A DNA stretch of 64,000 nucleotides. It comes from Erythrobacter sp. Its GTDB lineage: Bacteria > Pseudomonadota > Alphaproteobacteria > Sphingomonadales > Sphingomonadaceae. The notes under the pieces are model-generated. The model searched no databases. It worked only from the letters and a program-made list of their open reading frames with translations, and was not told where the DNA came from. The stretch's first letter is position 1; the number at the start of each line of letters is the position of its first letter. The translations under genes and the position numbers were made by a program. The stretch is taken from the NCBI RefSeq assembly GCF_030066995.1, contig NZ_JASJAP010000001.1, positions 539,230 through 603,229 of the forward strand, read 5' to 3'. This document shows positions 1 through 64,000 of this stretch, piece after piece.

Positions 1-447
1 CTGGCGGGTTTCGCGCAGGAGTGACACCTCGTTGATCGCCCACAAGGCGTGCTCTTCCCCCCCTTGCGTCGTCGCGTGCATACGCAGCGGGGCGATGGCC
101 TTGCGCTTAGTGCGACGCAGGCGCTTTTGCAGCGAGGCGCGCTTGTCGTAGCGGTTCATCAGGAAGCCGACCGTACCAAGGTTCATGCCATATGCAGGCA
201 CGATGCGGCCGACATCGAGCATGGCGTGCAGGGTCTGGAGCATGAACCCATCGCCGCCCAGCACAACCACGACATCGGCTTCGTCGAGTGGCGCCCAGTC
301 ACCCTGGGCCGCCAGATGTTCGCGCGCCTCCTGTGCGCGCGGCGTTTCCGATGCGAGCAGGGCAATCCGCTCGAACGACGGCGCATCTTCCTTATTATCG
401 TTGCGCTCTGGCGCGCGTGCGGTGTCTATTGCGTGTGAGGTGTCCAT
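1..447 (-). CDS. nadK: NAD(+) kinase, partial; C-terminus lies beyond the window edge
   Basis: Manual minus-strand translation from ATG at 447 gives MDTSHAIDTARAPERNDNKEDAPSFERIALL...VVVLGGDGFMLQTLH...VPAYGMNLGTVGFLMN. These are the GGDG and NxGxxGFL NAD kinase motifs. No stop occurs before position 1. The gene is not in the ORF track because it is truncated. Confidence 0.7.
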   Translation of the reverse strand, partial: MDTSHAIDTARAPERNDNKEDAPSFERIALLASETPRAQEAREHLAAQGDWAPLDEADVVVVLGGDGFMLQTLHAMLDVGRIVPAYGMNLGTVGFLMNRYDKRASLQKRLRRTKRKAIAPLRMHATTQGGEEHALWAINEVSLLRETRQ

Positions 448-525
448 CTCGCCATTTCCCCACCGAGCGGGCCTATCCGGCTCAACGCCTTAGCAAGTTT
501 TCCTGATGTTCCAAATCTGGCCGGA

Positions 526-1431
526 TTGCAATTGGCGCGCTTCGACGAGAAAACGTGGCTAAAGGGAGACGCCATGGAGTCGCACAACCCCCCCCCTTTC
601 ACGACCAGCCTGCGCGGGTCTGGCGAGAACGCCGCACGCGGAAACGTGCCCGGCGTCAAACCCGCCGCGCTCGAAGGTGACCTGTTGAGCGCGCTCGACC
701 GTCGCGAGATCGAGGTGCTGTTCCAGCCTCAGTTTTCCTGTGCGACCGGGGCGGTCGTCGGGGCCGAAGCGCTGGCGCGCTGGCGGCACCCCACGCTGGG
801 CGAAATCGGCGCGCGCGATCTGTTTGCGATCGCCGAGCGCGCGGCGCTGGTCGCCCCATTGTCGCGTCATATCGTTGCGCGCGCGCTCGAAGACGCCGCG
901 CGCTGGCCGGTGGAGCTTTCCCTTTCGCTCAACATTACGCCCGAAGAATTGGGCGATCCGCGCTTTGCGTCCGATTTCGCGACCCTTATCGGCACGAGTT
1001 CGCTTGCGCCGCAGCGTCTGATGCTGGAAATCACCGAAGATCTGTTGCTCCGAAACCTTGAGCTGGCCAAGAGCGCGCTCAACGCGTTGCGCAGTCTCGG
1101 GTTTCGCACCGCGCTTGATGATTTCGGTGCTGGCTTTTGCAATTTTCGCTACCTGCGCGACCTGCCTTTGGACGCGCTCAAGCTCGACAAGGTGATGGTT
1201 GATGACGTGCCAAACGACGCCAAAGCCCTGGCGATATTGCGGGCGATAACGGAGCTTGGTCGGGCTCTGGACCTCGCCATCTACGCCGAGGGCATCGAAA
1301 GCGAGATCCAGCGCGCTGCCGTCACCGCAGAGGGGTGTGATTGCTGGCAGGGTTTCTTGCGCGCTGTACCAATGCCCTCTGAAAGCGTTGTCGAACTCGC
1401 GCAGACGGCGCGCGGTCGCGGGCACGGGTGA
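526..1431 (+). CDS. EAL-domain c-di-GMP phosphodiesterase, stand-alone with no GGDEF
   Basis: EAL-family motifs EVLFQPQ, DDFGAGF (DDFGTG-like) and KLDKVMV are present. The start may be M574 (MESHNPP). Confidence 0.8.
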   Translation: MQLARFDEKTWLKGDAMESHNPPPFTTSLRGSGENAARGNVPGVKPAALEGDLLSALDRREIEVLFQPQFSCATGAVVGAEALARWRHPTLGEIGARDLFAIAERAALVAPLSRHIVARALEDAARWPVELSLSLNITPEELGDPRFASDFATLIGTSSLAPQRLMLEITEDLLLRNLELAKSALNALRSLGFRTALDDFGAGFCNFRYLRDLPLDALKLDKVMVDDVPNDAKALAILRAITELGRALDLAIYAEGIESEIQRAAVTAEGCDCWQGFLRAVPMPSESVVELAQTARGRGHG

Positions 1432-1459
1432 AGCGAGGATTGGCCAGCGGCCGGGGCGA

Positions 1460-2328
1460 TTACTCCGCCGCCCTTTCGCGCCATTTGTTCTGAAAGAAGG
1501 TGATCGGAAACAGGAACTGTTCCTTGATCGAGAGGCGCCGACGATCGTCCTGCCCCACGATTTCGGATTCGCCCTCCTTGAAGGTGCCGAACACCCGATC
1601 CCACAAGATAACCGAATTGCCGTAATTGCAGCGCGTATCCTCATAGCTGAGCGCGGTGTGATGCAGGCTGTGATGGCGGATCGTGGTAAAGAAGAACCCG
1701 AACCATGCGGGCGGGTTCGATTTGATGTTGGCGTGGGCGAACTGCGCAATTGCACCCAGCGAGAGAAACGCGGCGAGCAGCGCGTTCAGATCGAAGTCGA
1801 ACAGCGCGATCACGCTGAGTCCGATCAAGAACAGCTCGATCGGATTGCCAACAAAGCCCTTGAGCGCGTTCAACTGCGTGATGTGATGGTGCGGGGCATG
1901 CGTGGACCACAGGACATCGTTATTGTGCATCGCGCGGTGCATCCAATACTGCCCGAACTCGAAGATCAGCATGACCATCAGGACCTGCACAAGGAAGGGC
2001 AATTGCATGATCCAGGGCGTTGCAATACCCCAGCTTTCTTTCAACTGCGCCAGGCCGCCATCGACATAGGTCTCGCTCAGCGCGCCGATCACGAAGATCA
2101 CAAGCACCATATAGAAGATGTCGGTCATCAGCTCCTTGCCGTTGATCCGCCAGCCTTCGTGCCGCTCGTGGACCAGTTCCATCAGCTGGATGAAGAACAT
2201 CGAGCCAAACGCGACCGCCGGGAAAAGCCAGCCCGCTTCAAGCCATTCAGCCGGGGCGAGACCGAAGACCGCCCAGATGCCGAACACGGTGGCAGGGGGA
2301 AGATGATCGAAGAGGGCCTGTTTCATAG
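1460..2328 (-). CDS. fatty acid hydroxylase / sterol desaturase family membrane protein
   Basis: Histidine boxes HRAMHNN, HAPHHH and HHSLHH in a multi-TM protein. The start is taken at MKQALFDH; the ORF track extends to 2383. Confidence 0.75.
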
Positions 2329-2505
2329 TGTAATCCCAAGAGCTCAGATCGCGCAGCGTGCAGCAAGATCGCGCTGCGCTCAAGAGTATTACGAAGGGAT
2401 ATCAAAATATGATGCGAGCGAAAGGGCCTGTTCGAGCGCAATCCTCATCATCGGCGTTGACAGGCGCGCCCATGCCCGCCGCCCGTATGCGGCAGGGTTG
2501 CCCGA

Positions 2506-5500
2506 TCACGCCGCCTCCTTGCGCCTGGCGCGCTGCGCCTTTCTGACGATCCCGCTCAGCCCCTTGGTGAGTTGAAACAGCCCGTTGAGGCGGCTCTGCG
2601 GGTCGCCCCAGGCCCGGTTGATGACAAGCTTCATGTCGGGGCGCAATTTGGCGGTGCCTTTCAGCTTGTCGACATAAGCAACAAGGCCCGGACCATCGGG
2701 GAAGTCATCATTGTGGAACGTCACCAGCGTCCCGCGCGCGCCGACATCGATCTTGGCGATGTTGGCCTCGATCGCCTGATGCTTGATTTCGATCAGGCGG
2801 ACAAGGTTTTGCGTCGGTGCCGGGAGGTCGCCGAACCGGTCGATCATCTCTGCTGCAAGGCTCTCGATTTCCGCCTTGTCCTGCGCCTGGTTGAGGCGGC
2901 GATACAGCGCCATGCGCACCGCAAGATCGGGCACATAGTCCTCGGGGATCATGATCGGCGCGTCGACCGTGATCTGCGGTGAGAATTTGTCCTTGGCTGC
3001 CTCCAGCCCCATCTCGCCCGCCTTGGCCGCCATGATCGCGTCCTCCAGCATCGACTGATAAAGTTCGAAGCCCACTTCACGGATGTGGCCCGATTGCTCG
3101 TCGCCCAGAAGGTTGCCAGCGCCGCGAATGTCGAGATCGTGGCTTGCAAGCTGGAAGCCGGCGCCGAGCGAATCGAGGTCGCCCAGCACCTTGAGGCGCT
3201 TCTCCGCCACTTCGGAAAGTTGCGTGTCGGCGGGAGTGGTCAGATAAGCGTAAGCGCGGATCTTCGAACGGCCCACACGCCCGCGCAACTGGTAGAGCTG
3301 GGCGAGGCCAAAGCGATCGGCGCGGTGGATGATGATCGTGTTGGCGCTCGGAATATCGAGCCCGCTTTCCACGATGGTGGTCGACAGCAGGACGTCGTAT
3401 TTCTTGTCGTAGAACGCGCTCATGCGCTCCTCGACTTCGCCCGCGCCCATTTGGCCGTGGGCGGAGACGGTCTTCACCTCGGGCACGTTCTCGCGCAGCC
3501 ATTCCTCAAGCGGTTCCATGTCGGAAATCCGCGGGACGACGATGAAGCTCTGCCCGCCGCGATGGTGTTCGCGCAGCAGCGCCTCGCGCATCACCATGTC
3601 GTCCCACTCCATCACGTAGGTGCGCACCGCGAGGCGATCGACCGGGGGTGTCTGGATCGTGGAAAGCTCGCGCAGGCCCGTCATCGCCATTTGCAGCGTG
3701 CGCGGTATCGGCGTTGCGGTGAGGGTCAGAATGTGAACATCGGCGCGCAGCTGCTTCAGCTTCTCTTTGTGCGTGACGCCAAAGCGCTGCTCTTCGTCAA
3801 CGATCACTAGGCCGAGATTCTTGAACTCGGTCGATTTCGAGAGGATCGCGTGCGTGCCGATCACAAGATCGACCGTGCCGTTGGCCAGCCCCTCTCGGGT
3901 TTCGGCGGCTTCCCTGGAGGAGACGAGCCGTGAAAGGCGACCGACCTTGAGTGGGAAGCCCGCAAACCGCTCGGCAAAGTTCTGGTAATGCTGGCGCGCG
4001 AGCAGGGTGGTGGGCGCAACGATGGCAACCTGTTGTCCGCCCATCGCGGCGACGAACGCCGCGCGCAAGGCCACTTCGGTCTTACCAAAGCCGACGTCGC
4101 CGCAGACAAGTCGGTCCATCGGCTTGCCGCTTTCCAGATCGCGCAGAACATCGGTGATGGCGGCATCCTGATCGTCGGTCTCCTCCCACGGGAATCGGTC
4201 GACGAACTGATTGAAACTCGCTTCTTCCACTTCGAAAACCGGCGCTTTCTTGAGCGCGCGTTCCGCGGCGACTTTCATCAATTCGCCGGCGATCGCGGTG
4301 ATGCGTTCCTTGAGGCGCGCGCGGCGTTTCTGCCAGGCTTCTCCGCCCAGCCGGTCAAGCGGGACGGCTTCTTCGCTGCTGCCGTAGCGCGAGAGGACGT
4401 CGATGTTCTCCACCGGGATGAAGAGCTTGTCGCCCCCATGGTATTCGAGCGCGACGCAATCGTGCTGGCTCTTGCCCACACTGACGGGATCAAGGCCGAG
4501 ATATTTGCCGATGCCGTGCTCGACATGGACCACCAGGTCGCCTCGCGCGAGCGCTTGCAGCTCGGCGAGGAACGCATCGGAATCCTTGCGCTTCTTTTTG
4601 CGGCGCACCAGCCGGTCACCGAGCACGTCCTGCTCGGTCAGGATTTCAAGGTTGTCGTTGGCAAAGCCCGCTTCGAGCGGCAGGACCATCGCCGCCGTTG
4701 AGCCCTTGGCCGACGCTCCCAACGCTTCCTGCCAGGTGTCGGCCTGGATGGTCGGGCATCCCGCTTCCTCAAGGATCGAGGCGATGCGCTTAGCCGAGCC
4801 TTGCGAATAAGCGGCGAAAAGCGGCTTGTGGCCCGACTTGGCGATGGTCTTGAAATGCTTGGCGGCGGCTTCGTAGACGTTCTCACTGCGCGTGCGCTCG
4901 GGTGCAAAATCGCGCGCCGCCTTGAAACCGAAATCGAGATTGGTGTCGCTTGCGGGGGCGGCGAAGACGCTCGTCCTGTGCGCCCTGGCGGTCGTCAGAG
5001 CGTCGGCGAACTCGCTCTCGCCCAGATACAGCGCCTCGGTGCCCAGCGGGCGGTAGCTTCCGGTTTTCTCACCCGCCAAGGCAGCGCGCTGGTCGTGATA
5101 GTCGCCGATATCGGACAATCGCTCATCGACCGCACCCAACGCCGATTGGTCGATCACCACCACATCGTCCGGGGTAAGGTGATCGAACAGGGACGCCAGA
5201 CGCTCTTCGAAAAGCGGCAGCCAATGCTCCATCCCAGCAAAACGGCGTCCATCGCTCACCGCCTCGTAGAGCGGGTCTTGCGTAGCGCTTGCGCCGAACA
5301 ATTCGCGATAGCGGCTGCGAAAGCGCTTGATCGTTTCTTCATCGAGCAGCGCCTCGGACGCGGGCAGCAGCAGATGATCCGCCAGGCGCCCGGTCGAGCG
5401 CTGGCTGGTCGGATCGAACAGGCGCAGGCTCTCAAGCTCGTCGCCGAAGAAATCGAGCCGGAGGCCTTCGTCGAGCGAGGAGGGGAAGATGTCGACAATC

Positions 5501-6000
5501 GAGCCGCGCACCGCGAACTCGCCGTGATCGACCACGGTGTCGCTGCGCGAATAGCCCTGACGGGTAAGCAGCGCAGCAAGGCTGTCGCGCTCGATGGTCT
5601 TGCCTGGTTTGAAGGCCAGCGCGTTTTCGCGCACCCGAAACGGGGTGAGCACACGCTGAAGCGCGGCGTTGACGGTGGTGACGAGCAATTGCGAACCCGC
5701 CGCCGGACGCTGAAGCTTGAACAACGCAGAAAGGCGCGCGGCGCTGACCGACAAAGCGGGCGAGGCGCGGTCAAAAGGCAGGCAGTCCCACGCCGGAAAC
5801 TCCAGCACCTCGACCTCAGGCGCAAAGAAGCGCGCAGCTTCGGCGGTGGAATGCATGGCCGCTTCGTCAGGCGCTATGAACACCGCCCTCTGTCTGGCGG
5901 CGCGCGCAAGGTCGGCCAGCACCAGCGCCACGGCGCTGCGCGGCAACGAGGATAGCGTCAGCGGCGCGTCAGCAGAAAGGATGCGGGACAGATCAGGCAT
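2506..6000 (-). CDS. mfd: transcription-repair coupling factor Mfd
   Basis: Protein of about 1165 aa with UvrB-homology N-terminus, DEAD/DEAH helicase core (LVCGDVGFGKTEVA, DEEQRFG) and TRCF C-terminus. The start is taken at MPDLSRIL; the track alternative is 6042. Confidence 0.9.
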   Translation of the reverse strand: MPDLSRILSADAPLTLSSLPRSAVALVLADLARAARQRAVFIAPDEAAMHSTAEAARFFAPEVEVLEFPAWDCLPFDRASPALSVSAARLSALFKLQRPAAGSQLLVTTVNAALQRVLTPFRVRENALAFKPGKTIERDSLAALLTRQGYSRSDTVVDHGEFAVRGSIVDIFPSSLDEGLRLDFFGDELESLRLFDPTSQRSTGRLADHLLLPASEALLDEETIKRFRSRYRELFGASATQDPLYEAVSDGRRFAGMEHWLPLFEERLASLFDHLTPDDVVVIDQSALGAVDERLSDIGDYHDQRAALAGEKTGSYRPLGTEALYLGESEFADALTTARAHRTSVFAAPASDTNLDFGFKAARDFAPERTRSENVYEAAAKHFKTIAKSGHKPLFAAYSQGSAKRIASILEEAGCPTIQADTWQEALGASAKGSTAAMVLPLEAGFANDNLEILTEQDVLGDRLVRRKKKRKDSDAFLAELQALARGDLVVHVEHGIGKYLGLDPVSVGKSQHDCVALEYHGGDKLFIPVENIDVLSRYGSSEEAVPLDRLGGEAWQKRRARLKERITAIAGELMKVAAERALKKAPVFEVEEASFNQFVDRFPWEETDDQDAAITDVLRDLESGKPMDRLVCGDVGFGKTEVALRAAFVAAMGGQQVAIVAPTTLLARQHYQNFAERFAGFPLKVGRLSRLVSSREAAETREGLANGTVDLVIGTHAILSKSTEFKNLGLVIVDEEQRFGVTHKEKLKQLRADVHILTLTATPIPRTLQMAMTGLRELSTIQTPPVDRLAVRTYVMEWDDMVMREALLREHHRGGQSFIVVPRISDMEPLEEWLRENVPEVKTVSAHGQMGAGEVEERMSAFYDKKYDVLLSTTIVESGLDIPSANTIIIHRADRFGLAQLYQLRGRVGRSKIRAYAYLTTPADTQLSEVAEKRLKVLGDLDSLGAGFQLASHDLDIRGAGNLLGDEQSGHIREVGFELYQSMLEDAIMAAKAGEMGLEAAKDKFSPQITVDAPIMIPEDYVPDLAVRMALYRRLNQAQDKAEIESLAAEMIDRFGDLPAPTQNLVRLIEIKHQAIEANIAKIDVGARGTLVTFHNDDFPDGPGLVAYVDKLKGTAKLRPDMKLVINRAWGDPQSRLNGLFQLTKGLSGIVRKAQRARRKEAA

Positions 6001-6074
6001 CAATGGGTACTCAAACGGCAAAGGCCCCGCGCGTTCCCGCACGGGGCTGTGAATCGGCGGACATCGCGTGCCGG

Positions 6075-6353
6075 TTAGCGCGGAATATCCACGTAATCGA
6101 GCTTCATCATCGCCTCGATCTGAGCGCCGGCAAACCTCTCGGGCACATTTTGTGTCTTCAGCGCCCAGGCCATGATATCGACGTCGTCCTCGGCGAGCAG
6201 GTCTTCAAACCAATCGAGCTCCCTTTCGCCCCAGGTCGAGGCGTAGGCGTCGAAAAAACCGCCGATCATGTAGTCGGCCTCGCGCGTGCCGCGGTGCCAG
6301 GCGCGGAACTTGGCGCGCGCCAACCGCTCTTCGAAAGTGGGCATATCGGTCAT
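6075..6353 (-). CDS. sdhE: succinate dehydrogenase flavinylation/assembly factor SdhE (DUF339)
   Basis: About 92 aa: MTDMPTFEERLARAKFRAWHRGTREADYMIGGFFD...DWFEDLL, which matches the SdhE/SDHAF2 family. It is divergent from recG. Confidence 0.65.
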   Translation of the reverse strand: MTDMPTFEERLARAKFRAWHRGTREADYMIGGFFDAYASTWGERELDWFEDLLAEDDVDIMAWALKTQNVPERFAGAQIEAMMKLDYVDIPR

Positions 6354-6408
6354 CTGCGGGCAGGTAAGGCACTCGCCCCACGCGTTCAAGCGGGTATAGG
6401 AGAAGCGC

Positions 6409-8472
6409 ATGCGCCCGGCCATTCTCAACCCCCTATTTGCTGACGCGAAGTCGCTAGACGGCGTTGGGCCGAAGCTGGCGAAGCCGCTTGCGAAGCTCGG
6501 GCTGAACACAATCAAGGACATCGCCTACCACCTTCCTGAAAGGTTCGTGAGCCGCCGCGCGATTGCCACTCTCGACGAGGGCGGGGAGGGCGAACAGGTG
6601 ATTGTCGCGCTGACCCCCACCGAACACCGCGCGGCGCGCAATCCGGGGCGCGGACCATACCGCGTTCTGGCGCAGGACGAGGCGGGCAATATCGCTGCGC
6701 TGACGTATTTCGGGCGCGCGTCCTACACCGCGAAGAAGCAGCTCCCCGTGGGTGAGAAGCGCTGGGTCGCGGGCCGTCTCGATCGATATGGCGACATGTT
6801 GCAGATCGTTCACCCGGACCACGTCGAGACGGAAAGCTCTACCCTTATGGGACGTGTGAGTGAACCGGTGTATCGCCTTTCCGAAGGCCTGACCCAGCCG
6901 CGCCTCACCGCATTGGTGGAGCAGTCCCTGGGCCGTCTTCCCGACCTGCCGGAATGGATTGAACCAGGACAGTTCGCCAAGCAGGATTGGCCGATCTGGA
7001 GCCAGGCCCTCAAATCCGCCCATCGCGCCCCCAGCGAAAAAGCGCGCGAGCGGCTGGCTTACGATGAATTGCTGGCCAACAGCCTCGCGCTCCTTTTGGT
7101 CAAGGCGGACAGCCGCCGTCGCAAGGGGCAGGCGCTCGCTGGCGACGGGTCGCTGCGAGCCAAGCTCGACCTGCCGTTCAAGATGACCGGAGCGCAAGAA
7201 CGCTCGATCGCCGAGATCGAAGGCGATCTCCGGCAAGAGGCACCGATGCTGCGGCTGCTTCAAGGCGATGTTGGCGCGGGCAAGACCGTCGTGGCCTTGG
7301 CGGCGATGCTGATCGCTTGCGAGGCCGGCAAACAGGCCGCCTTGCTCGCCCCCACAGAGATTCTCGCGCGCCAGCATTTCGAGACCTTGCGCGCGATGGC
7401 TGCGCCGACCGGCGTTGAGGTTGCGCTGCTGACAGGCCGCGCCAAGGGAAAGGAGCGCGAGAGTATCTTAATGGGCCTGCTCGACGGCTCGATCGACATT
7501 CTCGTGGGCACGCACGCGATCTTTCAGGAGACGGTGAGCTACAAGGATCTGGGGCTCGTAGTGATCGACGAGCAGCACCGCTTTGGCGTCGCGCAGCGTC
7601 TGGCGCTGGCGGGGAAGGGAAAGCGCAGCCCGCACACGCTGGCGATGACCGCGACCCCGATCCCGCGCTCGCTGACGCTGGCGCAATACGGCGAAATGGA
7701 TGTGAGCCGCCTCGATGAACTCCCGCCCGGGCGCCAGGCGATCGACACGCGCGTTGTCGCGCAGGAGCGGATGGAGGACATCGTTGCAGGGGTCGAACGC
7801 CACCTTGCGACCGGCCAGCAGGCGTACTGGGTCTGCCCCATGGTGCGCGACAGCGAAACGGCCGACATCGCGGCCGCCGAAGCGCGCTACGCAGCGCTGA
7901 AAGAGCGATTTGGTGAGGATGTGGTGCTGGTCCACGGGCAGCTTCGCCCCGAGATCAAGGACGCCAATATGGAGCGCTTCGCAAGCGGCGAGGCCAAGCT
8001 TCTTGTGGCAACGACGGTGATCGAGGTTGGCGTTGATGTACCCTCGGCTACGCTGATGGTGATCGAACAGGCCGAACGCTTCGGCCTTGCCCAACTGCAC
8101 CAATTGCGCGGGCGCGTGGGACGCGGCTCGGAGAAATCGGTTTGCCTGTTGCTACGCGGCAATGAACTCTCCGAAACCGGGCGCAAGCGGCTGGCGCTGA
8201 TGCGGGAAACGCAGGACGGCTTTCGCATCGCCGAAGAGGATCTCGAACTGCGCGGCGGCGGCGAGCTTCTCGGCACACGCCAATCGGGCGAAGCCGCGTT
8301 TCGGATCGCGGATCTCGATCAGGTGCAGCGCCTGCTTCCCGTCGCCCACGCCGATGCTCGGTTGCTGATCGACCGCGATGGTGGCTTAACGTCGCAGCGC
8401 GGTGAGGCGGCGCGCGTCCTGCTCTACCTGTTCGAGCGCGATTGGGGCGTGCAATTGTTGCGGGGTGGGTAA
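6409..8472 (+). CDS. recG: ATP-dependent DNA helicase RecG
   Basis: 687 aa with wedge/OB N-terminus, helicase motifs GDVGAGKTVVA, DEQHRFGV and QLRGRVGRG. Confidence 0.9.
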   Translation: MRPAILNPLFADAKSLDGVGPKLAKPLAKLGLNTIKDIAYHLPERFVSRRAIATLDEGGEGEQVIVALTPTEHRAARNPGRGPYRVLAQDEAGNIAALTYFGRASYTAKKQLPVGEKRWVAGRLDRYGDMLQIVHPDHVETESSTLMGRVSEPVYRLSEGLTQPRLTALVEQSLGRLPDLPEWIEPGQFAKQDWPIWSQALKSAHRAPSEKARERLAYDELLANSLALLLVKADSRRRKGQALAGDGSLRAKLDLPFKMTGAQERSIAEIEGDLRQEAPMLRLLQGDVGAGKTVVALAAMLIACEAGKQAALLAPTEILARQHFETLRAMAAPTGVEVALLTGRAKGKERESILMGLLDGSIDILVGTHAIFQETVSYKDLGLVVIDEQHRFGVAQRLALAGKGKRSPHTLAMTATPIPRSLTLAQYGEMDVSRLDELPPGRQAIDTRVVAQERMEDIVAGVERHLATGQQAYWVCPMVRDSETADIAAAEARYAALKERFGEDVVLVHGQLRPEIKDANMERFASGEAKLLVATTVIEVGVDVPSATLMVIEQAERFGLAQLHQLRGRVGRGSEKSVCLLLRGNELSETGRKRLALMRETQDGFRIAEEDLELRGGGELLGTRQSGEAAFRIADLDQVQRLLPVAHADARLLIDRDGGLTSQRGEAARVLLYLFERDWGVQLLRGG

Positions 8473-8477
8473 AGCGC

Positions 8478-9011
8478 TCAGAACCGCGCGTCTACGCCCT
8501 CTGCCCTGAGGCACTCGACCACGCGTTCCACCGCCAGCGAGATGTCAGCCCACGCAGCCTGAAAGTCGCTCTCATCGCCGTAATAGGGATCCTTCACGGC
8601 TTCGCCCGCTCGGCCTGGCACCGCGTCCATCAGCAGCGAAACCCTCGCTTGCGAGCCGCGCGGCTTGCGTACGCGAATTCCCGCAAGATTGGCCGTGTCG
8701 AGCGCAAAGATGTGGCCGAACCGCTCGAAATCCGCGATCTCAAGCTGCCGCCCGCGCGCCGCAGCGATGTCGACGCCGTTGGCGCGCGCGGTGGCGATGG
8801 CGCGTGGATCGGGCGGTTCGCCGATGTGATAAGAGGCGGTGCCCACGGAATCGGCCAGGCAATCGAGCCCGGCGCTCACCGCGACCTTGCGAAAAGCGCC
8901 CTCGGCCATAGGTGAGCGGCAGATATTGCCGAGACACACGAACAGGACAGCGGGGCGAGGTTCCAACGGATGAGTTTCCAGTTGTCGGTGTAGGCGCGTC
9001 TTGTATGGCAC
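8478..9011 (-). CDS. low-molecular-weight protein-tyrosine phosphatase
   Basis: CLGNICRSP (CX5R P-loop) and DPYYG motifs. The ORF extends to ATG 9098 but would then overlap the divergent DUF885 start by 40 nt. An in-frame GTG at 9011 is the more plausible start. Confidence 0.7.
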   Translation of the reverse strand: MPYKTRLHRQLETHPLEPRPAVLFVCLGNICRSPMAEGAFRKVAVSAGLDCLADSVGTASYHIGEPPDPRAIATARANGVDIAAARGRQLEIADFERFGHIFALDTANLAGIRVRKPRGSQARVSLLMDAVPGRAGEAVKDPYYGDESDFQAAWADISLAVERVVECLRAEGVDARF

Positions 9012-9058
9012 AGGCAAACGCGCGCGATTGACCACGCCAGCAAGATAGAGAGAATTCC

Positions 9059-10870
9059 ATGCGTTTCCTAGCCTGTGTCGCGCTTTTGCTGTCCGCACTA
9101 TCGGTGCCGGTGAAAGCCGGGCCGCTTGAGGACTTCATCGCCTTGCGCGAGGAGGTGTGGCAACAGGCTCTCGACGATGATCCTCTGCTCGCGACCAATG
9201 TGGGTGATCGCCGCGGCGATGGCTCGGTCGGCGATCTCAGCCTTGAAGCCTATGAGCGCCAGGTCGCGCAGACGCGGGCTTTTCTCGCGCGGCTTCAGGC
9301 GATCGATGCAAGCCAGCTGCCCGTCAGCGAACGCATCGATTACGCCGTCGTCAAAAGCGACTTCGAAGACAAGATCGAGGCCTCAGCGCACGACCAGACG
9401 CGCTTTGTGCTGTTTACGACCTATAGCGGGTGGTTTTCCAGCTTTGCCTCGCTGCCCTTTCGCTCGCCGCTTTTCACCGAAGCGGATTATGCGAGCTACC
9501 TTGATCGGCTCGCCGCCTTTCCGGTCTACAATCGCAACGGGATCGAGCGCAGTCGCAAAGCGGTGGACCTCGGGATGACGCAGGCTTGTGGGCCGCTGGA
9601 GGGGTTCGGCCAGAAGATCGCCGCTTTGGTGGTCGAGGATCCAGAAAGCTCGGTTTTCTGGGAGCCTTTCCTGCGCCAACGCCCCACGACGATTTCGTCC
9701 GAGCGGTGGGAGGCCTTGAAAGCCACGGCGCGCAAGCGGATCAGCGACGATGTGACGCCCGCCTACCGCGAGCTGCTCGACTTCTACACGCAGGAATACG
9801 CGCCCAATTGCCGCGATGGCTTGCCCGGTGTCTCGCAAACGCCGGGCGGAGCGGCGTATTACGCGCATCGGGTGAAGAGCTTCACCACCACGCAGCTTAC
9901 GCCGGACGAGGTTCATCGGCTCGGCCTCTCCGAAGTCGCGCGCATTCGTGCGGAAATGGACAAGGTGGCGGCGAGCGCGGGCTATGAAAGCCGCGAGGCC
10001 TATATCGATCATCTGCGCTCCGACCCGGCCTATTACATGACCGACGCCGAGGAATATGTGTCGCACGTCGCCGCGCTCGCCAAGACCATCGACGGGTTTA
10101 TGCCGCAGCTTTTTACGCGGCTGCCGCGCAATCCTTATACGGTAAAGCCGATCCCCGCGGCCAACGCGCCTGGCACCACCACGGCCTATTACGAGCCGGG
10201 CAGCCTCGCGGCGGGGCGTTCGGGCGTTTATCGGATCAACACGACCAAACTCGATCAGCGTCCCTTGTGGGAACTGCCCGCGCTGAGCGCGCACGAGGCG
10301 GTGCCGGGGCACCATCTGCAGATCTCGCTACAGCAGGAGATGGACCTTCATCCGCTTCGCGCCAACACCGCTTATTTTACCGCCTTTGTTGAGGGCTGGG
10401 GGCTTTATTCCGAGCGGCTCGGGATCGAGATGGGTCTCTATGACACGCCTGCCAAGCAGATGGGCCGCCTGTCCTACGAAATGTGGCGCGCGAGCCGCCT
10501 TGTGGTCGACACGGGGATCCATTCGAAGGGCTGGACGAAGGAACAGGCGGTGGACTTCATGCTCGCCAACACCGCGTTGTCGGCGGCCAATATCGACGCC
10601 GAGGTCAACCGGTACATCACCTGGCCGGGTCAGGCGCTGGCCTACAAGGTGGGCGAGCTGAAGATCCGCGACCTGCGCGCGCGGGCGGAAAAGGCTTTGG
10701 GCGCCGATTTTGACCTGCGCGCCTTTCACGACGCGGTGCTGGAAAATGGCTCGGTCCCGCTCAGTGTGCTCGAAGAGCATATGGATGGTTGGATCAGGGC
10801 CGAGCAGATGGCTCTGGATACGAGGGCAGACACCGATGCGAACGTCGATCTTCTAGCAGAGGAAGGCTAG
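9059..10870 (+). CDS. DUF885-family secreted protein (putative metallopeptidase-like)
   Basis: N-terminal signal peptide MRFLACVALLLSALSVPVKA. HEAVPGHHLQ zinc-binding-like motif. The length and composition are typical of DUF885. Confidence 0.65.
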   Translation: MRFLACVALLLSALSVPVKAGPLEDFIALREEVWQQALDDDPLLATNVGDRRGDGSVGDLSLEAYERQVAQTRAFLARLQAIDASQLPVSERIDYAVVKSDFEDKIEASAHDQTRFVLFTTYSGWFSSFASLPFRSPLFTEADYASYLDRLAAFPVYNRNGIERSRKAVDLGMTQACGPLEGFGQKIAALVVEDPESSVFWEPFLRQRPTTISSERWEALKATARKRISDDVTPAYRELLDFYTQEYAPNCRDGLPGVSQTPGGAAYYAHRVKSFTTTQLTPDEVHRLGLSEVARIRAEMDKVAASAGYESREAYIDHLRSDPAYYMTDAEEYVSHVAALAKTIDGFMPQLFTRLPRNPYTVKPIPAANAPGTTTAYYEPGSLAAGRSGVYRINTTKLDQRPLWELPALSAHEAVPGHHLQISLQQEMDLHPLRANTAYFTAFVEGWGLYSERLGIEMGLYDTPAKQMGRLSYEMWRASRLVVDTGIHSKGWTKEQAVDFMLANTALSAANIDAEVNRYITWPGQALAYKVGELKIRDLRARAEKALGADFDLRAFHDAVLENGSVPLSVLEEHMDGWIRAEQMALDTRADTDANVDLLAEEG

Positions 10871-12246
10871 GCTGCCCTTTCGACCGGCATGGGCGTGGTC
10901 GATGCAAGGATTTCTTCGGTCATGCGCCGGATGTTGACCTTCGCTTTGAGCCGCGTTCCCAACAGCGCCATGCCCGAGACCTTGCGCTGCACGAACAGCG
11001 TCTCGATCGGCGGGAAGGCCCAGGTGTCCTTGTCCTGCGCGATGGCAAAGCCCTCTTCGCGCAGCAGGTAGACAAATCCGCGATCGGCAAAGTCGAACGG
11101 TTTGTCCTCGCGCATCTGGTCGATGACGATATCGATCATCTTGTTGACGCTTTGAGGGTGCTTTTCCGCCACGATCGGCATCATGAAGCCCGCTTCGATT
11201 GTCGCCTCGCGCACTTCGTCACGATTGCCCTCAAGTCCGGCCTTGAGCATGCCCCGGTACCCGTTGGAGACCGCCGGATCGACCTCGCGGCAGGCCCCGA
11301 AATCGAGCAGGATGAGCTCGCCGGTCGCCGGGCGATAGCGGAAGTTGGCAAAGTTGGGATCGGTCTGCATCACGCCGAAGTCGAACAACTCGCGGCTGAC
11401 GAGCTCCAGCAGGTTGCCGAAGATTTCGTCACGCCGCTCGGCGGGCTCATCCTCCAGCCTTTCGATCGGAACGCCTTCTTCAAAGCTCATCGCGAGGATC
11501 GAGCCGCGCGTGAGGTCTTCGTGCAGCTGCGGCACGACAAATCCGGGCGTGTCGGCCAGTTGCTCTCGATAAAGCTTCATCTGCGCGCCTTCGCGCTGAT
11601 AGTCCGCCTCTTCATGAAGCTGGCGCTTGGCCGCATCCAGCAGCTTGTCCATTTCCAGTTCGGGCGGCGCAAAGCCCGCAACCTTGAGCAGGGTCATGAC
11701 GTTGTCGACATCGCTGTCGATGCTCTTTGCGACACCGGGATACTGCACCTTGATCGCCAATTCCTGGCCATCGCGGGTCATCGCCTTGTGCACTTGGCCA
11801 ATGCTGGCAGCGGCGATGGGGCGGGGGTTGAACCACTTGAACCGCTTGCGCCAGTCGCTGCCCCATTCCTCCCTCAGCACCATATCGAGTTGCTTGGTGG
11901 GCATGAAATTGGCCTGATCGCGCAGGCGAGCCAGGATGTCGGAGAGTTCGGGCGGCAGAAAATCACCGGAATCGAGGCTGATCATCTGCCCCATCTTCAT
12001 CGCCGCGCCGCGCAGGTGCGAGAGCTTGTCGGTCATCCGACGAACATTGCCGGGGGTGAGGATCAGGTCGCGCGTGGAGATGCGCTCCCCACTGGTCAGA
12101 CGCCGCGCGCCTTCGGCGGCCATGCCCCCCGCCACGCCGCCCACCAGGCGGCCGAACGTGCCGAAGCGCGCCAGGCGCCCCGATGGCACGGCGCGCTCGC
12201 GCGATGCGTCGCCGGGGCCGAAGGTGTCATCCTTGTCGTGAGCCAC
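10867..12246 (-). CDS. ABC1/UbiB-family atypical kinase (AarF domain)
   Basis: Motifs AAASIGQVH, LAIKVQYPG, QTDPNFANF and LLDFG match the UbiB/ABC1 kinase-like fold. Confidence 0.8.
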   Translation of the reverse strand: MAHDKDDTFGPGDASRERAVPSGRLARFGTFGRLVGGVAGGMAAEGARRLTSGERISTRDLILTPGNVRRMTDKLSHLRGAAMKMGQMISLDSGDFLPPELSDILARLRDQANFMPTKQLDMVLREEWGSDWRKRFKWFNPRPIAAASIGQVHKAMTRDGQELAIKVQYPGVAKSIDSDVDNVMTLLKVAGFAPPELEMDKLLDAAKRQLHEEADYQREGAQMKLYREQLADTPGFVVPQLHEDLTRGSILAMSFEEGVPIERLEDEPAERRDEIFGNLLELVSRELFDFGVMQTDPNFANFRYRPATGELILLDFGACREVDPAVSNGYRGMLKAGLEGNRDEVREATIEAGFMMPIVAEKHPQSVNKMIDIVIDQMREDKPFDFADRGFVYLLREEGFAIAQDKDTWAFPPIETLFVQRKVSGMALLGTRLKAKVNIRRMTEEILASTTPMPVERAA

Positions 12247-12416
12247 TGATCGTCGATATCCTTGATGCGTTGGCGAGGCGTGTCTTGTCCCAACACCGGG
12301 CGCGCCGCTGCGTTCCGTGCGTGATGAGAACTCACGGTCGGATATAGGAACGAGCGTGAACGAATGCTAACGATCGCTTTCGGGAACCCGGCCTTTGGCC
12401 AAGCGCTTGATCCAAA

Positions 12417-12938
12417 ATGAACTCGCACACTTCGCTTACCCCCGCAGCGCGCGCGCTTGGCTATGCCGGGCTTCTGCCGCAAATCGCCTGTCTGGCGCTG
12501 GTCGGGATCGACAATCCCTATCGCTTTACCGCCGTCTTCATGGGCTTTGTCTATCCAGCGGTCATCTTCAGCTTCTTGGGCGGTGTCTGGTGGGGGCAGG
12601 CCGTATCCGAGCGGGACGGGGCGAGCGGATCGGTTTACGTGATTTCCGTCCTTCCCAGCCTCATAGCCGCGGCGCTGTTCTTGCCCTACCTCGAAGGCTG
12701 GGAATGGCCGGGCCCCGCCATGCTCTATCTGGGCGCCTTCCTCGCTCTCAGCCCCATGGTGGACCGTGCGCTCGGCTACGCGGCGGCGGACTTCATGCGC
12801 CTGCGCTGGCATCTTTCGCTCGGGCTGGGCGGTTTGACCATTGCGCTGGGTTTTGTGTCGATGTGGGCCATGGAGCCCAAAGTGCCCGAGCAGCCGGTCA
12901 ACCCGCACTCCACAATGGACACAGGCGCAGTCACCTAG
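12417..12938 (+). CDS. DUF3429-like small integral membrane protein
   Basis: 173 aa, four or five predicted TM helices, and no catalytic motifs. Confidence 0.45.
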   Translation: MNSHTSLTPAARALGYAGLLPQIACLALVGIDNPYRFTAVFMGFVYPAVIFSFLGGVWWGQAVSERDGASGSVYVISVLPSLIAAALFLPYLEGWEWPGPAMLYLGAFLALSPMVDRALGYAAADFMRLRWHLSLGLGGLTIALGFVSMWAMEPKVPEQPVNPHSTMDTGAVT

Positions 12939-13012
12939 CGCGGCCCATGAGAAATTGGCGGCCCGTGAGAAAAGGCCAAGTGCGGGGCATTGAAGAGCGG
13001 CGCTCCAAGCCC

Positions 13013-13032
13013 TAATGTTACACGGTATCATT
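13013..13032. promoter_or_regulatory. Zur-box-like dyad TAATGTTAcacggTATCATT
   Basis: The half-sites ATGTTA-N5-TATCAT lie 24 nt upstream of the COG0523 start at 13056. This compares with the canonical Zur core ATGTTA-N5-TAACAT, with one mismatch. The element is AT-rich within a GC-rich genome. Confidence 0.3.
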
Positions 13033-13055
13033 CAGCCCTGTTTCCGGAGCTCTCC

Positions 13056-14312
13056 ATGAACGCCCCTGCCTTACCCAACAACGCGCTTCCCAAAGACGCG
13101 CGCCTTCCCGTCACTGTCTTGTCCGGCTTTCTGGGCGCGGGCAAAACCACGCTTCTCAATCACATCCTCACCAATCGCGAGGGCAAGCGCGTGGCGGTGA
13201 TCGTCAACGACATGTCCGAGGTGAACATCGACGCCGATCTCGTGCGCGGCGGCGAAGCGGCGCTGTCGCGCTCGGAAGAAACGCTGGTCGAGATGACCAA
13301 TGGCTGCATCTGCTGCACGCTGCGCGACGACCTTCTGAAGGAAGTGCGAGCGCTCGCCGAGGATGGTCGCTTCGATTATCTCGTGATCGAGAGCACCGGA
13401 ATTTCCGAGCCGCTGCCGGTGGCCGCGACCTTCTCTTTCCGCGACGAGGACGGGGAGAGTCTGGGCGATGTGGCGCAGCTCGATACCATGGTGACCGTGG
13501 TCGACGCGGTGAACCTGCTGGCGGATTATTCGAGCAGCGATCTGCTCTCCGCGCGCGGAGAGACTGCGGGCGAGGGCGACGATCGCAGCCTGGTGAGCCT
13601 GCTTGTTGAACAGATCGAGTTTGCCGACGTCGTGATCGTCAACAAGGCAAAGGATGTCTCGCCCGAGCAGCTCGCGATGGTGAAGAAGGTGGTGGCCTCC
13701 CTCAATGGCGATGCGAAGATCATCGAGGCCGATCACAGCAAGGTCGAACTCGATGAGGTAATCGGCACCGGCCTGTACGACGAAGAGCAGGCCGAGCAGC
13801 ACCCGCTGTGGCTCAAGGAGCTTTACGACTTCGCAAGCCACCGCCCCGAAAGCGAGGAATACGGGGTTGAGAGCTTCGTCTTCCGCGCGCGCAAACCGTT
13901 CGATCCAGCCAAGCTCTATGGCTTCCTTACCAGCGACAACCTCGACAAGGTCATCCGCGCCAAGGGCCATTTCTGGATGGCGACTCGCCCCGATTTCCTC
14001 GCTGAGCTGGCGATTGCCGGGACGCAAAAGAGTGTGAGTCGAATGGGGCGCTGGTGGGCCGCTGTACCCAAGAACCGCTGGCCCGACGATGGCACCTTTG
14101 AGGAATTCGTGATGAAGCATTGGGACCAGACCTGGGGCGATCGCCGTCAGGAAATGGTTTTCATCGGCATCGATATGGATCAGGACAAGATCTGCGCCGC
14201 GCTCGAAGCCTGCCTCGTCGACGACAACGAATTCGTGCCCGAAAACTGGGAGCTTCTCGAAGATCCCTTCCCGGTCTGGGGTGAGCCGACGCCCATGACC
14301 GAAGACGCCTGA
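13056..14312 (+). CDS. COG0523 / CobW-family G3E GTPase (metallochaperone), paralog 1 with no His-rich tract
   Basis: Walker [13 protein letters not shown], CxCC motif GCICCT, and a CobW_C-type C-terminal domain. The start is taken at MNAPALPNN; the track start is 12990. Confidence 0.8.
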
Positions 14313-14425
14313 GCGCTCCTGGCGGCGAGGCCGCGCCCGCCGCCTATTCGGCGCGCGTCGTTAGATGTTGCCATGGCGCGCCGGGAGGCCCTAACACGCG
14401 CCCAGTGAGAGAGGGATCCAAAAGC

Positions 14426-15553
14426 ATGGCAACACTTACCTACCTGACGACCACGCATTTCGACTTTGGTGCGCTCGAAACGCTGCCCAAGATGCTGGCG
14501 CAGGAGGGGATCACCAAGCCGTTGATCGCTACCGACGCGGGGTTGGTGGCTGCGGGCGTGGTGCAGACGGTGCTCGACGCGATCGGGCCGGATTTCGAGC
14601 CGCTGGTTTACGACGGCACGCCCGGCAACCCGACCGAAGAGGCGGTGAAGGACGCGCTCAAGCTCTACACTGAAAACGGGTGCGACGGGATCGTGGCGCT
14701 GGGCGGGGGATCGTCGATGGATCTCGGCAAGGCGGTCGGCCTTCTCGCGGTGAGCGGCGGCCCGCTGGAGCAGTACGATCCGCTGGTTGGCGGTGCGAAG
14801 CGGATCAAGGGTGTTGCCCCCCTCATCGCGGTCCCGACAACCTCGGGCACGGGCAGCGAAGTCTCGATCGGCTTTGTCATTATCCTTGAAGACGGGCGCA
14901 AGATGACTTTTGCGAGCCCGCACTTCATCCCGAAGGTCGCGATTTGCGATCCGGAGCTTACGATGGGTCTGCCCGCGGGCATGACCGCTGCGACCGGCAT
15001 GGACGCGATCACGCATTGCATCGAGGCGTTCCTTACCCCTCAAGTGAACCCGCCGGCTGAAGGCATCGCGCTCGATGGGCTGCGCCGGGGCTGGGAATAT
15101 CTGCCGCGCGCCGTCAAGGACGGTTCGGATCGCGATGCGCGCTGGCACATGATGATGTGCTCGACCGAGGGCGCGCTGGCTTTCGTCAAAGGGCTGGGCG
15201 CCGTGCACGCCATGAGCCACGCCGCGGGCCGGATTCGCCGCTTGAACCCCCACCACGGAACCTTGAACGCGGTCTTCCTGCCCGCCGTGCTGCGCTTCAA
15301 TCAGGACGTGTGCGAGGACAAATATGTCCGTCTGCGCGAAGCAATCGGTCTGCCGCCGGGCGCTGACCTTGCCGAGGCTGTTGAGGGCATGAACGCCAGG
15401 ATCGCAATCCCGTCGGGGCTCGCTGCCATGGGGATCGAGGAAAGCGACATCCCGGAGATGGTCGAATACGCGCAACAAGACCTCGCCGCACGCTCGAACC
15501 CGCGCCGTGCGTCGGCGCAGGACTACGAAGCGATGATCAGATCCTCGCTGTAA
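14426..15553 (+). CDS. iron-containing (group III) alcohol dehydrogenase
   Basis: The Fe-ADH fold signatures GGGSSMD, TTSGTGSEV, the HCIEAF region and the H...H metal ligands (AVHAMSHAAG) are present. The start is at MATLTY. Confidence 0.85.
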   Translation: MATLTYLTTTHFDFGALETLPKMLAQEGITKPLIATDAGLVAAGVVQTVLDAIGPDFEPLVYDGTPGNPTEEAVKDALKLYTENGCDGIVALGGGSSMDLGKAVGLLAVSGGPLEQYDPLVGGAKRIKGVAPLIAVPTTSGTGSEVSIGFVIILEDGRKMTFASPHFIPKVAICDPELTMGLPAGMTAATGMDAITHCIEAFLTPQVNPPAEGIALDGLRRGWEYLPRAVKDGSDRDARWHMMMCSTEGALAFVKGLGAVHAMSHAAGRIRRLNPHHGTLNAVFLPAVLRFNQDVCEDKYVRLREAIGLPPGADLAEAVEGMNARIAIPSGLAAMGIEESDIPEMVEYAQQDLAARSNPRRASAQDYEAMIRSSL

Positions 15554-15573
15554 GAATGGTTAACGCGCTTTCT

Positions 15574-15589
15574 TTGTGAGCGCTCACAA
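15574..15589. promoter_or_regulatory. perfect 16-bp palindrome TTGTGAGCGCTCACAA (candidate operator)
   Basis: It sits 15 nt upstream of the ATG at 15605 and is immediately followed by the GAGGAG RBS. The sequence equals the core of an idealised symmetric LacI-type operator. Confidence 0.35.
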
Positions 15590-15604
15590 GAGGAGTGTCG
15601 AGCC

Positions 15605-16747
15605 ATGAGCCGTAAACGCATTCCCGTTACGCTTCTCACCGGCTTTCTGGGGGCGGGCAAGACGACTTTGCTTAACAAGCTAATCCAGGAACCAGAGCTT
15701 TCCAAAGCTCTGGTAATCATTAACGAGTTTGGGTCCGTCGGTCTTGATCACCACCTGATCGCGCGCAGCAACGAGGATGACACGGTCGTCGAAATGTCGA
15801 GCGGCTGTCTGTGCTGCACGATCAAGGGCGATCTGCAGAAGACGCTCAAAGAAGCGCCCGAGACCTTCGCTCGGCCAGATGATGAGGGGGGCAAGCCGAC
15901 CTTCGACCGGATCATCATCGAAACGACCGGCCTTGCTGACCCCGCGCCGATTGTCCACACGGTGATGGCCGATCAACACCTGATCGACACTTACGAACTT
16001 GCCGAGGTCATCACATTGGTCGATGGCGTCAACGGCGATGGCACGCTCGACGCGCAGACCGAAGCGCTCAAGCAGGCCGCGGTCGCCGACACGCTGCTTA
16101 TCAGCAAGACCGATATCGCCGATGCGGGCGCCCTGGCGACGCTGACCAAGCGGCTGCGCGCGATCAACCCGGCGGCGCGGATCGCTTCGGTGGCGGATCA
16201 GGCCGGCTCGCTGATGGACCTGTTTGGCGGGGCGCGTTTCAACCCTGAATTGAAGGGCGAACAGGTTCTCAACTGGCTTCACGAAGAAGCCTATGGCGCC
16301 GGGCACGACCATCACCATGACCATCACCATGACCACTCCCATGATGATGGGCATGAACATGAGCACAGGCACGATCACCATCATGACGTAAACCGCCACG
16401 ACGATCGGATCGCGTCGGTTTGCATGACCATCGATGAACCGCTGTCGGCCGAGGTGTTCGACGAGTGGTTCGGGCTCCTGACCACGCTCAAAGGCGTCAA
16501 CATGCTGCGCGTGAAGGGGCTCATAAACCTCAAGGGGATGGACAAGCCGCTGGTCATCCATGGCGTGCAACACATCTGGCACCCTCCCGCGATGCTGCCC
16601 GAATGGCCGTCCGAGGATCATCGTTCGCGCGTCGTTTTCATCATGCGCGACATGGAGCAAAGCGACCTTGAAGCGATGCTCGATTTCGTCAAGCAACGCC
16701 ACGACAGCGCGCGGATCGACCGGCCCGAGGGCGCGCTGCCCGTCTGA
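15605..16747 (+). CDS. COG0523 G3E GTPase with His-rich metal-binding insert (ZigA/Zng1-like zinc chaperone), paralog 2
   Basis: Walker [13 protein letters not shown], CxCC motif GCLCCT, and the His-rich tract GHDHHHDHHHDHSHDDGHEHEHRHDHHHD encoded at about 16309-16385. Confidence 0.85.
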   Translation: MSRKRIPVTLLTGFLGAGKTTLLNKLIQEPELSKALVIINEFGSVGLDHHLIARSNEDDTVVEMSSGCLCCTIKGDLQKTLKEAPETFARPDDEGGKPTFDRIIIETTGLADPAPIVHTVMADQHLIDTYELAEVITLVDGVNGDGTLDAQTEALKQAAVADTLLISKTDIADAGALATLTKRLRAINPAARIASVADQAGSLMDLFGGARFNPELKGEQVLNWLHEEAYGAGHDHHHDHHHDHSHDDGHEHEHRHDHHHDVNRHDDRIASVCMTIDEPLSAEVFDEWFGLLTTLKGVNMLRVKGLINLKGMDKPLVIHGVQHIWHPPAMLPEWPSEDHRSRVVFIMRDMEQSDLEAMLDFVKQRHDSARIDRPEGALPV

Positions 16748-16799
16748 AGCGGCGCGTTCACGGGGCACGGCCATGGCCCATATGTGCGTTGAAGAAAAC

Positions 16800-16876
16800 T
16801 GGTCGGGGAGAGAGGATTCGAACCTCCGGCCCCTGCCTCCCGAAGACAGTGCTCTACCAGGCTGAGCTACTCCCCG
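16800..16876 (-). tRNA. tRNA-Pro (anticodon CGG)
   Basis: Hand-folded cloverleaf. Acceptor CGGGGAG/CUCCCCG, U8 A9, D-arm GCUC...GAGC, anticodon stem CUGUC/GGCAG with loop UUCGGGA, T-arm GGAGG-UUCGAAU-CCUCU. The 3' CCA is encoded. Confidence 0.85.
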
Positions 16877-16987
16877 ACCGTGTCGGCTCCGCTGACCAAA
16901 ACGCCCATGCGGATCGAGGCAAGGCGCGAGCCTATAGGTGTGGATGAGCGGGGTGGCAAGCGGGGAATTGGCTTCTATGCTCTGCCC

Positions 16988-17974
16988 ATGGCTACGCTTC
17001 AGCATCCCGAGACGATTCCGTCTGAAATCACAGGCCCCGGCCACCCGGAACACCAATATCTCGATCTCATGCGTGCGATCTGGGAGACCGGATCGCAGCG
17101 TGTGGATCGCACCGGGGTCGGCACGCGCTCGATCTTTGGCGCGCAATTGCGCTTCGATCTGGCCGAGGGCGCGATGCCCTTGCTTACGACCAAGCGGGTG
17201 TATTGGAAGACCGCGACGCGCGAGATGCTGTGGTTCCTGACCGGCAACACCAATATCCGCCCTCTGGTGCTGCAAGGCGTGAAGATCTGGAACGAATGGC
17301 CGCACTCACGCTACGTCAAGGAAACGGGTGACGACATCGCGCTGGAGGACTTCGTGGCGCGCATCGCCGAGGATGAGGCGTTCGCCAAACGCTGGGGCGA
17401 TCTGGGGCCTGTCTATGGCAAGCAATGGGTCGATTGGCCCACCTATCGCTACCGCCCGGATGGGCTCTACGAGCCGGGCGAGGGGATCAACCAGGTTGCC
17501 GCTGTGGTCGAGAGCCTGCGCACCAGTCCAGGCAGCCGCCGACACATCATCGAAGGCTGGAACGTCGCTCAGCTCGACCAGATGGCGCTGCCACCTTGCC
17601 ACAAGACCTACCAGTTCCATGTGGCGGGTGGGGAAGGGGGCGAGGGCTCCCGCCTGAATTGCCTGCTCTACCAGCGGTCCTGCGACGTGGCGTTGGGCCT
17701 GCCGTTCAACCTTTGGTCGGCCGCCTTGCTGACTCGGATGATGGCGCAGCAGACGGGGTTTGAGCCGGGCGAGCTGGTGTGGATGGGCGGCGATACGCAC
17801 CTGTACCTCAACCACGAAGCGTTGATCACCGAACAGCTGACTCGCGCACCGAAAGGCCAACCGAGGCTCGAAATCACACGAAAGCCCGAAACAATTTTCG
17901 ACTACCAAATCGAGGATTTTCGGGTCGATGATTACACGCCTCTGCCCCCGATCAAGGCCCCTGTTGCGGTGTGA
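16988..17974 (+). CDS. thyA: thymidylate synthase
   Basis: Motifs QYLDLMR, RSIFG, and the LPPCH active-site cysteine region. The start is taken at MATLQHPE; the ORF track starts at 16880, directly abutting the tRNA. Confidence 0.85.
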   Translation: MATLQHPETIPSEITGPGHPEHQYLDLMRAIWETGSQRVDRTGVGTRSIFGAQLRFDLAEGAMPLLTTKRVYWKTATREMLWFLTGNTNIRPLVLQGVKIWNEWPHSRYVKETGDDIALEDFVARIAEDEAFAKRWGDLGPVYGKQWVDWPTYRYRPDGLYEPGEGINQVAAVVESLRTSPGSRRHIIEGWNVAQLDQMALPPCHKTYQFHVAGGEGGEGSRLNCLLYQRSCDVALGLPFNLWSAALLTRMMAQQTGFEPGELVWMGGDTHLYLNHEALITEQLTRAPKGQPRLEITRKPETIFDYQIEDFRVDDYTPLPPIKAPVAV

Positions 17975-18040
17975 TTGGGATTGCTTGACCGCCCAATTTC
18001 GCTGACATAGGCGGACCCCGGTCGCACGCATTGGGAGAGC

Positions 18041-19360
18041 ATGCCTATGGCCGATCCGGCCGATCCGAAACCCGCTGGAGACAACCGTCCAGCCCTGGCG
18101 TTGCACGTGCCCGAGCCCAAGTTCCGGCCCGGCGACACGGCCGATTTTTCAGATATTGATATCGGTCAGGCGGGGGCGCAGCCGCGCCCGGACGAGGCAA
18201 CCAAGCCCGAAGACATGAAAGACCTCGCCTATGGCCTCGTGCGCGTGCTGGGAGAGGACAACAAGGCGCACGGGCCCTGGGATCCCAAGCTTGATCCCGA
18301 CACCTTGCGCACCATGCTTGGCCATATGGCCATGGTCCGCGCCTTCGATGAACGCATGTTTCGCGGTCAGCGCCAGGGCAAGACCAGCTTCTACATGAAG
18401 TGCACCGGTGAAGAGGCCACCAGCGTCGCGGCGTCCATGGCGCTCGCCAGCGACGACATGGTCTTTCCCAGCTATCGCCAGCAAGGCATTCTCATTGCGC
18501 GCGGCTACCCGATGATCGAGATGATCAACCAGATCTACTCGAACAAGGGCGACAAGCTGAAAGGCCGCCAGTTGCCGATCATGTATTCAAGCCGCGAGCA
18601 CAGCTTCTTCACGATCTCGGGCAACCTTGCCACGCAAACCCCGCAAGCGGTGGGCTGGGCGATGGCGAGCGCGATCAAGGGCGACAGCCGGATCGCGGCC
18701 ACCTGGGTCGGCGAGGGCTCGACCGCGGAAGGCGACTTCCACTCCGCTTGCACGTTTGCGGCGGTCTACAACGCCCCGGTCATTCTCAACGTGATCAACA
18801 ACCAATGGGCGATTTCAAGCTTTTCGGGCTTCGCCGGCGCGGAACGCACGACCTTTGCCGCGCGCGCACTCGGCTATGGCCTGGCCGGCCTCCGCGTGGA
18901 CGGGAACGACGCGCTCGCCTGCTACGCGGCGCAAGCCTGGGCGGCCAATCGCGCCCGCGCCAACGCCGGACCGACTCTGATCGAATTCTTCACCTACCGC
19001 GCCGAAGGGCACTCCACCTCGGACGACCCAAGCGGCTACCGCAGCGCGCAGGAACGCGAGGAATGGCCGCTGGGCGATCCGGTGAAACGCTTGAAGGACC
19101 ATCTCATCGCGATCGGCGAGTGGGACGAGGACCGCCAGGCCGCGATGGACAAGGAATGCGCCGAGTATGTGAAGGCCACCACCAAGGAGGCTGAGAAGAA
19201 CGGCATTCTGGGCCATGGCCTGCATCATCCCTTCCACACCATGTTCGAAGACGTGTTCGAAGAGCTGCCATGGCATCTTGAAGAGCAGGCCGAACAGGCC
19301 ACGCGAGAGCGCAAGATCAAGTGGCCGGACAGACACCCGAAGGACTTTGCGGGACAATGA
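18041..19360 (+). CDS. bkdA1: branched-chain alpha-keto acid dehydrogenase E1 alpha subunit (TPP-dependent)
   Basis: Long E1alpha with TPP-binding region GEGSTAEGDFH...YNAP. Its ATGA stop/start overlaps E1beta. Confidence 0.8.
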   Translation: MPMADPADPKPAGDNRPALALHVPEPKFRPGDTADFSDIDIGQAGAQPRPDEATKPEDMKDLAYGLVRVLGEDNKAHGPWDPKLDPDTLRTMLGHMAMVRAFDERMFRGQRQGKTSFYMKCTGEEATSVAASMALASDDMVFPSYRQQGILIARGYPMIEMINQIYSNKGDKLKGRQLPIMYSSREHSFFTISGNLATQTPQAVGWAMASAIKGDSRIAATWVGEGSTAEGDFHSACTFAAVYNAPVILNVINNQWAISSFSGFAGAERTTFAARALGYGLAGLRVDGNDALACYAAQAWAANRARANAGPTLIEFFTYRAEGHSTSDDPSGYRSAQEREEWPLGDPVKRLKDHLIAIGEWDEDRQAAMDKECAEYVKATTKEAEKNGILGHGLHHPFHTMFEDVFEELPWHLEEQAEQATRERKIKWPDRHPKDFAGQ

Positions 19361-20421
19361 GCGCGCAGACAGACATAGCCTCACCGCAGGGCGAGAGCCA
19401 CGCAGAGGAGCGGCGCCTCAACATGATCGAGGCGATCAACGAGGCCCTTGATGTCATGTTGGAGCGTGACGAGGACGTCATCGTCATGGGTGAGGATGTC
19501 GGCTATTTCGGCGGCGTTTTCCGTTGCACGGCGGGCCTCCAGGAAAAGCACGGCAAGACCCGCGTGTTTGATACCCCGATCAGCGAATGCGGCATTATCG
19601 GCGTTGCGGTGGGGATGGGCGCTTACGGGCTGCGCCCGGTGCCCGAAATCCAGTTTGCCGACTATATCTATCCGGGGCTCGACCAGCTGATTTCCGAGGC
19701 CGCGCGCCTGCGCTATCGCTCGGCCACCGAGTATATTGCGCCGCTCACGGTCCGCTCGCCTTTTGGCGGCGGGATTTTCGGTGGGCAGACGCACTCGCAG
19801 AGCCCGGAAAGCCTCTTCACGCATGTCTCGGGGCTCAAGACGGTGATCCCGGCGACGCCTTATGATGCCAAGGGGCTGCTTATCAGCTGCATCGAAGACA
19901 ACGACCCGGTCATCTTCTTTGAGCCCAAGCGGATCTATAACGGCCCGTTTTCGGGCTTTTATGACAAGCCGGTCGAGCCGTGGAAGAAGCACAAGGACAG
20001 CGCGGTGCCCGAGGGGTATTACACTATCCCGCTGGGCAAGGCGCGCCATGTGACCGAGGGTGAGCAGGTGACGATGTTGGCGTATGGCACCATGGTTCAC
20101 GTTGCCGAGGCGGTTTGCCGCGACAAGGGCGTGGAGGCCGATATTCTCGATCTGCGCACGCTGGTCCCGCTCGACATCGAGGCGATCGAAGCTTCGGTCA
20201 AGAAGACCGGTAGGTGCCTGATCGTTCACGAAGCCACGCGCACCAGCGGCTTTGGTGCGGAGCTTTCCGCGTTGGTGACCGAACGGTGCTTTTACCACCT
20301 CGAAGCCCCGGTCGAACGTGTCACTGGCTTCGACACCCCGTATCCGCACAGCCTTGAGTGGGCCTATTTCCCCGGCCCTGTCCGCATCGGCGAGGCGCTG
20401 GACAAGATTCTTCAGGACTGA
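19356..20421 (+). CDS. bkdA2: branched-chain alpha-keto acid dehydrogenase E1 beta subunit
   Basis: Motifs GEDVGYFGGVFRCT and transketolase-C-like C-terminus. ATG at 19356 overlaps the E1alpha stop. Confidence 0.85.
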
Positions 20422-20589
20422 AGCGCAAGCCTCTTTCCTACTCACCGCGGCGACTGACACAGTGATATTTGATGCAATGTCAAACGCAGTGGCCGAGCAA
20501 ACAAGAGGGACAAGAAGGTTGTGCACGCGCGGTGTAACCTTCGCATTTTCTATGGAATTGTGCGTGAAATGAGTGGCTTATAGGGTGAA

Positions 20590-20627
20590 TTTAAAAGTGA
20601 CAGGGTGTAACCTTTGTCACCTTTAAA
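20590..20627. promoter_or_regulatory. AT-rich imperfect palindrome tttaaaAGTGACAgggtgtaaccttTGTCACCTttaaa
   Basis: Inverted repeats GTGACA/TGTCAC are flanked by TTTAAA on both sides. The element lies within the unusual 260-bp gap between the E1beta and E2 genes. Confidence 0.35.
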
Positions 20628-20681
20628 CCCACCTTGATTGTGAAGATCGGGCTCATCACGCATCAAAGGATGTCAGACGGT

Positions 20682-22019
20682 ATGGCAAAATTCACTTTCA
20701 ACATGCCCGATGTGGGCGAAGGCGTGGCCGAGGCGGAGATCGTCGAATGGCACGTGAAGGTCGGCGACACGGTCGAAGAGGACCAGCATCTGGTCGATGT
20801 CATGACCGACAAGGCGACGATCGATATTGAGAGCCCGGTAGCGGGCACGGTGCGCGAGGTGGCGGGCGAGTTGGGTGACACGATTGCCGTGGGCGCAATG
20901 CTGCTGGTGATCGAGGTCGAAGGCGAAGTCGATGCCGAGGTTGAGCAGGACGACGCTGCACCGACCGAGGAAACCGAGACTGAACCGGCGGCAGAGCCAG
21001 CGATTGAGACCGATCCTGCACCAATCGCTGAGGCCGAGAAGCCCCTTGGCTCAGGGCAAGGGGTCGTGCAAGGCGTTGGGGAAGGGGCCTCGGCGCCCGC
21101 ACCCGTGCAAACCCACCCTCCGGCCCCCTCTCGAGCGGAAGGGGGAGAGAAAGTCCTCGCGAGCCCCGCCGTGCGCAAGCGCGCGAAGGACCTGGGCGTT
21201 GATCTTTCGCAGGTGAAACCGGCCGAGGATGGCCGGGTGCGCCACGGCGATCTCGATCAATTCCTTGCTTACAATTCCGCCGGTGGCTTCAGCCCCGCTG
21301 GCACCGCCCGCGCCGATGAAACGATAAAGGTCATCGGCCTTCGCAAGCGCATTGCGCAGAACATGAGCGCGTCAAAGCGCCATATTCCGCACTTCACCTA
21401 TGTCGAGGAATGCGACGTCACCGAGCTGGAACGCATGCGCGCAGACCTTAACGCCAATCGCGGCCAGAAGCCCAAGCTTACCATGTTGCCGCTGCTGATC
21501 ACCGCGATCTGCAAGAAGCTGCCCGAGTTTCCGATGATCAACGCGCGCTACGACGATGAAGCGCAGGTCATCACCCGGTTTGGCTCGGTGCATCTGGGCA
21601 TGGCGACGCAGACGGATAACGGCCTGATCGTGCCTGTCATCCGCGATGCGCAAAGCCGCAATCTGTGGCAGCTCGCCAGCGAGATCGGACGCCTGGCTTC
21701 GGCGGCGCGCGATGGGTCGGCCAAGTCGGACGAGCTGTCGGGCTCCACGCTGACGGTAACCTCGTTGGGGCCGCTGGGCGGCGTGGCAACGACCCCGGTG
21801 ATCAACCGTCCCGAGGTCGCGATCATTGGCCCGAACCGCATCGTCGAGCGTCCCATGTTCGTCACCGGCGCTGACGGCACAGAGCGCGTCGAGAAGCGCA
21901 AGCTGATGAACATATCGATTTCTTGCGACCACCGCGTGGTGGATGGCTACGACGCGGCGAGCTTTGTTCAGGAACTCAAGAAGCTGATCGAAACACCGGT
22001 CTTGCTGCTTTCGGAATAG
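20682..22019 (+). CDS. bkdB: dihydrolipoamide acyltransferase (E2) of 2-oxoacid dehydrogenase complex
   Basis: Lipoyl domain (DVMTDKATIDIESP), an Ala/Pro/Glu-rich linker, and catalytic domain DHRVVDG. The start is at MAKFTF. Confidence 0.85.
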   Translation: MAKFTFNMPDVGEGVAEAEIVEWHVKVGDTVEEDQHLVDVMTDKATIDIESPVAGTVREVAGELGDTIAVGAMLLVIEVEGEVDAEVEQDDAAPTEETETEPAAEPAIETDPAPIAEAEKPLGSGQGVVQGVGEGASAPAPVQTHPPAPSRAEGGEKVLASPAVRKRAKDLGVDLSQVKPAEDGRVRHGDLDQFLAYNSAGGFSPAGTARADETIKVIGLRKRIAQNMSASKRHIPHFTYVEECDVTELERMRADLNANRGQKPKLTMLPLLITAICKKLPEFPMINARYDDEAQVITRFGSVHLGMATQTDNGLIVPVIRDAQSRNLWQLASEIGRLASAARDGSAKSDELSGSTLTVTSLGPLGGVATTPVINRPEVAIIGPNRIVERPMFVTGADGTERVEKRKLMNISISCDHRVVDGYDAASFVQELKKLIETPVLLLSE

Positions 22020-22120
22020 GGCGGGAAATAAAGTTTGCAACAGGGCCGCGCGGGCGTTGACAGCCTTGGCGGACTGCCTTAGTGGCCCGGCTTCCCAAGA
22101 GGCGCTGACCGCCACATTGC

Positions 22121-22197
22121 GCGGGTGTAGCTCAGTTGGTTAGAGTATCGGCCTGTCACGCCGAGGGTCGCGGGTTCGAGTCCCGTCACTCGCGCCA
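22121..22197 (+). tRNA. tRNA-Asp (anticodon GUC)
   Basis: Cloverleaf GCGGGUG...UAGCUCAGUUGGUUAGAGU with anticodon loop CUGUCAC and T-arm GCGGGUUCGAGUCCCGU. The CCA is encoded. Confidence 0.9.
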
Positions 22198-22252
22198 CTT
22201 GGGATATTTCCTACATGGCCGAAAGATCGTAAGGGCGGATCGGACGCCTGGC

Positions 22253-22504
22253 TCACGCTTGGGTTGTGTCCTCTCGCTTATCGGGATGCGACCAGCTGCC
22301 GGTTTCCATCCAGATAAGAAAACGCCCCAAGGGCAGCAGCCAGATTACGCCAAGGATAATGTAGATCACGGTTTGTACCCAGCCGGGCAGTGTGGCGAGA
22401 TAATCCGCCAGATAAACGGCGATCAGAACGCCATAGGCCATAAGCGCCACGAACAGCCCGATAATACCGATCGGGATTCGCCAGGTAGGAGTTTCACGCA
22501 TCAC
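22253..22504 (-). CDS. DUF2842-like small membrane protein
   Basis: 83 aa with two TM helices. It overlaps the 5-FCL gene by 4 nt (ATGA). Confidence 0.55.
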   Translation of the reverse strand: MMRETPTWRIPIGIIGLFVALMAYGVLIAVYLADYLATLPGWVQTVIYIILGVIWLLPLGRFLIWMETGSWSHPDKREDTTQA

Positions 22505-23088
22505 AGGTTTCCGTAGATCCGGGTTGGAGTGATCACCGCGTCGAGTGCGATATCGTGCGGCTCGGTTGGCAGGGCGTCCTCGGGCTCAATCAGTTGGACG
22601 TCCCACGCCAGACCAATGGCCCGCGCCTCGCGATGTTCCGCAAGCCAGCGATCATAGTGCCCGCCGCCCTGGCCCAGCCGCTTTCCGGAGGCGGTGAAGC
22701 CCACCAGGGGGACGAAAAGAACATCGGGGACGATATCGTACCGGTCGTCCGTTGGTTGCATGGTTCCAAACGGACCGTATTCAAGGTCACTCTCAGCGTG
22801 AGGATCAGAGAATGTGCGGAAGGTCATATGTCCGTCACGCGAGGCAAAGAACGGAAGTGCGATAGGGTGTCCATGCTCATGGAAGAAGCGCGCATAGCCC
22901 GCCGCCGGAGCCTCGCCCGAGGTGGCGTGATAGACCCCGATCACCGCATCGCTCTTCACAGCCTTCAGAAGCGGGCGCGGAGGCGTGTGAAACAGCAGAC
23001 CGCGAACCTCATCCGGCAGCGCAGCCACATGCGCTTGGCGTGCCGCGCGCAATTCCTTGCGCAGAAACGCTTTGGTCTTGATTGTCAT
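22501..23088 (-). CDS. 5-formyltetrahydrofolate cyclo-ligase
   Basis: The VGFTASGKRLGQGGGHYDR motif is typical of MTHFS/YgfA. The start is taken at MTIKTKAF. Confidence 0.8.
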   Translation of the reverse strand: MTIKTKAFLRKELRAARQAHVAALPDEVRGLLFHTPPRPLLKAVKSDAVIGVYHATSGEAPAAGYARFFHEHGHPIALPFFASRDGHMTFRTFSDPHAESDLEYGPFGTMQPTDDRYDIVPDVLFVPLVGFTASGKRLGQGGGHYDRWLAEHREARAIGLAWDVQLIEPEDALPTEPHDIALDAVITPTRIYGNL

Positions 23089-23194
23089 GAGTTCGAGCAT
23101 TTCCTGCAACGCGATCGGCCCCAGAAGGGGCCGCAAGGGGCGACCGCCCGCCCGCAGCGTGCCCGCAGCGAAGCGGAGGACGTCGAGCGAGGAC

Positions 23195-23380
23195 AAAAAG
23201 TTGACGGGACCGCCATGGGTCGTTGCCAGTGAAATCCTCTGACGCCTAAACGTCAGGTGGGCGCCATGTATCCAAGCTCCACAGCCGAACTGGTGAGCCC
23301 GGACAGGGACAGCTCCCTTGGATTGCTTATAGCCTCAGGGATATTCGATCGGCTCGTGCCGGGCAGCCCCGCCGAGGCCC
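23195..23380 (-). ncRNA. ssrS: candidate 6S RNA (SsrS), with approximate boundaries
   Basis: This inference rests on the conserved zapA-ssrS-ygfA synteny. It is a roughly 190-nt ORF-free interval on the same strand between zapA and the cyclo-ligase, containing the internal hairpin CUGACG-UUUAGG-CGUCAG. It was not verified by a covariance model. Confidence 0.35.
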
Positions 23381-23383
23381 TAG

Positions 23384-23944
23384 CTAGGAGGACTCGCTCG
23401 TCTCTTCAAGCTCGGCGCTTTGCGCAGCCTTCTCGATGGCGACCGCGGCCTGTTCGGCCCGTCCGGCCAGCGCTTCGAGCGTTGTCGCGACGGCCTCTTC
23501 ATCGAGCGGTGCGCCAAACAGGTCGTGTTGGTGCTCATTGGCCTCGCGAAGCGCCACGATCTCGGCCTTGAGCGTCCTGATCTCTTCACGCGCGCGCTCC
23601 TCTGCCTTGCGCAAGGTGTCGATCTCGGCGCGCAGTTCGGCCTTCTTGCCGCCGCTGCGTGATTTCTCCTGCTCGACCTGGGAATGAGTAGCCTGAAGGC
23701 GCGCTTCGGCTTCCCCTAGCGCGCGCTGGGCTTTTTCCGCGCGCTTGCTCGTCTCGCTCAGGTCATCGGCGAGAAAGAGCGCGGTGAAGAGCAGGTTCTC
23801 GGCCTCCTGAGGCGCGCGCTCATTACCCAACAGCGCGTATTTCTCGGCCACGAGTGCGCCCAGTTTGGCGATCCGGTCCTGCTCTCCTTCGCCGCATCGG
23901 ATCTGATAGGTTCGCGGTCCGATCTTGATCGCTACGTCCGGCAC
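23384..23944 (-). CDS. zapA: cell division protein ZapA (long alphaproteobacterial form with coiled-coil tail)
   Basis: N-terminus MPDVAIKIGPRTYQIRCGEGEQDRIAKLGALVAEKY, followed by a charged coiled-coil region. Confidence 0.75.
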   Translation of the reverse strand: MPDVAIKIGPRTYQIRCGEGEQDRIAKLGALVAEKYALLGNERAPQEAENLLFTALFLADDLSETSKRAEKAQRALGEAEARLQATHSQVEQEKSRSGGKKAELRAEIDTLRKAEERAREEIRTLKAEIVALREANEHQHDLFGAPLDEEAVATTLEALAGRAEQAAVAIEKAAQSAELEETSESS

Positions 23945-23952
23945 ACCCAGCC

Positions 23953-24180
23953 TCAGTTTTCCAGGTCTTCAATGAGGACATCGAGTTCGCGCATGGTTTC
24001 GGCAACCTCTTCGCGCAGCTTCTCATGCCGGTTGACCAATTCCATGACCCGCGCGGACCCGCTTGCGTCCTTGTCACCCTCGGCCACCGAGAAATTCGCG
24101 GCATGGCTGCGCGCGGTGTCCATGCGCGCCAACGCCGCGTCTATTCGCTTCATGGCCTTTTCTATCCGGCTCTCGCCCAT
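23953..24180 (-). CDS. DUF4164-like small coiled-coil protein (commonly upstream of zapA)
   Basis: 75 aa with a charged helical composition. It is co-oriented and adjacent to zapA. Confidence 0.55.
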   Translation of the reverse strand: MGESRIEKAMKRIDAALARMDTARSHAANFSVAEGDKDASGSARVMELVNRHEKLREEVAETMRELDVLIEDLEN

Positions 24181-24396
24181 AGAGCGTTCGTATCAAAATA
24201 GGTCAGGCTCGGCAAAGCGTTGGACCGCGCTGTTGATAAGTGATGTGCACCCCTCGTTCTTCATGCGGTGTTGACCTCGTCCGAACCCTCGGCAATGGCG
24301 AGCGCCAGAAAAGCTTTGGGATCGAATCGTTTCCGTGCCCTGCGCTTGAACGGGCTGGTCTAGTGCGGAAGCCGGGGCCGCAGTTCACCGCGCGCG

Positions 24397-26409
24397 GTGG
24401 CCGAAATGCTGGAGGCATCACTTACAGCCATGACGTATGACGCCGCACGCCTCGCACCGATGGCCAACGCCATTCGCGCGCTCTCCATGGATGCTGTGCA
24501 GGCGGCGAATTCGGGTCATCCGGGCATGCCCATGGGGATGGCGGATGTGGCCGCGGCGTTGTTCGCGAACCACCTGAAATTCGATCCCTCGCGCCCCGAT
24601 TGGGCGGACCGCGACCGATTTGTCCTTTCCGCAGGGCACGGCTCGATGCTGATCTATTCGCTGCTCCATCTGACCGGGTACCAGCGTCCCACCATGGAAG
24701 ACATTCGCAACTTCCGACAGCTCGGCAGTCCGTGCGCCGGTCATCCGGAGAACTTCCTTCTCGAAGGGGTTGAATGCACCACCGGTCCTTTGGGACAAGG
24801 CCTTGCGATGGCGGTTGGCATGGCGATGGCAGAGCGGCACCTGAACGCGGTGTTCGGCGATGATCTGGTCGATCACCGCACGTGGGTGGTCGCCGGCGAT
24901 GGCTGCCTGATGGAGGGCATCAATCACGAAGCGATCGGACTTGCCGGACACTTGCATCTGGGCGGTCTCAACGTGCTGTGGGACGATAACCGCATCACCA
25001 TTGACGGCTCGACCGATCTATCGACCAGCGAGGACATCAAGGCCCGCTACGAAGCGACCGGCTGGCATGTGTGCGAATGCGCCGGGCACGACTTTGACGA
25101 CATTGAGCGGGCGCTCGAAGAAGCGAAAAACACCGCAAGGCCATCGCTGATTGCGTGTCGAACGGTGATCGGGAAGGGCGCACCGACCAAGCAGGGCACG
25201 AGCGCGACCCACGGCGCTCCCCTTGGTCCGGATGAAATCGTCGGTGCGCGCGAAGCTTTGGGTTGGCACGCCGACCCATTCGAAATCCCTGCGGCCATTC
25301 TGTCTGACTGGCGCGATATTGCCGCGCGCGGTCAGGAAGCCTCGGGAGCCTGGGCCGCCCGTCTCGACGCCTCGCCGCACCGGGCCGAGTTTCAGCGTCG
25401 CATGGCGGGCGACTTGCCGCAAACCGACGCGCTGAACGAACATATCGCTGAGCTCATCCAGAACCCGCAAAATGTCGCTTCGCGCAAAGCGAGCGAGATT
25501 GCGCTCGCCGCGATCAATCCGGCCATTCCCGAGACAATCGGCGGCAGCGCGGACCTCACCGGTTCGAACAACACCAAGGCAGGGGAAATCGGCGCGTTCA
25601 CGGCCGACGATTACGCCGGGCGCTATGTCTATTACGGCATCCGCGAGTTCGGCATGTCGGCGGCGATGAATGGTCTGGCTCTGCACGGGGGTGTTATCCC
25701 TTATGGCGGCACGTTCCTCGTCTTCACCGACTACGCGCGTGGAGCGATCCGGCTGTCGGCCCTCCAGGAAACGCGTGTAATCTACGTGATGACGCACGAT
25801 TCCATCGGGCTTGGCGAGGATGGCCCGACGCACCAGCCGATTGAGCATCTGGCGAGCTTGCGCGCGATGCCAAACATTCTTGTTATGCGCCCCGGCGACG
25901 CGGTCGAGACCGCCGAGTGCTGGCAGATCGCACTTGAGCAAAAAGACCGCCCGACCATTCTTGCCCTGTCGCGCCAGAATCTGCCGCAATACCGGTTGGA
26001 AGCGGCGCCGGGGAATCTGAGCGCGCGCGGCGGATACCGCGTCAAGTCTGCAGACGCGGCGCGCAAAGTCGCGATCCTCGCAACAGGTTCGGAAGTCGGC
26101 CTCGCGCTTGAGAGCGCCAAGGCCCTCGAGGACCAGGGCATCGGGACCGACGTCGTGTCGATGGTCTGCACCGAACTCTTTGACGAGCAAGATGAGGCCT
26201 ACCGGGCCGACATCCTGGCCGATAATGCGTTGTTGGTCAGCCTCGAGGCGGGAAGCACCTTTGGCTGGCAACGCTACACCGGGCCAAATGGTCTAAACAT
26301 CGGTATTGACCGCTTTGGTGCATCAGCGCCGGGCAAGGATCTCTTTTCCCATTTCGGCTTCACGCCTGAGGCCATCGTCTCACAAATTCAGAACAAATTG
26401 AACGCGTAA
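24397..26409 (+). CDS. tkt: transketolase
   Basis: Motifs NSGHPGMPMGMAD and GDGCLMEGI, with TPP-binding and pyrimidine-binding domains. An alternative start is M at 24430. Confidence 0.9.
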   Translation: MAEMLEASLTAMTYDAARLAPMANAIRALSMDAVQAANSGHPGMPMGMADVAAALFANHLKFDPSRPDWADRDRFVLSAGHGSMLIYSLLHLTGYQRPTMEDIRNFRQLGSPCAGHPENFLLEGVECTTGPLGQGLAMAVGMAMAERHLNAVFGDDLVDHRTWVVAGDGCLMEGINHEAIGLAGHLHLGGLNVLWDDNRITIDGSTDLSTSEDIKARYEATGWHVCECAGHDFDDIERALEEAKNTARPSLIACRTVIGKGAPTKQGTSATHGAPLGPDEIVGAREALGWHADPFEIPAAILSDWRDIAARGQEASGAWAARLDASPHRAEFQRRMAGDLPQTDALNEHIAELIQNPQNVASRKASEIALAAINPAIPETIGGSADLTGSNNTKAGEIGAFTADDYAGRYVYYGIREFGMSAAMNGLALHGGVIPYGGTFLVFTDYARGAIRLSALQETRVIYVMTHDSIGLGEDGPTHQPIEHLASLRAMPNILVMRPGDAVETAECWQIALEQKDRPTILALSRQNLPQYRLEAAPGNLSARGGYRVKSADAARKVAILATGSEVGLALESAKALEDQGIGTDVVSMVCTELFDEQDEAYRADILADNALLVSLEAGSTFGWQRYTGPNGLNIGIDRFGASAPGKDLFSHFGFTPEAIVSQIQNKLNA

Positions 26410-26425
26410 GCAGGAGTTACTCATT

Positions 26426-27433
26426 ATGGCCACAAAGGTTGCCATTAACGGTTTCGGACGCATTGGACGCTTGGTAGCGCGCGCTATTCTGGAGCGCCGT
26501 GACCATGATCTGGACCTTGTTTCTATCAACGATCTGGCGGACACCAAGGCCAACGCGCTGCTGTTTCAGTACGATTCAACGCATGGTCGCTTCCCCGGCA
26601 CGGTGGAGGTTGCCGACGGCGCGATCGTGGTGAACGGCAAGAGCATTGCGGTGACCAGTGAGCGCGATCCGGGCAACCTGCCGCACGCTGCTCAAGGCGT
26701 CGACATCGTGCTCGAGTGCACCGGCTTTTTTCAGAGCCACGAAGCCGCTGAGCCGCATATCACGGCGGGCGCGAAACGTGTGCTGATCTCGGCCCCGGCG
26801 AAAAATGTCTCCGCTACCATCGTCTACGGAGTGAACCACGACACACTGACGGTAGACGACGTGATCGTTTCCAACGCCAGCTGCACGACCAACTGTCTGG
26901 CTCCGATTGCCAAGGTGCTGAACGACGCGGTGGGGATCGAGCGCGGCTTCATGACCACGATCCACTCCTACACCAACGATCAGCGCATGCTCGATCAGAT
27001 GCACTCGGACATGCGCCGGGCGCGGGGCGGGGCGCAGAACATGATCCCGACCACCACCGGCGCAGCGCGCGCTGTGGGTCTGGTGCTGCCGGAACTGGCG
27101 GGCAAGCTCGACGGCTCTTCGGTCCGCGTGCCGACCCCCAATGTCAGCCTTGTCGACCTGACCTTCCAGCCCGGGCGCGACACCACCGCAGAGGAACTCA
27201 ACGCCGCGCTGAGGGCCGCCGCCGAGGGCGCGATGAAGGGTGTTCTCGACTACACAACCGATCCGGTGGTGAGTACAGACTTCAACCACCACCCGGCGAG
27301 TTCGACGGTGGACAGCCTTGAGACCAGCGTCATGGAAGGCAAGCTTGCGCGTGTCGTCAGCTGGTATGACAACGAATGGGGCTTCTCGAACCGCATGATC
27401 GACACCGCCGGTGTTATGGCGAAGTTCCTATAA
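26426..27433 (+). CDS. gap: glyceraldehyde-3-phosphate dehydrogenase
   Basis: Motifs INGFGRIGR, and SCTTNCLAP with the active-site Cys. Confidence 0.9.
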   Translation: MATKVAINGFGRIGRLVARAILERRDHDLDLVSINDLADTKANALLFQYDSTHGRFPGTVEVADGAIVVNGKSIAVTSERDPGNLPHAAQGVDIVLECTGFFQSHEAAEPHITAGAKRVLISAPAKNVSATIVYGVNHDTLTVDDVIVSNASCTTNCLAPIAKVLNDAVGIERGFMTTIHSYTNDQRMLDQMHSDMRRARGGAQNMIPTTTGAARAVGLVLPELAGKLDGSSVRVPTPNVSLVDLTFQPGRDTTAEELNAALRAAAEGAMKGVLDYTTDPVVSTDFNHHPASSTVDSLETSVMEGKLARVVSWYDNEWGFSNRMIDTAGVMAKFL

Positions 27434-27460
27434 CTCTAGCCAGAGCCAATCTCGCTCGTC

Positions 27461-27535
27461 CTGAGCTTGTCGAAAGACCGTTTTTCCTTCAGGCGGAGCG
27501 CACACGGTAAGTACGACCCTTCGACAGGCTCAGGG
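27461..27535. repeat. 15-nt inverted repeat CCTGAGCTTGTCGAA ... TTCGACAGGCTCAGG (about 45-nt spacer) in the gap-pgk intergenic region
   Basis: 14 of 15 positions are complementary. It could form a long stem-loop between the gap stop and the pgk start. Confidence 0.4.
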
Positions 27536-28752
27536 TGAGCGGAGATCTTGTGGTGAGCACATTCAAAACCCTTGACGATCTGGGCGACATCACTGGTAAG
27601 GTTGCGCTCGTTCGCGTCGATCTCAATCTACCGATGAAGGACGGGTCTGCGACGGACCTCACCCGCGCCGAAGCGGTCAAGCCGACGATCCTTGAGCTTA
27701 GCGAGCGCGGGGCCAAGGTCTTGCTCCTTGCCCATTTCGGTCGCCCCAAAGGCCAACGCTCCTCGGTTCTCTCGACCAGCATGGTCGTTGGCGATGTCGA
27801 AGGCGTGATCGGCAAGGAGATCATGTTCATCCCCGAAGTTGCCGGGCCAGTGGTCGAACAGTCGATCGGCATCTTGCGCAACGGGGATGTCGGCCTGCTC
27901 GACAACACAAGGTTCTGGCCAGGCGAGGAAGCCAACGATCCCAATTTTGCGCAGGCGATCGCGGCGCACGGCGATTTCTACGTCAACGACGCGTTCAGCG
28001 CTGCTCACCGTGCGCATGCGACGACCGAGGGGTTGGCGCACCAGCTTCCGGCCTTCGCCGGGCGCGCTATGGAAGCCGAACTGAAGGCGCTCGACGCCGC
28101 ACTCGGCAACCCCGAGGCTCCAGTTGCCGCCGTGGTCGGCGGTGCAAAAGTCTCGACCAAGCTGGCTGTGCTCGAAAATCTCGTGGGGCGCGTCCAGCAC
28201 CTCATCATCGGCGGCGGCATGGCGAACACCTTCCTCGCCGCGCGCGGGGTCGATGTGGGCAAGTCGTTATGCGAGCGCGACCTTGCCGATAGGGCGTCTC
28301 GGATCATGGACGAGGCCGACCATGCAGGCTGCACCGTCCATCTTCCCTATGATGTGGTGGTAGCCAGGGAATTCGCCGAGAATCCGGAGTCATTGCGCAC
28401 CTGCAATGTCCACGAAGTGGCTGGAGATGAAATGATCCTCGACATTGGCCCGCAGGCGACCGAAGCGCTCGCCGACGTGCTCAAGACCTGCCGCACTCTG
28501 GTGTGGAACGGCCCGCTCGGCGCGTTCGAGACCGAGCCCTTCGACGCTGCAACCATGGCGCTTGCGCGTCACGTGGCCGCGTTGACGCAGGAGGGCTCGC
28601 TCGTCAGCGTTGCGGGAGGCGGTGACACTCTGGCCGCGCTCGCACAGGCGGGTGTGACCGGCGATGTCACCTATGTTTCGACCGCGGGCGGAGCGTTCCT
28701 CGAATGGATGGAAGGCAAGGAGCTTCCCGGCGTGGCGGCTCTCGGCGCGTAG
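27535..28752 (+). CDS. pgk: phosphoglycerate kinase
   Basis: Motifs VRVDLNLPM and GGGASLE-like. The true start may be the GTG near 27553 ([10 protein letters not shown]). Confidence 0.9.
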
Positions 28753-28756
28753 ACAC

Positions 28757-29182
28757 ATGGCGGACATAACTGGCGAGATTCAGGCGCTCGAGCTGCGTTT
28801 CATGCAAAGCTGGATGCACCGCGATGCGAGCGCGATCAAAGGGCTCGCCGCGCGCGATTGCATGCTAATCTTCGGCACCAACCCGCCGGAACTGCTCGAT
28901 CGGCCCAGCTTTACGGCGGCGGTTGAGAAGGACTTTCGGTGTCTTGGCTTTCGTATGGGGGAAAGCGTTGTAACCCGTCATGGACGCGCCGCCTGGTTTA
29001 CCGCGCCGGTTGAGCTTGAGCTCAGGCTTGGCGCGCGCGATTGGCAGGGGCGTTTTCTGGTCGTTGCACTGTGGCGCAAATTCCGGATTGGCGGCTGGAA
29101 AACGGTTGAGCGCAGCCTCGCGCCGCTAGACAAGGATGATCGCCTCGCCGAAAGCGTTCGCCGGTTGCAGATGTGGCAGTGA
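28757..29182 (+). CDS. SnoaL-like / DUF4440 (NTF2-fold) protein
   Basis: 141 aa with no catalytic motifs, assigned by size and composition. Confidence 0.5.
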   Translation: MADITGEIQALELRFMQSWMHRDASAIKGLAARDCMLIFGTNPPELLDRPSFTAAVEKDFRCLGFRMGESVVTRHGRAAWFTAPVELELRLGARDWQGRFLVVALWRKFRIGGWKTVERSLAPLDKDDRLAESVRRLQMWQ

Positions 29183-30246
29183 TGACCCGCTTTTTCGTGA
29201 CTTTGCTGGCTTTTTTCGCCGCCCAGCCCGCTTGGGCTCAGACCAGCGACTACGCGGCGTTTGGGGCGTTTCTGGAGGCCTTTCGCAAGGAATCCGGTAC
29301 TCCTGCCCTCAGCGCCCTGATTGTCAGGGATGGAGAGATCGCTTGGGAGACGTATCTTGGCACGTACGATGACGAGGGCGAACGGCCGACGCGGGCTGAG
29401 ACAACCTATAAGATCGCATCGGTAACCAAACCGATCGCCGCGACCGCCATTCTTGAAGAGAGTAGCAAGGCCGGTCTCTCACTCAATACGCGAATGGATC
29501 GGGACGACGAATGGAGCGAGCTTTGCGAGTTCTTTGTCTCCAGCACTCCGATCCCGTTCATGGCCGGTGGCAAGGATCGTATGGGCAATCCGATCGCGCC
29601 GATGGACTGCTCCAAGCCGACCAGCATCGCCGACATGCTCGACATGCGCGCAAATGGGGCTGAATTCGTGTACAATCCGATCGCCTTCGCACGGCTCGAT
29701 CGCGCCATCCTCGGTGGTCGCGGACGCGCCTTGAGAGACATAGTGCGCGAACGGGTTGTAGATCCGGCTGGCATGGCGGATACCGCTCTGGGCTGGCGCG
29801 ATCCGCAGGGAGGCGCCGCGCTTCGACATCTCGCCGAACCCTTCCATGTGATCGAAGGACGCGCGGTGAAACAAGTCCTGCCCGACGATGACTTTCGCGC
29901 GGCGGCCGGCATTATCGCCAACCCGCGTGCCATTGCTGCCTTCGACATCGCGTTTGACCGCGGCGATTTTGGTGATGTGGGGGAGTTGACGCGCCTGCCC
30001 ATCGGTCCGCTTGGCGATTACCGGCGCGGCTGGTTTCTCGAGGATTGGAACGGCACACGTCTGATGTGGCATTCGGGCTGGAACGAGAAGAAGTACTCAG
30101 CGCTCTACCTCAAAGTGCCAGCGAAGCGGCTGACATTAATCGTGCTGGCCAACACCGAAGCGGTTTGGTGGAGCAACTCTCTGGTCAAGGCCGAGGTGGT
30201 GCAAAGCCCGATTGCCGCGCGGTTCCTGGAGACCTTCGTACAATGA
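29182..30246 (+). CDS. beta-lactamase-family serine hydrolase, secreted
   Basis: Signal peptide MTRFFVTLLAFFAAQPAWA, followed by the SxxK motif ASVTKP. Confidence 0.6.
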   Translation: MTRFFVTLLAFFAAQPAWAQTSDYAAFGAFLEAFRKESGTPALSALIVRDGEIAWETYLGTYDDEGERPTRAETTYKIASVTKPIAATAILEESSKAGLSLNTRMDRDDEWSELCEFFVSSTPIPFMAGGKDRMGNPIAPMDCSKPTSIADMLDMRANGAEFVYNPIAFARLDRAILGGRGRALRDIVRERVVDPAGMADTALGWRDPQGGAALRHLAEPFHVIEGRAVKQVLPDDDFRAAAGIIANPRAIAAFDIAFDRGDFGDVGELTRLPIGPLGDYRRGWFLEDWNGTRLMWHSGWNEKKYSALYLKVPAKRLTLIVLANTEAVWWSNSLVKAEVVQSPIAARFLETFVQ

Positions 30247-30701
30247 GCGAGCAGACGACCGAATACGGTTACGGCCATGCGGTGCCGGCGACCGAGGGCG
30301 AGTTTGCGGGGTGGTATCACTGGAGCCACGACCCGTTCGAAAGTAGCTCGGGTCCATTCTTCATGCGCCGCGAAGAAGACGGTTCGTACTTGAGCGCCTT
30401 TCGCGCCGAGGAAAAACACATGAACGGGGCAGGCTCGATGCACGGCGGATGCCTGATGACCTTCGCCGACTTTGCTCTGTTCGCGATTGCAACCGATGAG
30501 CTAAAGGGCGCGAACGCTGTGACCCTCAACCTGTCGGGCGATTTTCTGGGCGGTATCTCGCCCGGAGCGCTGGTCGAAGCGCGCGGCGAAGTCACGCGCG
30601 GCGGAGGAAAAACGATCTTCGTGCGCGGTCTCATTACCGGCGACGGGAAACCAGCGTTCAGCTTTACCGGGATCATCCGCAAAATCTCACCGCGCGCCTA
30701 G
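30243..30701 (+). CDS. PaaI-family hotdog-fold thioesterase
   Basis: About 150 aa with HGG motif (MHGGCLMTFAD) and a hotdog fold. The ATGA overlaps the upstream gene. Confidence 0.7.
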   Translation: MSEQTTEYGYGHAVPATEGEFAGWYHWSHDPFESSSGPFFMRREEDGSYLSAFRAEEKHMNGAGSMHGGCLMTFADFALFAIATDELKGANAVTLNLSGDFLGGISPGALVEARGEVTRGGGKTIFVRGLITGDGKPAFSFTGIIRKISPRA

Positions 30702-30932
30702 GCGATCGCCCTTCCGCTCATGAAAAACCGCTTTACTTTCAAGAAGCCGCGGCCTAAGGGCCCGCGCGCTGATCTGGCGGTGTTGTAAGCCGCAGGGCGC
30801 GTTATGGCTCTGCCATTTATGTGTTCCCGGATTGGCACTGCCCTTTCACGGCAAGCACTTGGGTCCAGTGCGGTATATCCCGTCTGGGCATGTGCACCTG
30901 GGACGGCGAAAGCCAAGCTGGTTCGAGTCCAG

Positions 30933-31004
30933 CGCTGGATAGCTCAAAGGTAGAGCACCCGACTTCGAATCGGGGTGTTGTGGGTTCAAATCCTACTCCA
31001 CCAA
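30933..31004 (+). tRNA. tRNA-like element (anticodon UCG, Arg-type) with imperfect acceptor stem; possible pseudo-tRNA
   Basis: Canonical U8 A9. D-arm GCUC-AAAGGUA-GAGC. Anticodon arm CCCGA-CUUCGAA-UCGGG. T-arm GUGGG-UUCAAAU-CCUAC. 3' end UCCACCA. The 5' acceptor strand CGCUGGA mispairs with the 3' strand at positions 1-72 and 3-70. It is preceded by a duplicated T-arm/acceptor fragment at 30917-30941. Confidence 0.4.
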
Positions 31005-31427
31005 GCCTTTCCAAGGCTCCTCAAAACTCGGGGAGGCCGGGCAGACAATCCAGCCGCGGCGAGGCGGCGAACCAACGTCTTCCGACCCGCGTTCTGCCAA
31101 ATTGCCAAGGCACCGGTATCGGGCCTAGCGCCTTTGGGGATACCGGCAGATATGGCACCCGATGACGCGGTGTCCACCGGCGCAGATCCTTTAGGATGTG
31201 TGGACGCGGATGCAGCGGGAACCGGGGCCTGATCTGCCTCAACCGAAGGCCCGGCGTGATAGCGGGGATGTGTCTCCCGGCCGAACCACTTTCCGGTGTT
31301 TCAAGTGTGCGACGCTACGGCTTCGGGAGGTTTTCAGAAAAACTGGTTGCAAGTGTAACGAATCACGTCTACCCGCGCGCTCCCTCTGGCGGGATGGTCC
31401 CGCAGGAGCGAGTACAGGAGACGCAAG

Positions 31428-32573
31428 ATGAAGACTTTCATTATTGCCGAAAACCAGCGCGGTCTCCTGGTCAAGGATGGCCGCCTCGTTCAGGTCCTTG
31501 GACCCGGACGTCACTTCTACTGGCTGTGGAACAGCCGCCGGATGAGCTGCGATATCGTGGCTGCGACCGGCGTGTGCGCCTCGCCGCTGGTAGACGGTGT
31601 CGAGAAGCGCCACCCCGAACTCGCGGAGGCGAATTTCGAAATCGTCGCGCCGGTCCAGGGCGAAGTGGCGATTGTGCGGACCGATGGTCGGGCGACCCAG
31701 ATTGTGCGCGGCGGCGACGTCGTGCGGGTCTGGAAGGTGCTCGACGCGATCTCGGTCGACGTGATCGACGTTGAGGCCGAGCCGAAGCTGTCCAAGCGCC
31801 TGTTGAACGAACTGCGTCCGGCTTCGGTTGTGCGCAGCGAGGCTAGCACCACGATCAAACTGGTGGAGGTCAGCGAAGCTGAAACGGCCATCGTGCTGTT
31901 CGACGGTGAGCTTTACGAGACGGTTGGCCCGGGTCGCTACGGCTACTGGCAGGTCGGTCGTGTGGTGAATGCCAAGGCGCTGGACACGCGTCCGGTGCCG
32001 CTGGAAGTGACGGCCCAGGAAATCCTGACGAAGGACCGTGTCAGCATCCGTGTGACGCTGACCAGCTTCGTCAAGGTAACCGACGCCGTGGTCGCCGCTA
32101 TGGCAACGCCCGACTATCAGGCGCACGTCTACAAGCTGGTCCAGTTCGCAGTCCGTGAGGCTGTCGCGGGCCGGACGCTCGACGAGCTTCTGAACGACCG
32201 GGTCAAGGTTGACGCCGAGATCGTCGGTGAAGTCCGCCGTCAGGTGGAAGGCACTGGTGTCGAAGTGACCGGCCTTGCCATCAAGGACGTGATCCTTCCG
32301 GGTGAGATGCGCGAGCTGATCAATCGGGTGGTCGAAGCGGAAAAGGTCGCGCAAGCGAACCTGATCCGCCGGCGTGAAGAGACGGCGGCAACCCGCAGCC
32401 TGCTCAACACGGCGAAACTGATGGCGGACAATCCGGTTCTGATGCGTCTGAAGGAGCTCGAAGCGCTTGAGCGTGTGACCGACAAGATCGGCCACATCGA
32501 GGTCAAGACCGGGTCGGGCGAGGGCCTTGAGGTGCTCACTCAGCAGCTGGTGAAGATCGCGGATCGCGACTGA
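31428..32573 (+). CDS. SPFH / band-7 (stomatin-prohibitin-flotillin-HflC/K) domain protein, with no TM segment
   Basis: The C-terminal two-thirds is a typical SPFH domain with a coiled-coil tail (ILTKDRVSIRVTLTSFVKV...VEVTGLAIKDVILPGEMR...AEKVAQANL). The N-terminal region is a partial repeat of the SPFH N-lobe (LVQVLGPGRHFYW). Confidence 0.65.
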   Translation: MKTFIIAENQRGLLVKDGRLVQVLGPGRHFYWLWNSRRMSCDIVAATGVCASPLVDGVEKRHPELAEANFEIVAPVQGEVAIVRTDGRATQIVRGGDVVRVWKVLDAISVDVIDVEAEPKLSKRLLNELRPASVVRSEASTTIKLVEVSEAETAIVLFDGELYETVGPGRYGYWQVGRVVNAKALDTRPVPLEVTAQEILTKDRVSIRVTLTSFVKVTDAVVAAMATPDYQAHVYKLVQFAVREAVAGRTLDELLNDRVKVDAEIVGEVRRQVEGTGVEVTGLAIKDVILPGEMRELINRVVEAEKVAQANLIRRREETAATRSLLNTAKLMADNPVLMRLKELEALERVTDKIGHIEVKTGSGEGLEVLTQQLVKIADRD

Positions 32574-32734
32574 TCCACTTGTCTTCCTCTAGCCGGGGCG
32601 GAGATGTCGGGAATACCCCGGCGTTTCCGCCCCTTTTTGGTGCGGTATTTGTGCTTGGCGTTGCAGGCTTGTGGGGCGCTGGCTAAGGGAAATTCAGCGC
32701 CAATACGCTTGGGAAAAGGGGGATCACACACGCC

Positions 32735-33625
32735 ATGAACACACAGGAAATGACCGCAAAAATCGCCGAAGGTCAGGGCTTCATCGCCGCGCTTGACCAG
32801 TCCGGGGGTTCCACGCCCAAGGCGCTGCGCGGTTACGGCGTCGACGACAGCGAATGGTCGGGGGATGACCAGATGTTCGCGCAGATCCACCAGATGCGCG
32901 CCCGCGTCATCACAAGCCCGTGTTTTGCCAGCGGCAAGGTAATCGGCGCGATACTGTTTGAAAAGACGATGGACGGTGAAGTGGATGGCATGCCCACCGC
33001 AGACGCTCTGAAGGCGCGCGGCGTCGTTCCCTTCATCAAGGTCGATCAGGGGCTCGCCGACGAAACCGATGGTGTGCAACTGATGAAACCGCTCGACAAG
33101 CTCCCTGCGCTGCTCGAAAAATCGGTCGCCAAGGGCATGTTCGGCACAAAGATGCGCTCAGTCATCAAATCGGCAAACCCCGCCGGTATCGCAGCGATCG
33201 TCGCGCAGCAGTTCGAGGTTGGCAATCGGATTGCCGATGCGGGTCTTATGCCGATGCTGGAGCCTGAATACGACATCACCGCGGAAGATCGCGAGGCGGG
33301 CGAAGAGATTTTGCTCGCCGAGATCCTGAAAGGTCTCGACGCGCTTCCCGAAGGCCGCAAGGTGATGCTGAAGCTCTCGATCCCGGTGAAACCGGGGCTT
33401 TACACCCCAGTGGTCGAGCATCCCAACGTGCTGCGCGTGGTTGCCTTGTCGGGCGGCTATTCCACCGATGAAGCGTGCGCGCATCTGGCGAAGAACCCGG
33501 GCATGATCGCAAGCTTTTCGCGCGGTCTGTTGCAAGACCTTCGCAAAGACCAGTCCGACATCGAATTTAACGGCGCGCTCAGCGAGGCGATCGATCAGAT
33601 TGCGGCGGCCAGCGTCGCGGGCTGA
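32735..33625 (+). CDS. fba: fructose-bisphosphate aldolase, class I
   Basis: Class I (Schiff-base) FBA family. Motifs ALDQSGGSTPKAL and ILFEKTMD. Confidence 0.85.
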   Translation: MNTQEMTAKIAEGQGFIAALDQSGGSTPKALRGYGVDDSEWSGDDQMFAQIHQMRARVITSPCFASGKVIGAILFEKTMDGEVDGMPTADALKARGVVPFIKVDQGLADETDGVQLMKPLDKLPALLEKSVAKGMFGTKMRSVIKSANPAGIAAIVAQQFEVGNRIADAGLMPMLEPEYDITAEDREAGEEILLAEILKGLDALPEGRKVMLKLSIPVKPGLYTPVVEHPNVLRVVALSGGYSTDEACAHLAKNPGMIASFSRGLLQDLRKDQSDIEFNGALSEAIDQIAAASVAG

Positions 33626-33635
33626 TACGCCGCGT

Positions 33636-34052
33636 TTAGGAGTCGCTGTCCTTGTTGCTCTCGACCAGCTCGTCGGGGACAAAAGCCAGCTCCAGACGGT
33701 AATCGTTGATCGGGATTGCTCCGTTTTGGCTTGGTGGCACTCCCGCGCTCATGAGAACCAGATAACCGCCTTCGATCCGGGCGCCTTCGCCAAGGACAAG
33801 GACAATCTGCTGAGGACCGCTTTCGGTGTGCAAGATCGCTGTGATCACCATCGTCTGAGTGCGCGCGCACAGCTCCCAGTCAAGGCAGCGCGTGTCGGCA
33901 AAGACATTTAGCGGGGTGACATCAACACGGCCCACCTGCACGCGCTGAAAGAACGCCACGTCGCTCTCGACTGAAACCTCAGCTTTTAGCGGCGACGCAA
34001 GGGCACCGGCGAGGGCTAGAGCGGGCAGCGCGAAGCGCCGGACAAAGGCCAT
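33636..34052 (-). CDS. hypothetical secreted protein
   Basis: Signal peptide MAFVRRFALPALALAGALA. 138 aa. Confidence 0.45.
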   Translation of the reverse strand: MAFVRRFALPALALAGALASPLKAEVSVESDVAFFQRVQVGRVDVTPLNVFADTRCLDWELCARTQTMVITAILHTESGPQQIVLVLGEGARIEGGYLVLMSAGVPPSQNGAIPINDYRLELAFVPDELVESNKDSDS

Positions 34053-34177
34053 GGTCAGATCTCCTTAACGGAATATATACCATAATCTTTGACGCCGTGT
34101 TGGGCGTTCGAAGGGTGTGTCTCAGACAAGGACAATCGCCATGGTCATGCCAATGACGGCGCGCTAGGGGGCTGGCC

Positions 34178-34822
34178 ATGAGTGATACGAACGAGCGCAC
34201 GCAGCTTTACCTCATATCTCCGCTTCAAGTTGACGGGGACTTCCCACAGCGACTTGAGCGTGCTCTGGCGGCAGGACAGGGTTCGGTGACCGCCTTTCAG
34301 TTTCGCGTGAAGAGCGTTGACCAACACGAAGCCGTAAGGCTGGCCGCACCGCTTCAGGCCATTTGCGCCTCTTACGACTGCGCTTTCATCGTCAACGACA
34401 GCGTTTCGCTGGCCAAGCGGATCAAGGCCGACGGCGTGCATCTGGGTCAAGACGACGGGGATCCGAAAGAAGCGCGCGAGGCTTTGGGTCGCGACGCCCA
34501 AATCGGTGTGACATGTCACGCTTCCAAGCACCTAGCGATGGAAGCGGGTGAGGCAGGCGCGGACTATGTCGCGTTTGGGGCGTTCTACCCTTCTTCGACC
34601 AAAGACAAAGGCGCGGATGCCAAGCGTCCCGAACCCGACCTAATCGCCTGGTGGGTTCGGCTTTTCGAGATCCCGGTAGTCGCCATCGGAGGCATAACAC
34701 CCGAGAACTGCACGCCTCTGGTCAACGCGGGAGCCGACTTTCTCGCAGTCTCGGGCGCGGTGTGGAACGGCGATGAGGCGGAGGCGGTCAAAGCGTTCAC
34801 CAAGGCAGTGATCGCCGATTGA
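34178..34822 (+). CDS. thiE: thiamine-phosphate synthase
   Basis: TMP-TENI fold. Motifs VHLGQDD and VAIGGIT. Confidence 0.85.
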   Translation: MSDTNERTQLYLISPLQVDGDFPQRLERALAAGQGSVTAFQFRVKSVDQHEAVRLAAPLQAICASYDCAFIVNDSVSLAKRIKADGVHLGQDDGDPKEAREALGRDAQIGVTCHASKHLAMEAGEAGADYVAFGAFYPSSTKDKGADAKRPEPDLIAWWVRLFEIPVVAIGGITPENCTPLVNAGADFLAVSGAVWNGDEAEAVKAFTKAVIAD

Positions 34823-34834
34823 CGCCCCGCGCCC

Positions 34835-35620
34835 TTATTCGGCTGGCTCGCTCGCTTCCTCGGCCTGCTTCATCCGTATGTAAAAGCCCAAGGTACTACC
34901 GGTGAACTGGCCCATCGCGATTGCTTTGCCCTGTTCGTCGAGCTGCAGAACACCAATCTCGCCCTCTGTGAGCCGCAGGCCCGTCGATTTGAAGATGTTT
35001 CCGCCGTGCGAGATAAGCGCGACGTTTCCATCGGCCAGGACTGGGGCGAGTTCGTCAATTACTTCGCTGGTTTCGCGGGCCGCTTGATCGAGCGGGCGCT
35101 TGCTCTGGGCACCGGGATCGTGGTGCATCAGCCGATTATCCGTTTCGTACTCGGCGCCAAACATGTATCGTGCGGTCTCCGTAGCGCGGCACATTGGGCT
35201 GGTGATTACACGCGCAATCGGGATTCCGGCAGCGCGGATCAAGGTGCCGGTCTCGTGCGAGCTTACCACACCGGCGACGGACAGATTGCGCTGGGCGCGG
35301 CATTCGGCAGGTGGACGAGTGTAGTCGTCAGCGCGCGAGGGCACTTCCGTGCGCTCGTGCCGGATCAGCATGATGTAGCCGCCTTCCCGGAGCTTCTCGA
35401 TAACCTCGAAACTTGTGTAAAGCGGCATAGCAGGGTTGGCCGGGGCCGCCGCAGGCCCCGCTTCCGCCGCCGTAGGCGTGGGGACTTCGCTCTGTTGCGC
35501 GTGCGCGTATGCTGGCGTTGATTGGACAGCGTAAAAGGCTGACGCGGCAAAGATTAGGGCAGCGTTGCCCGTTGCGAAGAGGTTGTGGGCCAAAGTACGG
35601 TTCTCCAGAAGATGAGACAC
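34835..35620 (-). CDS. histidine phosphatase superfamily protein (phosphoglycerate-mutase-like), secreted
   Basis: Signal peptide. The RHG-type catalytic motif IRHERT. C-terminal ISHGGNI. Confidence 0.65.
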   Translation of the reverse strand: MSHLLENRTLAHNLFATGNAALIFAASAFYAVQSTPAYAHAQQSEVPTPTAAEAGPAAAPANPAMPLYTSFEVIEKLREGGYIMLIRHERTEVPSRADDYTRPPAECRAQRNLSVAGVVSSHETGTLIRAAGIPIARVITSPMCRATETARYMFGAEYETDNRLMHHDPGAQSKRPLDQAARETSEVIDELAPVLADGNVALISHGGNIFKSTGLRLTEGEIGVLQLDEQGKAIAMGQFTGSTLGFYIRMKQAEEASEPAE

Positions 35621-35726
35621 TGTCTCCTAGATGGGTTTCTCGCTTTGTCGAGAGCGAAAAAGGTGGCTTGGCTCCGCTCTGTCAGGCTTTGCTTGATAGG
35701 ACGCGAGCGGCCGAGCGCCGTCAGCC

Positions 35727-36101
35727 TCACCCCGTACCGGCAAGTCGTGTGCAGCGTAGGCGGCCGAGCGCGCCGTCGACCTCAACGCGTTGGACGGTAT
35801 TATCGCCAACACGCTCAAAGCGCTGGCCCTTCTTGGGCCCACTTGTAAAGATCAACTCGTTACCCCGCAGCAGATACAGGCCGCGCTGGCCCTGCGCGTC
35901 GCGATAGGCGGAACCCGGGATGATGAGAAAGCTCTCGGTTTCCACCGGTTCAAAGGCAAGGCCATCCGCATCGCCGGGCAGTGCGCACTGATAAGCACCG
36001 TGGGGCAGCGTGCGCAGCGGGCGACCTTCCTGGGCGACGATTGGTGCCGCCGCCGCAAGGACAGCGACAGCGGTCAGGAGCAGGATGGACGACGTCTTCA
36101 T
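35727..36101 (-). CDS. hypothetical secreted protein
   Basis: Signal peptide MKTSSILLLTAVAVLAAAAPIVA. 124 aa. Confidence 0.4.
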   Translation of the reverse strand: MKTSSILLLTAVAVLAAAAPIVAQEGRPLRTLPHGAYQCALPGDADGLAFEPVETESFLIIPGSAYRDAQGQRGLYLLRGNELIFTSGPKKGQRFERVGDNTVQRVEVDGALGRLRCTRLAGTG

Positions 36102-36332
36102 AGGGTATGCCAGTCTTGGTTTACCTCCCGTCCTATCATCGGTGTTCGGTTGTGGCCACGCGCTTAACCATCTTGTGAGCGCAGGAACTCCTCCTGAAAC
36201 GCCTCTTCACAAGGCTTGTTGTCGCTTGCGCGCTCGTCTATGCGCGCCCATCACGTGACGCTGCGTAGCAAGGGCCATGCTCAAGCTTTTCGCCAGCGCC
36301 AGACACTTACGCGCACAACCCAAGAGAACCTC

Positions 36333-36896
36333 ATGAAAATCAGCGGCGTCGACATTCGTCCGGGCAACATCATCGAATACGAGAACGGCATTTGGAAAGT
36401 CGCCAAGATCCAGCACACGCAGCCGGGCAAGGGCGGGGCGTATATGCAAGTGGAAATGAAAAACCTGCAGGATGGCCGCAAGACCAATGTCCGCTTCCGG
36501 AGCGCCGACACGGTCGAGAAGGTGCGGCTTGATACACAGGAATACCAGTTCCTCTATGAAGATGGCGACATGCTCGTCTTCATGGACACGAACACCTACG
36601 AGCAGATCAATCTCCCGAGCGATCTGTTGGGCGACGCCCGCCCGTTCCTTCAAGACGGCATGCAGGTCATGCTGGAGCTGTGGGAGGAAAAGCCGATCAG
36701 TGTGCAATTGCCGCAGCAGATCGAAGCGGAGATCGTAGAGGCAGACGCGGTGGTGAAAGGCCAGACGGCCTCTTCCAGTTACAAGCCGGCCGTGCTCGAC
36801 AACGGCGTTCGCATAATGGTCCCCCCCCATATTGAAAGCGGCACGCGGATCGTGGTCGATGTGTACGAACAAACTTATGTGGGGAAGGCTGGCTAA
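36333..36896 (+). CDS. efp: elongation factor P
   Basis: [23 protein letters not shown]...[16 protein letters not shown] is the classic EF-P N-terminus with the conserved lysine loop. Confidence 0.9.
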
Positions 36897-36902
36897 GCTG
36901 AC

Positions 36903-37721
36903 ATGAGTATGTTTTCCGGCCTCATCCGCGTGATGGAACGCGCCGCGCGAAAGGCGGGCGGGCGGTTACGCCGCGATTTTGGCGAAGTCGAGCACTTGCA
37001 GGTCAGCCGCAAGGGACCGGCGGATTTTGTCTCCAAGGCCGATATGCGCGCCGAACGCGCGCTGTACGACGATCTCAGCCAGGCGAGGCCGGGCTGGGGC
37101 TTCGTGATGGAAGAGGCGGGGGTGATCGAAGGCGATGAAGGCAAACCGCGCTGGATTGTCGATCCGCTCGATGGCACTTCGAATTTCCTGCACGGCATCC
37201 CGCACTTCGCAATCAGCATTGCGGTGCAGGAGCCGCGACTCGATGGTAAAGGCTGGGGCGAGGTGACGGCGGGCGTGATCTATCACCCGCTCGAAGACGC
37301 GACCTACTGGGCTGAGAAGTCGCGCGGTGCCTGGTTGCAGGATGCTCGCCTTCGTGTTTCGGCACGGGGAAGTCTGACCGACGCGCTGATTGCTACCGGC
37401 ATCCCTTTTCAGGGCCACGGAGACTTCGGCGAATGGAGTCGCATATTTGGCGCCATCGGGCCAGAGGTGGCCGGAATCCGCCGCTTTGGCGCGGCCTCGC
37501 TCGACCTTGCCTATCTTGCGCAAGGGCGCTTCGACGGCTTTTGGGAGAGCGGACTCAACGATTGGGACACCGCTGCTGGATGCCTGCTCGTGCGTGAGGC
37601 AGGCGGTTTTGTCAGCGATTTTCGCGGGCGCTCAAACCCGATTCACTCTGCCCAGATCCTCGCAGCCAACGACAAGCTGCACTCGAGATTGCACAAGATA
37701 CTCGCTGGATCCTTGCGGTAG
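36903..37721 (+). CDS. suhB: inositol monophosphatase family protein (SuhB-like)
   Basis: Motifs WIVDPLDGTSNF and the metal-binding aspartates. Confidence 0.85.
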   Translation: MSMFSGLIRVMERAARKAGGRLRRDFGEVEHLQVSRKGPADFVSKADMRAERALYDDLSQARPGWGFVMEEAGVIEGDEGKPRWIVDPLDGTSNFLHGIPHFAISIAVQEPRLDGKGWGEVTAGVIYHPLEDATYWAEKSRGAWLQDARLRVSARGSLTDALIATGIPFQGHGDFGEWSRIFGAIGPEVAGIRRFGAASLDLAYLAQGRFDGFWESGLNDWDTAAGCLLVREAGGFVSDFRGRSNPIHSAQILAANDKLHSRLHKILAGSLR

Positions 37722-37725
37722 TACC

Positions 37726-39015
37726 CTACTCGGTTCGCAGCGCCTCAATGGGGGAAAGCCGCGAAGCGCGAATGGCGGGGTAGCCGCCGAAGACGAGCCC
37801 GATAAACGCAGAAAAGACCACGGCGCCGATCGCGGTGGCTATTCCGACCGGCACCGGAAAGTCGAAGCTGGCTTCCAGAGTGACGCCGGTCAACCAAGCA
37901 AGGATAATGCCCACGGCACCGCCGAGCATACACAGCACCGCAGCCTCAACCAGAAACTGGTTGCGAATGTCGCTGCGTCGCGCGCCAAGCGCCATGCGAA
38001 GCCCGATTTCCCTCGTGCGCTCTGTGACGCTCACCAGCATGATATTCATGATGCCGATCCCTCCGACAAGCAGGGAGATCGAGGCAATGGCGACGAGGAC
38101 ACCTTGCAGTATACCGGTTATGAACTGACTCTGTTCGACAAACTCTTCGGTGGTACGCACCGTAAATGGAGTCACATCGCCAAATTCCACATTGTAGCGA
38201 TCCTTCAGCAAGGCAATGATTTCTGTCTTGCCACGCGAAAGCGATGCCCCCTCTTGGAAGGCCACAAAGGCAAGCTGCAAATCATCGGGACCAGGTAACG
38301 TGTCGCCAACAAATCGTTGCCGCATGGTTGTGATCGGCATGAGCATCGTGTCGTCGGTATCATCACCCAAGGTCGAGCCCTTCTCCTCCAGAAGCCCGAT
38401 AATGGCGAAAGGCACGCCGTTCACCCGCACGGTTTCACCGATGGGGTCCGCCTCGCCGAACAAGGTCTCCGACACCGTGCGCCCCAACACAACGACCCTC
38501 GCGGATGAGCGTACGTCCGTGTTGCTGATGTAGCGGCCCCGGTCCACCGAATGCACGGTTGCGATCTCGTAGCCCGGCGTCGTGCCGACCACTTCCGTGG
38601 ATGCGCTCGCGCCTGGTACAACGATATCAAAGCTCTGGCGCAATTGCGGCGCGGTGGCCCGCACGAGAGGCACTTCGCGCTCGATCGCATCGACATCGCG
38701 CTGGGTCAATCGCCCGCGCTCACTGTCTGTGCGGCGCGGTGGGCCACCTTCGTCATCATCCGGTCGCGGGATTAGGATGGCCATGTTCGAACCGAACCCG
38801 TCGATCGTCTCGGTCACCGCTTCTCGTGCCCCATTGCCCACCGCGACAGCCAAGGTCACGGCGAACACGCCGATCAGTACGCCGAGCATGGTCAGGACAG
38901 AACGCATGACATTGGTGCGCAGGGCCGTCATTGCGATGGCAAAGTTCACCGCAAGGCTTGCCATCGGATTGCGCGTGGGGCTGGCAGAGGGGAGAAGCTC
39001 AGATGCTGTTGCCAT
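37726..39015 (-). CDS. MacB-type ABC efflux permease (FtsX-like, four TM plus large periplasmic domain)
   Basis: MacB_PCD and FtsX domain signatures. The start overlaps the ATPase stop by 1 nt. Confidence 0.85.
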   Translation of the reverse strand: MATASELLPSASPTRNPMASLAVNFAIAMTALRTNVMRSVLTMLGVLIGVFAVTLAVAVGNGAREAVTETIDGFGSNMAILIPRPDDDEGGPPRRTDSERGRLTQRDVDAIEREVPLVRATAPQLRQSFDIVVPGASASTEVVGTTPGYEIATVHSVDRGRYISNTDVRSSARVVVLGRTVSETLFGEADPIGETVRVNGVPFAIIGLLEEKGSTLGDDTDDTMLMPITTMRQRFVGDTLPGPDDLQLAFVAFQEGASLSRGKTEIIALLKDRYNVEFGDVTPFTVRTTEEFVEQSQFITGILQGVLVAIASISLLVGGIGIMNIMLVSVTERTREIGLRMALGARRSDIRNQFLVEAAVLCMLGGAVGIILAWLTGVTLEASFDFPVPVGIATAIGAVVFSAFIGLVFGGYPAIRASRLSPIEALRTE

Positions 39016-39751
39016 TACGCGGCCTCGTCATTCGGAGCTGCAATTCTGCGGTCTTCCACAAGCTTGTCCTCGATGACTTTGCCATCGCGAAACTCGATCC
39101 GGCGTTTTGCGTGAAGCGCAATTTCATCCTCGTGCGTCACCACGATAACAGTAATGCCTTGCTCGTTGAGCTCTTCGAAGATCGCCATTATGTCTTCGCT
39201 GGTGCGAGTATCAAGCGCGCCCGTGGGTTCGTCAGCCAGCAGGATGAGCGGCTCTGTAACCAGCGCGCGCGCAATCGCAACGCGCTGCTGCTGTCCTCCA
39301 GAAAGTTTGGCTGGAGTGTTCAATAGACGGTCTCCCAGACCCATTGCTATCAGCTTTGCGGTGGCTCGTTCGCGCCGCGTTGCGGCATCAAGCCCGGCGT
39401 AGATGAGGGGCACGGCCACATTGTCGATCGATGAGGTTCGGGCGAGCAGATTGAACTGCTGAAAGACGAAACCGATCTTGCGGTTGCGCAGGGACGCGAG
39501 TGCATCGCTCGACATGTTTTGTGTGGGCGTGCCATCGACCAACACTTCTCCGGACGTAGGCACATCGAGGCACCCTATCATGTTCATAAAGGTCGATTTG
39601 CCCGAGCCACTGGTGCCCATGATCGCGACATATTCGCCTTCATCGATGCGCAGGGAAACCCCATTGACCGCATGGATCGTCTCGCCACCCAGCCTGTACG
39701 TTTTGACAAGGTCGCGAGTTTCAACAAGGGGGCGGGGCGCGTTGGCGGGCA
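39015..39751 (-). CDS. ABC transporter ATP-binding protein (MacB/LolD type)
   Basis: Walker A GTSGSGKST, signature LSGGQQQRVAIARAL, and Walker B LLADEPT. The start MPANAP abuts the adaptor stop. Confidence 0.85.
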
Positions 39752-40972
39752 TTACTCGCTTTCGCTCGCCTCGCGTGATCGGACAAGGATGGCTTGCCCC
39801 TCTTTCAGACCTGACACGACTTCTGCGAATTCCTCGCCCTCCAGGCCCAGCTCGATTACATGCCGTGACGGATTGAAAGGATCCTCGCCCGGTAGCCACA
39901 CGCTCGTTTCCTGCGACATTTGCTCGGGCGACGGCAGGTTCTCTTCCTCGCGATCTTCTTCGCGTGGCAGGAAGCGGGTCGCCGCTATCGGCACACGTAT
40001 GGCGTCAGTGCGTCGTCCGGTAATGATATCGACATTCGCGGTCATACCGGTGAGCAATTGGCCATCCGAATTGTCAACGTCGAGGATAACAAGATAGCTG
40101 ACCGCGCTGCCTGATTGGGTGGCGGATTTGCGGATTTGTCCGACCTTCGCTTCAAAAATCTGATTGGGATAGCTGTCCACGCTGAAGCGGACATCCTGTC
40201 CTTCGCGTACCTGACCAATATCCGCTTCATCGACAGCGGCTTCGACCTGCATCCGGCTCGTGTCAGCGGCGATGGTGAAAAGATTGGGTGTCTGGAAATT
40301 CGCCGCGACGGTGGTGCCCGGCTCGACCAACTTATCGATCACCACTCCGCTCGTCGGCGCAATTATTCGGGTGCGCGACAGATCGAGTTCGGCGGCTCGC
40401 AATTGGGCCGTTGATTGCGCGATCTGTGCGCGTGCGCTCTGCGCTTGGGCCTGCGCTGTGCTGAGCGATGCTTTCGCGGCGACAAGAGCGTTTTGCGCTT
40501 GGTCAAGCGATCCGCCCGATACAAAGCCTTTCTGGGAGAGCTCTTTGCGGCGATCATACTCGCGCTGCTGCACTTCAACATCGGTTGTAGCACCGGAAAT
40601 CGCAGCTTCAGCCTGAGCAAGCGACGCTTGCGCCAGCAGTACTTGAGCGCGCGCTTGGGTGACCTGCGCTCGTACCCGGATGGGGTCGATTTGCGCAAGT
40701 AGTTGACCCTTTTCCACCGGCGAATTGAAATCGACAAAAACATCGGTGATCTGGCCTGAAACTTCCGCACCGACATTGATCGTATTCAGCGCCCGCAAAG
40801 TCCCGCTTGCCGAGACCACACGAACCACTTCGCCGCGTGTGACTTTTTGCGTCACGTATTCATAGCTGCGCCCACCGGACGACAAATACATGAAGAAAAA
40901 CCCCGCGACCAAGATCACGAGGATGGTCGAAACAATCGGTCGGCTCTTGATCAGCCCCCAGAACCTATTCAC
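39752..40972 (-). CDS. HlyD/MacA-family periplasmic adaptor (membrane fusion protein)
   Basis: N-terminal TM, a long coiled-coil, and a beta-barrel/MPD C-terminus. It is the first gene of a three-gene efflux operon. Confidence 0.85.
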   Translation of the reverse strand: MNRFWGLIKSRPIVSTILVILVAGFFFMYLSSGGRSYEYVTQKVTRGEVVRVVSASGTLRALNTINVGAEVSGQITDVFVDFNSPVEKGQLLAQIDPIRVRAQVTQARAQVLLAQASLAQAEAAISGATTDVEVQQREYDRRKELSQKGFVSGGSLDQAQNALVAAKASLSTAQAQAQSARAQIAQSTAQLRAAELDLSRTRIIAPTSGVVIDKLVEPGTTVAANFQTPNLFTIAADTSRMQVEAAVDEADIGQVREGQDVRFSVDSYPNQIFEAKVGQIRKSATQSGSAVSYLVILDVDNSDGQLLTGMTANVDIITGRRTDAIRVPIAATRFLPREEDREEENLPSPEQMSQETSVWLPGEDPFNPSRHVIELGLEGEEFAEVVSGLKEGQAILVRSREASESE

Positions 40973-41158
40973 TTTTCGACCCTTTCCGCCGCCCCGTTAC
41001 TTGGCCTCATGACACCGGTCGCCCATCTGCTCAAGAGGTTTAGAGGTCGCGGCACGTATCGCGTGCGGCACCCGGGTAGCTCGGGGGTGAAGCAAAGGGA
41101 AAGCTTGATGCGCAGCGCCCGCGGCGCTAACAGCGCGCCTTCCGCTTATAAGCGCCGT

Positions 41159-41244
41159 GCCCCTGTGGTGGAATTGGTAGACGCGAGCGATTCAAAATCG
41201 CTTTCCTTTTAGGAGTGCCCGTTCGAGTCGGGCCAGGGGCACCA
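41159..41244 (+). tRNA. tRNA-Leu (anticodon CAA)
   Basis: Type II tRNA with a long variable arm. Acceptor GCCCCUG/CAGGGGC, anticodon loop UUCAAAA, T-arm CCCGUUCGAGUCGGG, and CCA encoded. Confidence 0.9.
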
Positions 41245-41290
41245 TTTCCTTTACTGATTCCCGATCGGTATTCTTTGCGATTACCCGGAT

Positions 41291-41313
41291 GCGCTGCGCT
41301 GCGCTGCGCTGAG
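41291..41313. repeat. (GCGCTG)n hexanucleotide microsatellite of about 3.8 units
   Basis: gcgctgcgctgcgctgcgctga is read directly from the sequence, between the tRNA-Leu and the transporter gene. Confidence 0.5.
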
Positions 41314-41377
41314 CACGGCACAAACCCTCTTGCCATTCGCCGGGGCCTCGGGGATTAACGCGCTCGAGCGACAGTTT

Positions 41378-43177
41378 ATGGTTTCAATGCCTTCCTATCA
41401 CGCAATCGCCGCGATGGCTGTGACGGTTGCCATGTTCGTCGCCTTTGCGCGCGGGCGCTTGTCCGTCGAAATTGTCAGCCTGTTGACCATCGCGGTAATC
41501 GCGGTTGGTCTGTACTTTTTTCCACTTGAGGGAGGCAAGCCAAGCGACGGGCTGGCGCTCGCCTTCGGGGGGTTTGGGCACTACGCGCTGATCACCATTT
41601 GCGCGCTGATGATTATGGGGCGAGGGCTGGTGGTAACCGGCGCGCTTGAGCCGGCCGCCCGGCTGCTTGAAGGCATCTTCAAGGTCAATTTGCAGCTAGG
41701 CCTTCTGGTCTCGCTGCTCATCGCCTTCTTCCTCTCGATGGCGGTCAATGACACGCCGGTTCTGGTGCTGCTCCTGCCGATTTTTGTCGCACTTGCGGCA
41801 AAGGGCGCAATGCCCGCCTCCAAAACGCTTATCCCATTAAACGCTGCGGTGCTGATCGGCGGGATGGCGACGACGATCGGTACCTCGACCAACATTCTTG
41901 TGACCTCGATCGCGGTCGATCTTGGCGAACCACAGATGAGTGTTTTCCACTATTCGCCCATCGTTCTGATCGCCGCTTTGGTGGCGCTGCCTTACCTTTG
42001 GCTCGTCATGCCACGTCTGCTTGATGACAACAGCGTTGAGGCGGATGCGGCGCGACGGCAGTTCCACACGAGGCTGCGAGTGGGCAGCGACAGTTTGTTG
42101 ACCGGCAAAGAACTGGAAGCGGTGCGCGACAAGCTGCCCTCCAGCATCACCTTTCATTCTCCGCCCATGGGGGCGTTGCAGCCCCAGCAGCGCTTGCACA
42201 TCTCCGGGACCCACGAAGCGCTCGAAGACGCGACGCGCGTGCTAAGGGGAGAACTCGCGCCAAGCTGGGTGCTCGATCGCATTCGGCGCACCGCGTCGGC
42301 AAATTCCGAAGATATCATGGTCGTTGAGATGACGGTCACGGCGGATTCGCGCCTCATCACCCGCACGCTTCCCAGCTCCGGCATTGCCGATCTTTATGGC
42401 GTAGCGGTGCTTGGCATCCATCGGCCCGAACGGCTGTTGGGTGAGCGCGATCAGTACTCGGAAGGCGGCGATCTCAGGATTGCGGAGGGCGATGTTCTTC
42501 TTGTGATGGGGCTTGTCGACGATCTTCAAGCCTTTTCGCGCAACGACAGCCTCTTGATGCTTGAAGGCGCGCGCGAGCTTCCACGCCGATCGAAGGCGGT
42601 GCTGTCGGCCGCAATTATGTTCGGCAGCGTATTCATGGCATCGATCGGCTGGCTGCCGATCGCGATCAGCGCGCTGGCGGGCGCGATCCTGATGTTTGTG
42701 ACCGGCTGCGTGAAGTTTGATCGAGTGGGCCGCGCTCTGTCGGGCAAGGTCATCGTCTTGGTCGCCGCCAGCATCGCCATCGGGCGCATCATACTTGAAA
42801 GCGGAGCGGCCGCTTGGCTGGGGCAGGTGCTATCGCTGGGACTCGGATTCCTGCCCCCCGCTCTGGTGCTCGCCGCCATCATGACGTTTGTAACCTTGCT
42901 CACAAACTTTGCGTCCAACGCCACGGCCGCAACGGTCGGCACGCCGATCGCCTTCAACATCGCGACACAACTTGACTTACCACCCGAGCCGCTGATCCTG
43001 GCCGTGCTTTTTGGGTGCAACCTGTGTTACGCAACGCCAATTGCCTACCAGACCAATATGCTGATCATGGCTGAGGGCTCTTACGAGTTTAAGGATTACA
43101 TCCGTACCGGTGTGCCCTTGGTCGCGTTGATGGTGACGGTCCTCTCGATCCTGCTGGTGCTATTCTACGGTCTTTGA
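41378..43177 (+). CDS. DASS/SLC13-family anion:Na+ symporter with central TrkA-C (RCK_C) domains
   Basis: Two membrane halves with re-entrant loop motifs and a cytoplasmic double TrkA_C insert. The start is taken at MVSMPSYH. Confidence 0.75.
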   Translation: MVSMPSYHAIAAMAVTVAMFVAFARGRLSVEIVSLLTIAVIAVGLYFFPLEGGKPSDGLALAFGGFGHYALITICALMIMGRGLVVTGALEPAARLLEGIFKVNLQLGLLVSLLIAFFLSMAVNDTPVLVLLLPIFVALAAKGAMPASKTLIPLNAAVLIGGMATTIGTSTNILVTSIAVDLGEPQMSVFHYSPIVLIAALVALPYLWLVMPRLLDDNSVEADAARRQFHTRLRVGSDSLLTGKELEAVRDKLPSSITFHSPPMGALQPQQRLHISGTHEALEDATRVLRGELAPSWVLDRIRRTASANSEDIMVVEMTVTADSRLITRTLPSSGIADLYGVAVLGIHRPERLLGERDQYSEGGDLRIAEGDVLLVMGLVDDLQAFSRNDSLLMLEGARELPRRSKAVLSAAIMFGSVFMASIGWLPIAISALAGAILMFVTGCVKFDRVGRALSGKVIVLVAASIAIGRIILESGAAAWLGQVLSLGLGFLPPALVLAAIMTFVTLLTNFASNATAATVGTPIAFNIATQLDLPPEPLILAVLFGCNLCYATPIAYQTNMLIMAEGSYEFKDYIRTGVPLVALMVTVLSILLVLFYGL

Positions 43178-43325
43178 GGAACTCTGCAGGACCGTCGCGC
43201 GGTTGCGAACTCAATCCTCTAAACAGTAACGACCGCCAGGACGCCAGGCTTGCCAGCGTCTTGACGGTCGCCTTCTCCTCCCCAGGAGAACCGTTGAAGT
43301 GGAGCGCGGCGTTAGCGCCCCGCGC

Positions 43326-43523
43326 TTAGGGCGCCGGGACGTAAGTGCCCAGACGATGGTGCAGCGCGTTGATTTTAGCCAGCTCTTCGCGGTCTTCGGT
43401 GGTTCGCGCGTGGCTTTCGAGCGCGCGGCGCAGCAGTTTCATATCCGCTGTTGAGAGCAAGGCGCGCGCGCGCCCTGGTTCAGCGCGCTTTGGTTCGGAA
43501 TTCGGTGTGTCGGTGTCGCTCAT
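43326..43523 (-). CDS. hypothetical small protein (about 65 aa)
   Basis: ORF from MSDTDTPNSEPKRAEP... immediately downstream of aceA on the same strand. There is no family assignment. Confidence 0.3.
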   Translation of the reverse strand: MSDTDTPNSEPKRAEPGRARALLSTADMKLLRRALESHARTTEDREELAKINALHHRLGTYVPAP

Positions 43524-43640
43524 CGTCTCTCTCCCAGGGCCTTGAAGGGTACAACCTTCACAGTCCCAAAGTGGTGGCAGTGGCAAACCGTTCCCATGGG
43601 GATGCAAGAGATGCAACCCCATGGGTGTTGGTTGTCCAGT

Positions 43641-45240
43641 CTAAGCGGCGGCGAACTGATTCATGGTGTTGTCCTTGCCGCCCGCCTTGAGCGCGGCTTC
43701 ACCGGCGAAGTACTCTTTGTGATCATCGCCGATATCGCTGCCGGCCATGTTCTGGTGCTTCACGCAGGCGATGCCTTGGCGGATTTCCTCGCGCTGTACG
43801 TTGAGCACGTAGCCGAGCATGGCTTCCTCACCGAAGTAGCGCTTGGCGAGGTTGTCGGTGCTGAGCGCCGCGGTGTGATAGGTGGGCAAGGTAATAAGGT
43901 GATGGAAGATTCCGGCGCGCGCGCTCGCGTCCCTCTGGAAAGTGCGGATCTTCTCGTCCGCTTCGGCCGCAAGCTCGGTGTCGTCATAGTCCACGCTCAT
44001 GAGCTTGGTGCGGTCATAAACTGAGACGTCCTTTCCGGCCTCATCCCAGGCATCATAGACTTGTTGGCGGAAGTTAAGCGTCCAGTTGAAGCTGGGTGAA
44101 TTGTTGTAGACGAGTTTGGCGTTCGGGATCGTCTCGCGCACCTTGTCGACCATTTCAGCTATCTGTTCGACATGCGGCTTCTCGGTTTCGATCCATAGCA
44201 GGTCGGCGCCGTTCTGGAGCGAAGTTACGCAGTCGAGTACCACGCGATCCATACCCGTTCCCGGACGGAACTGGTAAAGGTTAGATGGCAGACGCTTGGG
44301 TTCAAGCAGCTTGCCATCGCGGCTGATGTATACCTGACCATTCTTGATGTTGGCCGGATCGACCTCTTCGGCGTCGATAAAGCTGTTGTACTGATCACCC
44401 AGATCCCCCGGCTCGGTGGAATAGGCGATCTGTTTGGTGAGTCCCGCGCCAAGCGAGTCGGTGCGCGCGACAATCACGCCGTCGTCCACGCCAAGCTCAA
44501 GGAACGCGTGACGGCAGGCGCGAATCTTTTGAATGAAATCTTCGTGCGGAACGGTCACCTTGCCGTCCTGGTGACCACACTGCTTCTCGTCTGAGACCTG
44601 ATTTTCGATCTGCAGAGCGCATGCGCCCGCTTCAATCATCTTCTTGGCGAGCAGATAGGTGGCTTCCGCGTTGCCGAACCCGGCGTCAATATCGGCGATA
44701 ATTGGGACAACGTGGGTTTCATAATTGTCGATCTGATTGGTAAGGTCTTGCGCCTTCACTTCGTCGCCCGCATCCCGCGCCGCGTCGAGATCGCGGAACA
44801 TCAGGCCCAATTCGCGGGCGTCGGCTTGCTTCAAGAACGTGTAGAGTTCTTCGATCAGAGCAGGAACGCTGGTCTTTTCATGCATTGACTGGTCGGGAAG
44901 GGGGCCGAATTCGCTGCGAAGAGCGGCGACCATCCAGCCGGAAAGGTAGAGGTAGCGCTTCTTGGTCGAACCGAAGTGCTTCTTGATGCTGATCATCTTT
45001 TGTTGGCCGATGAAACCGTGCCAGCATCCCAATGACTGCGTGTAGGCGGCGGGATCAGCGTCGTAAGCGTCCATATCCGCGCGCATGACTTTCGCGGTGT
45101 ACTTGGCGATATCGAGACCGGTCTTGAAACGGTTCTGCAGAACCATACGCGCCGCGCCTTCGGCATCTATGGCGGACCAGCCGGCGCCGTTGGCCTCGAC
45201 AAGGCTGCGCATCTGGTTGATTGTGTCTGTGTATGTCATG
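43641..45240 (-). CDS. aceA: isocitrate lyase (long, about 530-aa form)
   Basis: Contains the KKCGHQDGK catalytic motif (seen as EKQCGHQDGKV). The start is taken at MTYTDTINQ. Confidence 0.9.
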
Positions 45241-45378
45241 CTTGAGTTCTCCTGAGCTTTTGATCGGGGTGTGTTCCCGAGGGGGAGGGGATGCTTGACC
45301 CATGCGATATTGCAGTGCGTCATAACAGGAAAATATCCATACAATCGTGTCTCTATCAGCGATTCTGGGCTAGTGACT

Positions 45379-45406
45379 TGTGTAAATATGTAAAGTAATT
45401 TACACA
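45379..45406. promoter_or_regulatory. AT-rich inverted repeat TGTGTAAAT-N10-ATTTACACA
   Basis: Perfect 9-bp arms, 8 nt upstream of the regulator ATG, within the aceA/regulator divergent intergenic region. Confidence 0.45.
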
Positions 45407-45413
45407 GCTGCGC

Positions 45414-46751
45414 ATGGCTGAATCCGCCCTTCTCGCCGGGCCCTCTTTGCGCCGACTGCGCAAACGCGAAGGGCTGACGCAGGCCGCAATGGCTGCCTCT
45501 CTCGGTATTTCACCCAGCTATCTCAATCTGATCGAGCGCAATCAGCGTCCCTTGTCCGCGCGCGTGCTGGTCCAAGTGATCGAGCGCTTCGACTTCGATC
45601 CCAGTTCTTTACGCGAAGACGAGGCCATTGGCGGAGTCGATGGTCTGGCCAGGCGCATGGCGGATAAGCGTTTTGCCGACTTAGCCATTGATCGCGAAGA
45701 ACTGCAGGAGTTCCTCGCTGCCGCGCCGCAGGCCGCCGCTGCCTTTGCCCGGCTGTACGACAATTCGGGATCCCAGATGCCGCTTGATGAAGACCCCGCT
45801 GGCGACGCGCGCCGGGCGGTGGAGCGCTGGCAGAACCATTTCGCCGATCTGGATCACACCTGCGAAGATTTGTCCGACGAATTGCGATTGTCGCGATCGG
45901 ATGTCAGCGCGGCGCTGAATGAGCGTTTGCGTGAACGCCATCAGCTTCAGGTCCGCATTCTGCCCGCAGAGGTCATGCCCGGCATTGTCCACCGGCTTGA
46001 TCTGCACAACCGTCAATTACAGCTTTCCGAGATGCTTCCCGGTGCCGCGCGGCGCTTTCAGATTGCCCGGCAGGTCGCGAGTCTCGAGCTGCGCGAGGCC
46101 ATCACCCAGCAAATTGAAGGGGCGGGCCTCGCCAACGCCGAAGCGCGCGAGCTTTTTCGCGATCATGTTACCGATTATTGCGCGGGGGCTATCCAGATGC
46201 CCTATCGCCGATTCCTGCGCGCTTGTGAGCAGACGGGATACGATCTGGCCGTTCTTCAGCGCCGATTTGCTTCCAGCTTTGATCAGGTCGCGCAGCGCCT
46301 CACAACACTACAGCGCGTGGGAGAACGCGGCTTGCCCTTCTTCAGCGCGCGTTTTGGACGCACGGGTCGCATGGTTGGATTCACCGCAGGGGCAAGCGGG
46401 GCCATTTACCCAATCGAAGGCGCGCGCTGGCCCGCCTGGGTTCCCTATGCCGCGTTTGAAAGCCGTGGTTCCATGCTCACTCAAACGGTGACGTTCGGCG
46501 AGGGTGAGGCGGCTCCGCGCCATTGGTTCACGATCGCGCGTACGGTGGAGGTGGACGGAGTGGCGTGTTCCGCGCGAAAAGCGATTGTACTCGGCATCGA
46601 GGCGCGCTTTGCGACCGAGCTTGCGCAGGCGCGCGGTGTCTCGCTTGATCCAGCGGACGCAACACCGCTTGGAACGCCGTGCCCGCGCTGCGGGCGCACC
46701 GATTGTCTGATGCCGGCGAGCGCGCGTCTGGCGACCGGTCCACAACCGTAG
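45414..46751 (+). CDS. XRE-family HTH regulator with ImmA/IrrE-like and DUF2083 domains (RamB/ScfR-like glyoxylate-shunt regulator)
   Basis: N-terminal HTH (LRRLRKREGLTQAAMAASLGISPSYLNLIERNQRP) and a long C-terminal domain. It is divergent from aceA, as ramB homologues are. Confidence 0.75.
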   Translation: MAESALLAGPSLRRLRKREGLTQAAMAASLGISPSYLNLIERNQRPLSARVLVQVIERFDFDPSSLREDEAIGGVDGLARRMADKRFADLAIDREELQEFLAAAPQAAAAFARLYDNSGSQMPLDEDPAGDARRAVERWQNHFADLDHTCEDLSDELRLSRSDVSAALNERLRERHQLQVRILPAEVMPGIVHRLDLHNRQLQLSEMLPGAARRFQIARQVASLELREAITQQIEGAGLANAEARELFRDHVTDYCAGAIQMPYRRFLRACEQTGYDLAVLQRRFASSFDQVAQRLTTLQRVGERGLPFFSARFGRTGRMVGFTAGASGAIYPIEGARWPAWVPYAAFESRGSMLTQTVTFGEGEAAPRHWFTIARTVEVDGVACSARKAIVLGIEARFATELAQARGVSLDPADATPLGTPCPRCGRTDCLMPASARLATGPQP

Positions 46752-46919
46752 CAGGGGTGAGATCGCGCCGGTATCGATCCACGCTGCTAAGAGGCGGTTA
46801 ACCATTGTCTCGCCCGGCTGACCGGGCTTCTCGGGGCGGCTGTAAAGTTTACCGACACTTAAACACTGCGCTTTAGAGCCGCTTGTGCAGACCTGTCACG
46901 CGAGCGCCCTGGACGACCC

Positions 46920-48305
46920 ATGATCCGCCTGTTCAAGCACTATATCCCGCACGCCGTGCTGTTGCTCGGCCTGCTCGATTTGGCGCTGTTGGTGGTGGCC
47001 AGCGAACTCGCCTGGCAACTGCGCGCGGCGCAAATCGGTATGGATCCCGGCCCGCTCTCTGAACGCTGGATACCGCTAATCGGCTCAGCGCTGGTGGTGT
47101 GGCTTGCGATGATATCGGTTGGCGTTTACGGCCCGCTGGCCTTGCGCTCCTTGCGTTTTGCTGGGGCCCGCCTGCTGGTGGCGATCAGCCTCGGTATCAT
47201 CGCGCTTGCCTTCGTTGATTTTGTGCTGCCCGGCCAGACCTTCTGGCGCTCCACTCTTCTCTATGCGATGGCTTTCGCCGCGCTTGTTCTTGTGGCTGAT
47301 CGCTTGTTGCTAAACAGCGTGATTGGGTCGTCAGCCTTTCGCCGCCGCGTGCTGGTGCTGGGCGCAGGTGACCGGGCGCAGCGTCTTCGAGCGTTGGGCG
47401 ACCGGCCCGAGAGTGGGTTTGCCATCGTCTCTTACATTGCCATGAGCGAGCCTGAACGCGTGGTTGAAGAAGCTATCGCGCGCGACGCGATCCACGATCT
47501 TGGCCGTTTCGTTGAGAATCTTGGCGTGAGCGAGGTGGTCCTTGCCCTACAGGAGCGGCGCAACGCTCTCCCCCTGAAGGACCTGCTGCGCATCAAGACC
47601 AAGGGCGTGCACGTCAACGATTTCTCCAGCTTCCTCGAGCGCGAGACGGGCCGCGTCGACCTCGACACGGTCAATCCCAGTTGGCTGATCTTTTCGGATG
47701 GCTTTTCGAGCGGGCGGATGCTTTCAAGCGCCATCAAGCGAGTGTTTGACATTGCTGCCAGCGTCGTTCTGCTGACGCTGAGCGCGCCGGTCATTGCGCT
47801 TTTTGCTTTGCTCGTAAAGTTCGACAGCGAAGGTCCGGCGTTCTTCCGCCAGCAACGCGTGGGGTTGTACGGAGAGACATTCCATCTCGTAAAATTGCGC
47901 AGCATGCAGGCCGATGCTGAAAAAGATGGCGCGCAATGGGCCAGCGAAGACGATCCGCGCATCACTCGCATAGGACGTTTCATTCGCACACTTCGCATCG
48001 ACGAATTGCCGCAAACCTGGTGCGTTCTGATGGGACAGATGAGCTTTGTTGGCCCGCGTCCGGAAGTCCCCAAATTCGTTGATGACCTGCAGGAGGAGAT
48101 ACCCTTCTATGGCGAGCGTCACATGGTCAAACCGGGGATTACGGGCTGGGCCCAGATCAACTTTCCCTATGGCGCCTCGATTGAAGACAGCCGCAAGAAG
48201 CTCGAATACGATCTTTACTACGCCAAGAATTACACCCCGTTTCTCGACTTCGTAATCCTGTTGCAGACGGTGCGAGTCATCCTTTGGCCGGAAGGGGCGC
48301 GGTGA
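46920..48305 (+). CDS. exopolysaccharide polyprenyl glycosylphosphotransferase (EPS priming sugar transferase, WbaP/TIGR03025-like)
   Basis: N-terminal TM segments, and a C-terminal bacterial sugar transferase domain (FRQQRVG...LVKLRSM, DELPQ, GPRPE). Confidence 0.85.
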   Translation: MIRLFKHYIPHAVLLLGLLDLALLVVASELAWQLRAAQIGMDPGPLSERWIPLIGSALVVWLAMISVGVYGPLALRSLRFAGARLLVAISLGIIALAFVDFVLPGQTFWRSTLLYAMAFAALVLVADRLLLNSVIGSSAFRRRVLVLGAGDRAQRLRALGDRPESGFAIVSYIAMSEPERVVEEAIARDAIHDLGRFVENLGVSEVVLALQERRNALPLKDLLRIKTKGVHVNDFSSFLERETGRVDLDTVNPSWLIFSDGFSSGRMLSSAIKRVFDIAASVVLLTLSAPVIALFALLVKFDSEGPAFFRQQRVGLYGETFHLVKLRSMQADAEKDGAQWASEDDPRITRIGRFIRTLRIDELPQTWCVLMGQMSFVGPRPEVPKFVDDLQEEIPFYGERHMVKPGITGWAQINFPYGASIEDSRKKLEYDLYYAKNYTPFLDFVILLQTVRVILWPEGAR

Positions 48306-50446
48306 TGAGTGCGTTCTCGATCCTTGATCCCAGTCTTAGCGATTTTGCGACCTTCGTTTCCTACTTTTCGGGTGCTGTTCTGAGCGTTGGCGCAGGGCTC
48401 TGGATCGCGCGCTATGGTGAACGCGATCGGCCTGATCGCGTTGCATCGTTTATCGCCTGCGCATTTACGGCTGTCTGGTGCTCCCTGGCCGCTCTTCAGA
48501 ATTCGAGCGATCCCGCGACCATGCTTGCAGCGACCCTGCGCAACCTTTCTTACATTTTCCTGATTTTCAGAATGTTTGCCGCCGATGGCCGCGACGAGAG
48601 CCTGCGCCCCATTCGCCCGGTTCTGATTACGCTTGCTCTGGTGGAGCTATTCCAGCCGATCTTGCTGTTTGTCGATGGCCGAGTGGGGTTCGTGCCCCAA
48701 CTTGAAGCTTTGACCTTCGAGGTGTCGGTGATCCTTAACATGCTGGTAGCGGTGGGCGCTCTGATGCTGCTTCACAACCTCTATGCGAGCGCCGCTACGC
48801 CCGCTCGGGACGTTCTGCGGTGGGGCACCATCGGGCTAGCGTGCGTCTTTGCCTACGATCTCAACCTGTTCACCATCGCCTATCTCGATGGTGAACTCCC
48901 TTTCTTTCTCATGAGCCTTCGCGGCTTGTTTTGCGGGGTCATGGTCGGGCTTTTCGCCTTGGGCGCGAACGCTGCCAGCTCCGCCCTGCAGTTCAGGCCT
49001 AGCCGCGCGGTCACCTTCCAGACGCTCTCTCTTCTCGTGATCGGCGGCTACCTTGTGCTCATGGTGCTGGTAACCCGCTCGCTTGCGCTTCTGGGTGGTG
49101 ACATCGCTCGCGCGAGCCAAGTGGTCTTCCTGGTAATGGCCGTAGCGCTGGCGGTAATCGGGATGCCATCAAACCGAGTACGCCGATGGCTCCGGGTGAC
49201 CGCGACCAAACATCTCTTCCAGCACCGCTACGATTATCGCGAGGAATGGCTGCGCTTTACCCGCACGGTGGGTCGCGGTTCGAGCGGGAGTGCGAGCTTT
49301 CACGAACGCGCGATCAAGGCGATTGCCGACATCACCGACAGCCCGGGGGGTTTGCTGCTGATTTCGAACGAGGAGGCCCAGCTTGAGCTGACCCAGCGCT
49401 GGAACTGGCCGATGATCGAGGTTCCAGCCGCAAGGGGAGAATACGAGCTTTCGGCCCTTTTGGAGCGGCACAGCCACATTCTGGATCTTGATGAAGTGCG
49501 CGGTGGCATCGATCATCACGGTGAGCTGGACCAAGTCCCGCAATGGCTGATCGACGCGGAGGACGCCTGGGCGCTAGTGCCGCTTATTCATTTTGACAGG
49601 CTGATCGGCTGTATCGTGTTGGCGCGCCCGCGTATCACGCGCCGACTGGATTGGGAGGACTTTGACCTCTTGCGCGTCGTGGGTCAGCAGCTTGCGAGCT
49701 ATCTGGCCGAGCAGGCCGGACAACGCGCGCTAATGGATGCGAGCCGCTTCGACGAGTTCAACCGCCGGATGGCGTTCGTGATGCATGATATCAAGAACCT
49801 CGCCAGCCAACTCTCGCTGCTCGCGGCGAATGCGCAAAAGCACGCCGATAACCCGGAATTTCGTAAGGACATGCTGGTCACTCTTCAAAAGTCTTCGGAG
49901 AAGCTCAACGCGCTGCTCGCCCGCCTTGGGCGCTACGGCTCGGGGCCGGTGCAGACCATCTGTGAGGTGGATCTTTGGGCCATGGCCACGTCCCTTGAAC
50001 AGCGCTTTGCCGCGGCCCATCCTATCGCGGTAACATCAAGCGAGGGCGCGCTTGTTCTGGGGGACAAGGACGGTCTGGAACAGGCTCTCATTCACCTCGT
50101 TCAAAACGCGATTGATGCAAGTGAACCCGACGCGCCCATCCATATAACTGTCTCCAGCGATACGCTGCACGGTCGGCTTGAGATCGTCGACGCTGGATGT
50201 GGAATGTCGCCGGATTTTGTCAGCACAAGTCTATACAAGCCTTTCGTCTCGTCCAAGCAAGGCGGCTTTGGGATCGGCGCGTTCGAAGCGCGCGAGATGA
50301 TCAAGGCGATGGGCGGACGCTTGCAAGTTGAATCGCGCGAAGGCGTGGGAACGCGCTTCACTGTGTTGCTTCCTCTGCCCGAAGCCGCGCGCTTGTTCTC
50401 GCCCAAAGCCGACAGCAAGACCGAATCCTCCGAACAGGTGGCCTGA
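48305..50446 (+). CDS. prsK: PEP-CTERM system histidine kinase PrsK
   Basis: Multi-TM N-terminus, a GAF-like middle domain, an HisKA/HATPase C-terminus (HDIKN, DAGCGM). It is immediately followed by prsR. ATGA junction with the upstream gene. Confidence 0.8.
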   Translation: MSAFSILDPSLSDFATFVSYFSGAVLSVGAGLWIARYGERDRPDRVASFIACAFTAVWCSLAALQNSSDPATMLAATLRNLSYIFLIFRMFAADGRDESLRPIRPVLITLALVELFQPILLFVDGRVGFVPQLEALTFEVSVILNMLVAVGALMLLHNLYASAATPARDVLRWGTIGLACVFAYDLNLFTIAYLDGELPFFLMSLRGLFCGVMVGLFALGANAASSALQFRPSRAVTFQTLSLLVIGGYLVLMVLVTRSLALLGGDIARASQVVFLVMAVALAVIGMPSNRVRRWLRVTATKHLFQHRYDYREEWLRFTRTVGRGSSGSASFHERAIKAIADITDSPGGLLLISNEEAQLELTQRWNWPMIEVPAARGEYELSALLERHSHILDLDEVRGGIDHHGELDQVPQWLIDAEDAWALVPLIHFDRLIGCIVLARPRITRRLDWEDFDLLRVVGQQLASYLAEQAGQRALMDASRFDEFNRRMAFVMHDIKNLASQLSLLAANAQKHADNPEFRKDMLVTLQKSSEKLNALLARLGRYGSGPVQTICEVDLWAMATSLEQRFAAAHPIAVTSSEGALVLGDKDGLEQALIHLVQNAIDASEPDAPIHITVSSDTLHGRLEIVDAGCGMSPDFVSTSLYKPFVSSKQGGFGIGAFEAREMIKAMGGRLQVESREGVGTRFTVLLPLPEAARLFSPKADSKTESSEQVA

Positions 50447-51810
50447 TGACTGAAAAGAAACCCACGCTCCTTATTGTCGAAGATGACGAAGGCCTGCAGG
50501 CTCAGCTTAAATGGGCCTATGATGACTTTGAGGTGGTGATCGCGGGGGACCGCGACAGCGCGCTTGCCCTTCTGCGCAGCGAGACGCCGGCGGTCGTGAC
50601 GCTCGATCTCGGATTGCCGCCTGATCCAGACGGGACGACCGAGGGCTTTGCGGTGCTTGACGCGATCATGGAACTTAAGCCGGACACCAAGGTGATTGTT
50701 GCGAGCGGACATGGCGCGCGCGAAAGCGCGCTGCAGGCAATCGAGCGCGGTGCTTACGATTTCTACCAGAAGCCGCTGGACATTGAAGCGCTTGGCCTGA
50801 TCGTGCGCCGCGCGTTCAACCTCCATCAGATCGAGGCAGAGAACCGTCGCCTTTTAGCCAGCGCCGGTGAGGAAAAGACCGTGCTGGGTCGCCTGATTAC
50901 GGGCGCGCCGGAGATGGTCAAGGTGGCACGTACGATCGAGCGGGTGGCGTCGACCAACGTTTCGGTCATGCTTTTGGGTGCCAGCGGAACGGGTAAGGAA
51001 TTGCTCGCACAAGGGCTCCATGACGCCAGCGACCGCACCGTAGGCCCCTTCGTCGCGATCAACTGCGCCGCGATACCGGAAAACCTCCTTGAAAGCGAAC
51101 TGTTCGGTCACGAGAAGGGCGCGTTCACCGGCGCTGTGAAGACCACCGAGGGCAAGATCGAGAGCGCTAATGGTGGCACACTCTTCCTCGACGAGGTGGG
51201 CGATATTCCCTTGCCTTTGCAAGTCAAGCTGCTGCGCTTTCTTCAGGAGCGCACCATCGAGCGTATCGGGGGGCGTAAGACAATACCGGTCGATACGCGC
51301 ATTGTGTGCGCAACCCACCAGAATCTCGAGGCCATGATTGGCGAAGGCACGTTCCGGGAAGACCTGTTTTACCGCCTGGCCGAAATCGTCGTGCGCATTC
51401 CCAGCCTGGCCGAACGTCACGGCGACGCGATATTGCTCGCAAAGGCGTTTCTCAAGCGGTTTGCAAGCGAGATGAACCCAGCGGTGACTGGGTTTGCCCC
51501 CGACGCTTTGGCGGCAATCGACCGTCACGAATGGCCGGGCAACGTGCGTGAACTTGAAAACCGGGTAAAGCGCGCGGTCATCATGGCCGATGGCAAGCTC
51601 GTGCACGCCGAAGATCTCGACTTCGAGGATGACGAGGAGGATGAGAACGACGTCCTGAATCTCAAAGTGGCGCGCGAGCGCGCTGACCGACGCGTTATTC
51701 GGCACGCATTGGCCCGTAGCGAGGGCAATATCTCGAGCACCGCCAAGATGCTTGGGATTAGCCGCCCGACGCTTTACGACTTGCTCAAACAATACGATCT
51801 GCATGCCTGA
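50446..51810 (+). CDS. prsR: PEP-CTERM-box sigma-54-dependent response regulator PrsR
   Basis: A REC domain, an AAA+ sigma-54 activator core (GASGTGKE, GAFTGA), and a C-terminal Fis-type HTH. Confidence 0.85.
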   Translation: MTEKKPTLLIVEDDEGLQAQLKWAYDDFEVVIAGDRDSALALLRSETPAVVTLDLGLPPDPDGTTEGFAVLDAIMELKPDTKVIVASGHGARESALQAIERGAYDFYQKPLDIEALGLIVRRAFNLHQIEAENRRLLASAGEEKTVLGRLITGAPEMVKVARTIERVASTNVSVMLLGASGTGKELLAQGLHDASDRTVGPFVAINCAAIPENLLESELFGHEKGAFTGAVKTTEGKIESANGGTLFLDEVGDIPLPLQVKLLRFLQERTIERIGGRKTIPVDTRIVCATHQNLEAMIGEGTFREDLFYRLAEIVVRIPSLAERHGDAILLAKAFLKRFASEMNPAVTGFAPDALAAIDRHEWPGNVRELENRVKRAVIMADGKLVHAEDLDFEDDEEDENDVLNLKVARERADRRVIRHALARSEGNISSTAKMLGISRPTLYDLLKQYDLHA

Positions 51811-53281
51811 CGCCGCTGCGCGCCTTTGTGTTTTTCTAACCGCGTTGGCGCTGACGGCATGCGGTGCGGTGGAAGCGGCTCAGACAAATTTGCCAAAGAA
51901 GAGCTTCGAACGCGGCGAGGAGCCTGTCGAGGCCCTGATCATAAGGGCGCAGGAGGGCGACAGTGCGAAGGCTGCGCGTTTGCTTGATCGGGCGCTCGCG
52001 CGTGAACCACGCAATCCGGACGTGTGGGTCGCGATTGCGCGCATGCGCTATCGCAGCGGAGAGCAGCTAAGCGCGCTTGAAGCAGCGGATCACGCACTGG
52101 ACCTAGGACCGCGTCACGCACCGGCGTTGGTGTTGCGCGGGCAATTCGTACGCGACGCGTTTGGTCTAATCGACGCGCTGGTCTGGTTTGAATCCGCACT
52201 AGAAGCCGATCCACACAATCCGGACGCGCTCGCCGAATACGCCGCGACGTTGGGCGATGCCGGGTACAACGCTGAGATGCTCGCCGCAGCCCGTAGGCTA
52301 GCCGAGGTTGCGCCCGAGAATCCGCGTTCGCTGTTTCTGAAGTCGGTTCTTGCCGCGCGCGGTGGACAGCCGGTGCTTGCCAAGAGCCTGCTGGAGCGCA
52401 GCGGGCTTGCGGCTGAGGGCATACCGTCGGCCATGATGCTCGACGCGTTGATCGATTTGAATGAGCGCAACTACGCAAGCGCCTCGAAAACGCTTGAGGC
52501 TCTGGTGCAGAAGCAGCCTGCAAACAGGGAGGCCGCCGACCTGTTGGCGCGAGCGATGTGGCTGGGCGGTCGCGACGCCGAATTGGTGGCGCGTTTTGTC
52601 GATGCGGCGTCTGGCAAGGACGCTTCGCCCTATCTCCTCATGCTCGTCGGCCGCGCCTATGAACGTCAGGGCAATCGCGCGGCGGCTTCGGATTTCCTCG
52701 CACGGGCCTACGCCGGACGCCAAGACGGCTGGGTGTCCTTTGCGCCGAAGACAGGCTTGCCCGAAGCGACTGTACGGGTTCGCAAGCTGATCGGCCAAGG
52801 CCGCTTACGCGATGCGGTGCGTGAGACGGGACGACTTCACGGGAGATTTCCCAAGTCCAGCGACATTGCGGTCTTGTCCGGAGACGCGGCGCTGGCAGGT
52901 GATCAGCCCGAGCGCGCACTTGAGCTTTACCGCCGAGCCGCGCGCTTGCGGCGATCTTGGCCTCTCACGCTCAAAGCCGTCGCCGCCTATCGCGACTTGG
53001 GCGATACTATGGCTGCAGACGTTCTTCTGGCGCGGCATTTGCGCGGCGAACCGCAGAACGCGGAGGCCTTGATGGCTAACGCGCAGCAGGCCGCGCAAAA
53101 GGGGGATTGGCGGCGCGTTGAGGCGCTCCTGGATCACGCCATCAAGCGCGGCGCGAGCAATAATCCGCGCCTCCTTCAACTGCGCGCCGATGCGGCGCGG
53201 GCGCTTGCTAAAGACGCTGAAGCGGGACGCTTTGAGCGCCGGGCGTGGGAGCTTGACGCCGCGATCCCACCACGGAACTGA
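51803..53281 (+). CDS. prsT: PEP-CTERM system TPR-repeat lipoprotein PrsT
   Basis: Lipoprotein signal LTALALTAC, followed by many TPR repeats. Its position after prsK-prsR matches the TIGR02917 arrangement. Confidence 0.7.
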   Translation: MPDAAARLCVFLTALALTACGAVEAAQTNLPKKSFERGEEPVEALIIRAQEGDSAKAARLLDRALAREPRNPDVWVAIARMRYRSGEQLSALEAADHALDLGPRHAPALVLRGQFVRDAFGLIDALVWFESALEADPHNPDALAEYAATLGDAGYNAEMLAAARRLAEVAPENPRSLFLKSVLAARGGQPVLAKSLLERSGLAAEGIPSAMMLDALIDLNERNYASASKTLEALVQKQPANREAADLLARAMWLGGRDAELVARFVDAASGKDASPYLLMLVGRAYERQGNRAAASDFLARAYAGRQDGWVSFAPKTGLPEATVRVRKLIGQGRLRDAVRETGRLHGRFPKSSDIAVLSGDAALAGDQPERALELYRRAARLRRSWPLTLKAVAAYRDLGDTMAADVLLARHLRGEPQNAEALMANAQQAAQKGDWRRVEALLDHAIKRGASNNPRLLQLRADAARALAKDAEAGRFERRAWELDAAIPPRN

Positions 53282-53332
53282 CCAAGGTCAGACACTCGAC
53301 AAGCCGACCAACCGCAGGCAGGGGAGCGCGCC

Positions 53333-54298
53333 ATGCATGCGCGCCTCACACCTCTCGCAGATCCGATGATCGCGGTGCTTCTCATCGCAACCGCGCTCGC
53401 TTGGGTGGTGCCCGCGACCGGTGAAGCACGCGCCACCGCTCAGACGATCTCGAGCGCGGCCATCTTCTTCCTCTTTCTCGTGAATGGAATGCGCATCGCG
53501 CGCGGGGAGATCGGCAATGGGCTCGCCAATTGGCGCTTCTTCGCTCCTCTGTTCGTTTGGGTCTTTGGGGTGATGGCGTTGGCCGGTTGGGGCGTTGGGG
53601 TTCTCGCCGCATCAGTTTTGCCGCCGCTCGTAGCGCTTGGTTTTGTCTATCTGGGCGTCCTGCCGTCCACGATCCAGTCCGCAACTTCCTACACGACGCT
53701 TGCGAACGGTAACGCCGCGTTGTCAGTGGTGGGTGCGGCGCTCATCAACATCGCCGGCGTGTTTGTCTCCGCGCCGCTGTTCGCGGTTCTCAGCGGAGAA
53801 AGCGGCGCCAATATTGGTAGCGAGATGATCGTCCGGATCGGCTTGATCCTCGTGCTTCCCTTTCTTGTTGGTCAGGCGTTGCAGGGCTGGACGCGCGAGT
53901 GGATTGTCGCGCGCAGGTCGCAAGTCGTGTGGCTGGACCGGATCGTCATCGGGATTGCGGTTTACGTCGCTTTTTCCGGTGCGATTGAAGAGGGGCTTGC
54001 TCATCTTTTCACACTTGCCGATTGGGCGATTCTGCTCGGCTTGTGCGTTTTCATGCTGATGGTCGCGACCGCAGGCGCATGGATGCTAAGCGGTCTGCTC
54101 GGTTATCCGCGCGGCGACCGGATCGCCTTCTTGTTTGCTGGCGTGCAGAAGAGCGTTGCCGTTGGCGCTCCGCTTGCTGCAATCCTGTTTCCCGCGCAAG
54201 TGGCCGGTTTTGTGATCGCACCGCTACTGATTTACCACCTGATCCAACTGATCTGGGCCGCGCCGCTGGCGACTATGTTTGCGCGTTCTCAGGGGTAG
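53333..54298 (+). CDS. bile acid:sodium symporter (BASS/SBF) family transporter
   Basis: About 10 TM helices, and the conserved SBF fold. Confidence 0.65.
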   Translation: MHARLTPLADPMIAVLLIATALAWVVPATGEARATAQTISSAAIFFLFLVNGMRIARGEIGNGLANWRFFAPLFVWVFGVMALAGWGVGVLAASVLPPLVALGFVYLGVLPSTIQSATSYTTLANGNAALSVVGAALINIAGVFVSAPLFAVLSGESGANIGSEMIVRIGLILVLPFLVGQALQGWTREWIVARRSQVVWLDRIVIGIAVYVAFSGAIEEGLAHLFTLADWAILLGLCVFMLMVATAGAWMLSGLLGYPRGDRIAFLFAGVQKSVAVGAPLAAILFPAQVAGFVIAPLLIYHLIQLIWAAPLATMFARSQG

Positions 54299-55343
54299 CG
54301 GTTCGTTCCGAGCGATTGTGCCGGATCGACCAGGCAAGCGACAGCCCGATCAGCGTTGCGCCGATCAGTCCGGTGATGGTCTCGTTAATGTGATACTTGG
54401 CCGACACCAGCATGATCACGCCAAGCACAATTATCGCCCAGAACGCGCCGTGTTCGAGAAAGCGATATTGCGAGAGCGTGCCCGTCTTCACCAAATGCAC
54501 TGTCATCGAGCGCACGAACATCGCGCCGACCGACAGACCCAGGGCAATTACGATCATGTTGTTCGAAAGCGCGAAGGCCCCGACGACGCCGTCAAAGCTG
54601 AAACTCGCGTCGAGAACTTCAAGATAGAGAAATCCGCCAAGCCCTGAACGGACCATTTCGCCCGCCGCTTTCTTGCGCACCTCGCGCTGTTCGATAATCT
54701 CACCCAGCGCATGGACCCCGATATAGGTGAGCAGACCGAGGACACCCGCACCAAGGAAGGTCAGCGCATCATCGGGTTCCAGCAGCGTAGAGACGCCATA
54801 GACCAGTCCTAGAACCAGCGCGATTTCAAGCGCGGGGACGCTCGAGAAGCGCGCCGCGGATTCCTCGATCGCCTTGATCCAGTGAATGTCCTTCTCCTCG
54901 TCGAAGAAAAAGGTGAGGCCGACCATGGAGAGGAAAGCGCCGCCAAATCCGGCGATCCCGATATGCGCGGCCGAGACTATGCGTTCGTATTCCTCGGGAT
55001 CGCCCAGCGACAGCTCCACCGCCGCCCACGGCCCGATACTGGCCGCAATCGAGACAATCGCTATCGGAAATACGATCCGCATCCCGAACACCGCGATCAG
55101 GATCCCGATGGTGAGGAAGCGTTGTTGCCAAACAGGGTCCATTTCGCGCAAGACCGTGGCGTTGACGACCGCGTTGTCAAAGCTGAGCGATACTTCCAGG
55201 ATCGACAGCACGAAAACGATCCAGAGAACTGACATCGTGCCGCCAATGGTCCCGCTGCTCATCCAGCCATACCAGCCCGCAATGATGAGGCACACGGCGG
55301 TGAATAATAGCGAGAAGCTGTAGTAGCGCAGCAGTGTTTGCAT
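54273..55343 (-). CDS. DUF475 / TerC-related integral membrane protein
   Basis: Repeated SFDNAVVNA and SFSFDGVVGAFA motifs across a multi-TM topology. Confidence 0.6.
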   Translation of the reverse strand: MQTLLRYYSFSLLFTAVCLIIAGWYGWMSSGTIGGTMSVLWIVFVLSILEVSLSFDNAVVNATVLREMDPVWQQRFLTIGILIAVFGMRIVFPIAIVSIAASIGPWAAVELSLGDPEEYERIVSAAHIGIAGFGGAFLSMVGLTFFFDEEKDIHWIKAIEESAARFSSVPALEIALVLGLVYGVSTLLEPDDALTFLGAGVLGLLTYIGVHALGEIIEQREVRKKAAGEMVRSGLGGFLYLEVLDASFSFDGVVGAFALSNNMIVIALGLSVGAMFVRSMTVHLVKTGTLSQYRFLEHGAFWAIIVLGVIMLVSAKYHINETITGLIGATLIGLSLAWSIRHNRSERTATPENAQT

Positions 55344-55360
55344 TCTGGCTGGCCTCTGCC

Positions 55361-56233
55361 TCAGTTCTTGGGCTGGTAGGTCTGCGCTTCGCCGGGGAAT
55401 GCACGACTGCGCACCTCCCCTGCATAGGTTGCCACGGTCTTCTCGATCAATCCGGCGATATCTTCGTACTTCTTGACGAAGCGGGGCACGCGCTCAAACA
55501 TCCCCAGCATGTCTTCGGTGACGAGAACCTGACCGTCGCATTTGGCTGAGGCGCCGATTCCGATGGTTGGGCAGGACACCGTTTCGGTTGCGGCAATTGC
55601 GATGGGTTCGACCACGCCTTCAATCACGATGGCAAAGGCGCCCGCCTGATCGAGGGCCACAGCATCGCTCACGATCTTGCTGGCTTCCGCATCCGAACGG
55701 CCACGCGCCGCGTATCCGCCCAAAACGTTGACGGCCTGCGGTGTGAGGCCGACATGGCCCATAACGGGGATGCCGCGTGAGTTGAGAAAATCAATCGTGG
55801 GCGCCATCGCTTCGCCGCCCTCAAGCTTGACCGCCGCCGCACCGGTTTCCTTCAGGAGGAAGGCCGCGCTTTCGAACGCCTGTTCAGGCGAGCTTTCATA
55901 AGAGCCGAACGGCATGTCGACGACGACGACTGAATGATAGCTGCCGCGCACGACCGCCGCGCCATGATTGGCCATCATTTCCATCGTGACAGGAATGGTC
56001 GAGGGCAGCCCGTAAATGACCTGCCCAAGTGAATCCCCCACCAGCAGCAGATCACAGTGCGTATCGAGCAGCTGCGCCTGGCGCGCGGTGTAGGCAGTGA
56101 GCATCACCAGCGGATCGTCAGTCACGCCATCTTTTTTGCGCGCGCGGATCCGAGGTACCGTCAGTCGACGCAGTGGCTTTGGGGTGGGGTTGGCCCGGCT
56201 GGTGCTGGTGTCGAGTTGGAAGGTCGTGGACAT
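55361..56233 (-). CDS. panB: 3-methyl-2-oxobutanoate hydroxymethyltransferase
   Basis: Motifs MLTAYT, VGDSLG and GHVGLTPQ. The start is at MSTTFQ. Confidence 0.9.
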   Translation of the reverse strand: MSTTFQLDTSTSRANPTPKPLRRLTVPRIRARKKDGVTDDPLVMLTAYTARQAQLLDTHCDLLLVGDSLGQVIYGLPSTIPVTMEMMANHGAAVVRGSYHSVVVVDMPFGSYESSPEQAFESAAFLLKETGAAAVKLEGGEAMAPTIDFLNSRGIPVMGHVGLTPQAVNVLGGYAARGRSDAEASKIVSDAVALDQAGAFAIVIEGVVEPIAIAATETVSCPTIGIGASAKCDGQVLVTEDMLGMFERVPRFVKKYEDIAGLIEKTVATYAGEVRSRAFPGEAQTYQPKN

Positions 56234-56380
56234 GGAATGCGCGTTTAGCGGCGAGGCGGGGCAAAGGCAAAGCGCAACTCGGCGAATTGTCCCCTTGGCG
56301 CGGGCGCAGTTTCGTTGCACTAGGGTGACAGATCACATCAGAGCGCTCGGAAAAGCGCGGATACGGGGACAGTTCACTTC

Positions 56381-57820
56381 ATGGTAGCAGCACCTTCCGG
56401 CCACGAGAATTGGTCGTCACGCGGCGCGTTCATCTTGGCGGCGGTCGGGTCCGCTGTGGGGCTTGGCAATCTGGTACGTTTTCCGGCTGAAGCGGGGACC
56501 AATGGCGGCGGCGCCTTTGTGCTTTTCTACGTCTTTTGCGTGGTTTTGATCGGCCTCCCGGTGCTCTTGTCAGAAGTGCTGATCGGTCGCCACGGACAGG
56601 CTGCAGCGCCAATCAGCTTTCGCAAGATTGCCGAGGAATCGGGTGGATCCAAAGCGTGGGGCACCGTTGCCTCGCTCGGCGTATTTTCCGCCTTCCTCGT
56701 GCTCAGCTTTTACTGCGTGATTGGCGGCTGGGTGCTCTATTACATTGGCCTGTTCGCGCAAGACATAGTCGCTTCAGGCGCAACGAGCGGTGCCTTTGCG
56801 GACCAGTCCTTCGAGCAGGTCGACAGCTACTTTGGCGGCATGGTGAGCAATGGAGTGGCTACCAGTGTGCTCGATGTAGGCTTTGTCGGGATTACCGTAT
56901 TCTTTGTCGCGCGCGGTGTCTCGGGTGGGATCGAAAAGGTCGCGGTCTATCTTATGCCGGCTTTCTTCTTCTTGCTGCTGGGGATCACCGTTTACGGTAT
57001 GTTTGGCGGGGCCTTGAGCCGGACGGTCGACTATTTGTTCACCTTTGAACCCGACAAACTCTCCGGTGAAGTGATGCTGGCCGCGGTGGGGCAGGCCTTC
57101 TTCTCGCTTTCGCTCGGCGTTGCAGGGATGGTGACCTACGGTGCCTATGTCGGGCGCGATGTGAACCTTGCGAGCACCAGCGGCATGATCGCAGGCGCCG
57201 ACACGGCGGTCGCGCTTATTGCGGGTCTGTGCATCTTTCCGATCGTCTTCGTCGCGGGGCTGGAGCCCAATGGTGGCCTTGGCCTCATGTTCCAGACCCT
57301 GCCACACGCCTTCTCGGACATTCCCTTCGGCACGCTCATTGGCCTGGCCTTCTTCATCATGGTGGGTTTTGCCGCGCTGACGAGTTCGGTTAGCCTGATG
57401 GAAGCGCCCACGTCCTGGGCAATGGAACGGCTGGGCCTACCGCGCGTACAAGCGGCGCTGGGTGTGAGCGTGGCCGCCAGCGTACTGGGCGTGCTTTGCG
57501 CGCTCTCAACTGGCTCGCTTTCCTCTTTTCATCCGCTGGGTTTTATCCCGATGTTTGAGGGGATGGGGGTACTTGATGTGCTCGATACCTTCACGGGTAA
57601 GCTCACCATGCCGATTGGCGCTTTGCTGACAGCTGTCTTCATTGGCTGGGTTGCCTCGCGGCGTTTGCTCGATGAGGAGAACGGGCTTTCGGGCGGCCTG
57701 CACCGTTTCTGGCTGTTCCTTGTGCGCTGGTTCTGCCCGTTGGTGCTCACGCTGATTCTCTTCGGCGGCATATTCCCCGAGACCACGGGCCAGATGCTAG
57801 GTTTCCTGAGCGGGGGCTGA
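56381..57820 (+). CDS. sodium-dependent transporter of the NSS/SNF family
   Basis: GSAVGLGNLVRFP N-terminal motif, and 11-12 TM helices. Confidence 0.85.
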   Translation: MVAAPSGHENWSSRGAFILAAVGSAVGLGNLVRFPAEAGTNGGGAFVLFYVFCVVLIGLPVLLSEVLIGRHGQAAAPISFRKIAEESGGSKAWGTVASLGVFSAFLVLSFYCVIGGWVLYYIGLFAQDIVASGATSGAFADQSFEQVDSYFGGMVSNGVATSVLDVGFVGITVFFVARGVSGGIEKVAVYLMPAFFFLLLGITVYGMFGGALSRTVDYLFTFEPDKLSGEVMLAAVGQAFFSLSLGVAGMVTYGAYVGRDVNLASTSGMIAGADTAVALIAGLCIFPIVFVAGLEPNGGLGLMFQTLPHAFSDIPFGTLIGLAFFIMVGFAALTSSVSLMEAPTSWAMERLGLPRVQAALGVSVAASVLGVLCALSTGSLSSFHPLGFIPMFEGMGVLDVLDTFTGKLTMPIGALLTAVFIGWVASRRLLDEENGLSGGLHRFWLFLVRWFCPLVLTLILFGGIFPETTGQMLGFLSGG

Positions 57821-57884
57821 CGCCAGACATAGGGCACGCGAGCGCGCGAGAAGCGTGTTGCAATCCTTCACCTTTTGTGGAACA

Positions 57885-57899
57885 AATAAGGAACAAAGA
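57885..57899. promoter_or_regulatory. alphaproteobacterial LexA box GAACaaataagGAAC
   Basis: The direct repeat GAAC-N7-GAAC lies 22 nt upstream of the imuA ORF. Confidence 0.55.
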
Positions 57900-57920
57900 G
57901 GCGCGCTTAGAGTCTCTTGA

Positions 57921-58889
57921 GTGTTCCGCATGACCCATTGTGTTGCCTCTTCCTGCGCAAAAGCGCTGCGCGATTTTCCCGTTCCCTCCCGGCCCGAGGG
58001 GGCTGAAGTGGCTCGGCGTCTGTCCGCGCAAGAGATCGCCACAATTTCCAAAGCCCGTGAGACGCGCTGGCGTCCAGGGTTGGAAGATCAACCCTGGCAC
58101 AGCGAGATTTTCGCCAGCGCGCGCGACGCTAGCGGGGCGGGGCTGGCTTTGGCCCTAGCGCGCGACGCTCTGGGGGTCGCCGCTGGGCGTGAGGATCCGG
58201 CCGCTGAGCCTGAGGATCGTCGTCATATTCTGTGGGTGCAGGACGCGCGCGCGATCCGGCTCGGCGGGCGACCTTATCTTCATGGGCTTCCCAAGGATCT
58301 GCGCGAGCGGCTGATTCATGTCGAGGCCAAGACGTCCGAGGACGCGCTGTTCGCTTTGGAGGAAGGGCTGCGCTGCCGCGATCTCGCCTGTGTGATCGGA
58401 GAGATCGTGGGCAATCCGCGCGCGCTCGACTTCATCGCCTCGCGCCGACTGAGCCTCGCGGCCGAAAAGCATGCGGTCGCCTTGTGGCTGGTGAGGCTGG
58501 AGGCGCAAGCGGACCTGTCTTCGGCGCGCATGCGCTGGCGAGCGGAGCCTGCGCCGTCCGCGTGTCCCCGCTGGAACGCTGAAGCGCCCGGCCATCCCAG
58601 CTGGCGCGCTGAGCTGTTTCGCGCGCGTTCCAACGCGCCCGGTGAATGGATTGTAAGCGATGACGAAACCACTCTCACAGCCAGGCGACCGAACCAAGAC
58701 GAACAGCGCGAAACCCAGCGCCTCGGGCCCGCGCTCGCTCGGCAGCGGCGTTTCTGGTACCCCGGCGGCGCGTCCACTCACGCCGTCCACTCCTCGACAA
58801 TCGCTCATATCCCAAAAACCACGCCGGATCCTTGCCATCTGGTGCGCGCGACTATCGGTCGATCGCTGGCGGCTCGCGCACGGATGTGA
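57921..58889 (+). CDS. imuA: ImuA (SulA/RecA-fold inducible mutagenesis protein); 3' end uncertain
   Basis: Core ARRLSAQEIA...ILWVQDA...ALWLVRLEAQADL...WRAELFRARSNAPGEW. The ORF continues as low-complexity sequence to 58889 and overlaps imuB by 230 nt. The real stop may be earlier, or there may be a frameshift. Confidence 0.65.
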   Translation: MFRMTHCVASSCAKALRDFPVPSRPEGAEVARRLSAQEIATISKARETRWRPGLEDQPWHSEIFASARDASGAGLALALARDALGVAAGREDPAAEPEDRRHILWVQDARAIRLGGRPYLHGLPKDLRERLIHVEAKTSEDALFALEEGLRCRDLACVIGEIVGNPRALDFIASRRLSLAAEKHAVALWLVRLEAQADLSSARMRWRAEPAPSACPRWNAEAPGHPSWRAELFRARSNAPGEWIVSDDETTLTARRPNQDEQRETQRLGPALARQRRFWYPGGASTHAVHSSTIAHIPKTTPDPCHLVRATIGRSLAARARM

Positions 58890-60411
58890 GCGTGGGGAAG
58901 GACCGGACGCTGAGCCGGTTGCGCTGATCACTGAAACCGCGCACGGGCCCCGCATCGCCAGCGTCAACGACGCCGCGCGCGAGGCAGGGGTGCAGGTGGA
59001 CACCATGCTGGCGGATGCGCGTACGCTGTGCCCGGCGATCAAGGTGGTCCCGGCGGACCCGGCGGGTGATCTGGCGTTTCTGGAAAAGCTGGCCGTTTGG
59101 GCGCGGCGCTGGGGGCCGTGGAGCGGGCTTGATGCACCCGATGGCGTGATCGTCGATGTGACGGCGGTGGCGCATTTGTTCGGAGGCGAAGCGCAACTTG
59201 TTGCGGATGTCGAGGCCGCCTTTGCTGCGCGTAAGCTGGCTGTGCGCACCGCCATTGCCTCCACCGCTGGTGCCGCCTGGGCGCTTTCGCATTTTGGCCG
59301 CACTGGCGCGATTGTTCATGGGGATGAGCCGCGCGCGATCCTGCGCGCGCTGGCTGATCTTCCCGCAGCGGCGCTGCGGCTTGATGCTGATGTGCTGACC
59401 GTTCTGCGGCGTCTTGGCTTGAAGACGCTGGGGCAACTTGCGGGCGTGAGCCGAGAAGAAGAGGCCACTCACGAGGGTGGAGCGGCCGGGCGCGACGCAC
59501 TCCAGCGCCGATTTCGCAACCGCAAATCCCCCGCAGCCAACCCACTTGTCCGTCTTGACCAATTGCTGGGCCGGATTCCTGAACCCTTGCTGCCAATCGT
59601 CCCGCCAGCTGTGCCGATGGTCCAGCGCCGCCTTATGGAGCCAATCCGCCATCGCCCGCTGCTCGACACGGTTCTGAGCGACCTGGCGCAGGATATGGCG
59701 CGCGTGCTTGAGGGCCAGGGGCAGGGCGCGCGCCGGCTTGAACTGGGGCTATGGCGGGTTGACGGTGAGGTGCTGGTGCGCCGTCTGGAGCTTGCGGCCG
59801 CCACGCGCGAGGCGGCGCACATCACCCGGCTGTTTGCCGCCAAACTGGACGATGTCGAAGCGGGCTTTGGGATCGAGACGGTGCGCCTCACCGCGAGTTG
59901 GGCCGAACCGCTGAGCGCTCAGCAAGGCGATATCGAAGCAGCCGCCGAGCGCCACGGCACGTGCTTGAGCGCGTGTGTTGATCGGCTGAGCGTGCGCCTT
60001 GGCCCAACCGCGGTACGCCGTTCAGTGCCGTATGCCAGCCATATCCCTGAGCGCGCTCAGCGCTGGCAAGAGGCGCTGGAGCCGCGAGGCGCCTCACAAA
60101 CCACTTTCGAATTTCATAAGAGACCTCTGAAAATTCTGGATAACCCGGAAAGGATCGCCGTACTCTATGCCTCGCCCGATGGTTTCCCCCAGCGCTTTCG
60201 CTGGCGCGGCGATGCGCGCGAGGTGGCGCGGGTCGAGGGGCCCGAACGCGTCGCGCCGGAATGGTGGCGCGAGCGTTCCACCGTTCGGTTGCGCGATTAT
60301 TACCGGATCGAGGATACGGATGGGCGGCGCTACTGGATCTATCGCCACGGGGTTACGGGCGATGGGCGTGGGGGGGCTCCCGAATGGTTCTTGCAAGGGC
60401 TGTTTGCCTGA
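58660..60411 (+). CDS. imuB: ImuB (catalytically inactive Y-family polymerase homologue); 5' end uncertain
   Basis: The conserved N-terminus RRILAIWCARLSVDRW begins at about 58822. The first 54 residues are Ser/Pro-rich and probably not translated. Confidence 0.75.
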   Translation: MTKPLSQPGDRTKTNSAKPSASGPRSLGSGVSGTPAARPLTPSTPRQSLISQKPRRILAIWCARLSVDRWRLAHGCERGEGPDAEPVALITETAHGPRIASVNDAAREAGVQVDTMLADARTLCPAIKVVPADPAGDLAFLEKLAVWARRWGPWSGLDAPDGVIVDVTAVAHLFGGEAQLVADVEAAFAARKLAVRTAIASTAGAAWALSHFGRTGAIVHGDEPRAILRALADLPAAALRLDADVLTVLRRLGLKTLGQLAGVSREEEATHEGGAAGRDALQRRFRNRKSPAANPLVRLDQLLGRIPEPLLPIVPPAVPMVQRRLMEPIRHRPLLDTVLSDLAQDMARVLEGQGQGARRLELGLWRVDGEVLVRRLELAAATREAAHITRLFAAKLDDVEAGFGIETVRLTASWAEPLSAQQGDIEAAAERHGTCLSACVDRLSVRLGPTAVRRSVPYASHIPERAQRWQEALEPRGASQTTFEFHKRPLKILDNPERIAVLYASPDGFPQRFRWRGDAREVARVEGPERVAPEWWRERSTVRLRDYYRIEDTDGRRYWIYRHGVTGDGRGGAPEWFLQGLFA

Positions 60412-60544
60412 CGCGCCGCGTCGCAACCCGCCCCCATGCGAGGCGACAAAACCTTACCAGATCGCTGCAGCGAGACCTTATGGTTAAACCGCGTTTACCC
60501 GCGCGCTTAACATTCCTTTACGAATCTCTGGCACCTCGCCCATT

Positions 60545-60868
60545 ATGAACCTTGGATCGATTTCACGCTCGTCAGAACGCCGCCCGCTCCGCCTGCTCGT
60601 CAAGAGCCGGGTGCAATCGCGCGTCGTTTTTGTCGACATGCTCGACATCTCGGAAGGCGGCTGCAAAATTCGCGGAAGCTTGGGCTTCGCGCAAATCGGC
60701 GACCGCGTCACCATGCGGGTCGATGGTGTTAACGCACCGCTTGGGACTGTCGCGTGGATCGAAGACAAGGTGGCCGGCGTCGCCTTCGAAGGCGAAATGC
60801 ACCCGGCCGTGCTCGACTATCTGTGCGAAGTCTCAGGCGATCCCAACCCGCTTCGCAACAAATCCTGA
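60545..60868 (+). CDS. PilZ-domain protein (c-di-GMP receptor)
   Basis: The RxxxR (RRPLR) and DISEGG motifs are 30 aa apart, and a beta-barrel-length C-terminus follows. Confidence 0.6.
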   Translation: MNLGSISRSSERRPLRLLVKSRVQSRVVFVDMLDISEGGCKIRGSLGFAQIGDRVTMRVDGVNAPLGTVAWIEDKVAGVAFEGEMHPAVLDYLCEVSGDPNPLRNKS

Positions 60869-61215
60869 TCGCGTGGCACCCGCCCTCTGTCTTGTTCCTT
60901 AGCCATCGCCAACCTTTGAGCCAGTGGGCAACGCTCCAATAGCGTTCGCGGGACGCTGAAGGAGCGCCGACATCAGATACTGTGTGTGATATGGCCGTGG
61001 TGATGGGGAGTTACTTTTTCACCCCGTTGGCGGCTAAGAGGAGACCACGGCCGAGTACACGATCGGCTACATTCGCGATGCGAAAGGCGATTTGCGAGTG
61101 ATGATCCACAAGTCGACGATCCCTTACAACGCCGATTGATTACCTGTTTTTGCAAGCTCGCGCCGGGTGGGCCCAGTGCGGCTTGCGCGCTTTGCATTGG
61201 ACCGGAGATGAATGA

Positions 61216-61230
61216 GAACATATAAGGAAC
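61216..61230. promoter_or_regulatory. alphaproteobacterial LexA box GAACatataagGAAC
   Basis: The direct repeat GAAC-N7-GAAC lies 25 nt upstream of the radical-SAM gene ATG. A GTTC-N5-GTTC pair follows on the opposite strand. Confidence 0.55.
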
Positions 61231-61254
61231 ACTCTACGTTCCAACGGTTCTCTC

Positions 61255-62493
61255 ATGACTCAGCAAACGCTAAGACAAAAACTCGAAATCCTCGCCGACG
61301 CCGCCAAGTATGACGCGTCTTGTGCATCGTCCGGCACGGCCAGGAAGAACTCGCTTGGCGGGAAAGGGATCGGCTCGACCGAGGGGATGGGCATTTGCCA
61401 CGCTTACGCGCCCGATGGCCGGTGCATTTCGCTTCTGAAGATCCTGCTGACCAATCACTGCATTTTCGATTGCCACTACTGCGTCAATCGCAAGAGCTCG
61501 AATGTGCGCCGGGCGCGCTTCTCCCCGCAAGAGGTCGCGAACCTCACGCTTAGTTTCTACCGGCGCAATTATATCGAGGGGCTGTTCCTCTCCTCAGGCA
61601 TCATCAAGAGCTCGAACCACACGATGGAGCAGCTTGTCGAGGTCGCCCGTATCCTGCGCGAGGAACACGATTTTCGCGGCTACATTCATCTCAAGACCAT
61701 CCCAGAAGCGGACGCCGAGCTGATTCATCAGGCAGGGCTGTACGCGGATCGCGTCTCAATCAACGTCGAACTGCCTACGACGAAAGGCCTCACCCGCCTC
61801 GCGCCCGACAAGGATGAGAGCACGATTGAAGGCGCTATGGGCAAGACCAAGGCGCGCATCATCGAGGCCAAGGACGAGAGAAAACGCTTCAAGCACGCAC
61901 CGCGCTTTGCGCCCGCGGGGCAATCGACGCAGATGATCGTGGGCGCGGATGACGCCAACGATGCAGCGATCGTCGGGCGCGCGAGCGGGCTCTACAAGCG
62001 CTTTGGCCTGCGCCGCGTCTATTACAGCGCTTTCTCGCCGATCCCGGATGCCAGCGCCGTACTGCCCTTGAAGCGCCCGCCGCTGATGCGCGAACACCGC
62101 CTCTACCAGTCCGACTGGCTGATGCGGTTTTACGGCTACGCTCCGCAAGAGGTCGCGCAGGCGACGGAGAAAGACGGTAACCTGCCGCTCGATATCGATC
62201 CCAAGCTTGCCTGGGCGCTGAAATTCCGGGAGCAATTTCCGGTCGATGTGAACCGCGCCTCCAAAGAGCAGCTTTTGCGTGTGCCGGGGCTGGGGACAGT
62301 GGCGGTGCGGCGCATTCTGGCCGCGCGGCGGCACCGAACCTTGCGGTTGGACGATGTCGCGAAGCTGACCCAGTCGATCACCAAGGTCCGGCCCTTCCTG
62401 ATCACACTCGACTGGCGCCCGACCGTGCTGACCGACCGCGCGGATTTGCGCGCACTGTTGGCCCCCAAGCAAGAGCAGCTGGAGCTGTTCTGA
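61255..62493 (+). CDS. putative DNA modification/repair radical SAM protein (TIGR03916-type)
   Basis: CxxxCxxC cluster CIFDCHYC. The C-terminus has a helix-hairpin-helix-like DNA-binding tail (LLRVPGLG). It is paired with the downstream UDG-domain gene. Confidence 0.85.
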   Translation: MTQQTLRQKLEILADAAKYDASCASSGTARKNSLGGKGIGSTEGMGICHAYAPDGRCISLLKILLTNHCIFDCHYCVNRKSSNVRRARFSPQEVANLTLSFYRRNYIEGLFLSSGIIKSSNHTMEQLVEVARILREEHDFRGYIHLKTIPEADAELIHQAGLYADRVSINVELPTTKGLTRLAPDKDESTIEGAMGKTKARIIEAKDERKRFKHAPRFAPAGQSTQMIVGADDANDAAIVGRASGLYKRFGLRRVYYSAFSPIPDASAVLPLKRPPLMREHRLYQSDWLMRFYGYAPQEVAQATEKDGNLPLDIDPKLAWALKFREQFPVDVNRASKEQLLRVPGLGTVAVRRILAARRHRTLRLDDVAKLTQSITKVRPFLITLDWRPTVLTDRADLRALLAPKQEQLELF

Positions 62494-63944
62494 TGACGGC
62501 TATGCAGCACGTCAGCCTTGGCGCTCATTATGTTGTTCACTTGCCTACGCCTGATGATTTCGCCTTCTGGCGCGAACGTGCGCGGCAGCTGATCCAATGT
62601 GATGTGCCGCCGGACCGGGTGAGTTGGGTGGAGCCAGGCGGGACGGGTGATCTGTTCGCGCAGGAAGGTCCAAGCCGGGGCGAGCGGCGCTTGCCGCTGC
62701 CGGAGAAGAGTGCACGGCAGGTGCGCGCGTCCAAGCGTTTCATGAAGCTGGCGCGCAACGCGGCCCTTCATTCCGACCCCGAACGCTTTGGCTTGCTCTA
62801 CCGGGTGCTCTGGCGGCTTCAGTCCAAACCGCGCTGCATGGAGGACAAGGCCGACGCGGATGTGCGCCGCGTCGAAGAGCTCGACAAATCGGTGCGCCGC
62901 GACAGCCACAAGATGCACGCCTTTGTGCGCTTTCGCGAAGTCACCGATGAAACAGGAGCGGAGCATTACGTCGCCTGGTTCGAGCCCGATCACCATATAG
63001 TGCGCGCCAACGCCGGGTTCTTCATGCGTCGTTTTGCCAATATGAACTGGTCGATCCTGACCCCGCGCGGCTGTTTGCATTGGGATGGGACAACGATGCG
63101 CGAAAGCGGGCCTGCGCGCCGCGAGGACGCGCCCGGTGGCGATCCTGTCGAGGCGCTGTGGAAGTCCTATTATTCCTCGATCTTCAATCCCGCGCGGCTG
63201 AAGGTCGGCGCGATGCTGGCGGAAATGCCCAAGAAATACTGGAAGAATATGCCCGAGTCCGAGCTTATTCCCGAACTCATCGCCGGAGCGCAAGCGCGCG
63301 AAGCGGGCATGGTGGCGGCCGGAGCGCGCGAAGATCGGAAACTGCCCAGCAGTGTGGACGCCATCGCGCAAGGAATTGGTGCCTGCCGCGATTGCCCCAT
63401 CGCCGAATGCAGCACGCGGGCGGTTATGGGGGAGGGCGCTTTGGGAGCGCGGCTGATGATCGTGGGCGAACAACCAGGCGATCAAGAGGACGAGCAGGGC
63501 AAACCCTTCGTGGGGCCAGCGGGGCAATTGCTCGACGAATACCTCACAAAGGTCGGGATCGCGCGCTCGCAGGCCTACGTCACCAACGCGGTCAAGCACT
63601 TCAAATTCACCTGGAAAGGCAAGCGCCGTCTCCACCAGTCGCCCACCGCCAAGGAGATCGATGCCTGTCGCTGGTGGCTCGAAGCCGAACGCTCCGTCGT
63701 CAAGCCGCGCGTTGTGCTGGCGCTTGGCGCGAGCGCGGCGCGTGGTTTACTGGGCAAGACCGTCAGCATCGCCCGCGCGCGGGGCACGCCGATGCCGTTG
63801 GAGGATGGATCGGAGCTGTGGGTGACGGCGCATCCCTCTTACCTGCTACGGCTTGATGGTGAGGCGCGTGCAGAGCAGGCGGCGAAGTTTGAAAGTGATC
63901 TGGAGGCGGTGCGAGCGCGGCTGACACAAATCGCCGGCTGCTAG
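62493..63944 (+). CDS. DUF4130 (TIGR03915) fused to uracil-DNA-glycosylase family-4-like domain (TIGR03914)
   Basis: The C-terminal motif GEGALGARLMIVGEQPGDQEDEQGKPFVGPAGQLLD matches UDG family 4 motif A/B. The N-terminal half is the DUF4130 partner domain. Its start overlaps the rSAM stop. Confidence 0.8.
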   Translation: MTAMQHVSLGAHYVVHLPTPDDFAFWRERARQLIQCDVPPDRVSWVEPGGTGDLFAQEGPSRGERRLPLPEKSARQVRASKRFMKLARNAALHSDPERFGLLYRVLWRLQSKPRCMEDKADADVRRVEELDKSVRRDSHKMHAFVRFREVTDETGAEHYVAWFEPDHHIVRANAGFFMRRFANMNWSILTPRGCLHWDGTTMRESGPARREDAPGGDPVEALWKSYYSSIFNPARLKVGAMLAEMPKKYWKNMPESELIPELIAGAQAREAGMVAAGAREDRKLPSSVDAIAQGIGACRDCPIAECSTRAVMGEGALGARLMIVGEQPGDQEDEQGKPFVGPAGQLLDEYLTKVGIARSQAYVTNAVKHFKFTWKGKRRLHQSPTAKEIDACRWWLEAERSVVKPRVVLALGASAARGLLGKTVSIARARGTPMPLEDGSELWVTAHPSYLLRLDGEARAEQAAKFESDLEAVRARLTQIAGC

Positions 63945-64000
63945 GTCCTGAGATGCCCGACGCTCCGCTCACCCCCGACAAGCGCACGCTCGAGATCGAC

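Follow-up and report, generated by a model that had tools for sequence, protein, structure and literature searches.

Layout of the cluster and identity of its genes

The DNA considered here, referred to below as the window, is a 64,000-nt stretch of an Erythrobacter sp. genome (GCF_030066995.1, NZ_JASJAP010000001.1 positions 539,230 to 603,229, forward strand). Within it a zigA-like COG0523 gene, a group-III or Fe-type alcohol dehydrogenase (ADH) gene and a second COG0523 gene follow one another in the same (+) orientation (Table 1); no terminator-like sites were found between the three. An earlier reading of this DNA from its letters only (the sequence-only reading) had noted the three co-oriented genes, a dyad before the first, a palindrome before the last and a His/Asp-rich tract in the last, all of which are found where it placed them.

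Table 1. Features of the zigA-ADH-COG0523 locus (positions within the window).
Feature	Position	Strand	Basis or remark
Putative zigA -35 hexamer TTGAAG	12990..12995	+	Read from sequence
Probable Zur box TAATGTTACACGGTATCATTC, imperfect inverted repeat	13013..13033	.	Conservation and matrix score; overlaps putative -10 TAATGT
ZigA-like COG0523 zinc-metallochaperone GTPase, 418 aa, no His tract	13056..14312	+	Pfam cobW and CobW_C; NCBIfam ZigA
Putative internal ADH promoter (TTGCCA, 17 nt, CTAACA)	14368..14396	+	Read by eye in the window
ADH ribosome-binding region GAGAGAGGGAT	14407..14417	+	Conserved as GAGAGGGAT across orthologues
Group-III ("iron-containing") ADH, predicted 4-hydroxybutyrate dehydrogenase, 375 aa	14426..15553	+	Pfam, NCBIfam
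Perfect 16-bp palindrome TTGTGAGCGCTCACAA	15574..15589	.	Between ADH stop and GAGGAG ribosome-binding site
Ribosome-binding region of second COG0523 gene GAGGAGTG	15590..15597	+	Read from sequence
Second COG0523 GTPase, 380 aa, YjiA-like G-domain, His/Asp-rich interdomain linker	15605..16747	+	Pfam cobW and CobW_C
His/Asp-rich tract GHDHHHDHHHDHSHDDGHEHEHRHDHHHD, residues 233-261	16301..16387	+	16 His and 7 Asp in 29 residues
tRNA-Pro(CGG)	16800..16876	-	ARAGORN; marks downstream cluster boundary

The assignment of both flanking genes to COG0523 is borne out by their Pfam domains, and the first, ZigA-like protein does lack a His tract, as had been said. It comes close to the ZigA equivalog model of NCBIfam (590.4 bits, below the cutoff of 600) and carries CxCC, PE(T/S)EEY and RxK motifs, features which, with the Zur-like box upstream, liken it to ZigA of Acinetobacter baumannii; the difference lies in the neighbor, here an ADH gene and in A. 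baumannii the histidine-utilization locus. In the wider set of loci, zigA has DUF1826, ZnuA and Zur-like genes as neighbors.

YjiA comes out first for the second COG0523 protein both in NCBIfam, where PRK11537 gives 176 bits (cutoff 361), and in the PDB (1nij); the protein has GCLCC and RVK motifs. Identification as CobW or ZigA was ruled out by the NCBIfam matches. Its His/Asp-rich tract, given earlier as 30 residues and counted here as 29, keeps its position among orthologues (L001-L004, L014, L027, L039) while varying in length. CobW2 of Cupriavidus metallidurans, a YjiA-related COG0523 protein with an internal His-rich region, has been proposed as a zinc store (PMC11340326). The window protein likewise combines a YjiA-like G-domain with a His-rich linker before the C-terminal domain, a likeness of domain features rather than of direct alignment, and one to be read with the variable tract length in mind.

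The ADH has PF00465 (Fe-ADH) and PF25137 (ADH_Fe_C) domains, scores 517 bits against the NCBIfam model for 4-hydroxybutyrate dehydrogenase (NF058672, cutoff 500), and is 54-57% identical to Cupriavidus and Ralstonia enzymes. Its putative metal ligands (D193, H197, H261, H277) align with their counterparts in Zymomonas mobilis ADH2, so that the His3Asp site is kept. The sequence-only reading had called it a non-zinc, iron enzyme; the family and the conserved site stand, but the metal was overstated, since sequence does not give the metal and both Fe- and Zn-binding proteins occur in this fold. In the same superfamily, Fe2+ or Mn2+ activates a clostridial 4-hydroxybutyrate dehydrogenase, whose activity drops further on addition of Zn2+ (PMC13495136). 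Most likely the window ADH is a zinc-independent (Fe2+/Mn2+) enzyme of the omega-hydroxyacid or 4-hydroxybutyrate type.

The ADH gene may also have a promoter of its own: in 14 of 31 loci of the Erythrobacteraceae clade, whatever gene is upstream, a loose form of the pattern read in the window precedes the ADH start by about 54-65 nt. By matrix this element has no Zur-like site, so that ADH expression in the Erythrobacteraceae need not depend on zinc.

A probable Zur box upstream of zigA

The dyad ATGTTA-N5-TATCAT at 13015-13031 had been described as Zur-like, and the likeness is well above chance. The putative -35 hexamer, although under the threshold of a consensus promoter scanner, lies 17 nt upstream of the TAATGT that the inverted repeat overlaps, with the same geometry in three related loci (L003, L004, L017). 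A matrix built from nine orthologous zigA-upstream sites of other species, rather than from the znuABC and zur promoters of the genome itself, finds a single match in the window, at 13013-13033 (28.2 bits; the runner-up reaches 11.7). Across 931 kb of related loci it finds 34 matches of at least 19 bits, nine of them training sites, where Markov simulations yield 0-1. Of 78 zigA loci from metagenomes, an independent set, 34 have a match within 200 nt upstream of the gene and none has one in an intragenic control stretch.

The box is kept upstream of zigA in L003, L004, L011, L013, L016, L017, L022, L024-L026 and L036, in L029 stands between zigA and a divergent zur-like gene, and precedes a ZIP transporter gene in Hyphomonas loci, folE2 in L022, and TonB-dependent receptor genes. 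Its half-sites resemble the Paracoccus denitrificans Zur motif GTAAYRTAATAACAT, verified there by EMSA (PMC5387054). Judged by conservation and matrix score, the repeat is probably a Zur box.

Association of the ADH with zinc-starvation genes

Of 80 ADH loci, 22 have a COG0523 gene next to the ADH gene, with at least five distinct flanking contexts among them. The synteny in relatives that the sequence-only reading had called for is found in L003 and L004, which have the window order zigA-ADH-COG0523, and in extended form in a Reyranella locus (L039: COG0523-DUF1826-zigA-ADH-zur-COG0523). Zur-like boxes may also stand before the ADH gene itself: one is directly upstream in L002, and in a gammaproteobacterial ADH clade boxes of the GTTATAACAT type lie 20-130 nt upstream in eight of ten loci, often common to a divergent TonB receptor or COG0523 gene.

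The association also comes apart. The ADH gene is present in only one of 80 zigA loci, and about 13 of the 31 ADH loci of the Erythrobacteraceae clade have no COG0523 neighbor; both counts weigh against control of the ADH as part of a Zur cluster. zigA has been deleted and the ADH gene kept in L001, L002 and L028, and orthologues of the second COG0523 gene stand beside zigA without the ADH in L084-L086, L095 and L153. No Zur box was found at L001, where ADH-COG0523 is kept, and there was no matrix match at L014 or L027 (COG0523-ADH). Betaproteobacterial homologues of the ADH lie in CoA-transferase/acyl-CoA-dehydrogenase clusters, a setting suggestive of catabolism as the ancestral role; acyl-CoA dehydrogenase genes adjoin the ADH gene in L006 and L019, and a PHB depolymerase gene does so in Hyphomonas loci. 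Across the family the link between the ADH and zinc-starvation genes nonetheless looks real, if lineage-restricted.

Possible roles of the cluster

We lean somewhat toward the view that the locus is a Zur-controlled zinc-starvation cluster into which a zinc-independent dehydrogenase has been recruited. Under zinc-replete conditions, Zn-Zur would occupy the inverted repeat and, because this overlaps the -10 region of the putative promoter, shut off zigA; as no terminator intervenes, transcription would then no longer run on into the ADH and second COG0523 genes either. When zinc is scarce the promoter would be derepressed, and ZigA, a CxCC zinc-metallochaperone GTPase, would be produced together with the His-rich YjiA-like protein, likely a zinc buffer or delivery protein, while ADH transcription would be raised above a basal level from the internal promoter. 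The ADH, with its His3Asp single-metal site and seemingly recruited by several lineages into the zinc-limitation response, might then keep NAD-linked alcohol/aldehyde oxidoreduction going without drawing on zinc, by analogy with yeast ADH4. The 16-bp palindrome would lie outside Zur regulation.

Bacillus subtilis and Pseudomonas aeruginosa provide examples of Zur-regulated COG0523 clusters with zinc-independent enzyme paralogues. The window cluster resembles such clusters in its Zur box before a COG0523 gene, its enzyme gene, its more than one COG0523 paralogue and its predicted derepression at low zinc; it differs in that the ADH gene has its own promoter-like element and in that the enzyme is a group-III ADH, which we did not find in Haas 2009 (PMC2770081; the word "dehydrogenase" is absent from its main text) or in the 2018 Zur regulon review. 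The arrangement had been thought not to be an established one. As regards the ADH this holds, in that we found no report of a Zur/COG0523-linked group-III ADH in bacteria, and the linkage is apparently unreported; a Zur regulon with more than one COG0523 gene, on the other hand, is already on record. Zur regulons commonly include COG0523 genes and zinc-free enzyme paralogues (PMC6103462; PMC2770081), a review table lists yciC twice in that of Agrobacterium tumefaciens (PMC6103462), and three CobW paralogues have been studied in C. metallidurans (PMC11340326).

In yeast, the regulator Zap1 induces the Fe-type ADH4 while the zinc enzymes ADH1 and ADH3 are repressed (PMC2535606). This zinc-sparing switch, like that of Schizosaccharomyces pombe adh4, also places a group-III ADH under a zinc-deficiency regulator, but by activation rather than by Zur repression, and the window enzyme probably acts on a 4-hydroxybutyrate-type substrate rather than ethanol; the metal used is debated even for yeast Adh4.

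Another possibility, which we consider unlikely, is that the ADH receives its metal from, or is guarded against mis-metallation by, one of the COG0523 GTPases or both when metal supply is disturbed. The ADH would then be the first known client of any Zur-regulated COG0523 protein in bacteria, and the case would be analogous to the Nha3/nitrile hydratase and ZNG1/METAP1 pairs, given the physical linkage of COG0523 and metalloenzyme genes in the window. Fe-type nitrile hydratase needs Nha3 for activity, and Nha3 has a PETEEY-type motif in common with ZigA (PMC13001444; PMC2770081), with ZigA-like proteins falling in the same SSN cluster 1; a 2025 chemoproteomic study concludes that a ZigA client, if any, probably has a Cys-free metal site (PMC12458113), as the His3Asp site of the ADH is. 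ADH-COG0523 pairs survive several rearrangements, with two COG0523 subtypes (ZigA-type and YjiA-type), and are kept in L001, L014 and L027, which show no Zur box, and an ADH promoter combined with a starvation-induced chaperone would suit a constitutive enzyme needing help only under stress. However, Nha3 clusters exclusively with its client (PMC2770081), whereas the rarity of the ADH beside zigA and the ADH-less pairings of zigA with the second COG0523 gene argue that neither GTPase is dedicated to the ADH. The loss of zigA from loci that keep the ADH also speaks against a client relationship, and a Zur box before the ADH gene itself, as in the gammaproteobacterial clade, would be odd for a zinc-requiring client.

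It is also conceivable, though again improbable, that there is no functional link, and that an ordinary catabolic 4-hydroxybutyrate or omega-hydroxyacid dehydrogenase with its own promoter occupies a variable spot where zinc-starvation genes land. The sequence-only reading had taken grouping of the ADH with a housekeeping pathway as a sign against its zinc interpretation, and such grouping is partly seen: the match to 4-hydroxybutyrate dehydrogenase is at equivalog level, which likens the enzyme to Cupriavidus necator Gbd and its clostridial counterparts. Gbd-type homologues differ in belonging to CoA-dependent catabolic clusters; the two annotated records looked at contain neither a COG0523 gene nor a Zur box. 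The homologues in CoA-transferase, acyl-CoA-dehydrogenase and synthetase clusters, the acyl-CoA dehydrogenase and PHB depolymerase neighbors, the promoter-like element, the patchiness of COG0523 in the clade and the repeated loss of zigA all fit an unlinked enzyme. Against this, since COG0523 genes number only a handful among the thousands in a genome, the 22 adjacencies, seen in two distant clades, are by rough estimate far above chance; Zur-like boxes directly precede the ADH gene in L002 and most of the gammaproteobacterial loci, and the Reyranella ADH gene lies between zigA and zur.

The palindrome before the second COG0523 gene

The palindrome, which had been proposed as an operator, is present, but the role does not follow. 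A genuine operator (for example, of a LacI/GalR-type dimer) or regulatory RNA hairpin would put the second COG0523 gene under separate control, and its perfect dyad, central CG, 51-nt spacer and position directly 5' of the ribosome-binding site favor this, as does its match to the symmetric lac operator core. We nevertheless consider separate control very improbable. The window contains three perfect 16-bp palindromes against a first-order Markov mean of 2.5 (at least one occurs in 88% of simulations); this one has no counterpart in 160 related loci with two mismatches allowed, and is missing from the four nearest relatives that share the ADH-COG0523 junction (L001-L004), where 14-20 nt separate the ADH stop from the COG0523 start. 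No second copy was found in the window with three mismatches allowed, no promoter-like site lies beside it, and a simple motif scan of the window, a weak test, found no LacI-type helix-turn-helix or Fur-type regulator. Its score with the Zur matrix (from orthologous sites of other species) is below zero. The palindrome is thus probably not an operator, and at most forms a small RNA hairpin beside the Shine-Dalgarno sequence, with a predicted -7.4 kcal/mol and extending into AAGAG of the ribosome-binding site.

Gene content and setting of the cluster

The three open reading frames interpreted from sequence alone as COG0523, alcohol dehydrogenase (ADH) and COG0523 genes are real and share one orientation (table below). 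Genes 1 and 3 both have the features by which COG0523 proteins (G3E P-loop GTPases) were recognized: cobW and CobW_C domains (PF02492 and PF07683 in each), a Walker A GxxGxGKT, a CxCC between G2 and G3 (GCLCC in gene 3), and an RxK in the C-terminal domain (RAK in gene 1, RVK in gene 3), this last criterion being taken from PMC13001444. Gene 1 matches the NCBIfam ZigA equivalog NF038288 along the whole model (590.4 bits, positions 1-390 of 390); because this is 10 bits below the curated cutoff of 600, it is called ZigA-like (zigA here) rather than a certified equivalog. Its linker carries PESEEY at residue 264, a motif of the PETEEY type; PESEEY and RAK are the motifs known from the linker and the C-terminal domain of ZigA-type proteins (PMC13001444). 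With the Zur-like box upstream, PESEEY makes gene 1 a candidate for ZigA / SSN cluster 1, a group characterized by that type of motif and by Zur-dependent expression.

On profile scores, gene 3 is placed nearest YjiA, yet as a member of neither the CobW nor the YjiA equivalog family (118 bits against CobW TIGR02475, cutoff 332; 176 bits against YjiA PRK11537, cutoff 361). The 30-residue His/Asp-rich tract attributed to it is present at a corrected length of 29 residues (16 His, 7 Asp), between the G-domain and the C-terminal domain; in orthologues its position is kept and its length varies. By description, gene 3 resembles CobW2 of Cupriavidus metallidurans, which is related to YjiA, contains a His-rich region internally and has been proposed to store zinc (PMC11340326).

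Gene 2 has the N- and C-terminal Fe-ADH domains, the GGGS NAD motif (residue 93) and the His3Asp site of group-III (Fe-type) enzymes, its metal ligands D193, H197, H261 and H277 aligning with those of Z. mobilis ADH2. Within the fold, enzymes that bind Fe and enzymes that bind Zn have this ligand set in common. The closest genomes are those of Erythrobacter and other Erythrobacteraceae, with 90% identity to the ADH of Erythrobacter sp. CP121323. A score of 517 bits against NCBIfam 4-hydroxybutyrate dehydrogenase NF058672 (cutoff 500) makes gene 2 a predicted 4-hydroxybutyrate dehydrogenase. Indirect support for a candidate iron (non-zinc) enzyme comes from a clostridial homologue, a 4-hydroxybutyrate dehydrogenase in the same superfamily: Fe2+ or Mn2+ activates it, and adding Zn2+ reduces its activity still further (PMC13495136).

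Downstream of the cluster are thyA and a branched-chain 2-oxoacid dehydrogenase E1-alpha/E1-beta/E2-like set (identities read from translations). The flanks, abc1-DUF3429 on one side and thyA on the other, are kept in L001-L004 and L017 (loci fetched from relatives are numbered from L001), so that the zinc genes occupy a stable chromosomal slot. No terminators were found between the three genes; three terminator-like matches all fall inside genes, in coding sequence, a number that chance alone would give.

Features of the cluster and of related loci
Feature	Sequence	Position	Strand	Description
ABC1/UbiB-type atypical kinase gene	window	10867-12246	-	upstream neighbour
DUF3429 membrane protein gene	window	12417-12938	+	upstream neighbour
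Probable Zur box TAATGTTACACGGTATCATTC	window	13013-13033		conserved inverted repeat, 23 nt 5' of zigA start codon
Gene 1 (zigA), ZigA-like COG0523	window	13056-14312	+	418 aa; cobW and CobW_C domains; without His tract
18-bp palindrome CTCTCCGCGCGCGGAGAG	window	13545-13562		within zigA coding sequence
Gene 2, group-III "Fe" alcohol dehydrogenase (ADH)	window	14426-15553	+	375 aa; PF00465 and PF25137
16-bp palindrome TTGTGAGCGCTCACAA	window	15574-15589
Gene 3, second COG0523, His-rich	window	15605-16747	+	380 aa; G-domain nearest YjiA
tRNA-Pro gene	window		opposite	closes cluster
Zur-like box and zigA remnant	L002	about 5769-5930		directly 5' of ADH promoter element
Cluster from triple Zur-like box to His-rich COG0523	L039	2669-8728		all on one strand
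Small ORF	L013	5735-5983
Small ORF	L016	5735-5983
Small ORF	L029	5745-5978
Small ORF	L039	5741-5986		between zigA and ADH
Small ORF	L009, L036, L104			immediately 5' of ADH
Small ORF	L079			immediately 3' of ADH
Zur-like box, MerC-associated	L024	8669
Zur-like box, MerC-associated	L025	11319
Zur-like box, MerC-associated	L026	8831
Zur-like box, MerC-associated	L028	11397

A probable Zur box upstream of zigA

Zur boxes were taken to be AT-rich inverted repeats with ATGTTAT/ATAACAT-type half-sites, overlapping a promoter and recurring before zinc-uptake and zinc-sparing genes. The dyad 5' of zigA has these sequence features, and near-identical sites stand at the same position before zigA orthologues in at least 11 related genomes. 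Its Zur-like character, proposed in the sequence-only reading, is borne out by a matrix made from nine orthologous zigA-upstream sites of relatives (in place of the organism's own znuABC and zur promoters), which gives a single match in the 64-kb window, at 28.2 bits, the runner-up position scoring 11.7. Over 931 kb of related loci 34 matches to the matrix reach 19 bits or more, the nine training sites included, compared with 0-1 in Markov simulations; among 80 independently fetched metagenomic zigA loci, a match falls within 200 nt upstream in 34 of 78, and in none of 78 intragenic control stretches. Matches beyond the training set precede canonical genes of zinc limitation (other COG0523 genes, a ZIP transporter, folE2, TonB-dependent receptors); in one case the match separates zigA from a divergent gene of the Fur family, for which Zur is the best-scoring NCBIfam model. 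The half-sites also resemble the EMSA-verified Zur motif of Paracoccus (PMC5387054). On this comparative evidence the dyad is a probable, predicted Zur box.

Within the overlap of box and putative promoter is TAATGT, a plausible -10 hexamer 17 nt 3' of TTGAAG, a geometry kept in L003, L004 and L017. A box over the -10 would be the classical layout for repression, the promoter assignment being drawn from cross-species conservation only; a consensus sigma-70 scan gave no matches and left the proposed zigA promoter uncalled. A simple motif scan, a weak test, found no Fur-type HxH...CxxC gene in the 64-kb window.

The palindrome between the second and third genes

The perfect 16-bp palindrome lies where the sequence-only reading had put it; its proposed role as an operator is unsupported. 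An operator should be conserved at the orthologous position, recur across a regulon or have a cognate regulator nearby, and none of these was seen. L001-L004, the four nearest relatives to share the ADH-COG0523 junction, lack the palindrome and have only 14-20 nt between the two genes. No copy with up to two mismatches occurs in the 160 related loci, nor any further copy with up to three mismatches elsewhere in the window, and it was accordingly rejected as a conserved operator or repeat element; a matrix score below zero likewise eliminated it as a Zur site. Perfect 16-bp palindromes are at chance frequency (three in the window, simulated mean 2.5). No promoter-like site was found beside it, and a motif scan of the window, a weak test, gave no LacI-type helix-turn-helix regulator. 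Its RNA would form at most a small hairpin (-7.4 kcal/mol) touching the ribosome-binding site. The palindrome agrees in sequence with the symmetric lac operator's core, which we take to be coincidence. An operator role is very unlikely, and setting it aside removes a false lead. The longest perfect palindrome of the window, of 18 bp, is within zigA itself, an illustration of how such palindromes arise by chance in GC-rich DNA.

Association of the dehydrogenase with zinc genes

Conservation of the arrangement was examined in 80 species-level genomes with ADH orthologues 53-90% identical. The full zigA-ADH-COG0523 order recurs in L003 and L004, and more loosely a COG0523 gene adjoins the ADH, or is one gene away, in 22 of the 80 loci. 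zigA-ADH occurs in 13 Erythrobacteraceae-type loci, whose flanking contexts are of at least five kinds; a His-rich COG0523 gene comes after the ADH in L001-L004, and the order is reversed in L014 and L027. L002 retains an intact Zur-like box and, after it, what an in-frame deletion has left of zigA, N-terminal codons fused to a C-terminal ...TPMPEGA*, and in L001 both box and zigA are lost: these states show that zigA was lost recently while ADH-COG0523 stayed.

More distantly, Reyranella sp. (L039; ADH 63% identical) has COG0523-DUF1826-zigA-ADH-zur-COG0523. Its compact cluster opens with a triple overlapping Zur-like box and runs through a YjiA-like COG0523 gene, DUF1826, zigA, a small ORF and the ADH to a Zur-like gene of the Fur family and, last, a His-rich COG0523 gene.

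In a separate gammaproteobacterial ADH clade, whose upstream regions were examined by eye, 8 of 10 loci have GTTATAACAT-type boxes 20-130 nt 5' of the ADH itself, often common to a divergent TonB receptor or COG0523 gene. Direct Zur-box control of this kind would be more in keeping with an enzyme independent of zinc than with one that needs it.

From the zigA side, this ADH is found in only one of 80 loci (L104), and the idea of the ADH as a general ZigA partner was rejected on that count; zigA more usually has DUF1826, ZnuA and Zur-like genes beside it. Within the Erythrobacteraceae clade, 13 of 31 ADH loci are without a COG0523 neighbour, and no link was found in other clades (Hyphomonadaceae, Caulobacterales). 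In annotated records, the Cupriavidus necator homologue sits with genes for CoA-transferase, acyl-CoA dehydrogenase and acyl-CoA synthetase, and neither this homologue nor that of Ralstonia solanacearum has a COG0523 gene nearby. Roughly half the Erythrobacteraceae loci have a promoter-like element (TTGCCA/TTGCAA, 17 nt, CAAACA/CTAACA) about 54-65 nt 5' of the ADH start; as it is present whatever the upstream gene, the ADH is probably also expressed on its own. The subfamily appears to be ancestrally a catabolic 4-hydroxybutyrate / omega-hydroxyacid dehydrogenase, seemingly recruited into the zinc-limitation response by several lineages.

Possible roles of the dehydrogenase

A cluster repressed by Zur is the reading with the best support: when zinc is low, zigA would be derepressed and, with no terminator between the genes, transcription would run on into the ADH and gene 3, atop basal expression from the ADH promoter. 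There is a parallel in the yeast switch to the Fe-type ADH4 under Zap1 (PMC2535606), the ADH here being in a Zur-box cluster, and the reading fits a general rule, that Zur regulons contain, beside COG0523 genes, paralogues of enzymes that do without zinc (PMC6103462; PMC2770081). Pure coincidence of the ADH with zinc genes is unlikely, because the link recurs in independent contexts and clades.

Less probably, the ZigA-like GTPase, the His-rich COG0523 GTPase or both have the His3Asp ADH as a client that they metallate, or as a partner protected from zinc shortage or misplacement. The ADH is paired persistently with two COG0523 subtypes, including where no Zur box is detectable (L001, L014, L027), and its site is without Cys, as a 2025 chemoproteomic study inferred for a ZigA client, should there be one (PMC12458113); however, both GTPases are commonly found without the ADH, and zigA has repeatedly been lost while the ADH was retained. 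Were a client relationship true, gene neighbourhood would for the first time have defined a client of a bacterial COG0523 under Zur regulation, and the field would have a tractable enzyme-chaperone pair with a Cys-free metal site. According to reviews and preprints of 2024-2026, Zur-regulated COG0523 proteins of bacteria are still without any known metalloenzyme client, and ZigA awaits a bona fide one. Zur-regulated COG0523 GTPases are widespread.

It is well known that a Zur box, COG0523 genes and an enzyme, with multiple COG0523 paralogues, may share one cluster. The searchable literature appears to contain no description of a group-III ADH as one of its recurring members: for a Zur- or COG0523-linked Fe-type bacterial ADH, the matches were all repressed zinc-dependent ADHs (S. 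aureus ZinS/adh; adhA and adhP in a review table) or unrelated cases. An ADH subfamily recurring with ZigA-type and YjiA-type COG0523 genes, and with Zur boxes directly 5' in a second clade, may represent one of two things, a new enzyme swap that spares zinc, equivalent in bacteria to yeast ADH4, or a concrete candidate for the client of ZigA-type chaperones, both testable by standard genetics and metal analysis in culturable Erythrobacter.

Other features of the related loci

Among the gammaproteobacterial MAGs, L059, L069 and L075 have, 5' of the ADH or close to it, a COG0523 gene and after it a gene for a WD40 beta-propeller protein; a TonB-dependent receptor is divergent from the ADH in L059 and L069, and in L058, L061 and L065 the receptor occurs with a PepSY_TM gene. 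Elsewhere, Zur-like boxes of 20-25 bits (GGATGATACA..TATATCATGG) lie immediately 5' of a MerC-like small membrane protein gene in four loci, in three of which an asparaginase/glutaminase gene comes next; to our knowledge this pair is no recognized member of the Zur regulon.

A conserved small ORF of about 77-82 aa, ending ...RAH and with no family in Pfam or NCBIfam, accompanies the ADH subfamily in at least eight loci; it is absent from the window, and occurs in Zur-linked and unlinked contexts alike.

Follow-up and report, generated by a model that had tools for sequence, protein, structure and literature searches.

The 64-kb stretch of DNA analysed here (the window) comes from Erythrobacter and has a GC content of 61.6%, compared to the roughly 65% that an initial annotation had given for the genome. 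Two divergently transcribed genes flank the aceA/ramB-like intergenic region (45240-45413; 174 nt). On the minus strand, aceA (43641..45239, start codon at 45239) encodes a long-form isocitrate lyase (ICL) of 532 aa (NCBIfam PRK06498; 1057 bits). On the plus strand, a ramB-like gene (45414..46751, ATG at 45414) encodes a 445-aa regulator of the ScfR (short-chain fatty acyl-CoA regulator) family. The initial identification of an isocitrate lyase gene and an XRE/DUF2083 regulator gene was thereby confirmed, the former by its PRK06498 match and the latter by matches to HTH_XRE, Peptidase_M78 and ScfRs (PF09856, formerly DUF2083). The genes downstream of the regulator are XrtA/PEP-CTERM exopolysaccharide genes with none for the glyoxylate cycle, and aceA is the presumed target of the regulator.

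Domain analysis of the regulator revealed Pfam matches to HTH_31/HTH_3 (residues 11-67), Peptidase_M78 (174-297) and ScfRs (298-437), which is the ScfR order of an N-terminal XRE helix-turn-helix, an IrrE/Peptidase_M78-like domain and a ScfR C-terminal domain, and by this domain content the protein is a bona fide ScfR. Among the 120 matches listed, its closest homologues (77-93% identical) belong to the short-chain fatty acyl-CoA regulator family and come from Erythrobacter and allied genera. Cysteines C423-X2-C426-X4-C431 and C385 were invariant in 18 orthologues, and the C-X2-C-X4-C motif aligned to the matching motif of the Mycobacterium tuberculosis regulator MtPrpR (chain 6cyy_A; E=1.6e-34), in which these cysteines ligate a [4Fe4S] cluster required for CoA binding and tetramerisation (PMC6765138). 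The regulator thus carries, as judged from the alignment, the ScfR [4Fe4S]-ligand motif of C-X2-C-X4-C plus a fourth cysteine. The N-terminal 63 residues were almost invariant across the 18 aligned orthologues.

Two results bear on the class of the regulator. The protein scored 247 bits against the NCBIfam equivalog for class 1 RamB, for which the cut-off is 700, and it is therefore not a class 1 RamB. Pden_1365 is the class 2 RamB of Paracoccus denitrificans. In a pairwise comparison covering 96% of its length, the Erythrobacter protein was 39% identical to the Pden_1365 orthologue of P. versutus, and the recognition-helix region was similar in the two proteins.

Conserved blocks of the aceA/ramB-like intergenic region

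The feature that drew attention to the region is an inverted repeat (45379..45406) consisting of the arms TGTGTAAAT (45379-45387) and ATTTACACA (45398-45406) on either side of a 10-nt spacer. The arms were complementary at 9 of 9 positions, as first described. The repeat is separated from the regulator ATG by 7 nt (45407-45413), one fewer than the 8 nt initially counted, and lies 139 nt from the ICL start codon (initially put at about 140 nt). Local GC fell to 0.39 compared to 61.6% window-wide, in agreement with the strong AT-richness attributed to this dyad.

The exact dyad pattern, with up to three mismatches allowed, occurred once in the window and in none of 100 shuffles, a test that is specific to the dyad sequence. 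Generic perfect 9-bp inverted repeats with spacers of 3-20 nt were as frequent in the window as in the shuffles (12 compared to 10.0 +/- 3.5). For AT-rich perfect 9-bp repeats the window held one, compared to 0.15 in the shuffles, 13% of which contained at least one. The dyad by itself is only weakly above chance, and since generic 9-bp repeats occur at shuffle frequency, its significance has to come from conservation.

For this comparison relatives were obtained by a scan of one genome per species, which gave 80 loci from Erythrobacter, Porphyrobacter and Qipengyuania with regulators 75-93% identical to that of the window. The regulator gene adjoined and diverged from the ICL gene in the window and in 79 of the 80 orthologous loci, which is the gene arrangement of class 2 RamB, and intergenic regions measured 148-182 nt. 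A MAFFT alignment of the 80 intergenic regions provided the footprint. A proximal array, CTTGTGTAAATATGTAAAGTAATTTACA (45377..45404, plus strand), aligned without gaps in all 80 regions, with the nearly invariant consensus TTGTGT(A/C)A-N4-GTAAA-N5-TTACA. Conservation at the orthologous intergenic region had been named at the outset as one of two points on which the proposal could fail, the other being recurrence at other glyoxylate or propionate genes, and the core was retained in every relative examined. That an AT-rich intergenic region should have produced the dyad by chance, as the counts of generic and AT-rich repeats would allow, is extremely improbable because this core is conserved in 80 of 80 loci while flanks and spacers are free to vary.

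The array can be read as three half-sites in the form TGTMA-N3-KGTAA-N6-TTACA. In the window these are a forward TGTAA at 45381-45385, a second forward TGTAA at 45389-45393 and an inverted TTACA at 45400-45404. Columns 45378-45383 (TTGTGT), 45385 (A), 45390-45394 (GTAAA) and 45400-45404 (TTACA) were 93-100% conserved across the 80 loci, and about 20 positions of the array reached at least 93% conservation, most of them being invariant. The spacer columns (45386-45389, 45395-45397 and 45405-45413) held at most 1.0 bit and most of them less than 0.65. Half-sites contacted by a protein leave just such a pattern, in which conserved and free columns alternate and spacing is fixed, and the near-invariance of the N-terminal 63 residues of the regulator matches the invariance of the half-sites. 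The array is a predicted RamB binding site. A composite scan with a 28-nt position weight matrix, run over the 64-kb window and the 80 loci of about 7 kb each, scored the array at 53 bits with the next independent match in the window at -3.9, and a second composite site was found neither in the window nor in the 80 loci. Within this amount of sequence the site did not recur at other glyoxylate or propionate genes, and no regulon emerged.

The perfect dyad itself was not the conserved unit. Complementarity at 9 of 9 positions was confined to the window locus (1 of 80), the median being 6 of 9, and the idea that the 9-bp repeat is the functional element gives way to the array of three half-sites together with a more distal block. 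The pair 45380/45405 was complementary in only 5 of 80 loci, and variable arm positions showed one-sided changes with no compensation. For the inner pair TGTAAA-N4-TTTACA, complementarity was 6 of 6 in 37 loci and 5 of 6 in 35. These figures also bear on a structural role for the dyad, whether as a DNA cruciform or as a hairpin in the 5' leader of the ramB mRNA, which the perfect 9-bp stem, 10-nt loop and proximity to the start codon in the window would suit. We regard such a role as very unlikely: pairing was not maintained across the 80 loci while the sequence of each half-site was invariant, the fold energy was unremarkable (z = -0.08, with 91 of 200 shuffles folding at least as well) and an Rfam search returned no match at E<=1. 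A structured RNA element or intrinsic terminator was rejected on the fold score, the lack of an Rfam match, the absence of covariation and the absence of a terminator-like site in a promoter and terminator scan of 45200-45460.

A further reading is that the invariant positions are the ramB core promoter only, with TTGTGT as a -35-like element, a -10 element in or around TTTACA and a leaderless or short-leader mRNA, and with no operator. TTGTGT (45378-45383) lies at -36 to -31 relative to the ATG, a Shine-Dalgarno sequence before the regulator ATG was absent in every one of the 80 loci, and the distance from TTTACA to the ATG was held at 7-10 nt in 77 of 80 loci (9 nt in the window, counted from the end of the array). 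The scan of 45200-45460 detected no sigma-70 consensus pair, however, and the candidate -10 (TACACA/TACAAA) lacked a conserved final T. A core promoter would also leave unexplained the invariant GTAAA, the triple pentamer (TGTMA, or TKACA when inverted), the phased distal block and the recurrence of the pentamer in distant taxa, including within a proven RamB box. We consider the promoter-only explanation improbable. The array probably overlaps the ramB promoter or 5' end, and a likely promoter-operator overlap would fit the operator reading and is no true alternative to it.

A distal conserved block (45335..45356, plus strand; consensus TTACAGAATTTCGTGTC(T/G)NTAT, window sequence ATCCATACAATCGTGTCTCTAT) lies about 95 nt upstream of the aceA ATG. 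It contains a TGTCT half-site at 45348-45352 in the window, and, measured from start to start, the distal TGTC and the proximal TGTMA were 32 bp apart in 76 of the 80 loci and 33 bp apart in the other four, the window among them. A TTACA half-site of this block, present in most relatives, has been lost in the window. The distal and proximal blocks are not nearly identical to each other. We predict, from its half-site and its phasing, that the distal block is a second RamB box on the aceA side.

Between the distal block and aceA a third conserved block was identified (45303..45333), which includes ACAGGAAAA. Within it lie a TRACA half-site at 45323-45327 and a TGC-N3-GCA palindrome, ATATTGCAGTGCGTCAT (45307-45323), in agreement with the PhaR/AniA consensus (motif from bioRxiv 10.1101/2025.02.17.638283). 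The PhaR pattern W2N2YGCRNYGCRN2W2 was not enriched in the window (two occurrences compared to 2.65 by chance), and positional conservation is thus all that speaks for PhaR at 45307-45323. We infer that the third block is probably the aceA core promoter and/or the site of a second regulator. The presence of these other conserved blocks implies that more than one factor probably acts at the intergenic region.

Comparison with known ScfR systems

The initial annotation had described the proteobacterial operators of RamB-type regulators as largely undefined, a description made outdated in 2023 when a class 2 RamB motif was both defined and verified in P. denitrificans Pd1222 (Kremer 2023, PMC10370305). 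The gene for RamB of this strain (Pden_1365, class 2, ScfR family) diverges from the glyoxylate-cycle operon, and the RamB motif, derived with MEME from 67 genomes, consists of two nearly identical boxes 18 bp apart (PMC10370305). Reporter mutagenesis confirmed the motif, as did biolayer interferometry, which gave a KD of 1.9 uM (PMC10370305). Basal ramB expression was very low, and RamB activated the operon on acetate and repressed it on succinate (PMC10370305). The initial view of the Erythrobacter site as aceA-repressing therefore agrees with the Paracoccus behaviour on succinate and falls short as a description of repression alone.

The primer table of that study lists the oligonucleotides used for biolayer interferometry, both wild-type and mutant, and from these we read the Paracoccus boxes (PMC10370305). 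The operator is TGACAAACCTTACA-N18-TGACAATACTGACT, a single nucleotide separates box 1 from the ramB ATG, and the orthologous locus of P. versutus has the same arrangement. The P. denitrificans operator and the Erythrobacter element share a TGTMA/TKACA pentamer (TGACA/TTACA-type, and mutated in Paracoccus to abolish binding), a 32-bp register of two blocks (14 + 18 bp in P. denitrificans and 32/33 bp in Erythrobacter) and a proximal block that adjoins the ramB start codon. The regulators probably belong to the same subfamily, and the genes for both diverge from glyoxylate-shunt genes.

The half-sites are arranged differently in the two elements. Each 14-bp Paracoccus box contains two direct half-sites with a 9-bp period (TGACAA-N3-TKACN), whereas in the proximal array of Erythrobacter the period of the two direct half-sites is 8 bp and a third, inverted one comes 11 bp later, and the layout of the distal block also differs from a Paracoccus box. 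A search with the regular expression WGTMA-N4-YGTMA found no Paracoccus-type 14-bp box in the aceA/ramB-like intergenic region. Because the half-site geometry differs, the stoichiometry of the Paracoccus complex is not transferable. The target is aceA alone in Erythrobacter compared to aceB-icl in Paracoccus, and binding has been proven in Paracoccus whereas the Erythrobacter site is predicted from sequence. Judged by its pentamer and layout, the Erythrobacter site is a credible new example of the kind of RamB operator already defined in Paracoccus in 2023, with a variant half-site geometry.

A wider survey of ScfR genes was made by tblastn of plasmids and chromids, which returned 223 near-full-length homologues of the regulator (33-50% identity). 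Nine distant glyoxylate-linked homologues were examined among these matches, and all adjoin aceA or aceB-icl. The resulting set of ten ICL/aceB-linked regions (the window, Sphingomonas, Sphingobium, Azospirillum, Aminobacter, P. versutus, Limimaricola, Cereibacter, Rhodovulum and Thioclava) spans the Sphingomonadales, Rhodospirillales, Hyphomicrobiales and Rhodobacterales. It contained 45 pentamers where composition predicts about 6, and most of them cluster towards the regulator. The Aminobacter region has TGTCA-N3-TGTAA-N4-TTACA, which is forward-forward-inverted like the window array. Two regions served as controls, a prpC-linked regulator in Diaphorobacter and an acyl-CoA-carboxylase (pcc)-linked regulator in Mesorhizobium. 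Neither contained the pentamer, and both had instead TTTGCGAA/TTTGCAAA-type repeats, the motif known for PrpR, class 1 RamB and PccR (PMC6765138). Conversely, TTTGC[AG]AA and TT[CT]GCAAA were present in the prpC- and pcc-linked controls and absent from 45240-45416.

The regulators that use the latter motif resemble that of Erythrobacter in other respects. RamB of Corynebacterium glutamicum (class 1) is likewise a ScfR-family regulator of acetate and glyoxylate metabolism, acting through 13-bp motifs at aceA, aceB, pta-ack and ramB, and negative autoregulation has been documented for it (PMC4448153). It differs in subclass and in DNA motif, the TTTGC(A/G)AA type being absent from the window region. 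M. tuberculosis PrpR/RamB recognises TTTGCAAA/TTTGCgAA palindromes at prpR-prpD and icl1, a sequence not found in the window region. PrpR is homologous to the Erythrobacter regulator (PDB 6cyy; E=1.6e-34) with the [4Fe4S] ligands C-X2-C-X4-C kept in both, and it is a tetrameric, CoA-binding protein whose targets are paired repeats lying between divergent genes. PccR/MccR-type ScfRs, linked to propionyl-CoA carboxylase or methylcitrate genes, belong to the same protein family and have the same divergent gene arrangement, whereas their intergenic regions carry TTTGCGAA/TTTGCAAA-type repeats without TGTMA pentamers. The window region thus contains neither the TTTGC(A/G)AA palindromes nor the 13-bp AACTTTGCAAA-type motif that mark the operators of class 1 RamB, PrpR and PccR.

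This distribution of motifs also bears on whether a different transcription factor, such as a global carbon regulator, binds the array in place of the adjacent RamB. Other conserved blocks in the intergenic region, among them the PhaR-like palindrome, speak for additional factors. The pentamer, however, tracks the regulator subtype, being enriched at ICL/aceB-linked ScfR genes of four orders and absent at the prpC- and pcc-linked genes, and this co-variation disfavours a different factor. The same pentamer element was the one mutated to abolish binding of P. denitrificans RamB (PMC10370305). For CRP, the spacing TGTGA-N6-TCACA is unmatched, TGTGT and TTACA being 16 nt apart in the array. We judge binding by a different factor to be unlikely. 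CRP/FNR-, GntR- and LysR-type readings of the dyad were ruled out on spacing.

Proposed operator model

Taken as the operator of the adjacent RamB/ScfR-type regulator, for which it had been put forward as the best candidate, the site retains that standing, as suggested by the conserved array and by the pentamer and layout common to the Paracoccus operator. We consider it likely, from these comparisons, that the class 2 ScfR (RamB-type) regulator encoded immediately downstream has a composite operator here, of which the dyad is the most conspicuous part. This operator would have two parts, a proximal one of three TGT(A/C)A-type half-sites (45381, 45389 and, inverted, 45400) and the distal block (45335-45356). 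Both blocks would be occupied by an oligomer of the regulator (a tetramer or dimers), as P. denitrificans RamB suggests by analogy. A distance of 32-33 bp is about three helical turns, which would place both blocks on the same face of the helix. Each subunit would contribute an XRE helix-turn-helix domain to DNA binding and would sense short-chain acyl-CoA through its Fe-S-containing C-terminal module.

The array ends 9 nt before the ramB ATG, and its occupancy should therefore interfere with the ramB promoter or 5' end. Proximal occupancy, before a start codon that lacks a Shine-Dalgarno sequence, would limit ramB transcription and produce negative autoregulation. The distal block faces the aceA promoter region, and through it isocitrate lyase would be repressed and/or activated in response to ligand. 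If Paracoccus is a guide, repression would be the work of the apo tetramer and activation that of the form carrying acyl-CoA. We infer binding, stoichiometry, regulatory sign, ligand and autoregulation from the related systems, and the positions relative to the ramB and aceA promoters are assumptions.

The Erythrobacteraceae are abundant marine aerobic anoxygenic phototrophs and heterotrophs. For glyoxylate-shunt control in this family the array offers a precise and testable operator model, built on some 20 well-conserved positions that keep a fixed spacing and on a second, phased block. The array would add a second half-site geometry to the single proteobacterial RamB operator that has been characterised experimentally, and it helps to separate what the class 2 RamB XRE domain reads (TGT[A/C]A) from the way in which half-sites are arranged. 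Possible uses are regulon prediction and the engineering of acetate-inducible promoters. No new regulatory principle is revealed.

A broader proposal can be made tentatively, and we hold it to be somewhat doubtful. The Erythrobacteraceae, and apparently Aminobacter, may have a distinct RamB operator architecture in which a fixed forward-forward-inverted TGTMA triplet beside ramB is combined with a phased distal block, and class 2 RamB oligomers might then engage DNA in at least two geometries. Control of aceA might integrate RamB with the PhaR-like box, and boxes between the genes for E1-beta and E2 might extend the ScfR regulon to branched-chain acyl-CoA metabolism.

A second pentamer cluster in the window

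Clusters of at least three pentamers within 32 bp occurred twice in the 64 kb of the window, compared to 0.06 expected, and the proximal array is one of them. The second cluster is located at 20598-20619. The sole match in the window to the Paracoccus-type box expression WGTMA-N4-YGTMA is found here, at 20606. Paracoccus-type boxes are here inserted into a 2-oxoacid dehydrogenase operon, with the E1-beta gene on one side and that for E2 on the other. The 260-nt insert is rare among relatives of the E2 gene, occurring in 3 of 81 sequences in a metagenome scan.

Conserved elements between aceA and ramB

Within the region separating aceA from the divergently oriented ramB-like gene, a PhaR-like box (ATATTGCAGTGCGTCAT; 45307-45323) matched the consensus W2N2YGCRNYGCRN2W2 of the Sinorhizobium meliloti regulator PhaR/AniA (bioRxiv 10.1101/2025.02.17.638283). 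The position of its YGCRNYGCR core was fixed: in 72 of the 80 orthologous intergenic regions, it preceded the proximal half-site of the predicted RamB operator by 69-70 bp. This suggests that a PhaR-type regulator may act on aceA as well. As the PhaR pattern was not found above chance across the window (2 observed vs 2.65 expected), the PhaR reading of 45307-45323 is supported by positional conservation and not by enrichment. A further conserved block lay on the aceA side of the intergenic region (45321-45333), reading GCGTCATAACAGG in the window, with the consensus of the relatives including GCAGCATGACA. In P. versutus (locus L082, 4860-4905) an identical 11-mer was located near aceB, on the strand that runs in the direction of that gene. 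This 11-mer, the reverse complement of which is TGTCATGCTGC, was embedded in repeats of TAATGTCA located 20-45 nt ahead of the aceB start. The block and its P. versutus counterpart may represent extra RamB half-sites close to the target promoter, or may be a site for a common second factor.

The aceA leader and neighbouring genes

The 5' leader of aceA (45249-45293, minus strand) carried a C-rich CCTCCCC motif (GGGGAGG on the plus strand, within 45282-45293). The motif was conserved in the majority of the 80 loci, upstream of the aceA Shine-Dalgarno sequence AGGAGA, with which it could pair. The two were usually separated by ~7-20 nt, and by more wherever an additional segment intervened. This was the case for the window and three relatives (L005, L008 and L015), and in the window the segment is predicted to form a hairpin of its own. 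The fold z-score was -1.58, and both CCTCCCC and the Shine-Dalgarno sequence were invariant, hence no covariation signal was possible.

Immediately downstream of aceA and on the same strand was a small ORF of ~65 aa (43326-43523, minus strand; start at MSDTDTPNSEPKR) that was kept in 74 of the 80 loci with a median identity of 81%. It had no match in Pfam or NCBIfam and may be co-transcribed with aceA as a partner of isocitrate lyase. Convergent to aceA was the gene at 41330-43177 for a CitMHS/DASS-type transporter that has a TrkA_C domain. Directly downstream of ramB were an XrtA/PEP-CTERM-system glycosyltransferase (EpsB_2 family) and a PrsK histidine kinase (46920-50446), and the ramB-aceA pair therefore lies outside any larger acetate/propionate gene cluster in the window.

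A pentamer cluster in a 2-oxoacid dehydrogenase operon

Besides the main aceA-ramB site, the only cluster of at least three TGTMA pentamers in the window (GTGACAGGGTGTAACCTTTGTCAC; core 20598-20619) was located in a 260-nt gap (20422-20681) between the E1-beta (19321-20421) and E2 (20682-22019) genes of an operon for a 2-oxoacid dehydrogenase. This operon resembles PDH yet fell under the equivalog cut-offs, and thus probably encodes a branched-chain keto-acid dehydrogenase. The minus strand of the core reads TGACAAAGGTTACA, with 12/14 identity to RamB box 1 of P. denitrificans. The gap also held GGTGTAACCTT, a partial repeat, at 20531-20541. E1-beta and E2 adjoined directly in 78 of 81 relatives; among the 81 sequences, the insert was present only in the window, L087 and L094, and the boxes TGTMAMCTTYGTCA were conserved in all three carriers. 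The insert may be a site for an ScfR-type regulator (the family of RamB) or an internal promoter.

Follow-up and report, generated by a model that had tools for sequence, protein, structure and literature searches.

The imuA-imuB-dnaE2 cassette for SOS mutagenesis was reportedly described by Galhardo in 2005 and by Erill in 2006. Single-domain PilZ proteins, for example DgrA/DgrB of Caulobacter and PA4608 of Pseudomonas, are c-di-GMP receptors. The imuABC (imuA-imuB-dnaE2) cassette is known from Caulobacter crescentus and Mycobacterium (PMC10421592, PMC12700426), and the alphaproteobacterial LexA box has been experimentally defined as GTTC-N7-GTTC (PMC9578287, PMC12700426). LexA control of a second unit, the TIGR03916/TIGR03915 operon coding for a radical-SAM (rSAM) protein and a UDG-like partner, is already published for Verrucomicrobia (PMC4951493) and Bacteroidetes (PMC8565304) and, in the part of PMC8565304 that cites da Rocha 2008, for Alphaproteobacteria. 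AlphaFold 3 predicts a complex of DUF4130 with the rSAM protein (bioRxiv 10.64898/2026.08.19.745780), and tolerance of UdgX-DNA complexes in E. coli needs RecA, DinB and UmuDC (PMC4787834).

In the 64-kb window, i.e., the whole stretch of DNA analysed, these elements are combined in one island (Table 1), which we consider probably to be a LexA-repressed (SOS) mutagenesis and repair cluster of an Erythrobacter-type alphaproteobacterium (Sphingomonadales), ordered LexA box–imuA–imuB–pilZ–LexA box–rSAM–(DUF4130-UdgX)–dnaE2, with a split ancestry and a PilZ that is likely independent. A self-contained LexA-controlled rSAM/UdgX module is embedded in an imuAB-dnaE2 cassette, likewise in many Erythrobacteraceae and in Novosphingobium; no description of this embedded layout was found in the literature searched, outside which Erill 2006 lies. 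An earlier note on this DNA had recognized the boxes, the gene identities and the position of PilZ, all of which stand; its reading of the island as lacking dnaE2 does not, and its suggestion of second-messenger input is weakened.

Table 1. Features of the island, with positions in the window.
Feature	Position	Strand	Basis or predicted role
Putative -35 of the imuA promoter, TTGCAA	57858..57863	+	Read from sequence; predicted by consensus
LexA-type box 1, GAACAAATAAGGAAC	57880..57894	+	Putative operator of the imuA-imuB unit; sequence and conservation in relatives
imuA-like gene (319 aa)	57930..58889	+	Weak NF033429 match and position between LexA box and imuB
imuB (583 aa), Y-family polymerase-like domain and ImuB-C domain	58660..60411	+	Pfam matches
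Conserved element 5' of pilZ, GCTTAACATTCCTTTACGAATCTCTGGCAC	60505..60535	+	Probable promoter or regulatory site of pilZ itself
pilZ, single-domain PilZ protein (107 aa)	60545..60868	+	PF07238, motifs
Frameshifted lipoprotein-gene remnant	60976..61136	+	tblastn; outside the system
Predicted rSAM promoter: -35 TTGGAC (61197-61202), 18-nt spacer, -10 TATAAG (61221-61226) inside box 2	61197..61226	+	From consensus
LexA-type box 2, GAACATATAAGGAAC	61216..61230	+	Putative operator of the rSAM-udgX-dnaE2 unit; sequence and conservation in relatives
Radical-SAM gene (412 aa), TIGR03916, helix-hairpin-helix motif	61255..62493	+	Profile matches
DUF4130 (TIGR03915) and UdgX-class uracil-DNA glycosylase fusion (483 aa)	62493..63944	+	Profile and structure-sequence matches
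dnaE2 5' end (error-prone polymerase)	63953..64000	+	Cut by window end; identified on identical contig L001

Gene content of the island

The imuA product has no Pfam or PDB match; it reaches 31.2 bits against the ImuA model NF033429, below the cut-off of 150 and confined to the model's C-terminal half, and the same sub-threshold match recurs in the imuA of seven relatives. Its assignment as imuA-like is thus based on this weak match together with its location between the LexA box and imuB. The imuB product matches IMS (40.9 bits), IMS_C (25.6) and DUF6504 (30.5) in Pfam. A public imuB gene call starting at 59005, which would cut into the IMS domain, was rejected. The ATG at 58660 is the sole in-frame ATG, GTG or TTG 5' of the conserved ImuB N-terminus and, being the only available start, makes imuA and imuB overlap by 230 nt.

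The family assignments of the following pair, proposed earlier, were borne out by profile search, with all three TIGRFAM matches above their curated cut-offs. The rSAM product matches TIGR03916 at 574.9 bits (cut-off 343.5) as well as Radical_SAM and HHH_3 in Pfam, and contains the CX3CX2C motif CIFDCHYC, encoded at about 61451-61474. The next gene begins at the last nucleotide of the rSAM stop (a 1-nt overlap); its product scores 228.9 bits against TIGR03915 (cut-off 112.25) and 306.6 against TIGR03914 (189.95), combines DUF4130 and UDG in Pfam, and matches the M. smegmatis UdgX structure 6ail with an E-value of 4.8e-46 over about 190 aligned residues.

The apparent absence of dnaE2 proved to be an artefact of the window edge: 8 nt past the stop of the UDG fusion, the ATG at 63953 opens a reading frame that leaves the window. 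On Logan contig L001, which agrees with the window at every position over 11,508 nt, this frame runs on for 438 codons, whose translation hits NF004225, the model for error-prone polymerases (398.7 bits, E 6e-119), and L002 has the orthologous dnaE2 in full (1163 aa; 1370.8 bits, cut-off 939). In 55 of 72 relatives, the UDG and dnaE2 hits are 12 nt or less apart. Judged from sequence and spacing, dnaE2 follows closely as the third gene of the predicted second LexA-controlled (rSAM/UDG) unit.

A rSAM/UdgX module within the mutagenesis cassette

The box-rSAM-UdgX module stands alone in 48 of the 81 rSAM-seeded loci (48 Sphingomonadales species), and is found, each time with a box, on Phaeobacter, Paracoccus and Azospirillum replicons. 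In L020, L021, L026, L027, L030, L031 and L036 it lies 45-92 nt behind imuB, without PilZ; L014, L019, L024 and L025 contain the pair with imuAB and dnaE2 not nearby. Three loci (L109, L118, L156) have lost rSAM/UdgX and kept imuAB-pilZ-box-dnaE2, and the cassette can therefore do without the pair. The comparative layout suggests that an ancestral imuA-imuB-dnaE2 cassette was split by insertion, between imuB and dnaE2, of a self-contained module that would have consisted of the rSAM and DUF4130-UdgX genes headed by a LexA box and promoter, after which dnaE2 would have become the third gene of a second LexA-controlled unit. In a later step, the ancestor of one Erythrobacter/Porphyrobacter clade probably acquired a small PilZ gene in the space separating imuB from the second operator. 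The insertion of rSAM/UdgX into the cassette is restricted to related lineages (Erythrobacteraceae, Novosphingobium) and may go back to a single event in the past, not to a functional coupling.

The most serious alternative, which we regard as possible though rather unlikely, is that rSAM/UdgX came to lie beside imuAB and dnaE2 by neutral accident, so that two LexA units share only their regulator and UdgX/rSAM has no mechanistic link with DnaE2. The solitary pairs with their own box in those 48 loci, in Rhodobacterales and in Azospirillum would fit such an accident, as would the confinement of the embedded layout to related lineages, the three loci that deleted the pair and kept dnaE2 behind a box, and the four in which neither imuAB nor dnaE2 lies near the pair; the insertion is, however, precisely intra-operonic, between imuB and dnaE2, and the layout persists in genera with as little as 50-68% identity between their imuA proteins. 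In most relatives, moreover, dnaE2 is packed 3-12 nt behind udgX, so that DnaE2 expression would now depend on the promoter of the module, and a functional link is made plausible by the relief of heterologous UdgX toxicity by RecA and translesion polymerases (PMC4787834).

The pilZ gene and its surroundings

The PilZ gene noted earlier between imuB and rSAM is real and conserved in position: imuB lies directly upstream in 68 of 70 PilZ-seeded loci and rSAM downstream in 51 of 54, and among the 81 rSAM-seeded loci PilZ occurs only in L001-L012 and L022. Its product matches PF07238 at 33.3 bits (cut-off 22.5) with intact RSSER (RxxxR) and DISEGG (DxSxxG) motifs, invariant across the family; homologues form 335 clusters, and the 120 listed are all about 110 aa long and at least 63% identical. 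The AF2 model (pLDDT 76.3) shows a β-barrel and a C-terminal helix, and its best PDB matches, with weak scores (TM ~0.5), are the PilZ domains 4i86, 3kyg, 7mie and 5vx6. By motif and profile, this is a genuine protein of the c-di-GMP-receptor type. No paper linking PilZ to imuB or dnaE2 was found in the literature searched.

Upstream of pilZ, a conserved element has the consensus gCTyAg..TTy.TTTAC, its TTAC lying 26-29 nt 5' of the pilZ start codon in 77 of 82 unique loci. The element is retained in L146, where pilZ lies behind an unrelated permease gene and a strong intrinsic terminator, without imuAB. Downstream, tblastn with the proteins that L002, L012 and L018 encode in the corresponding gap detected the lipoprotein-gene remnant in two frames (E 3e-9 to 4e-10), which explains the long pilZ-rSAM spacer; an 82-aa minus-strand ORF (60973-61221), antisense to this remnant, has no family match in profile searches. 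In L094 and L097, imuA, imuB, rSAM, UDG and dnaE2 have decayed to remnants, whereas pilZ is intact, with 8 synonymous and 5 non-synonymous codon differences, read as purifying selection.

Given the conserved element in front of pilZ and the intact state of the gene where the mutasome has decayed, PilZ is more likely an independent passenger than a dedicated regulator, and most likely has, as far as sequence can tell, its own promoter and a mutasome-independent function. There is no terminator on either side of the gene, so read-through SOS transcripts from imuAB may also carry it. The same element, L146 and the intact PilZ of L094/L097 weaken the idea of second-messenger input into mutagenesis. 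We give only a small chance to PilZ being a dedicated c-di-GMP-gated accessory that modulates ImuA/ImuB/DnaE2 or the rSAM/UdgX pair, which would make mutagenesis depend on second-messenger state. The gene follows imuB on the same strand at a median distance of 56 nt, too short to accommodate a terminator, and its position is fixed across essentially all family members; the 120 listed homologues (of 335) form one tight group, every one examined being at an imuB-rSAM locus, but this association arose only once, in one clade, so descent can explain the synteny. Better conservation than imuA (identity ~65-85% against ~50-70%) and the invariant motifs would suit an accessory; relatives with the same cassette but without PilZ are nevertheless common. 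The imuB-rSAM gap of Qipengyuania polymorpha (L034) also holds an unrelated PilZ gene, although this may be chance, as small PilZ genes may be common in these genomes.

LexA-type boxes and predicted promoters

A motif scan found exactly two GAAC-N7-GAAC matches in the window. Both had been pointed out in the earlier note, the second at its correct position and the first 5 nt off (57885-57899), and each precedes a transcription unit, as stated there: box 1 lies 36 nt 5' of the imuA ATG and box 2 24 nt 5' of the rSAM ATG. By itself, the motif is not rare (by chance, 1.66 per 64 kb are expected; at least two in 53 of 100 shuffles), and the significance of the boxes thus rests on position and conservation. 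A box lies just 5' of rSAM in 153 of 154 loci (80/81 of the genome loci seeded with rSAM, 73/73 of the metagenome loci seeded with PilZ), and 5' of imuA in all loci holding the imuA 5' end (26/26 genome and 52/52 metagenome loci, 78/78 in total). Phaeobacter, Paracoccus and Azospirillum also have a box 5' of rSAM, and counterparts of box 2 extend to three other alphaproteobacterial orders. The 216 unique orthologous sites give the consensus GAACATAtaa.GAAC. Box 2 has the commonest sequence among the orthologous rSAM boxes listed; box 1 departs from GAACATA at the highly conserved position 6 (A for T; GAACAA vs GAACAT), as does that of the closest relative, L002.

Promoters, leaderless starts and read-through in the island are predictions from consensus. 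The imuA boxes of 72 unique relatives enclose a CATAAT-like -10, preceded at 17 nt by a TTGCNA-like hexamer; the corresponding spacing in the window is 17-19 nt, depending on the -10 chosen. For rSAM, 77 unique PilZ-clade loci give the consensus TTGCAAgCTTTGCATTtGgCag...GAACATATAAgGAAC, and 67 other loci have a T.G.c hexamer 17 nt 5' of TAtA within the box. That the repeats are promoter sequence or sites of another regulator, leaving the island outside SOS control, is highly improbable: the chance frequency of the bare motif would permit it, and part of the conservation could be that of a promoter because the box centre doubles as a -10-like TATAAG, but the four-base repeats, beyond the TATAA core, are invariant in all 216 sites, the motif is identical to the alphaproteobacterial SOS box established by experiment (PMC9578287, PMC12700426), the two units behind the boxes belong to the SOS regulon in other bacteria (PMC4951493, PMC8565304), and the displaced dnaE2 of L031 has a third copy of GAAC-N7-GAAC in front.

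Proposed mode of action

By analogy with the alphaproteobacterial SOS system, LexA bound to boxes that overlap the predicted -10 hexamers would occlude RNA polymerase, and DNA damage, through RecA-stimulated LexA cleavage, would release both promoters together. Derepression would supply ImuA, ImuB and DnaE2 for translesion synthesis, plus the rSAM/UdgX pair. From its homology with UdgX, the glycosylase domain is expected to excise uracil and link covalently to the abasic site, and the DUF4130 domain may dock the radical-SAM partner, as predicted in the literature; with such cross-linking and docking, the pair probably acts on a lesion that DnaE2 must then bypass.

Comparison with known systems

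Like single-domain PilZ receptors, the island PilZ family is about 110 aa long, scores above the PF07238 threshold, has a predicted β-barrel followed by a C-terminal helix, and carries RxxxR and DxSxxG in their customary order, the last Arg preceding the Asp by 22 residues; it differs in having no sequence-level relative in the PDB and in being confined to one Erythrobacter/Porphyrobacter clade, next to imuB (68/70 loci). The fusion protein shares with M. smegmatis UdgX (PDB 6AIL; PMC4787834, PMC10359453) motif A (GEQPG), motif B (HPSYLLR) and the R-loop KRRLH with its putative cross-linking histidine, all of which align to the UdgX class motifs (motifs from PMC10359453). In contrast to UdgX (~209 aa), it is a 483-aa fusion with an N-terminal DUF4130/TIGR03915 domain and has a radical-SAM partner; its gene lies behind a LexA box and ahead of dnaE2.

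The rSAM/UDG pair resembles the described TIGR03916/TIGR03915 pairs in scores far above curated cut-offs for both proteins, in the 1-nt gene overlap and in the LexA box directly 5', as in every relative examined (153/154 loci counted), but carries dnaE2 as a third gene, inside an imuAB-dnaE2 cassette. With imuABC cassettes the island shares the LexA box 5' of imuA, an ImuB with Y-family-like and ImuB-C domains, and a DnaE2-type polymerase downstream on the same strand. It differs from them in an imuA below the ImuA model threshold, in the apparent 230-nt overlap of imuA and imuB, and in being non-contiguous, with pilZ, a second LexA box and promoter, rSAM and DUF4130-UdgX between imuB and a dnaE2 that is fed by the second operator.

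Gene organization of the island

The 3' end of the window (57,880-64,000) carries six genes, all on the + strand. The island is best read as an SOS mutagenesis cassette combined with a LexA-regulated pair, made up of a radical-SAM gene (rSAM) and a DUF4130-UdgX fusion gene (udgX), and with a PilZ passenger.

Genes and LexA-type boxes of the island, with window coordinates
Feature	Position	Strand	Family match or motif
LexA-type box 1, GAACAAATAAGGAAC	57880-57894		GAAC-N7-GAAC, exact match
imuA-like	57930-58889	+	weak NF033429 match
imuB	58660-60411	+	Pfam IMS, IMS_C, DUF6504/ImuB-C
pilZ, 107 aa	60545-60868	+	PF07238
LexA-type box 2, GAACATATAAGGAAC	61216-61230		GAAC-N7-GAAC, exact match
rSAM	61255-62493	+	TIGR03916, 574.9 bits; helix-hairpin-helix; CIFDCHYC
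udgX fusion	62493-63944	+	TIGR03915/DUF4130, 228.9 bits; TIGR03914, 306.6 bits
dnaE2, 5' part (48 nt in window)	63953 to window end	+	ORF start

The earlier note described the cassette as lacking dnaE2. A Logan contig matching the window (L001, SRR23318466) is identical to it at all 11,508 shared bases and extends 1.3 kb beyond its end; on this contig, the ORF starting 8 nt past the udgX stop runs for 438 codons. This 438-aa N-terminal part matches the error-prone polymerase model NF004225 (398.7 bits, E 6e-119), with every DnaE1 model far behind; the full-length orthologue in the closest genome relative, L002, comprises 1163 aa and reaches 1370.8 bits (cut-off 939). Because dnaE2 begins at 63953 and continues on L001, its supposed absence is an artefact of the window edge; the gene occupies third place in the second unit under predicted LexA control. 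In 55 of 72 relatives, no more than 12 nt lie between the UDG and DnaE2 matches. No second dnaE2 was found within the window, where the sole very long ORF (2506-6042, - strand) is mfd. A gene that seems to be missing beside a window end needs checking ahead of interpretation.

The imuA-like protein scores 31.2 bits against NF033429 (cut-off 150) and covers only the C-terminal half of the model; seven orthologues are equally weak (21.6-29.5 bits). It has no Pfam match, and searches of PDB sequences with the protein and with its family profile returned nothing meaningful. ImuB exceeds the gathering scores of Pfam IMS, IMS_C and DUF6504 (ImuB-C region). The ATG at 58660 is the sole in-frame ATG, GTG or TTG upstream of its conserved N-terminus (RRILAIWCARLSVDRW, from ~58822), so imuB appears to begin inside imuA, with 230 nt (58660-58889) shared by the two genes in different frames. 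The public imuB gene call at 59005 truncates the IMS domain. The C-terminal extension of ImuA is alignable in about half of the relatives; elsewhere, imuA stops earlier and imuB follows directly.

A gene for an SNF-family sodium-dependent transporter (56381-57820, + strand) lies directly 5' of box 1. Only some of the retrieved related loci share this neighbour (e.g., L002-L004, L012, L082 and L093), so flanking synteny is broken within the clade, and that of imuB and pilZ is unbroken.

LexA-type boxes and predicted promoters

A motif scan of the whole window found exactly two GAAC-N7-GAAC matches, against a chance expectation of 1.66 for the bare motif; since such a number is not improbable, the argument for the boxes rests on position and conservation. 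Both boxes of the earlier note are present, the second at the coordinates it proposed and the first displaced there by 5 nt.

Conservation was assessed on two samples. A search with the rSAM protein retrieved 80 species-level Sphingomonadales loci, and the rSAM-seeded counts run over 81; a search with the PilZ alignment retrieved 80 metagenome loci. In 80/81 rSAM-seeded and 73/73 PilZ-seeded loci, rSAM has a box in the 90 nt ahead of it. Among loci containing the imuA 5' end, to which the imuA counts were restricted, a box precedes imuA in all 26 rSAM-seeded and all 52 PilZ-seeded cases. The same box stands 5' of the stand-alone rSAM/UdgX pair on Phaeobacter, Paracoccus and Azospirillum replicons. 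By sequence, both window motifs equal the experimentally defined alphaproteobacterial SOS box, GTTC-N7-GTTC / GAAC-N7-GAAC (PMC9578287, PMC12700426), and are candidate LexA operators.

The consensus of the 216 unique box sites is GAACATAtaa.GAAC. In the promoters predicted from it, a -10-like hexamer lies inside the box (TATAAG for rSAM, CATAAT for imuA) and a -35-like hexamer 17-18 nt upstream of it, so that a bound repressor would occlude the promoter. Across L002-L081 and L162, the distance from the start of the box to the rSAM ATG is exactly 17 nt in Phaeobacter and in most Sphingomonadales, and the imuA consensus places the ATG ~2 nt past its box. With the -10 inside the box and the start codon so near, the rSAM and imuA mRNAs are predicted to be leaderless in most Sphingomonadales, unlike the clade of the window, which has a leader of 22-25 nt after the box.

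At 61226-61242, the second half of box 2 and the sequence downstream form an inverted repeat, GGAAC-ACTCTAC-GTTCC. Most loci of the PilZ clade carry GGAACAC-GAAAG-GTGTTCC, followed by a further GTTCC before the ATG. This conserved inverted repeat may act as a leader hairpin, supply a Shine-Dalgarno-like AAGGTG or form an extra protein site.

At the window start, the transcription-repair coupling factor gene mfd and recG (6409-8472, + strand) form a divergent pair; with the only two boxes of the window at the island, neither has a GAAC-N7-GAAC nearby. Other genes in the window include those for PrsK, the histidine kinase of the XrtA/PEP-CTERM system (48284-50446, + strand; TIGR02916, 481 bits), followed by an ORF of 454 aa (50446-51810), for isocitrate lyase (43641-45344, - strand) and for transketolase (24397-26409, + strand).

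The radical-SAM/UdgX pair

The rSAM and UDG family assignments of the earlier note hold, with all three models exceeding their curated cut-offs (343.5 bits for TIGR03916, 112.25 for TIGR03915 and 189.95 for TIGR03914). The CX3CX2C cluster motif of rSAM reads CIFDCHYC, and rSAM and udgX share 1 nt, at 62493.

The UDG domain aligns with Mycobacterium smegmatis UdgX (6ail) at E 4.8e-46, with GEQPG, KRRLH and HPSYLLR falling on motif A, the R-loop and motif B, respectively. UdgX class motifs are GEQPG, KRRIH in the R-loop, which supplies the cross-linking His, and HPS(S/A)(L/V)(L/V)R (PMC10359453); the window protein departs from them in two places, both conservatively (Leu for Ile, and Tyr for Ser/Ala). 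Judged by these motifs, the domain is of the UdgX class. Plasmid-borne orthologues are named "UdgX family uracil-DNA binding protein" in RefSeq.

A comparative-genomics survey of SOS-response components noted that DUF4130 occurs in association with SplB-like radical-SAM enzymes and UDGs (PMC3765255). The TIGR03916/TIGR03915 operon is reported to be under LexA in Verrucomicrobia (PMC4951493) and, according to PMC8565304, which cites da Rocha 2008, in Bacteroidetes and Alphaproteobacteria. A recent preprint presents a confidently predicted DUF4130:radical-SAM complex (10.64898/2026.08.19.745780), and E. coli needs RecA, DinB and UmuDC to tolerate UdgX-DNA complexes (PMC4787834). We propose that the fusion protein may tether the radical-SAM enzyme to uracil or abasic sites, and that DnaE2, expressed from the same promoter as the fusion, would cope with the resulting block.

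The PilZ gene between imuB and rSAM

The PilZ protein scores 33.3 bits against PF07238 (cut-off 22.5) and carries both expected motifs, RSSER (RxxxR) and DISEGG (DxSxxG); R8, R12, R13, D34, S36, G38 and G39 do not vary among the 16 or the 36 family members compared. Its AF2 model (pLDDT 76.3) is a beta-barrel of seven strands with a C-terminal helix. The top PDB matches of the model are PilZ domains (4i86, BcsA, VCA0042, PlzA, MotI), but they are weak (E 0.015-0.15, TM ~0.5) and intermixed with beta-barrel proteases, and the family profile retrieved nothing meaningful from PDB sequences. The family comprises 335 clusters, of which the 120 listed are all ~110 aa long and at least 63% identical. 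Cultured carriers of the PilZ orthologue include Porphyrobacter sp. ULC335, Erythrobacter sanguineus, Erythrobacter sp. HL-111 and Erythrobacter sp. WH131.

The placement of pilZ between imuB and rSAM proved real and conserved: in PilZ-seeded loci, pilZ has imuB next to it on the upstream side in 68/70 and rSAM downstream in 51/54. In the Qipengyuania polymorpha locus L034, another PilZ gene (8490-8894, - strand; 134 aa, PF07238 35.4 bits) occupies the imuB-rSAM gap beside a carbonic anhydrase gene. It was rejected as an inverted orthologue, being undetected by the profile and aligning by BLASTP over just 31 residues at 29% identity; its presence in the gap may be due to chance.

The pilZ-rSAM spacer measures 386 nt in the window against ~89 nt in most relatives because of a gene remnant: 60976-61136 (+ strand) is a frameshifted stretch of ~50 codons from a lipoprotein-like gene, corresponding to its C-terminal end. 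The relatives L002, L012 and L018 have this gene in full, on the opposite strand between imuB/pilZ and rSAM. An 82-aa ORF at 60973-61221 (- strand) was judged spurious, as it runs antisense to this remnant and has no family match. No known RNA family was detected in 57500-64000 at E up to 1.

The imuB-pilZ spacer has a median length of 56 nt and contains a conserved element, gCTyAg..TTy.TTTAC, with its TTAC 26-29 nt before the pilZ ATG; no Shine-Dalgarno sequence precedes pilZ in these spacers. From its sequence and position, the element looks like a promoter of pilZ itself or a regulatory site. The 3' half of the window copy does not follow the clade consensus, and no further copies were found elsewhere in the window. 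A reading as a CtrA box (TTAA-N7-TTAAC) was rejected, with TTAA-N7-TTAC in only 12 of 82 unique loci; the relaxed form T[TC]A[AG]-N7-TTAC, found in 61 of 82, was not convincing either. A sigma-54 reading of the TGTGCG...TTGC part was also dismissed, the invariant GG being absent as judged by eye.

The earlier note suggested that PilZ gives second-messenger input into mutagenesis or repair. The imuB-pilZ and pilZ-rSAM intervals contain just weak 5-bp stems and no convincing T-runs, and in most relatives both spacers are too short for a terminator. In the absence of a terminator anywhere from imuB to the rSAM promoter, SOS transcription may read through into pilZ. Three observations argue against a dedicated role of PilZ in mutagenesis. 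The first is its own upstream element. The second is locus L146, where an unrelated gene, for a permease, and a strong intrinsic terminator lie ahead of pilZ; imuAB is absent there and this element is retained. The third comes from two related metagenome lineages, L094 (3100-4800) and L097 (5700-6700), in which the cassette has progressively decayed: only fragments of imuA and imuB are left, and rSAM/udgX is deleted except for the initial codons of rSAM, now joined to a broken dnaE2, yet the two LexA boxes persist and pilZ is intact. Between these two lineages, the pilZ codons show 8 synonymous and 5 conservative non-synonymous differences.

We therefore consider it improbable that PilZ is a c-di-GMP-gated accessory of SOS mutagenesis in Erythrobacter/Porphyrobacter, expressed from the LexA-controlled imuAB transcript as well as from its own promoter. 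Were PilZ functionally linked after all, which is unlikely, second-messenger signalling would be joined to stress-induced mutagenesis. The gene offers a clean case of a clade-specific, positionally fixed gene of c-di-GMP-receptor type beside a mutagenesis operon. No paper linking PilZ with imuB or dnaE2 was found in the searched literature, and a clade-specific PilZ gene at this cassette appears to be undescribed there.

Layouts among relatives and comparison with the classic cassette

Three layouts were distinguished among the 81 rSAM-seeded loci. The box with rSAM and udgX alone occurs in 48 (Sphingomonas and others), and the arrangement imuA-imuB-[box]-rSAM-udgX-dnaE2 in ~16 (Novosphingobium, Citromicrobium, Pelagerythrobacter and others), seven of which have 45-92 nt between the imuB end and the rSAM start. 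Thirteen loci (L001-L012 and L022, Erythrobacter/Porphyrobacter) have the embedded layout plus pilZ, which follows imuB and precedes the box. The simplest reading is a two-step insertion, in which a self-contained LexA-controlled rSAM/UdgX module would have entered between imuB and dnaE2, and pilZ would later have been inserted in one clade.

Several rearranged loci fit this two-step reading. In L109, L118 and L156, rSAM/udgX has been deleted, leaving imuAB-pilZ-[box]-dnaE2, and L134 and L149 carry partial deletions. In L031, a Novosphingobium MAG, ~1.1 kb separates udgX from a displaced dnaE2 (13760), and a third box, GAACATAAAAGGAAC (~13714), identical to the imuA box of that genome, lies 5' of dnaE2.

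The rSAM/DUF4130-UdgX pair is widespread and recurrent in LexA regulons. Its position inside an imuAB-dnaE2 cassette, with dnaE2 as the third gene, is seen here and in ~29 of the 81 related Sphingomonadales loci; this embedding appears, though not with certainty, to be undescribed in the searched literature. This natural arrangement is a genetic hint that translesion synthesis by DnaE2 and processing by UdgX/rSAM deal with shared lesions, and this hint is the main value of the island. Since natural variants (the cassette without the pair, and the pair without the cassette) exist alongside the embedding, the question is testable in culturable Erythrobacter, Porphyrobacter and Novosphingobium.

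In the classic imuA-imuB-dnaE2 cassette the genes are contiguous, whereas in the window ~3.5 kb separates imuB from dnaE2, and this interval holds pilZ, a second operator with its promoter, rSAM and udgX.
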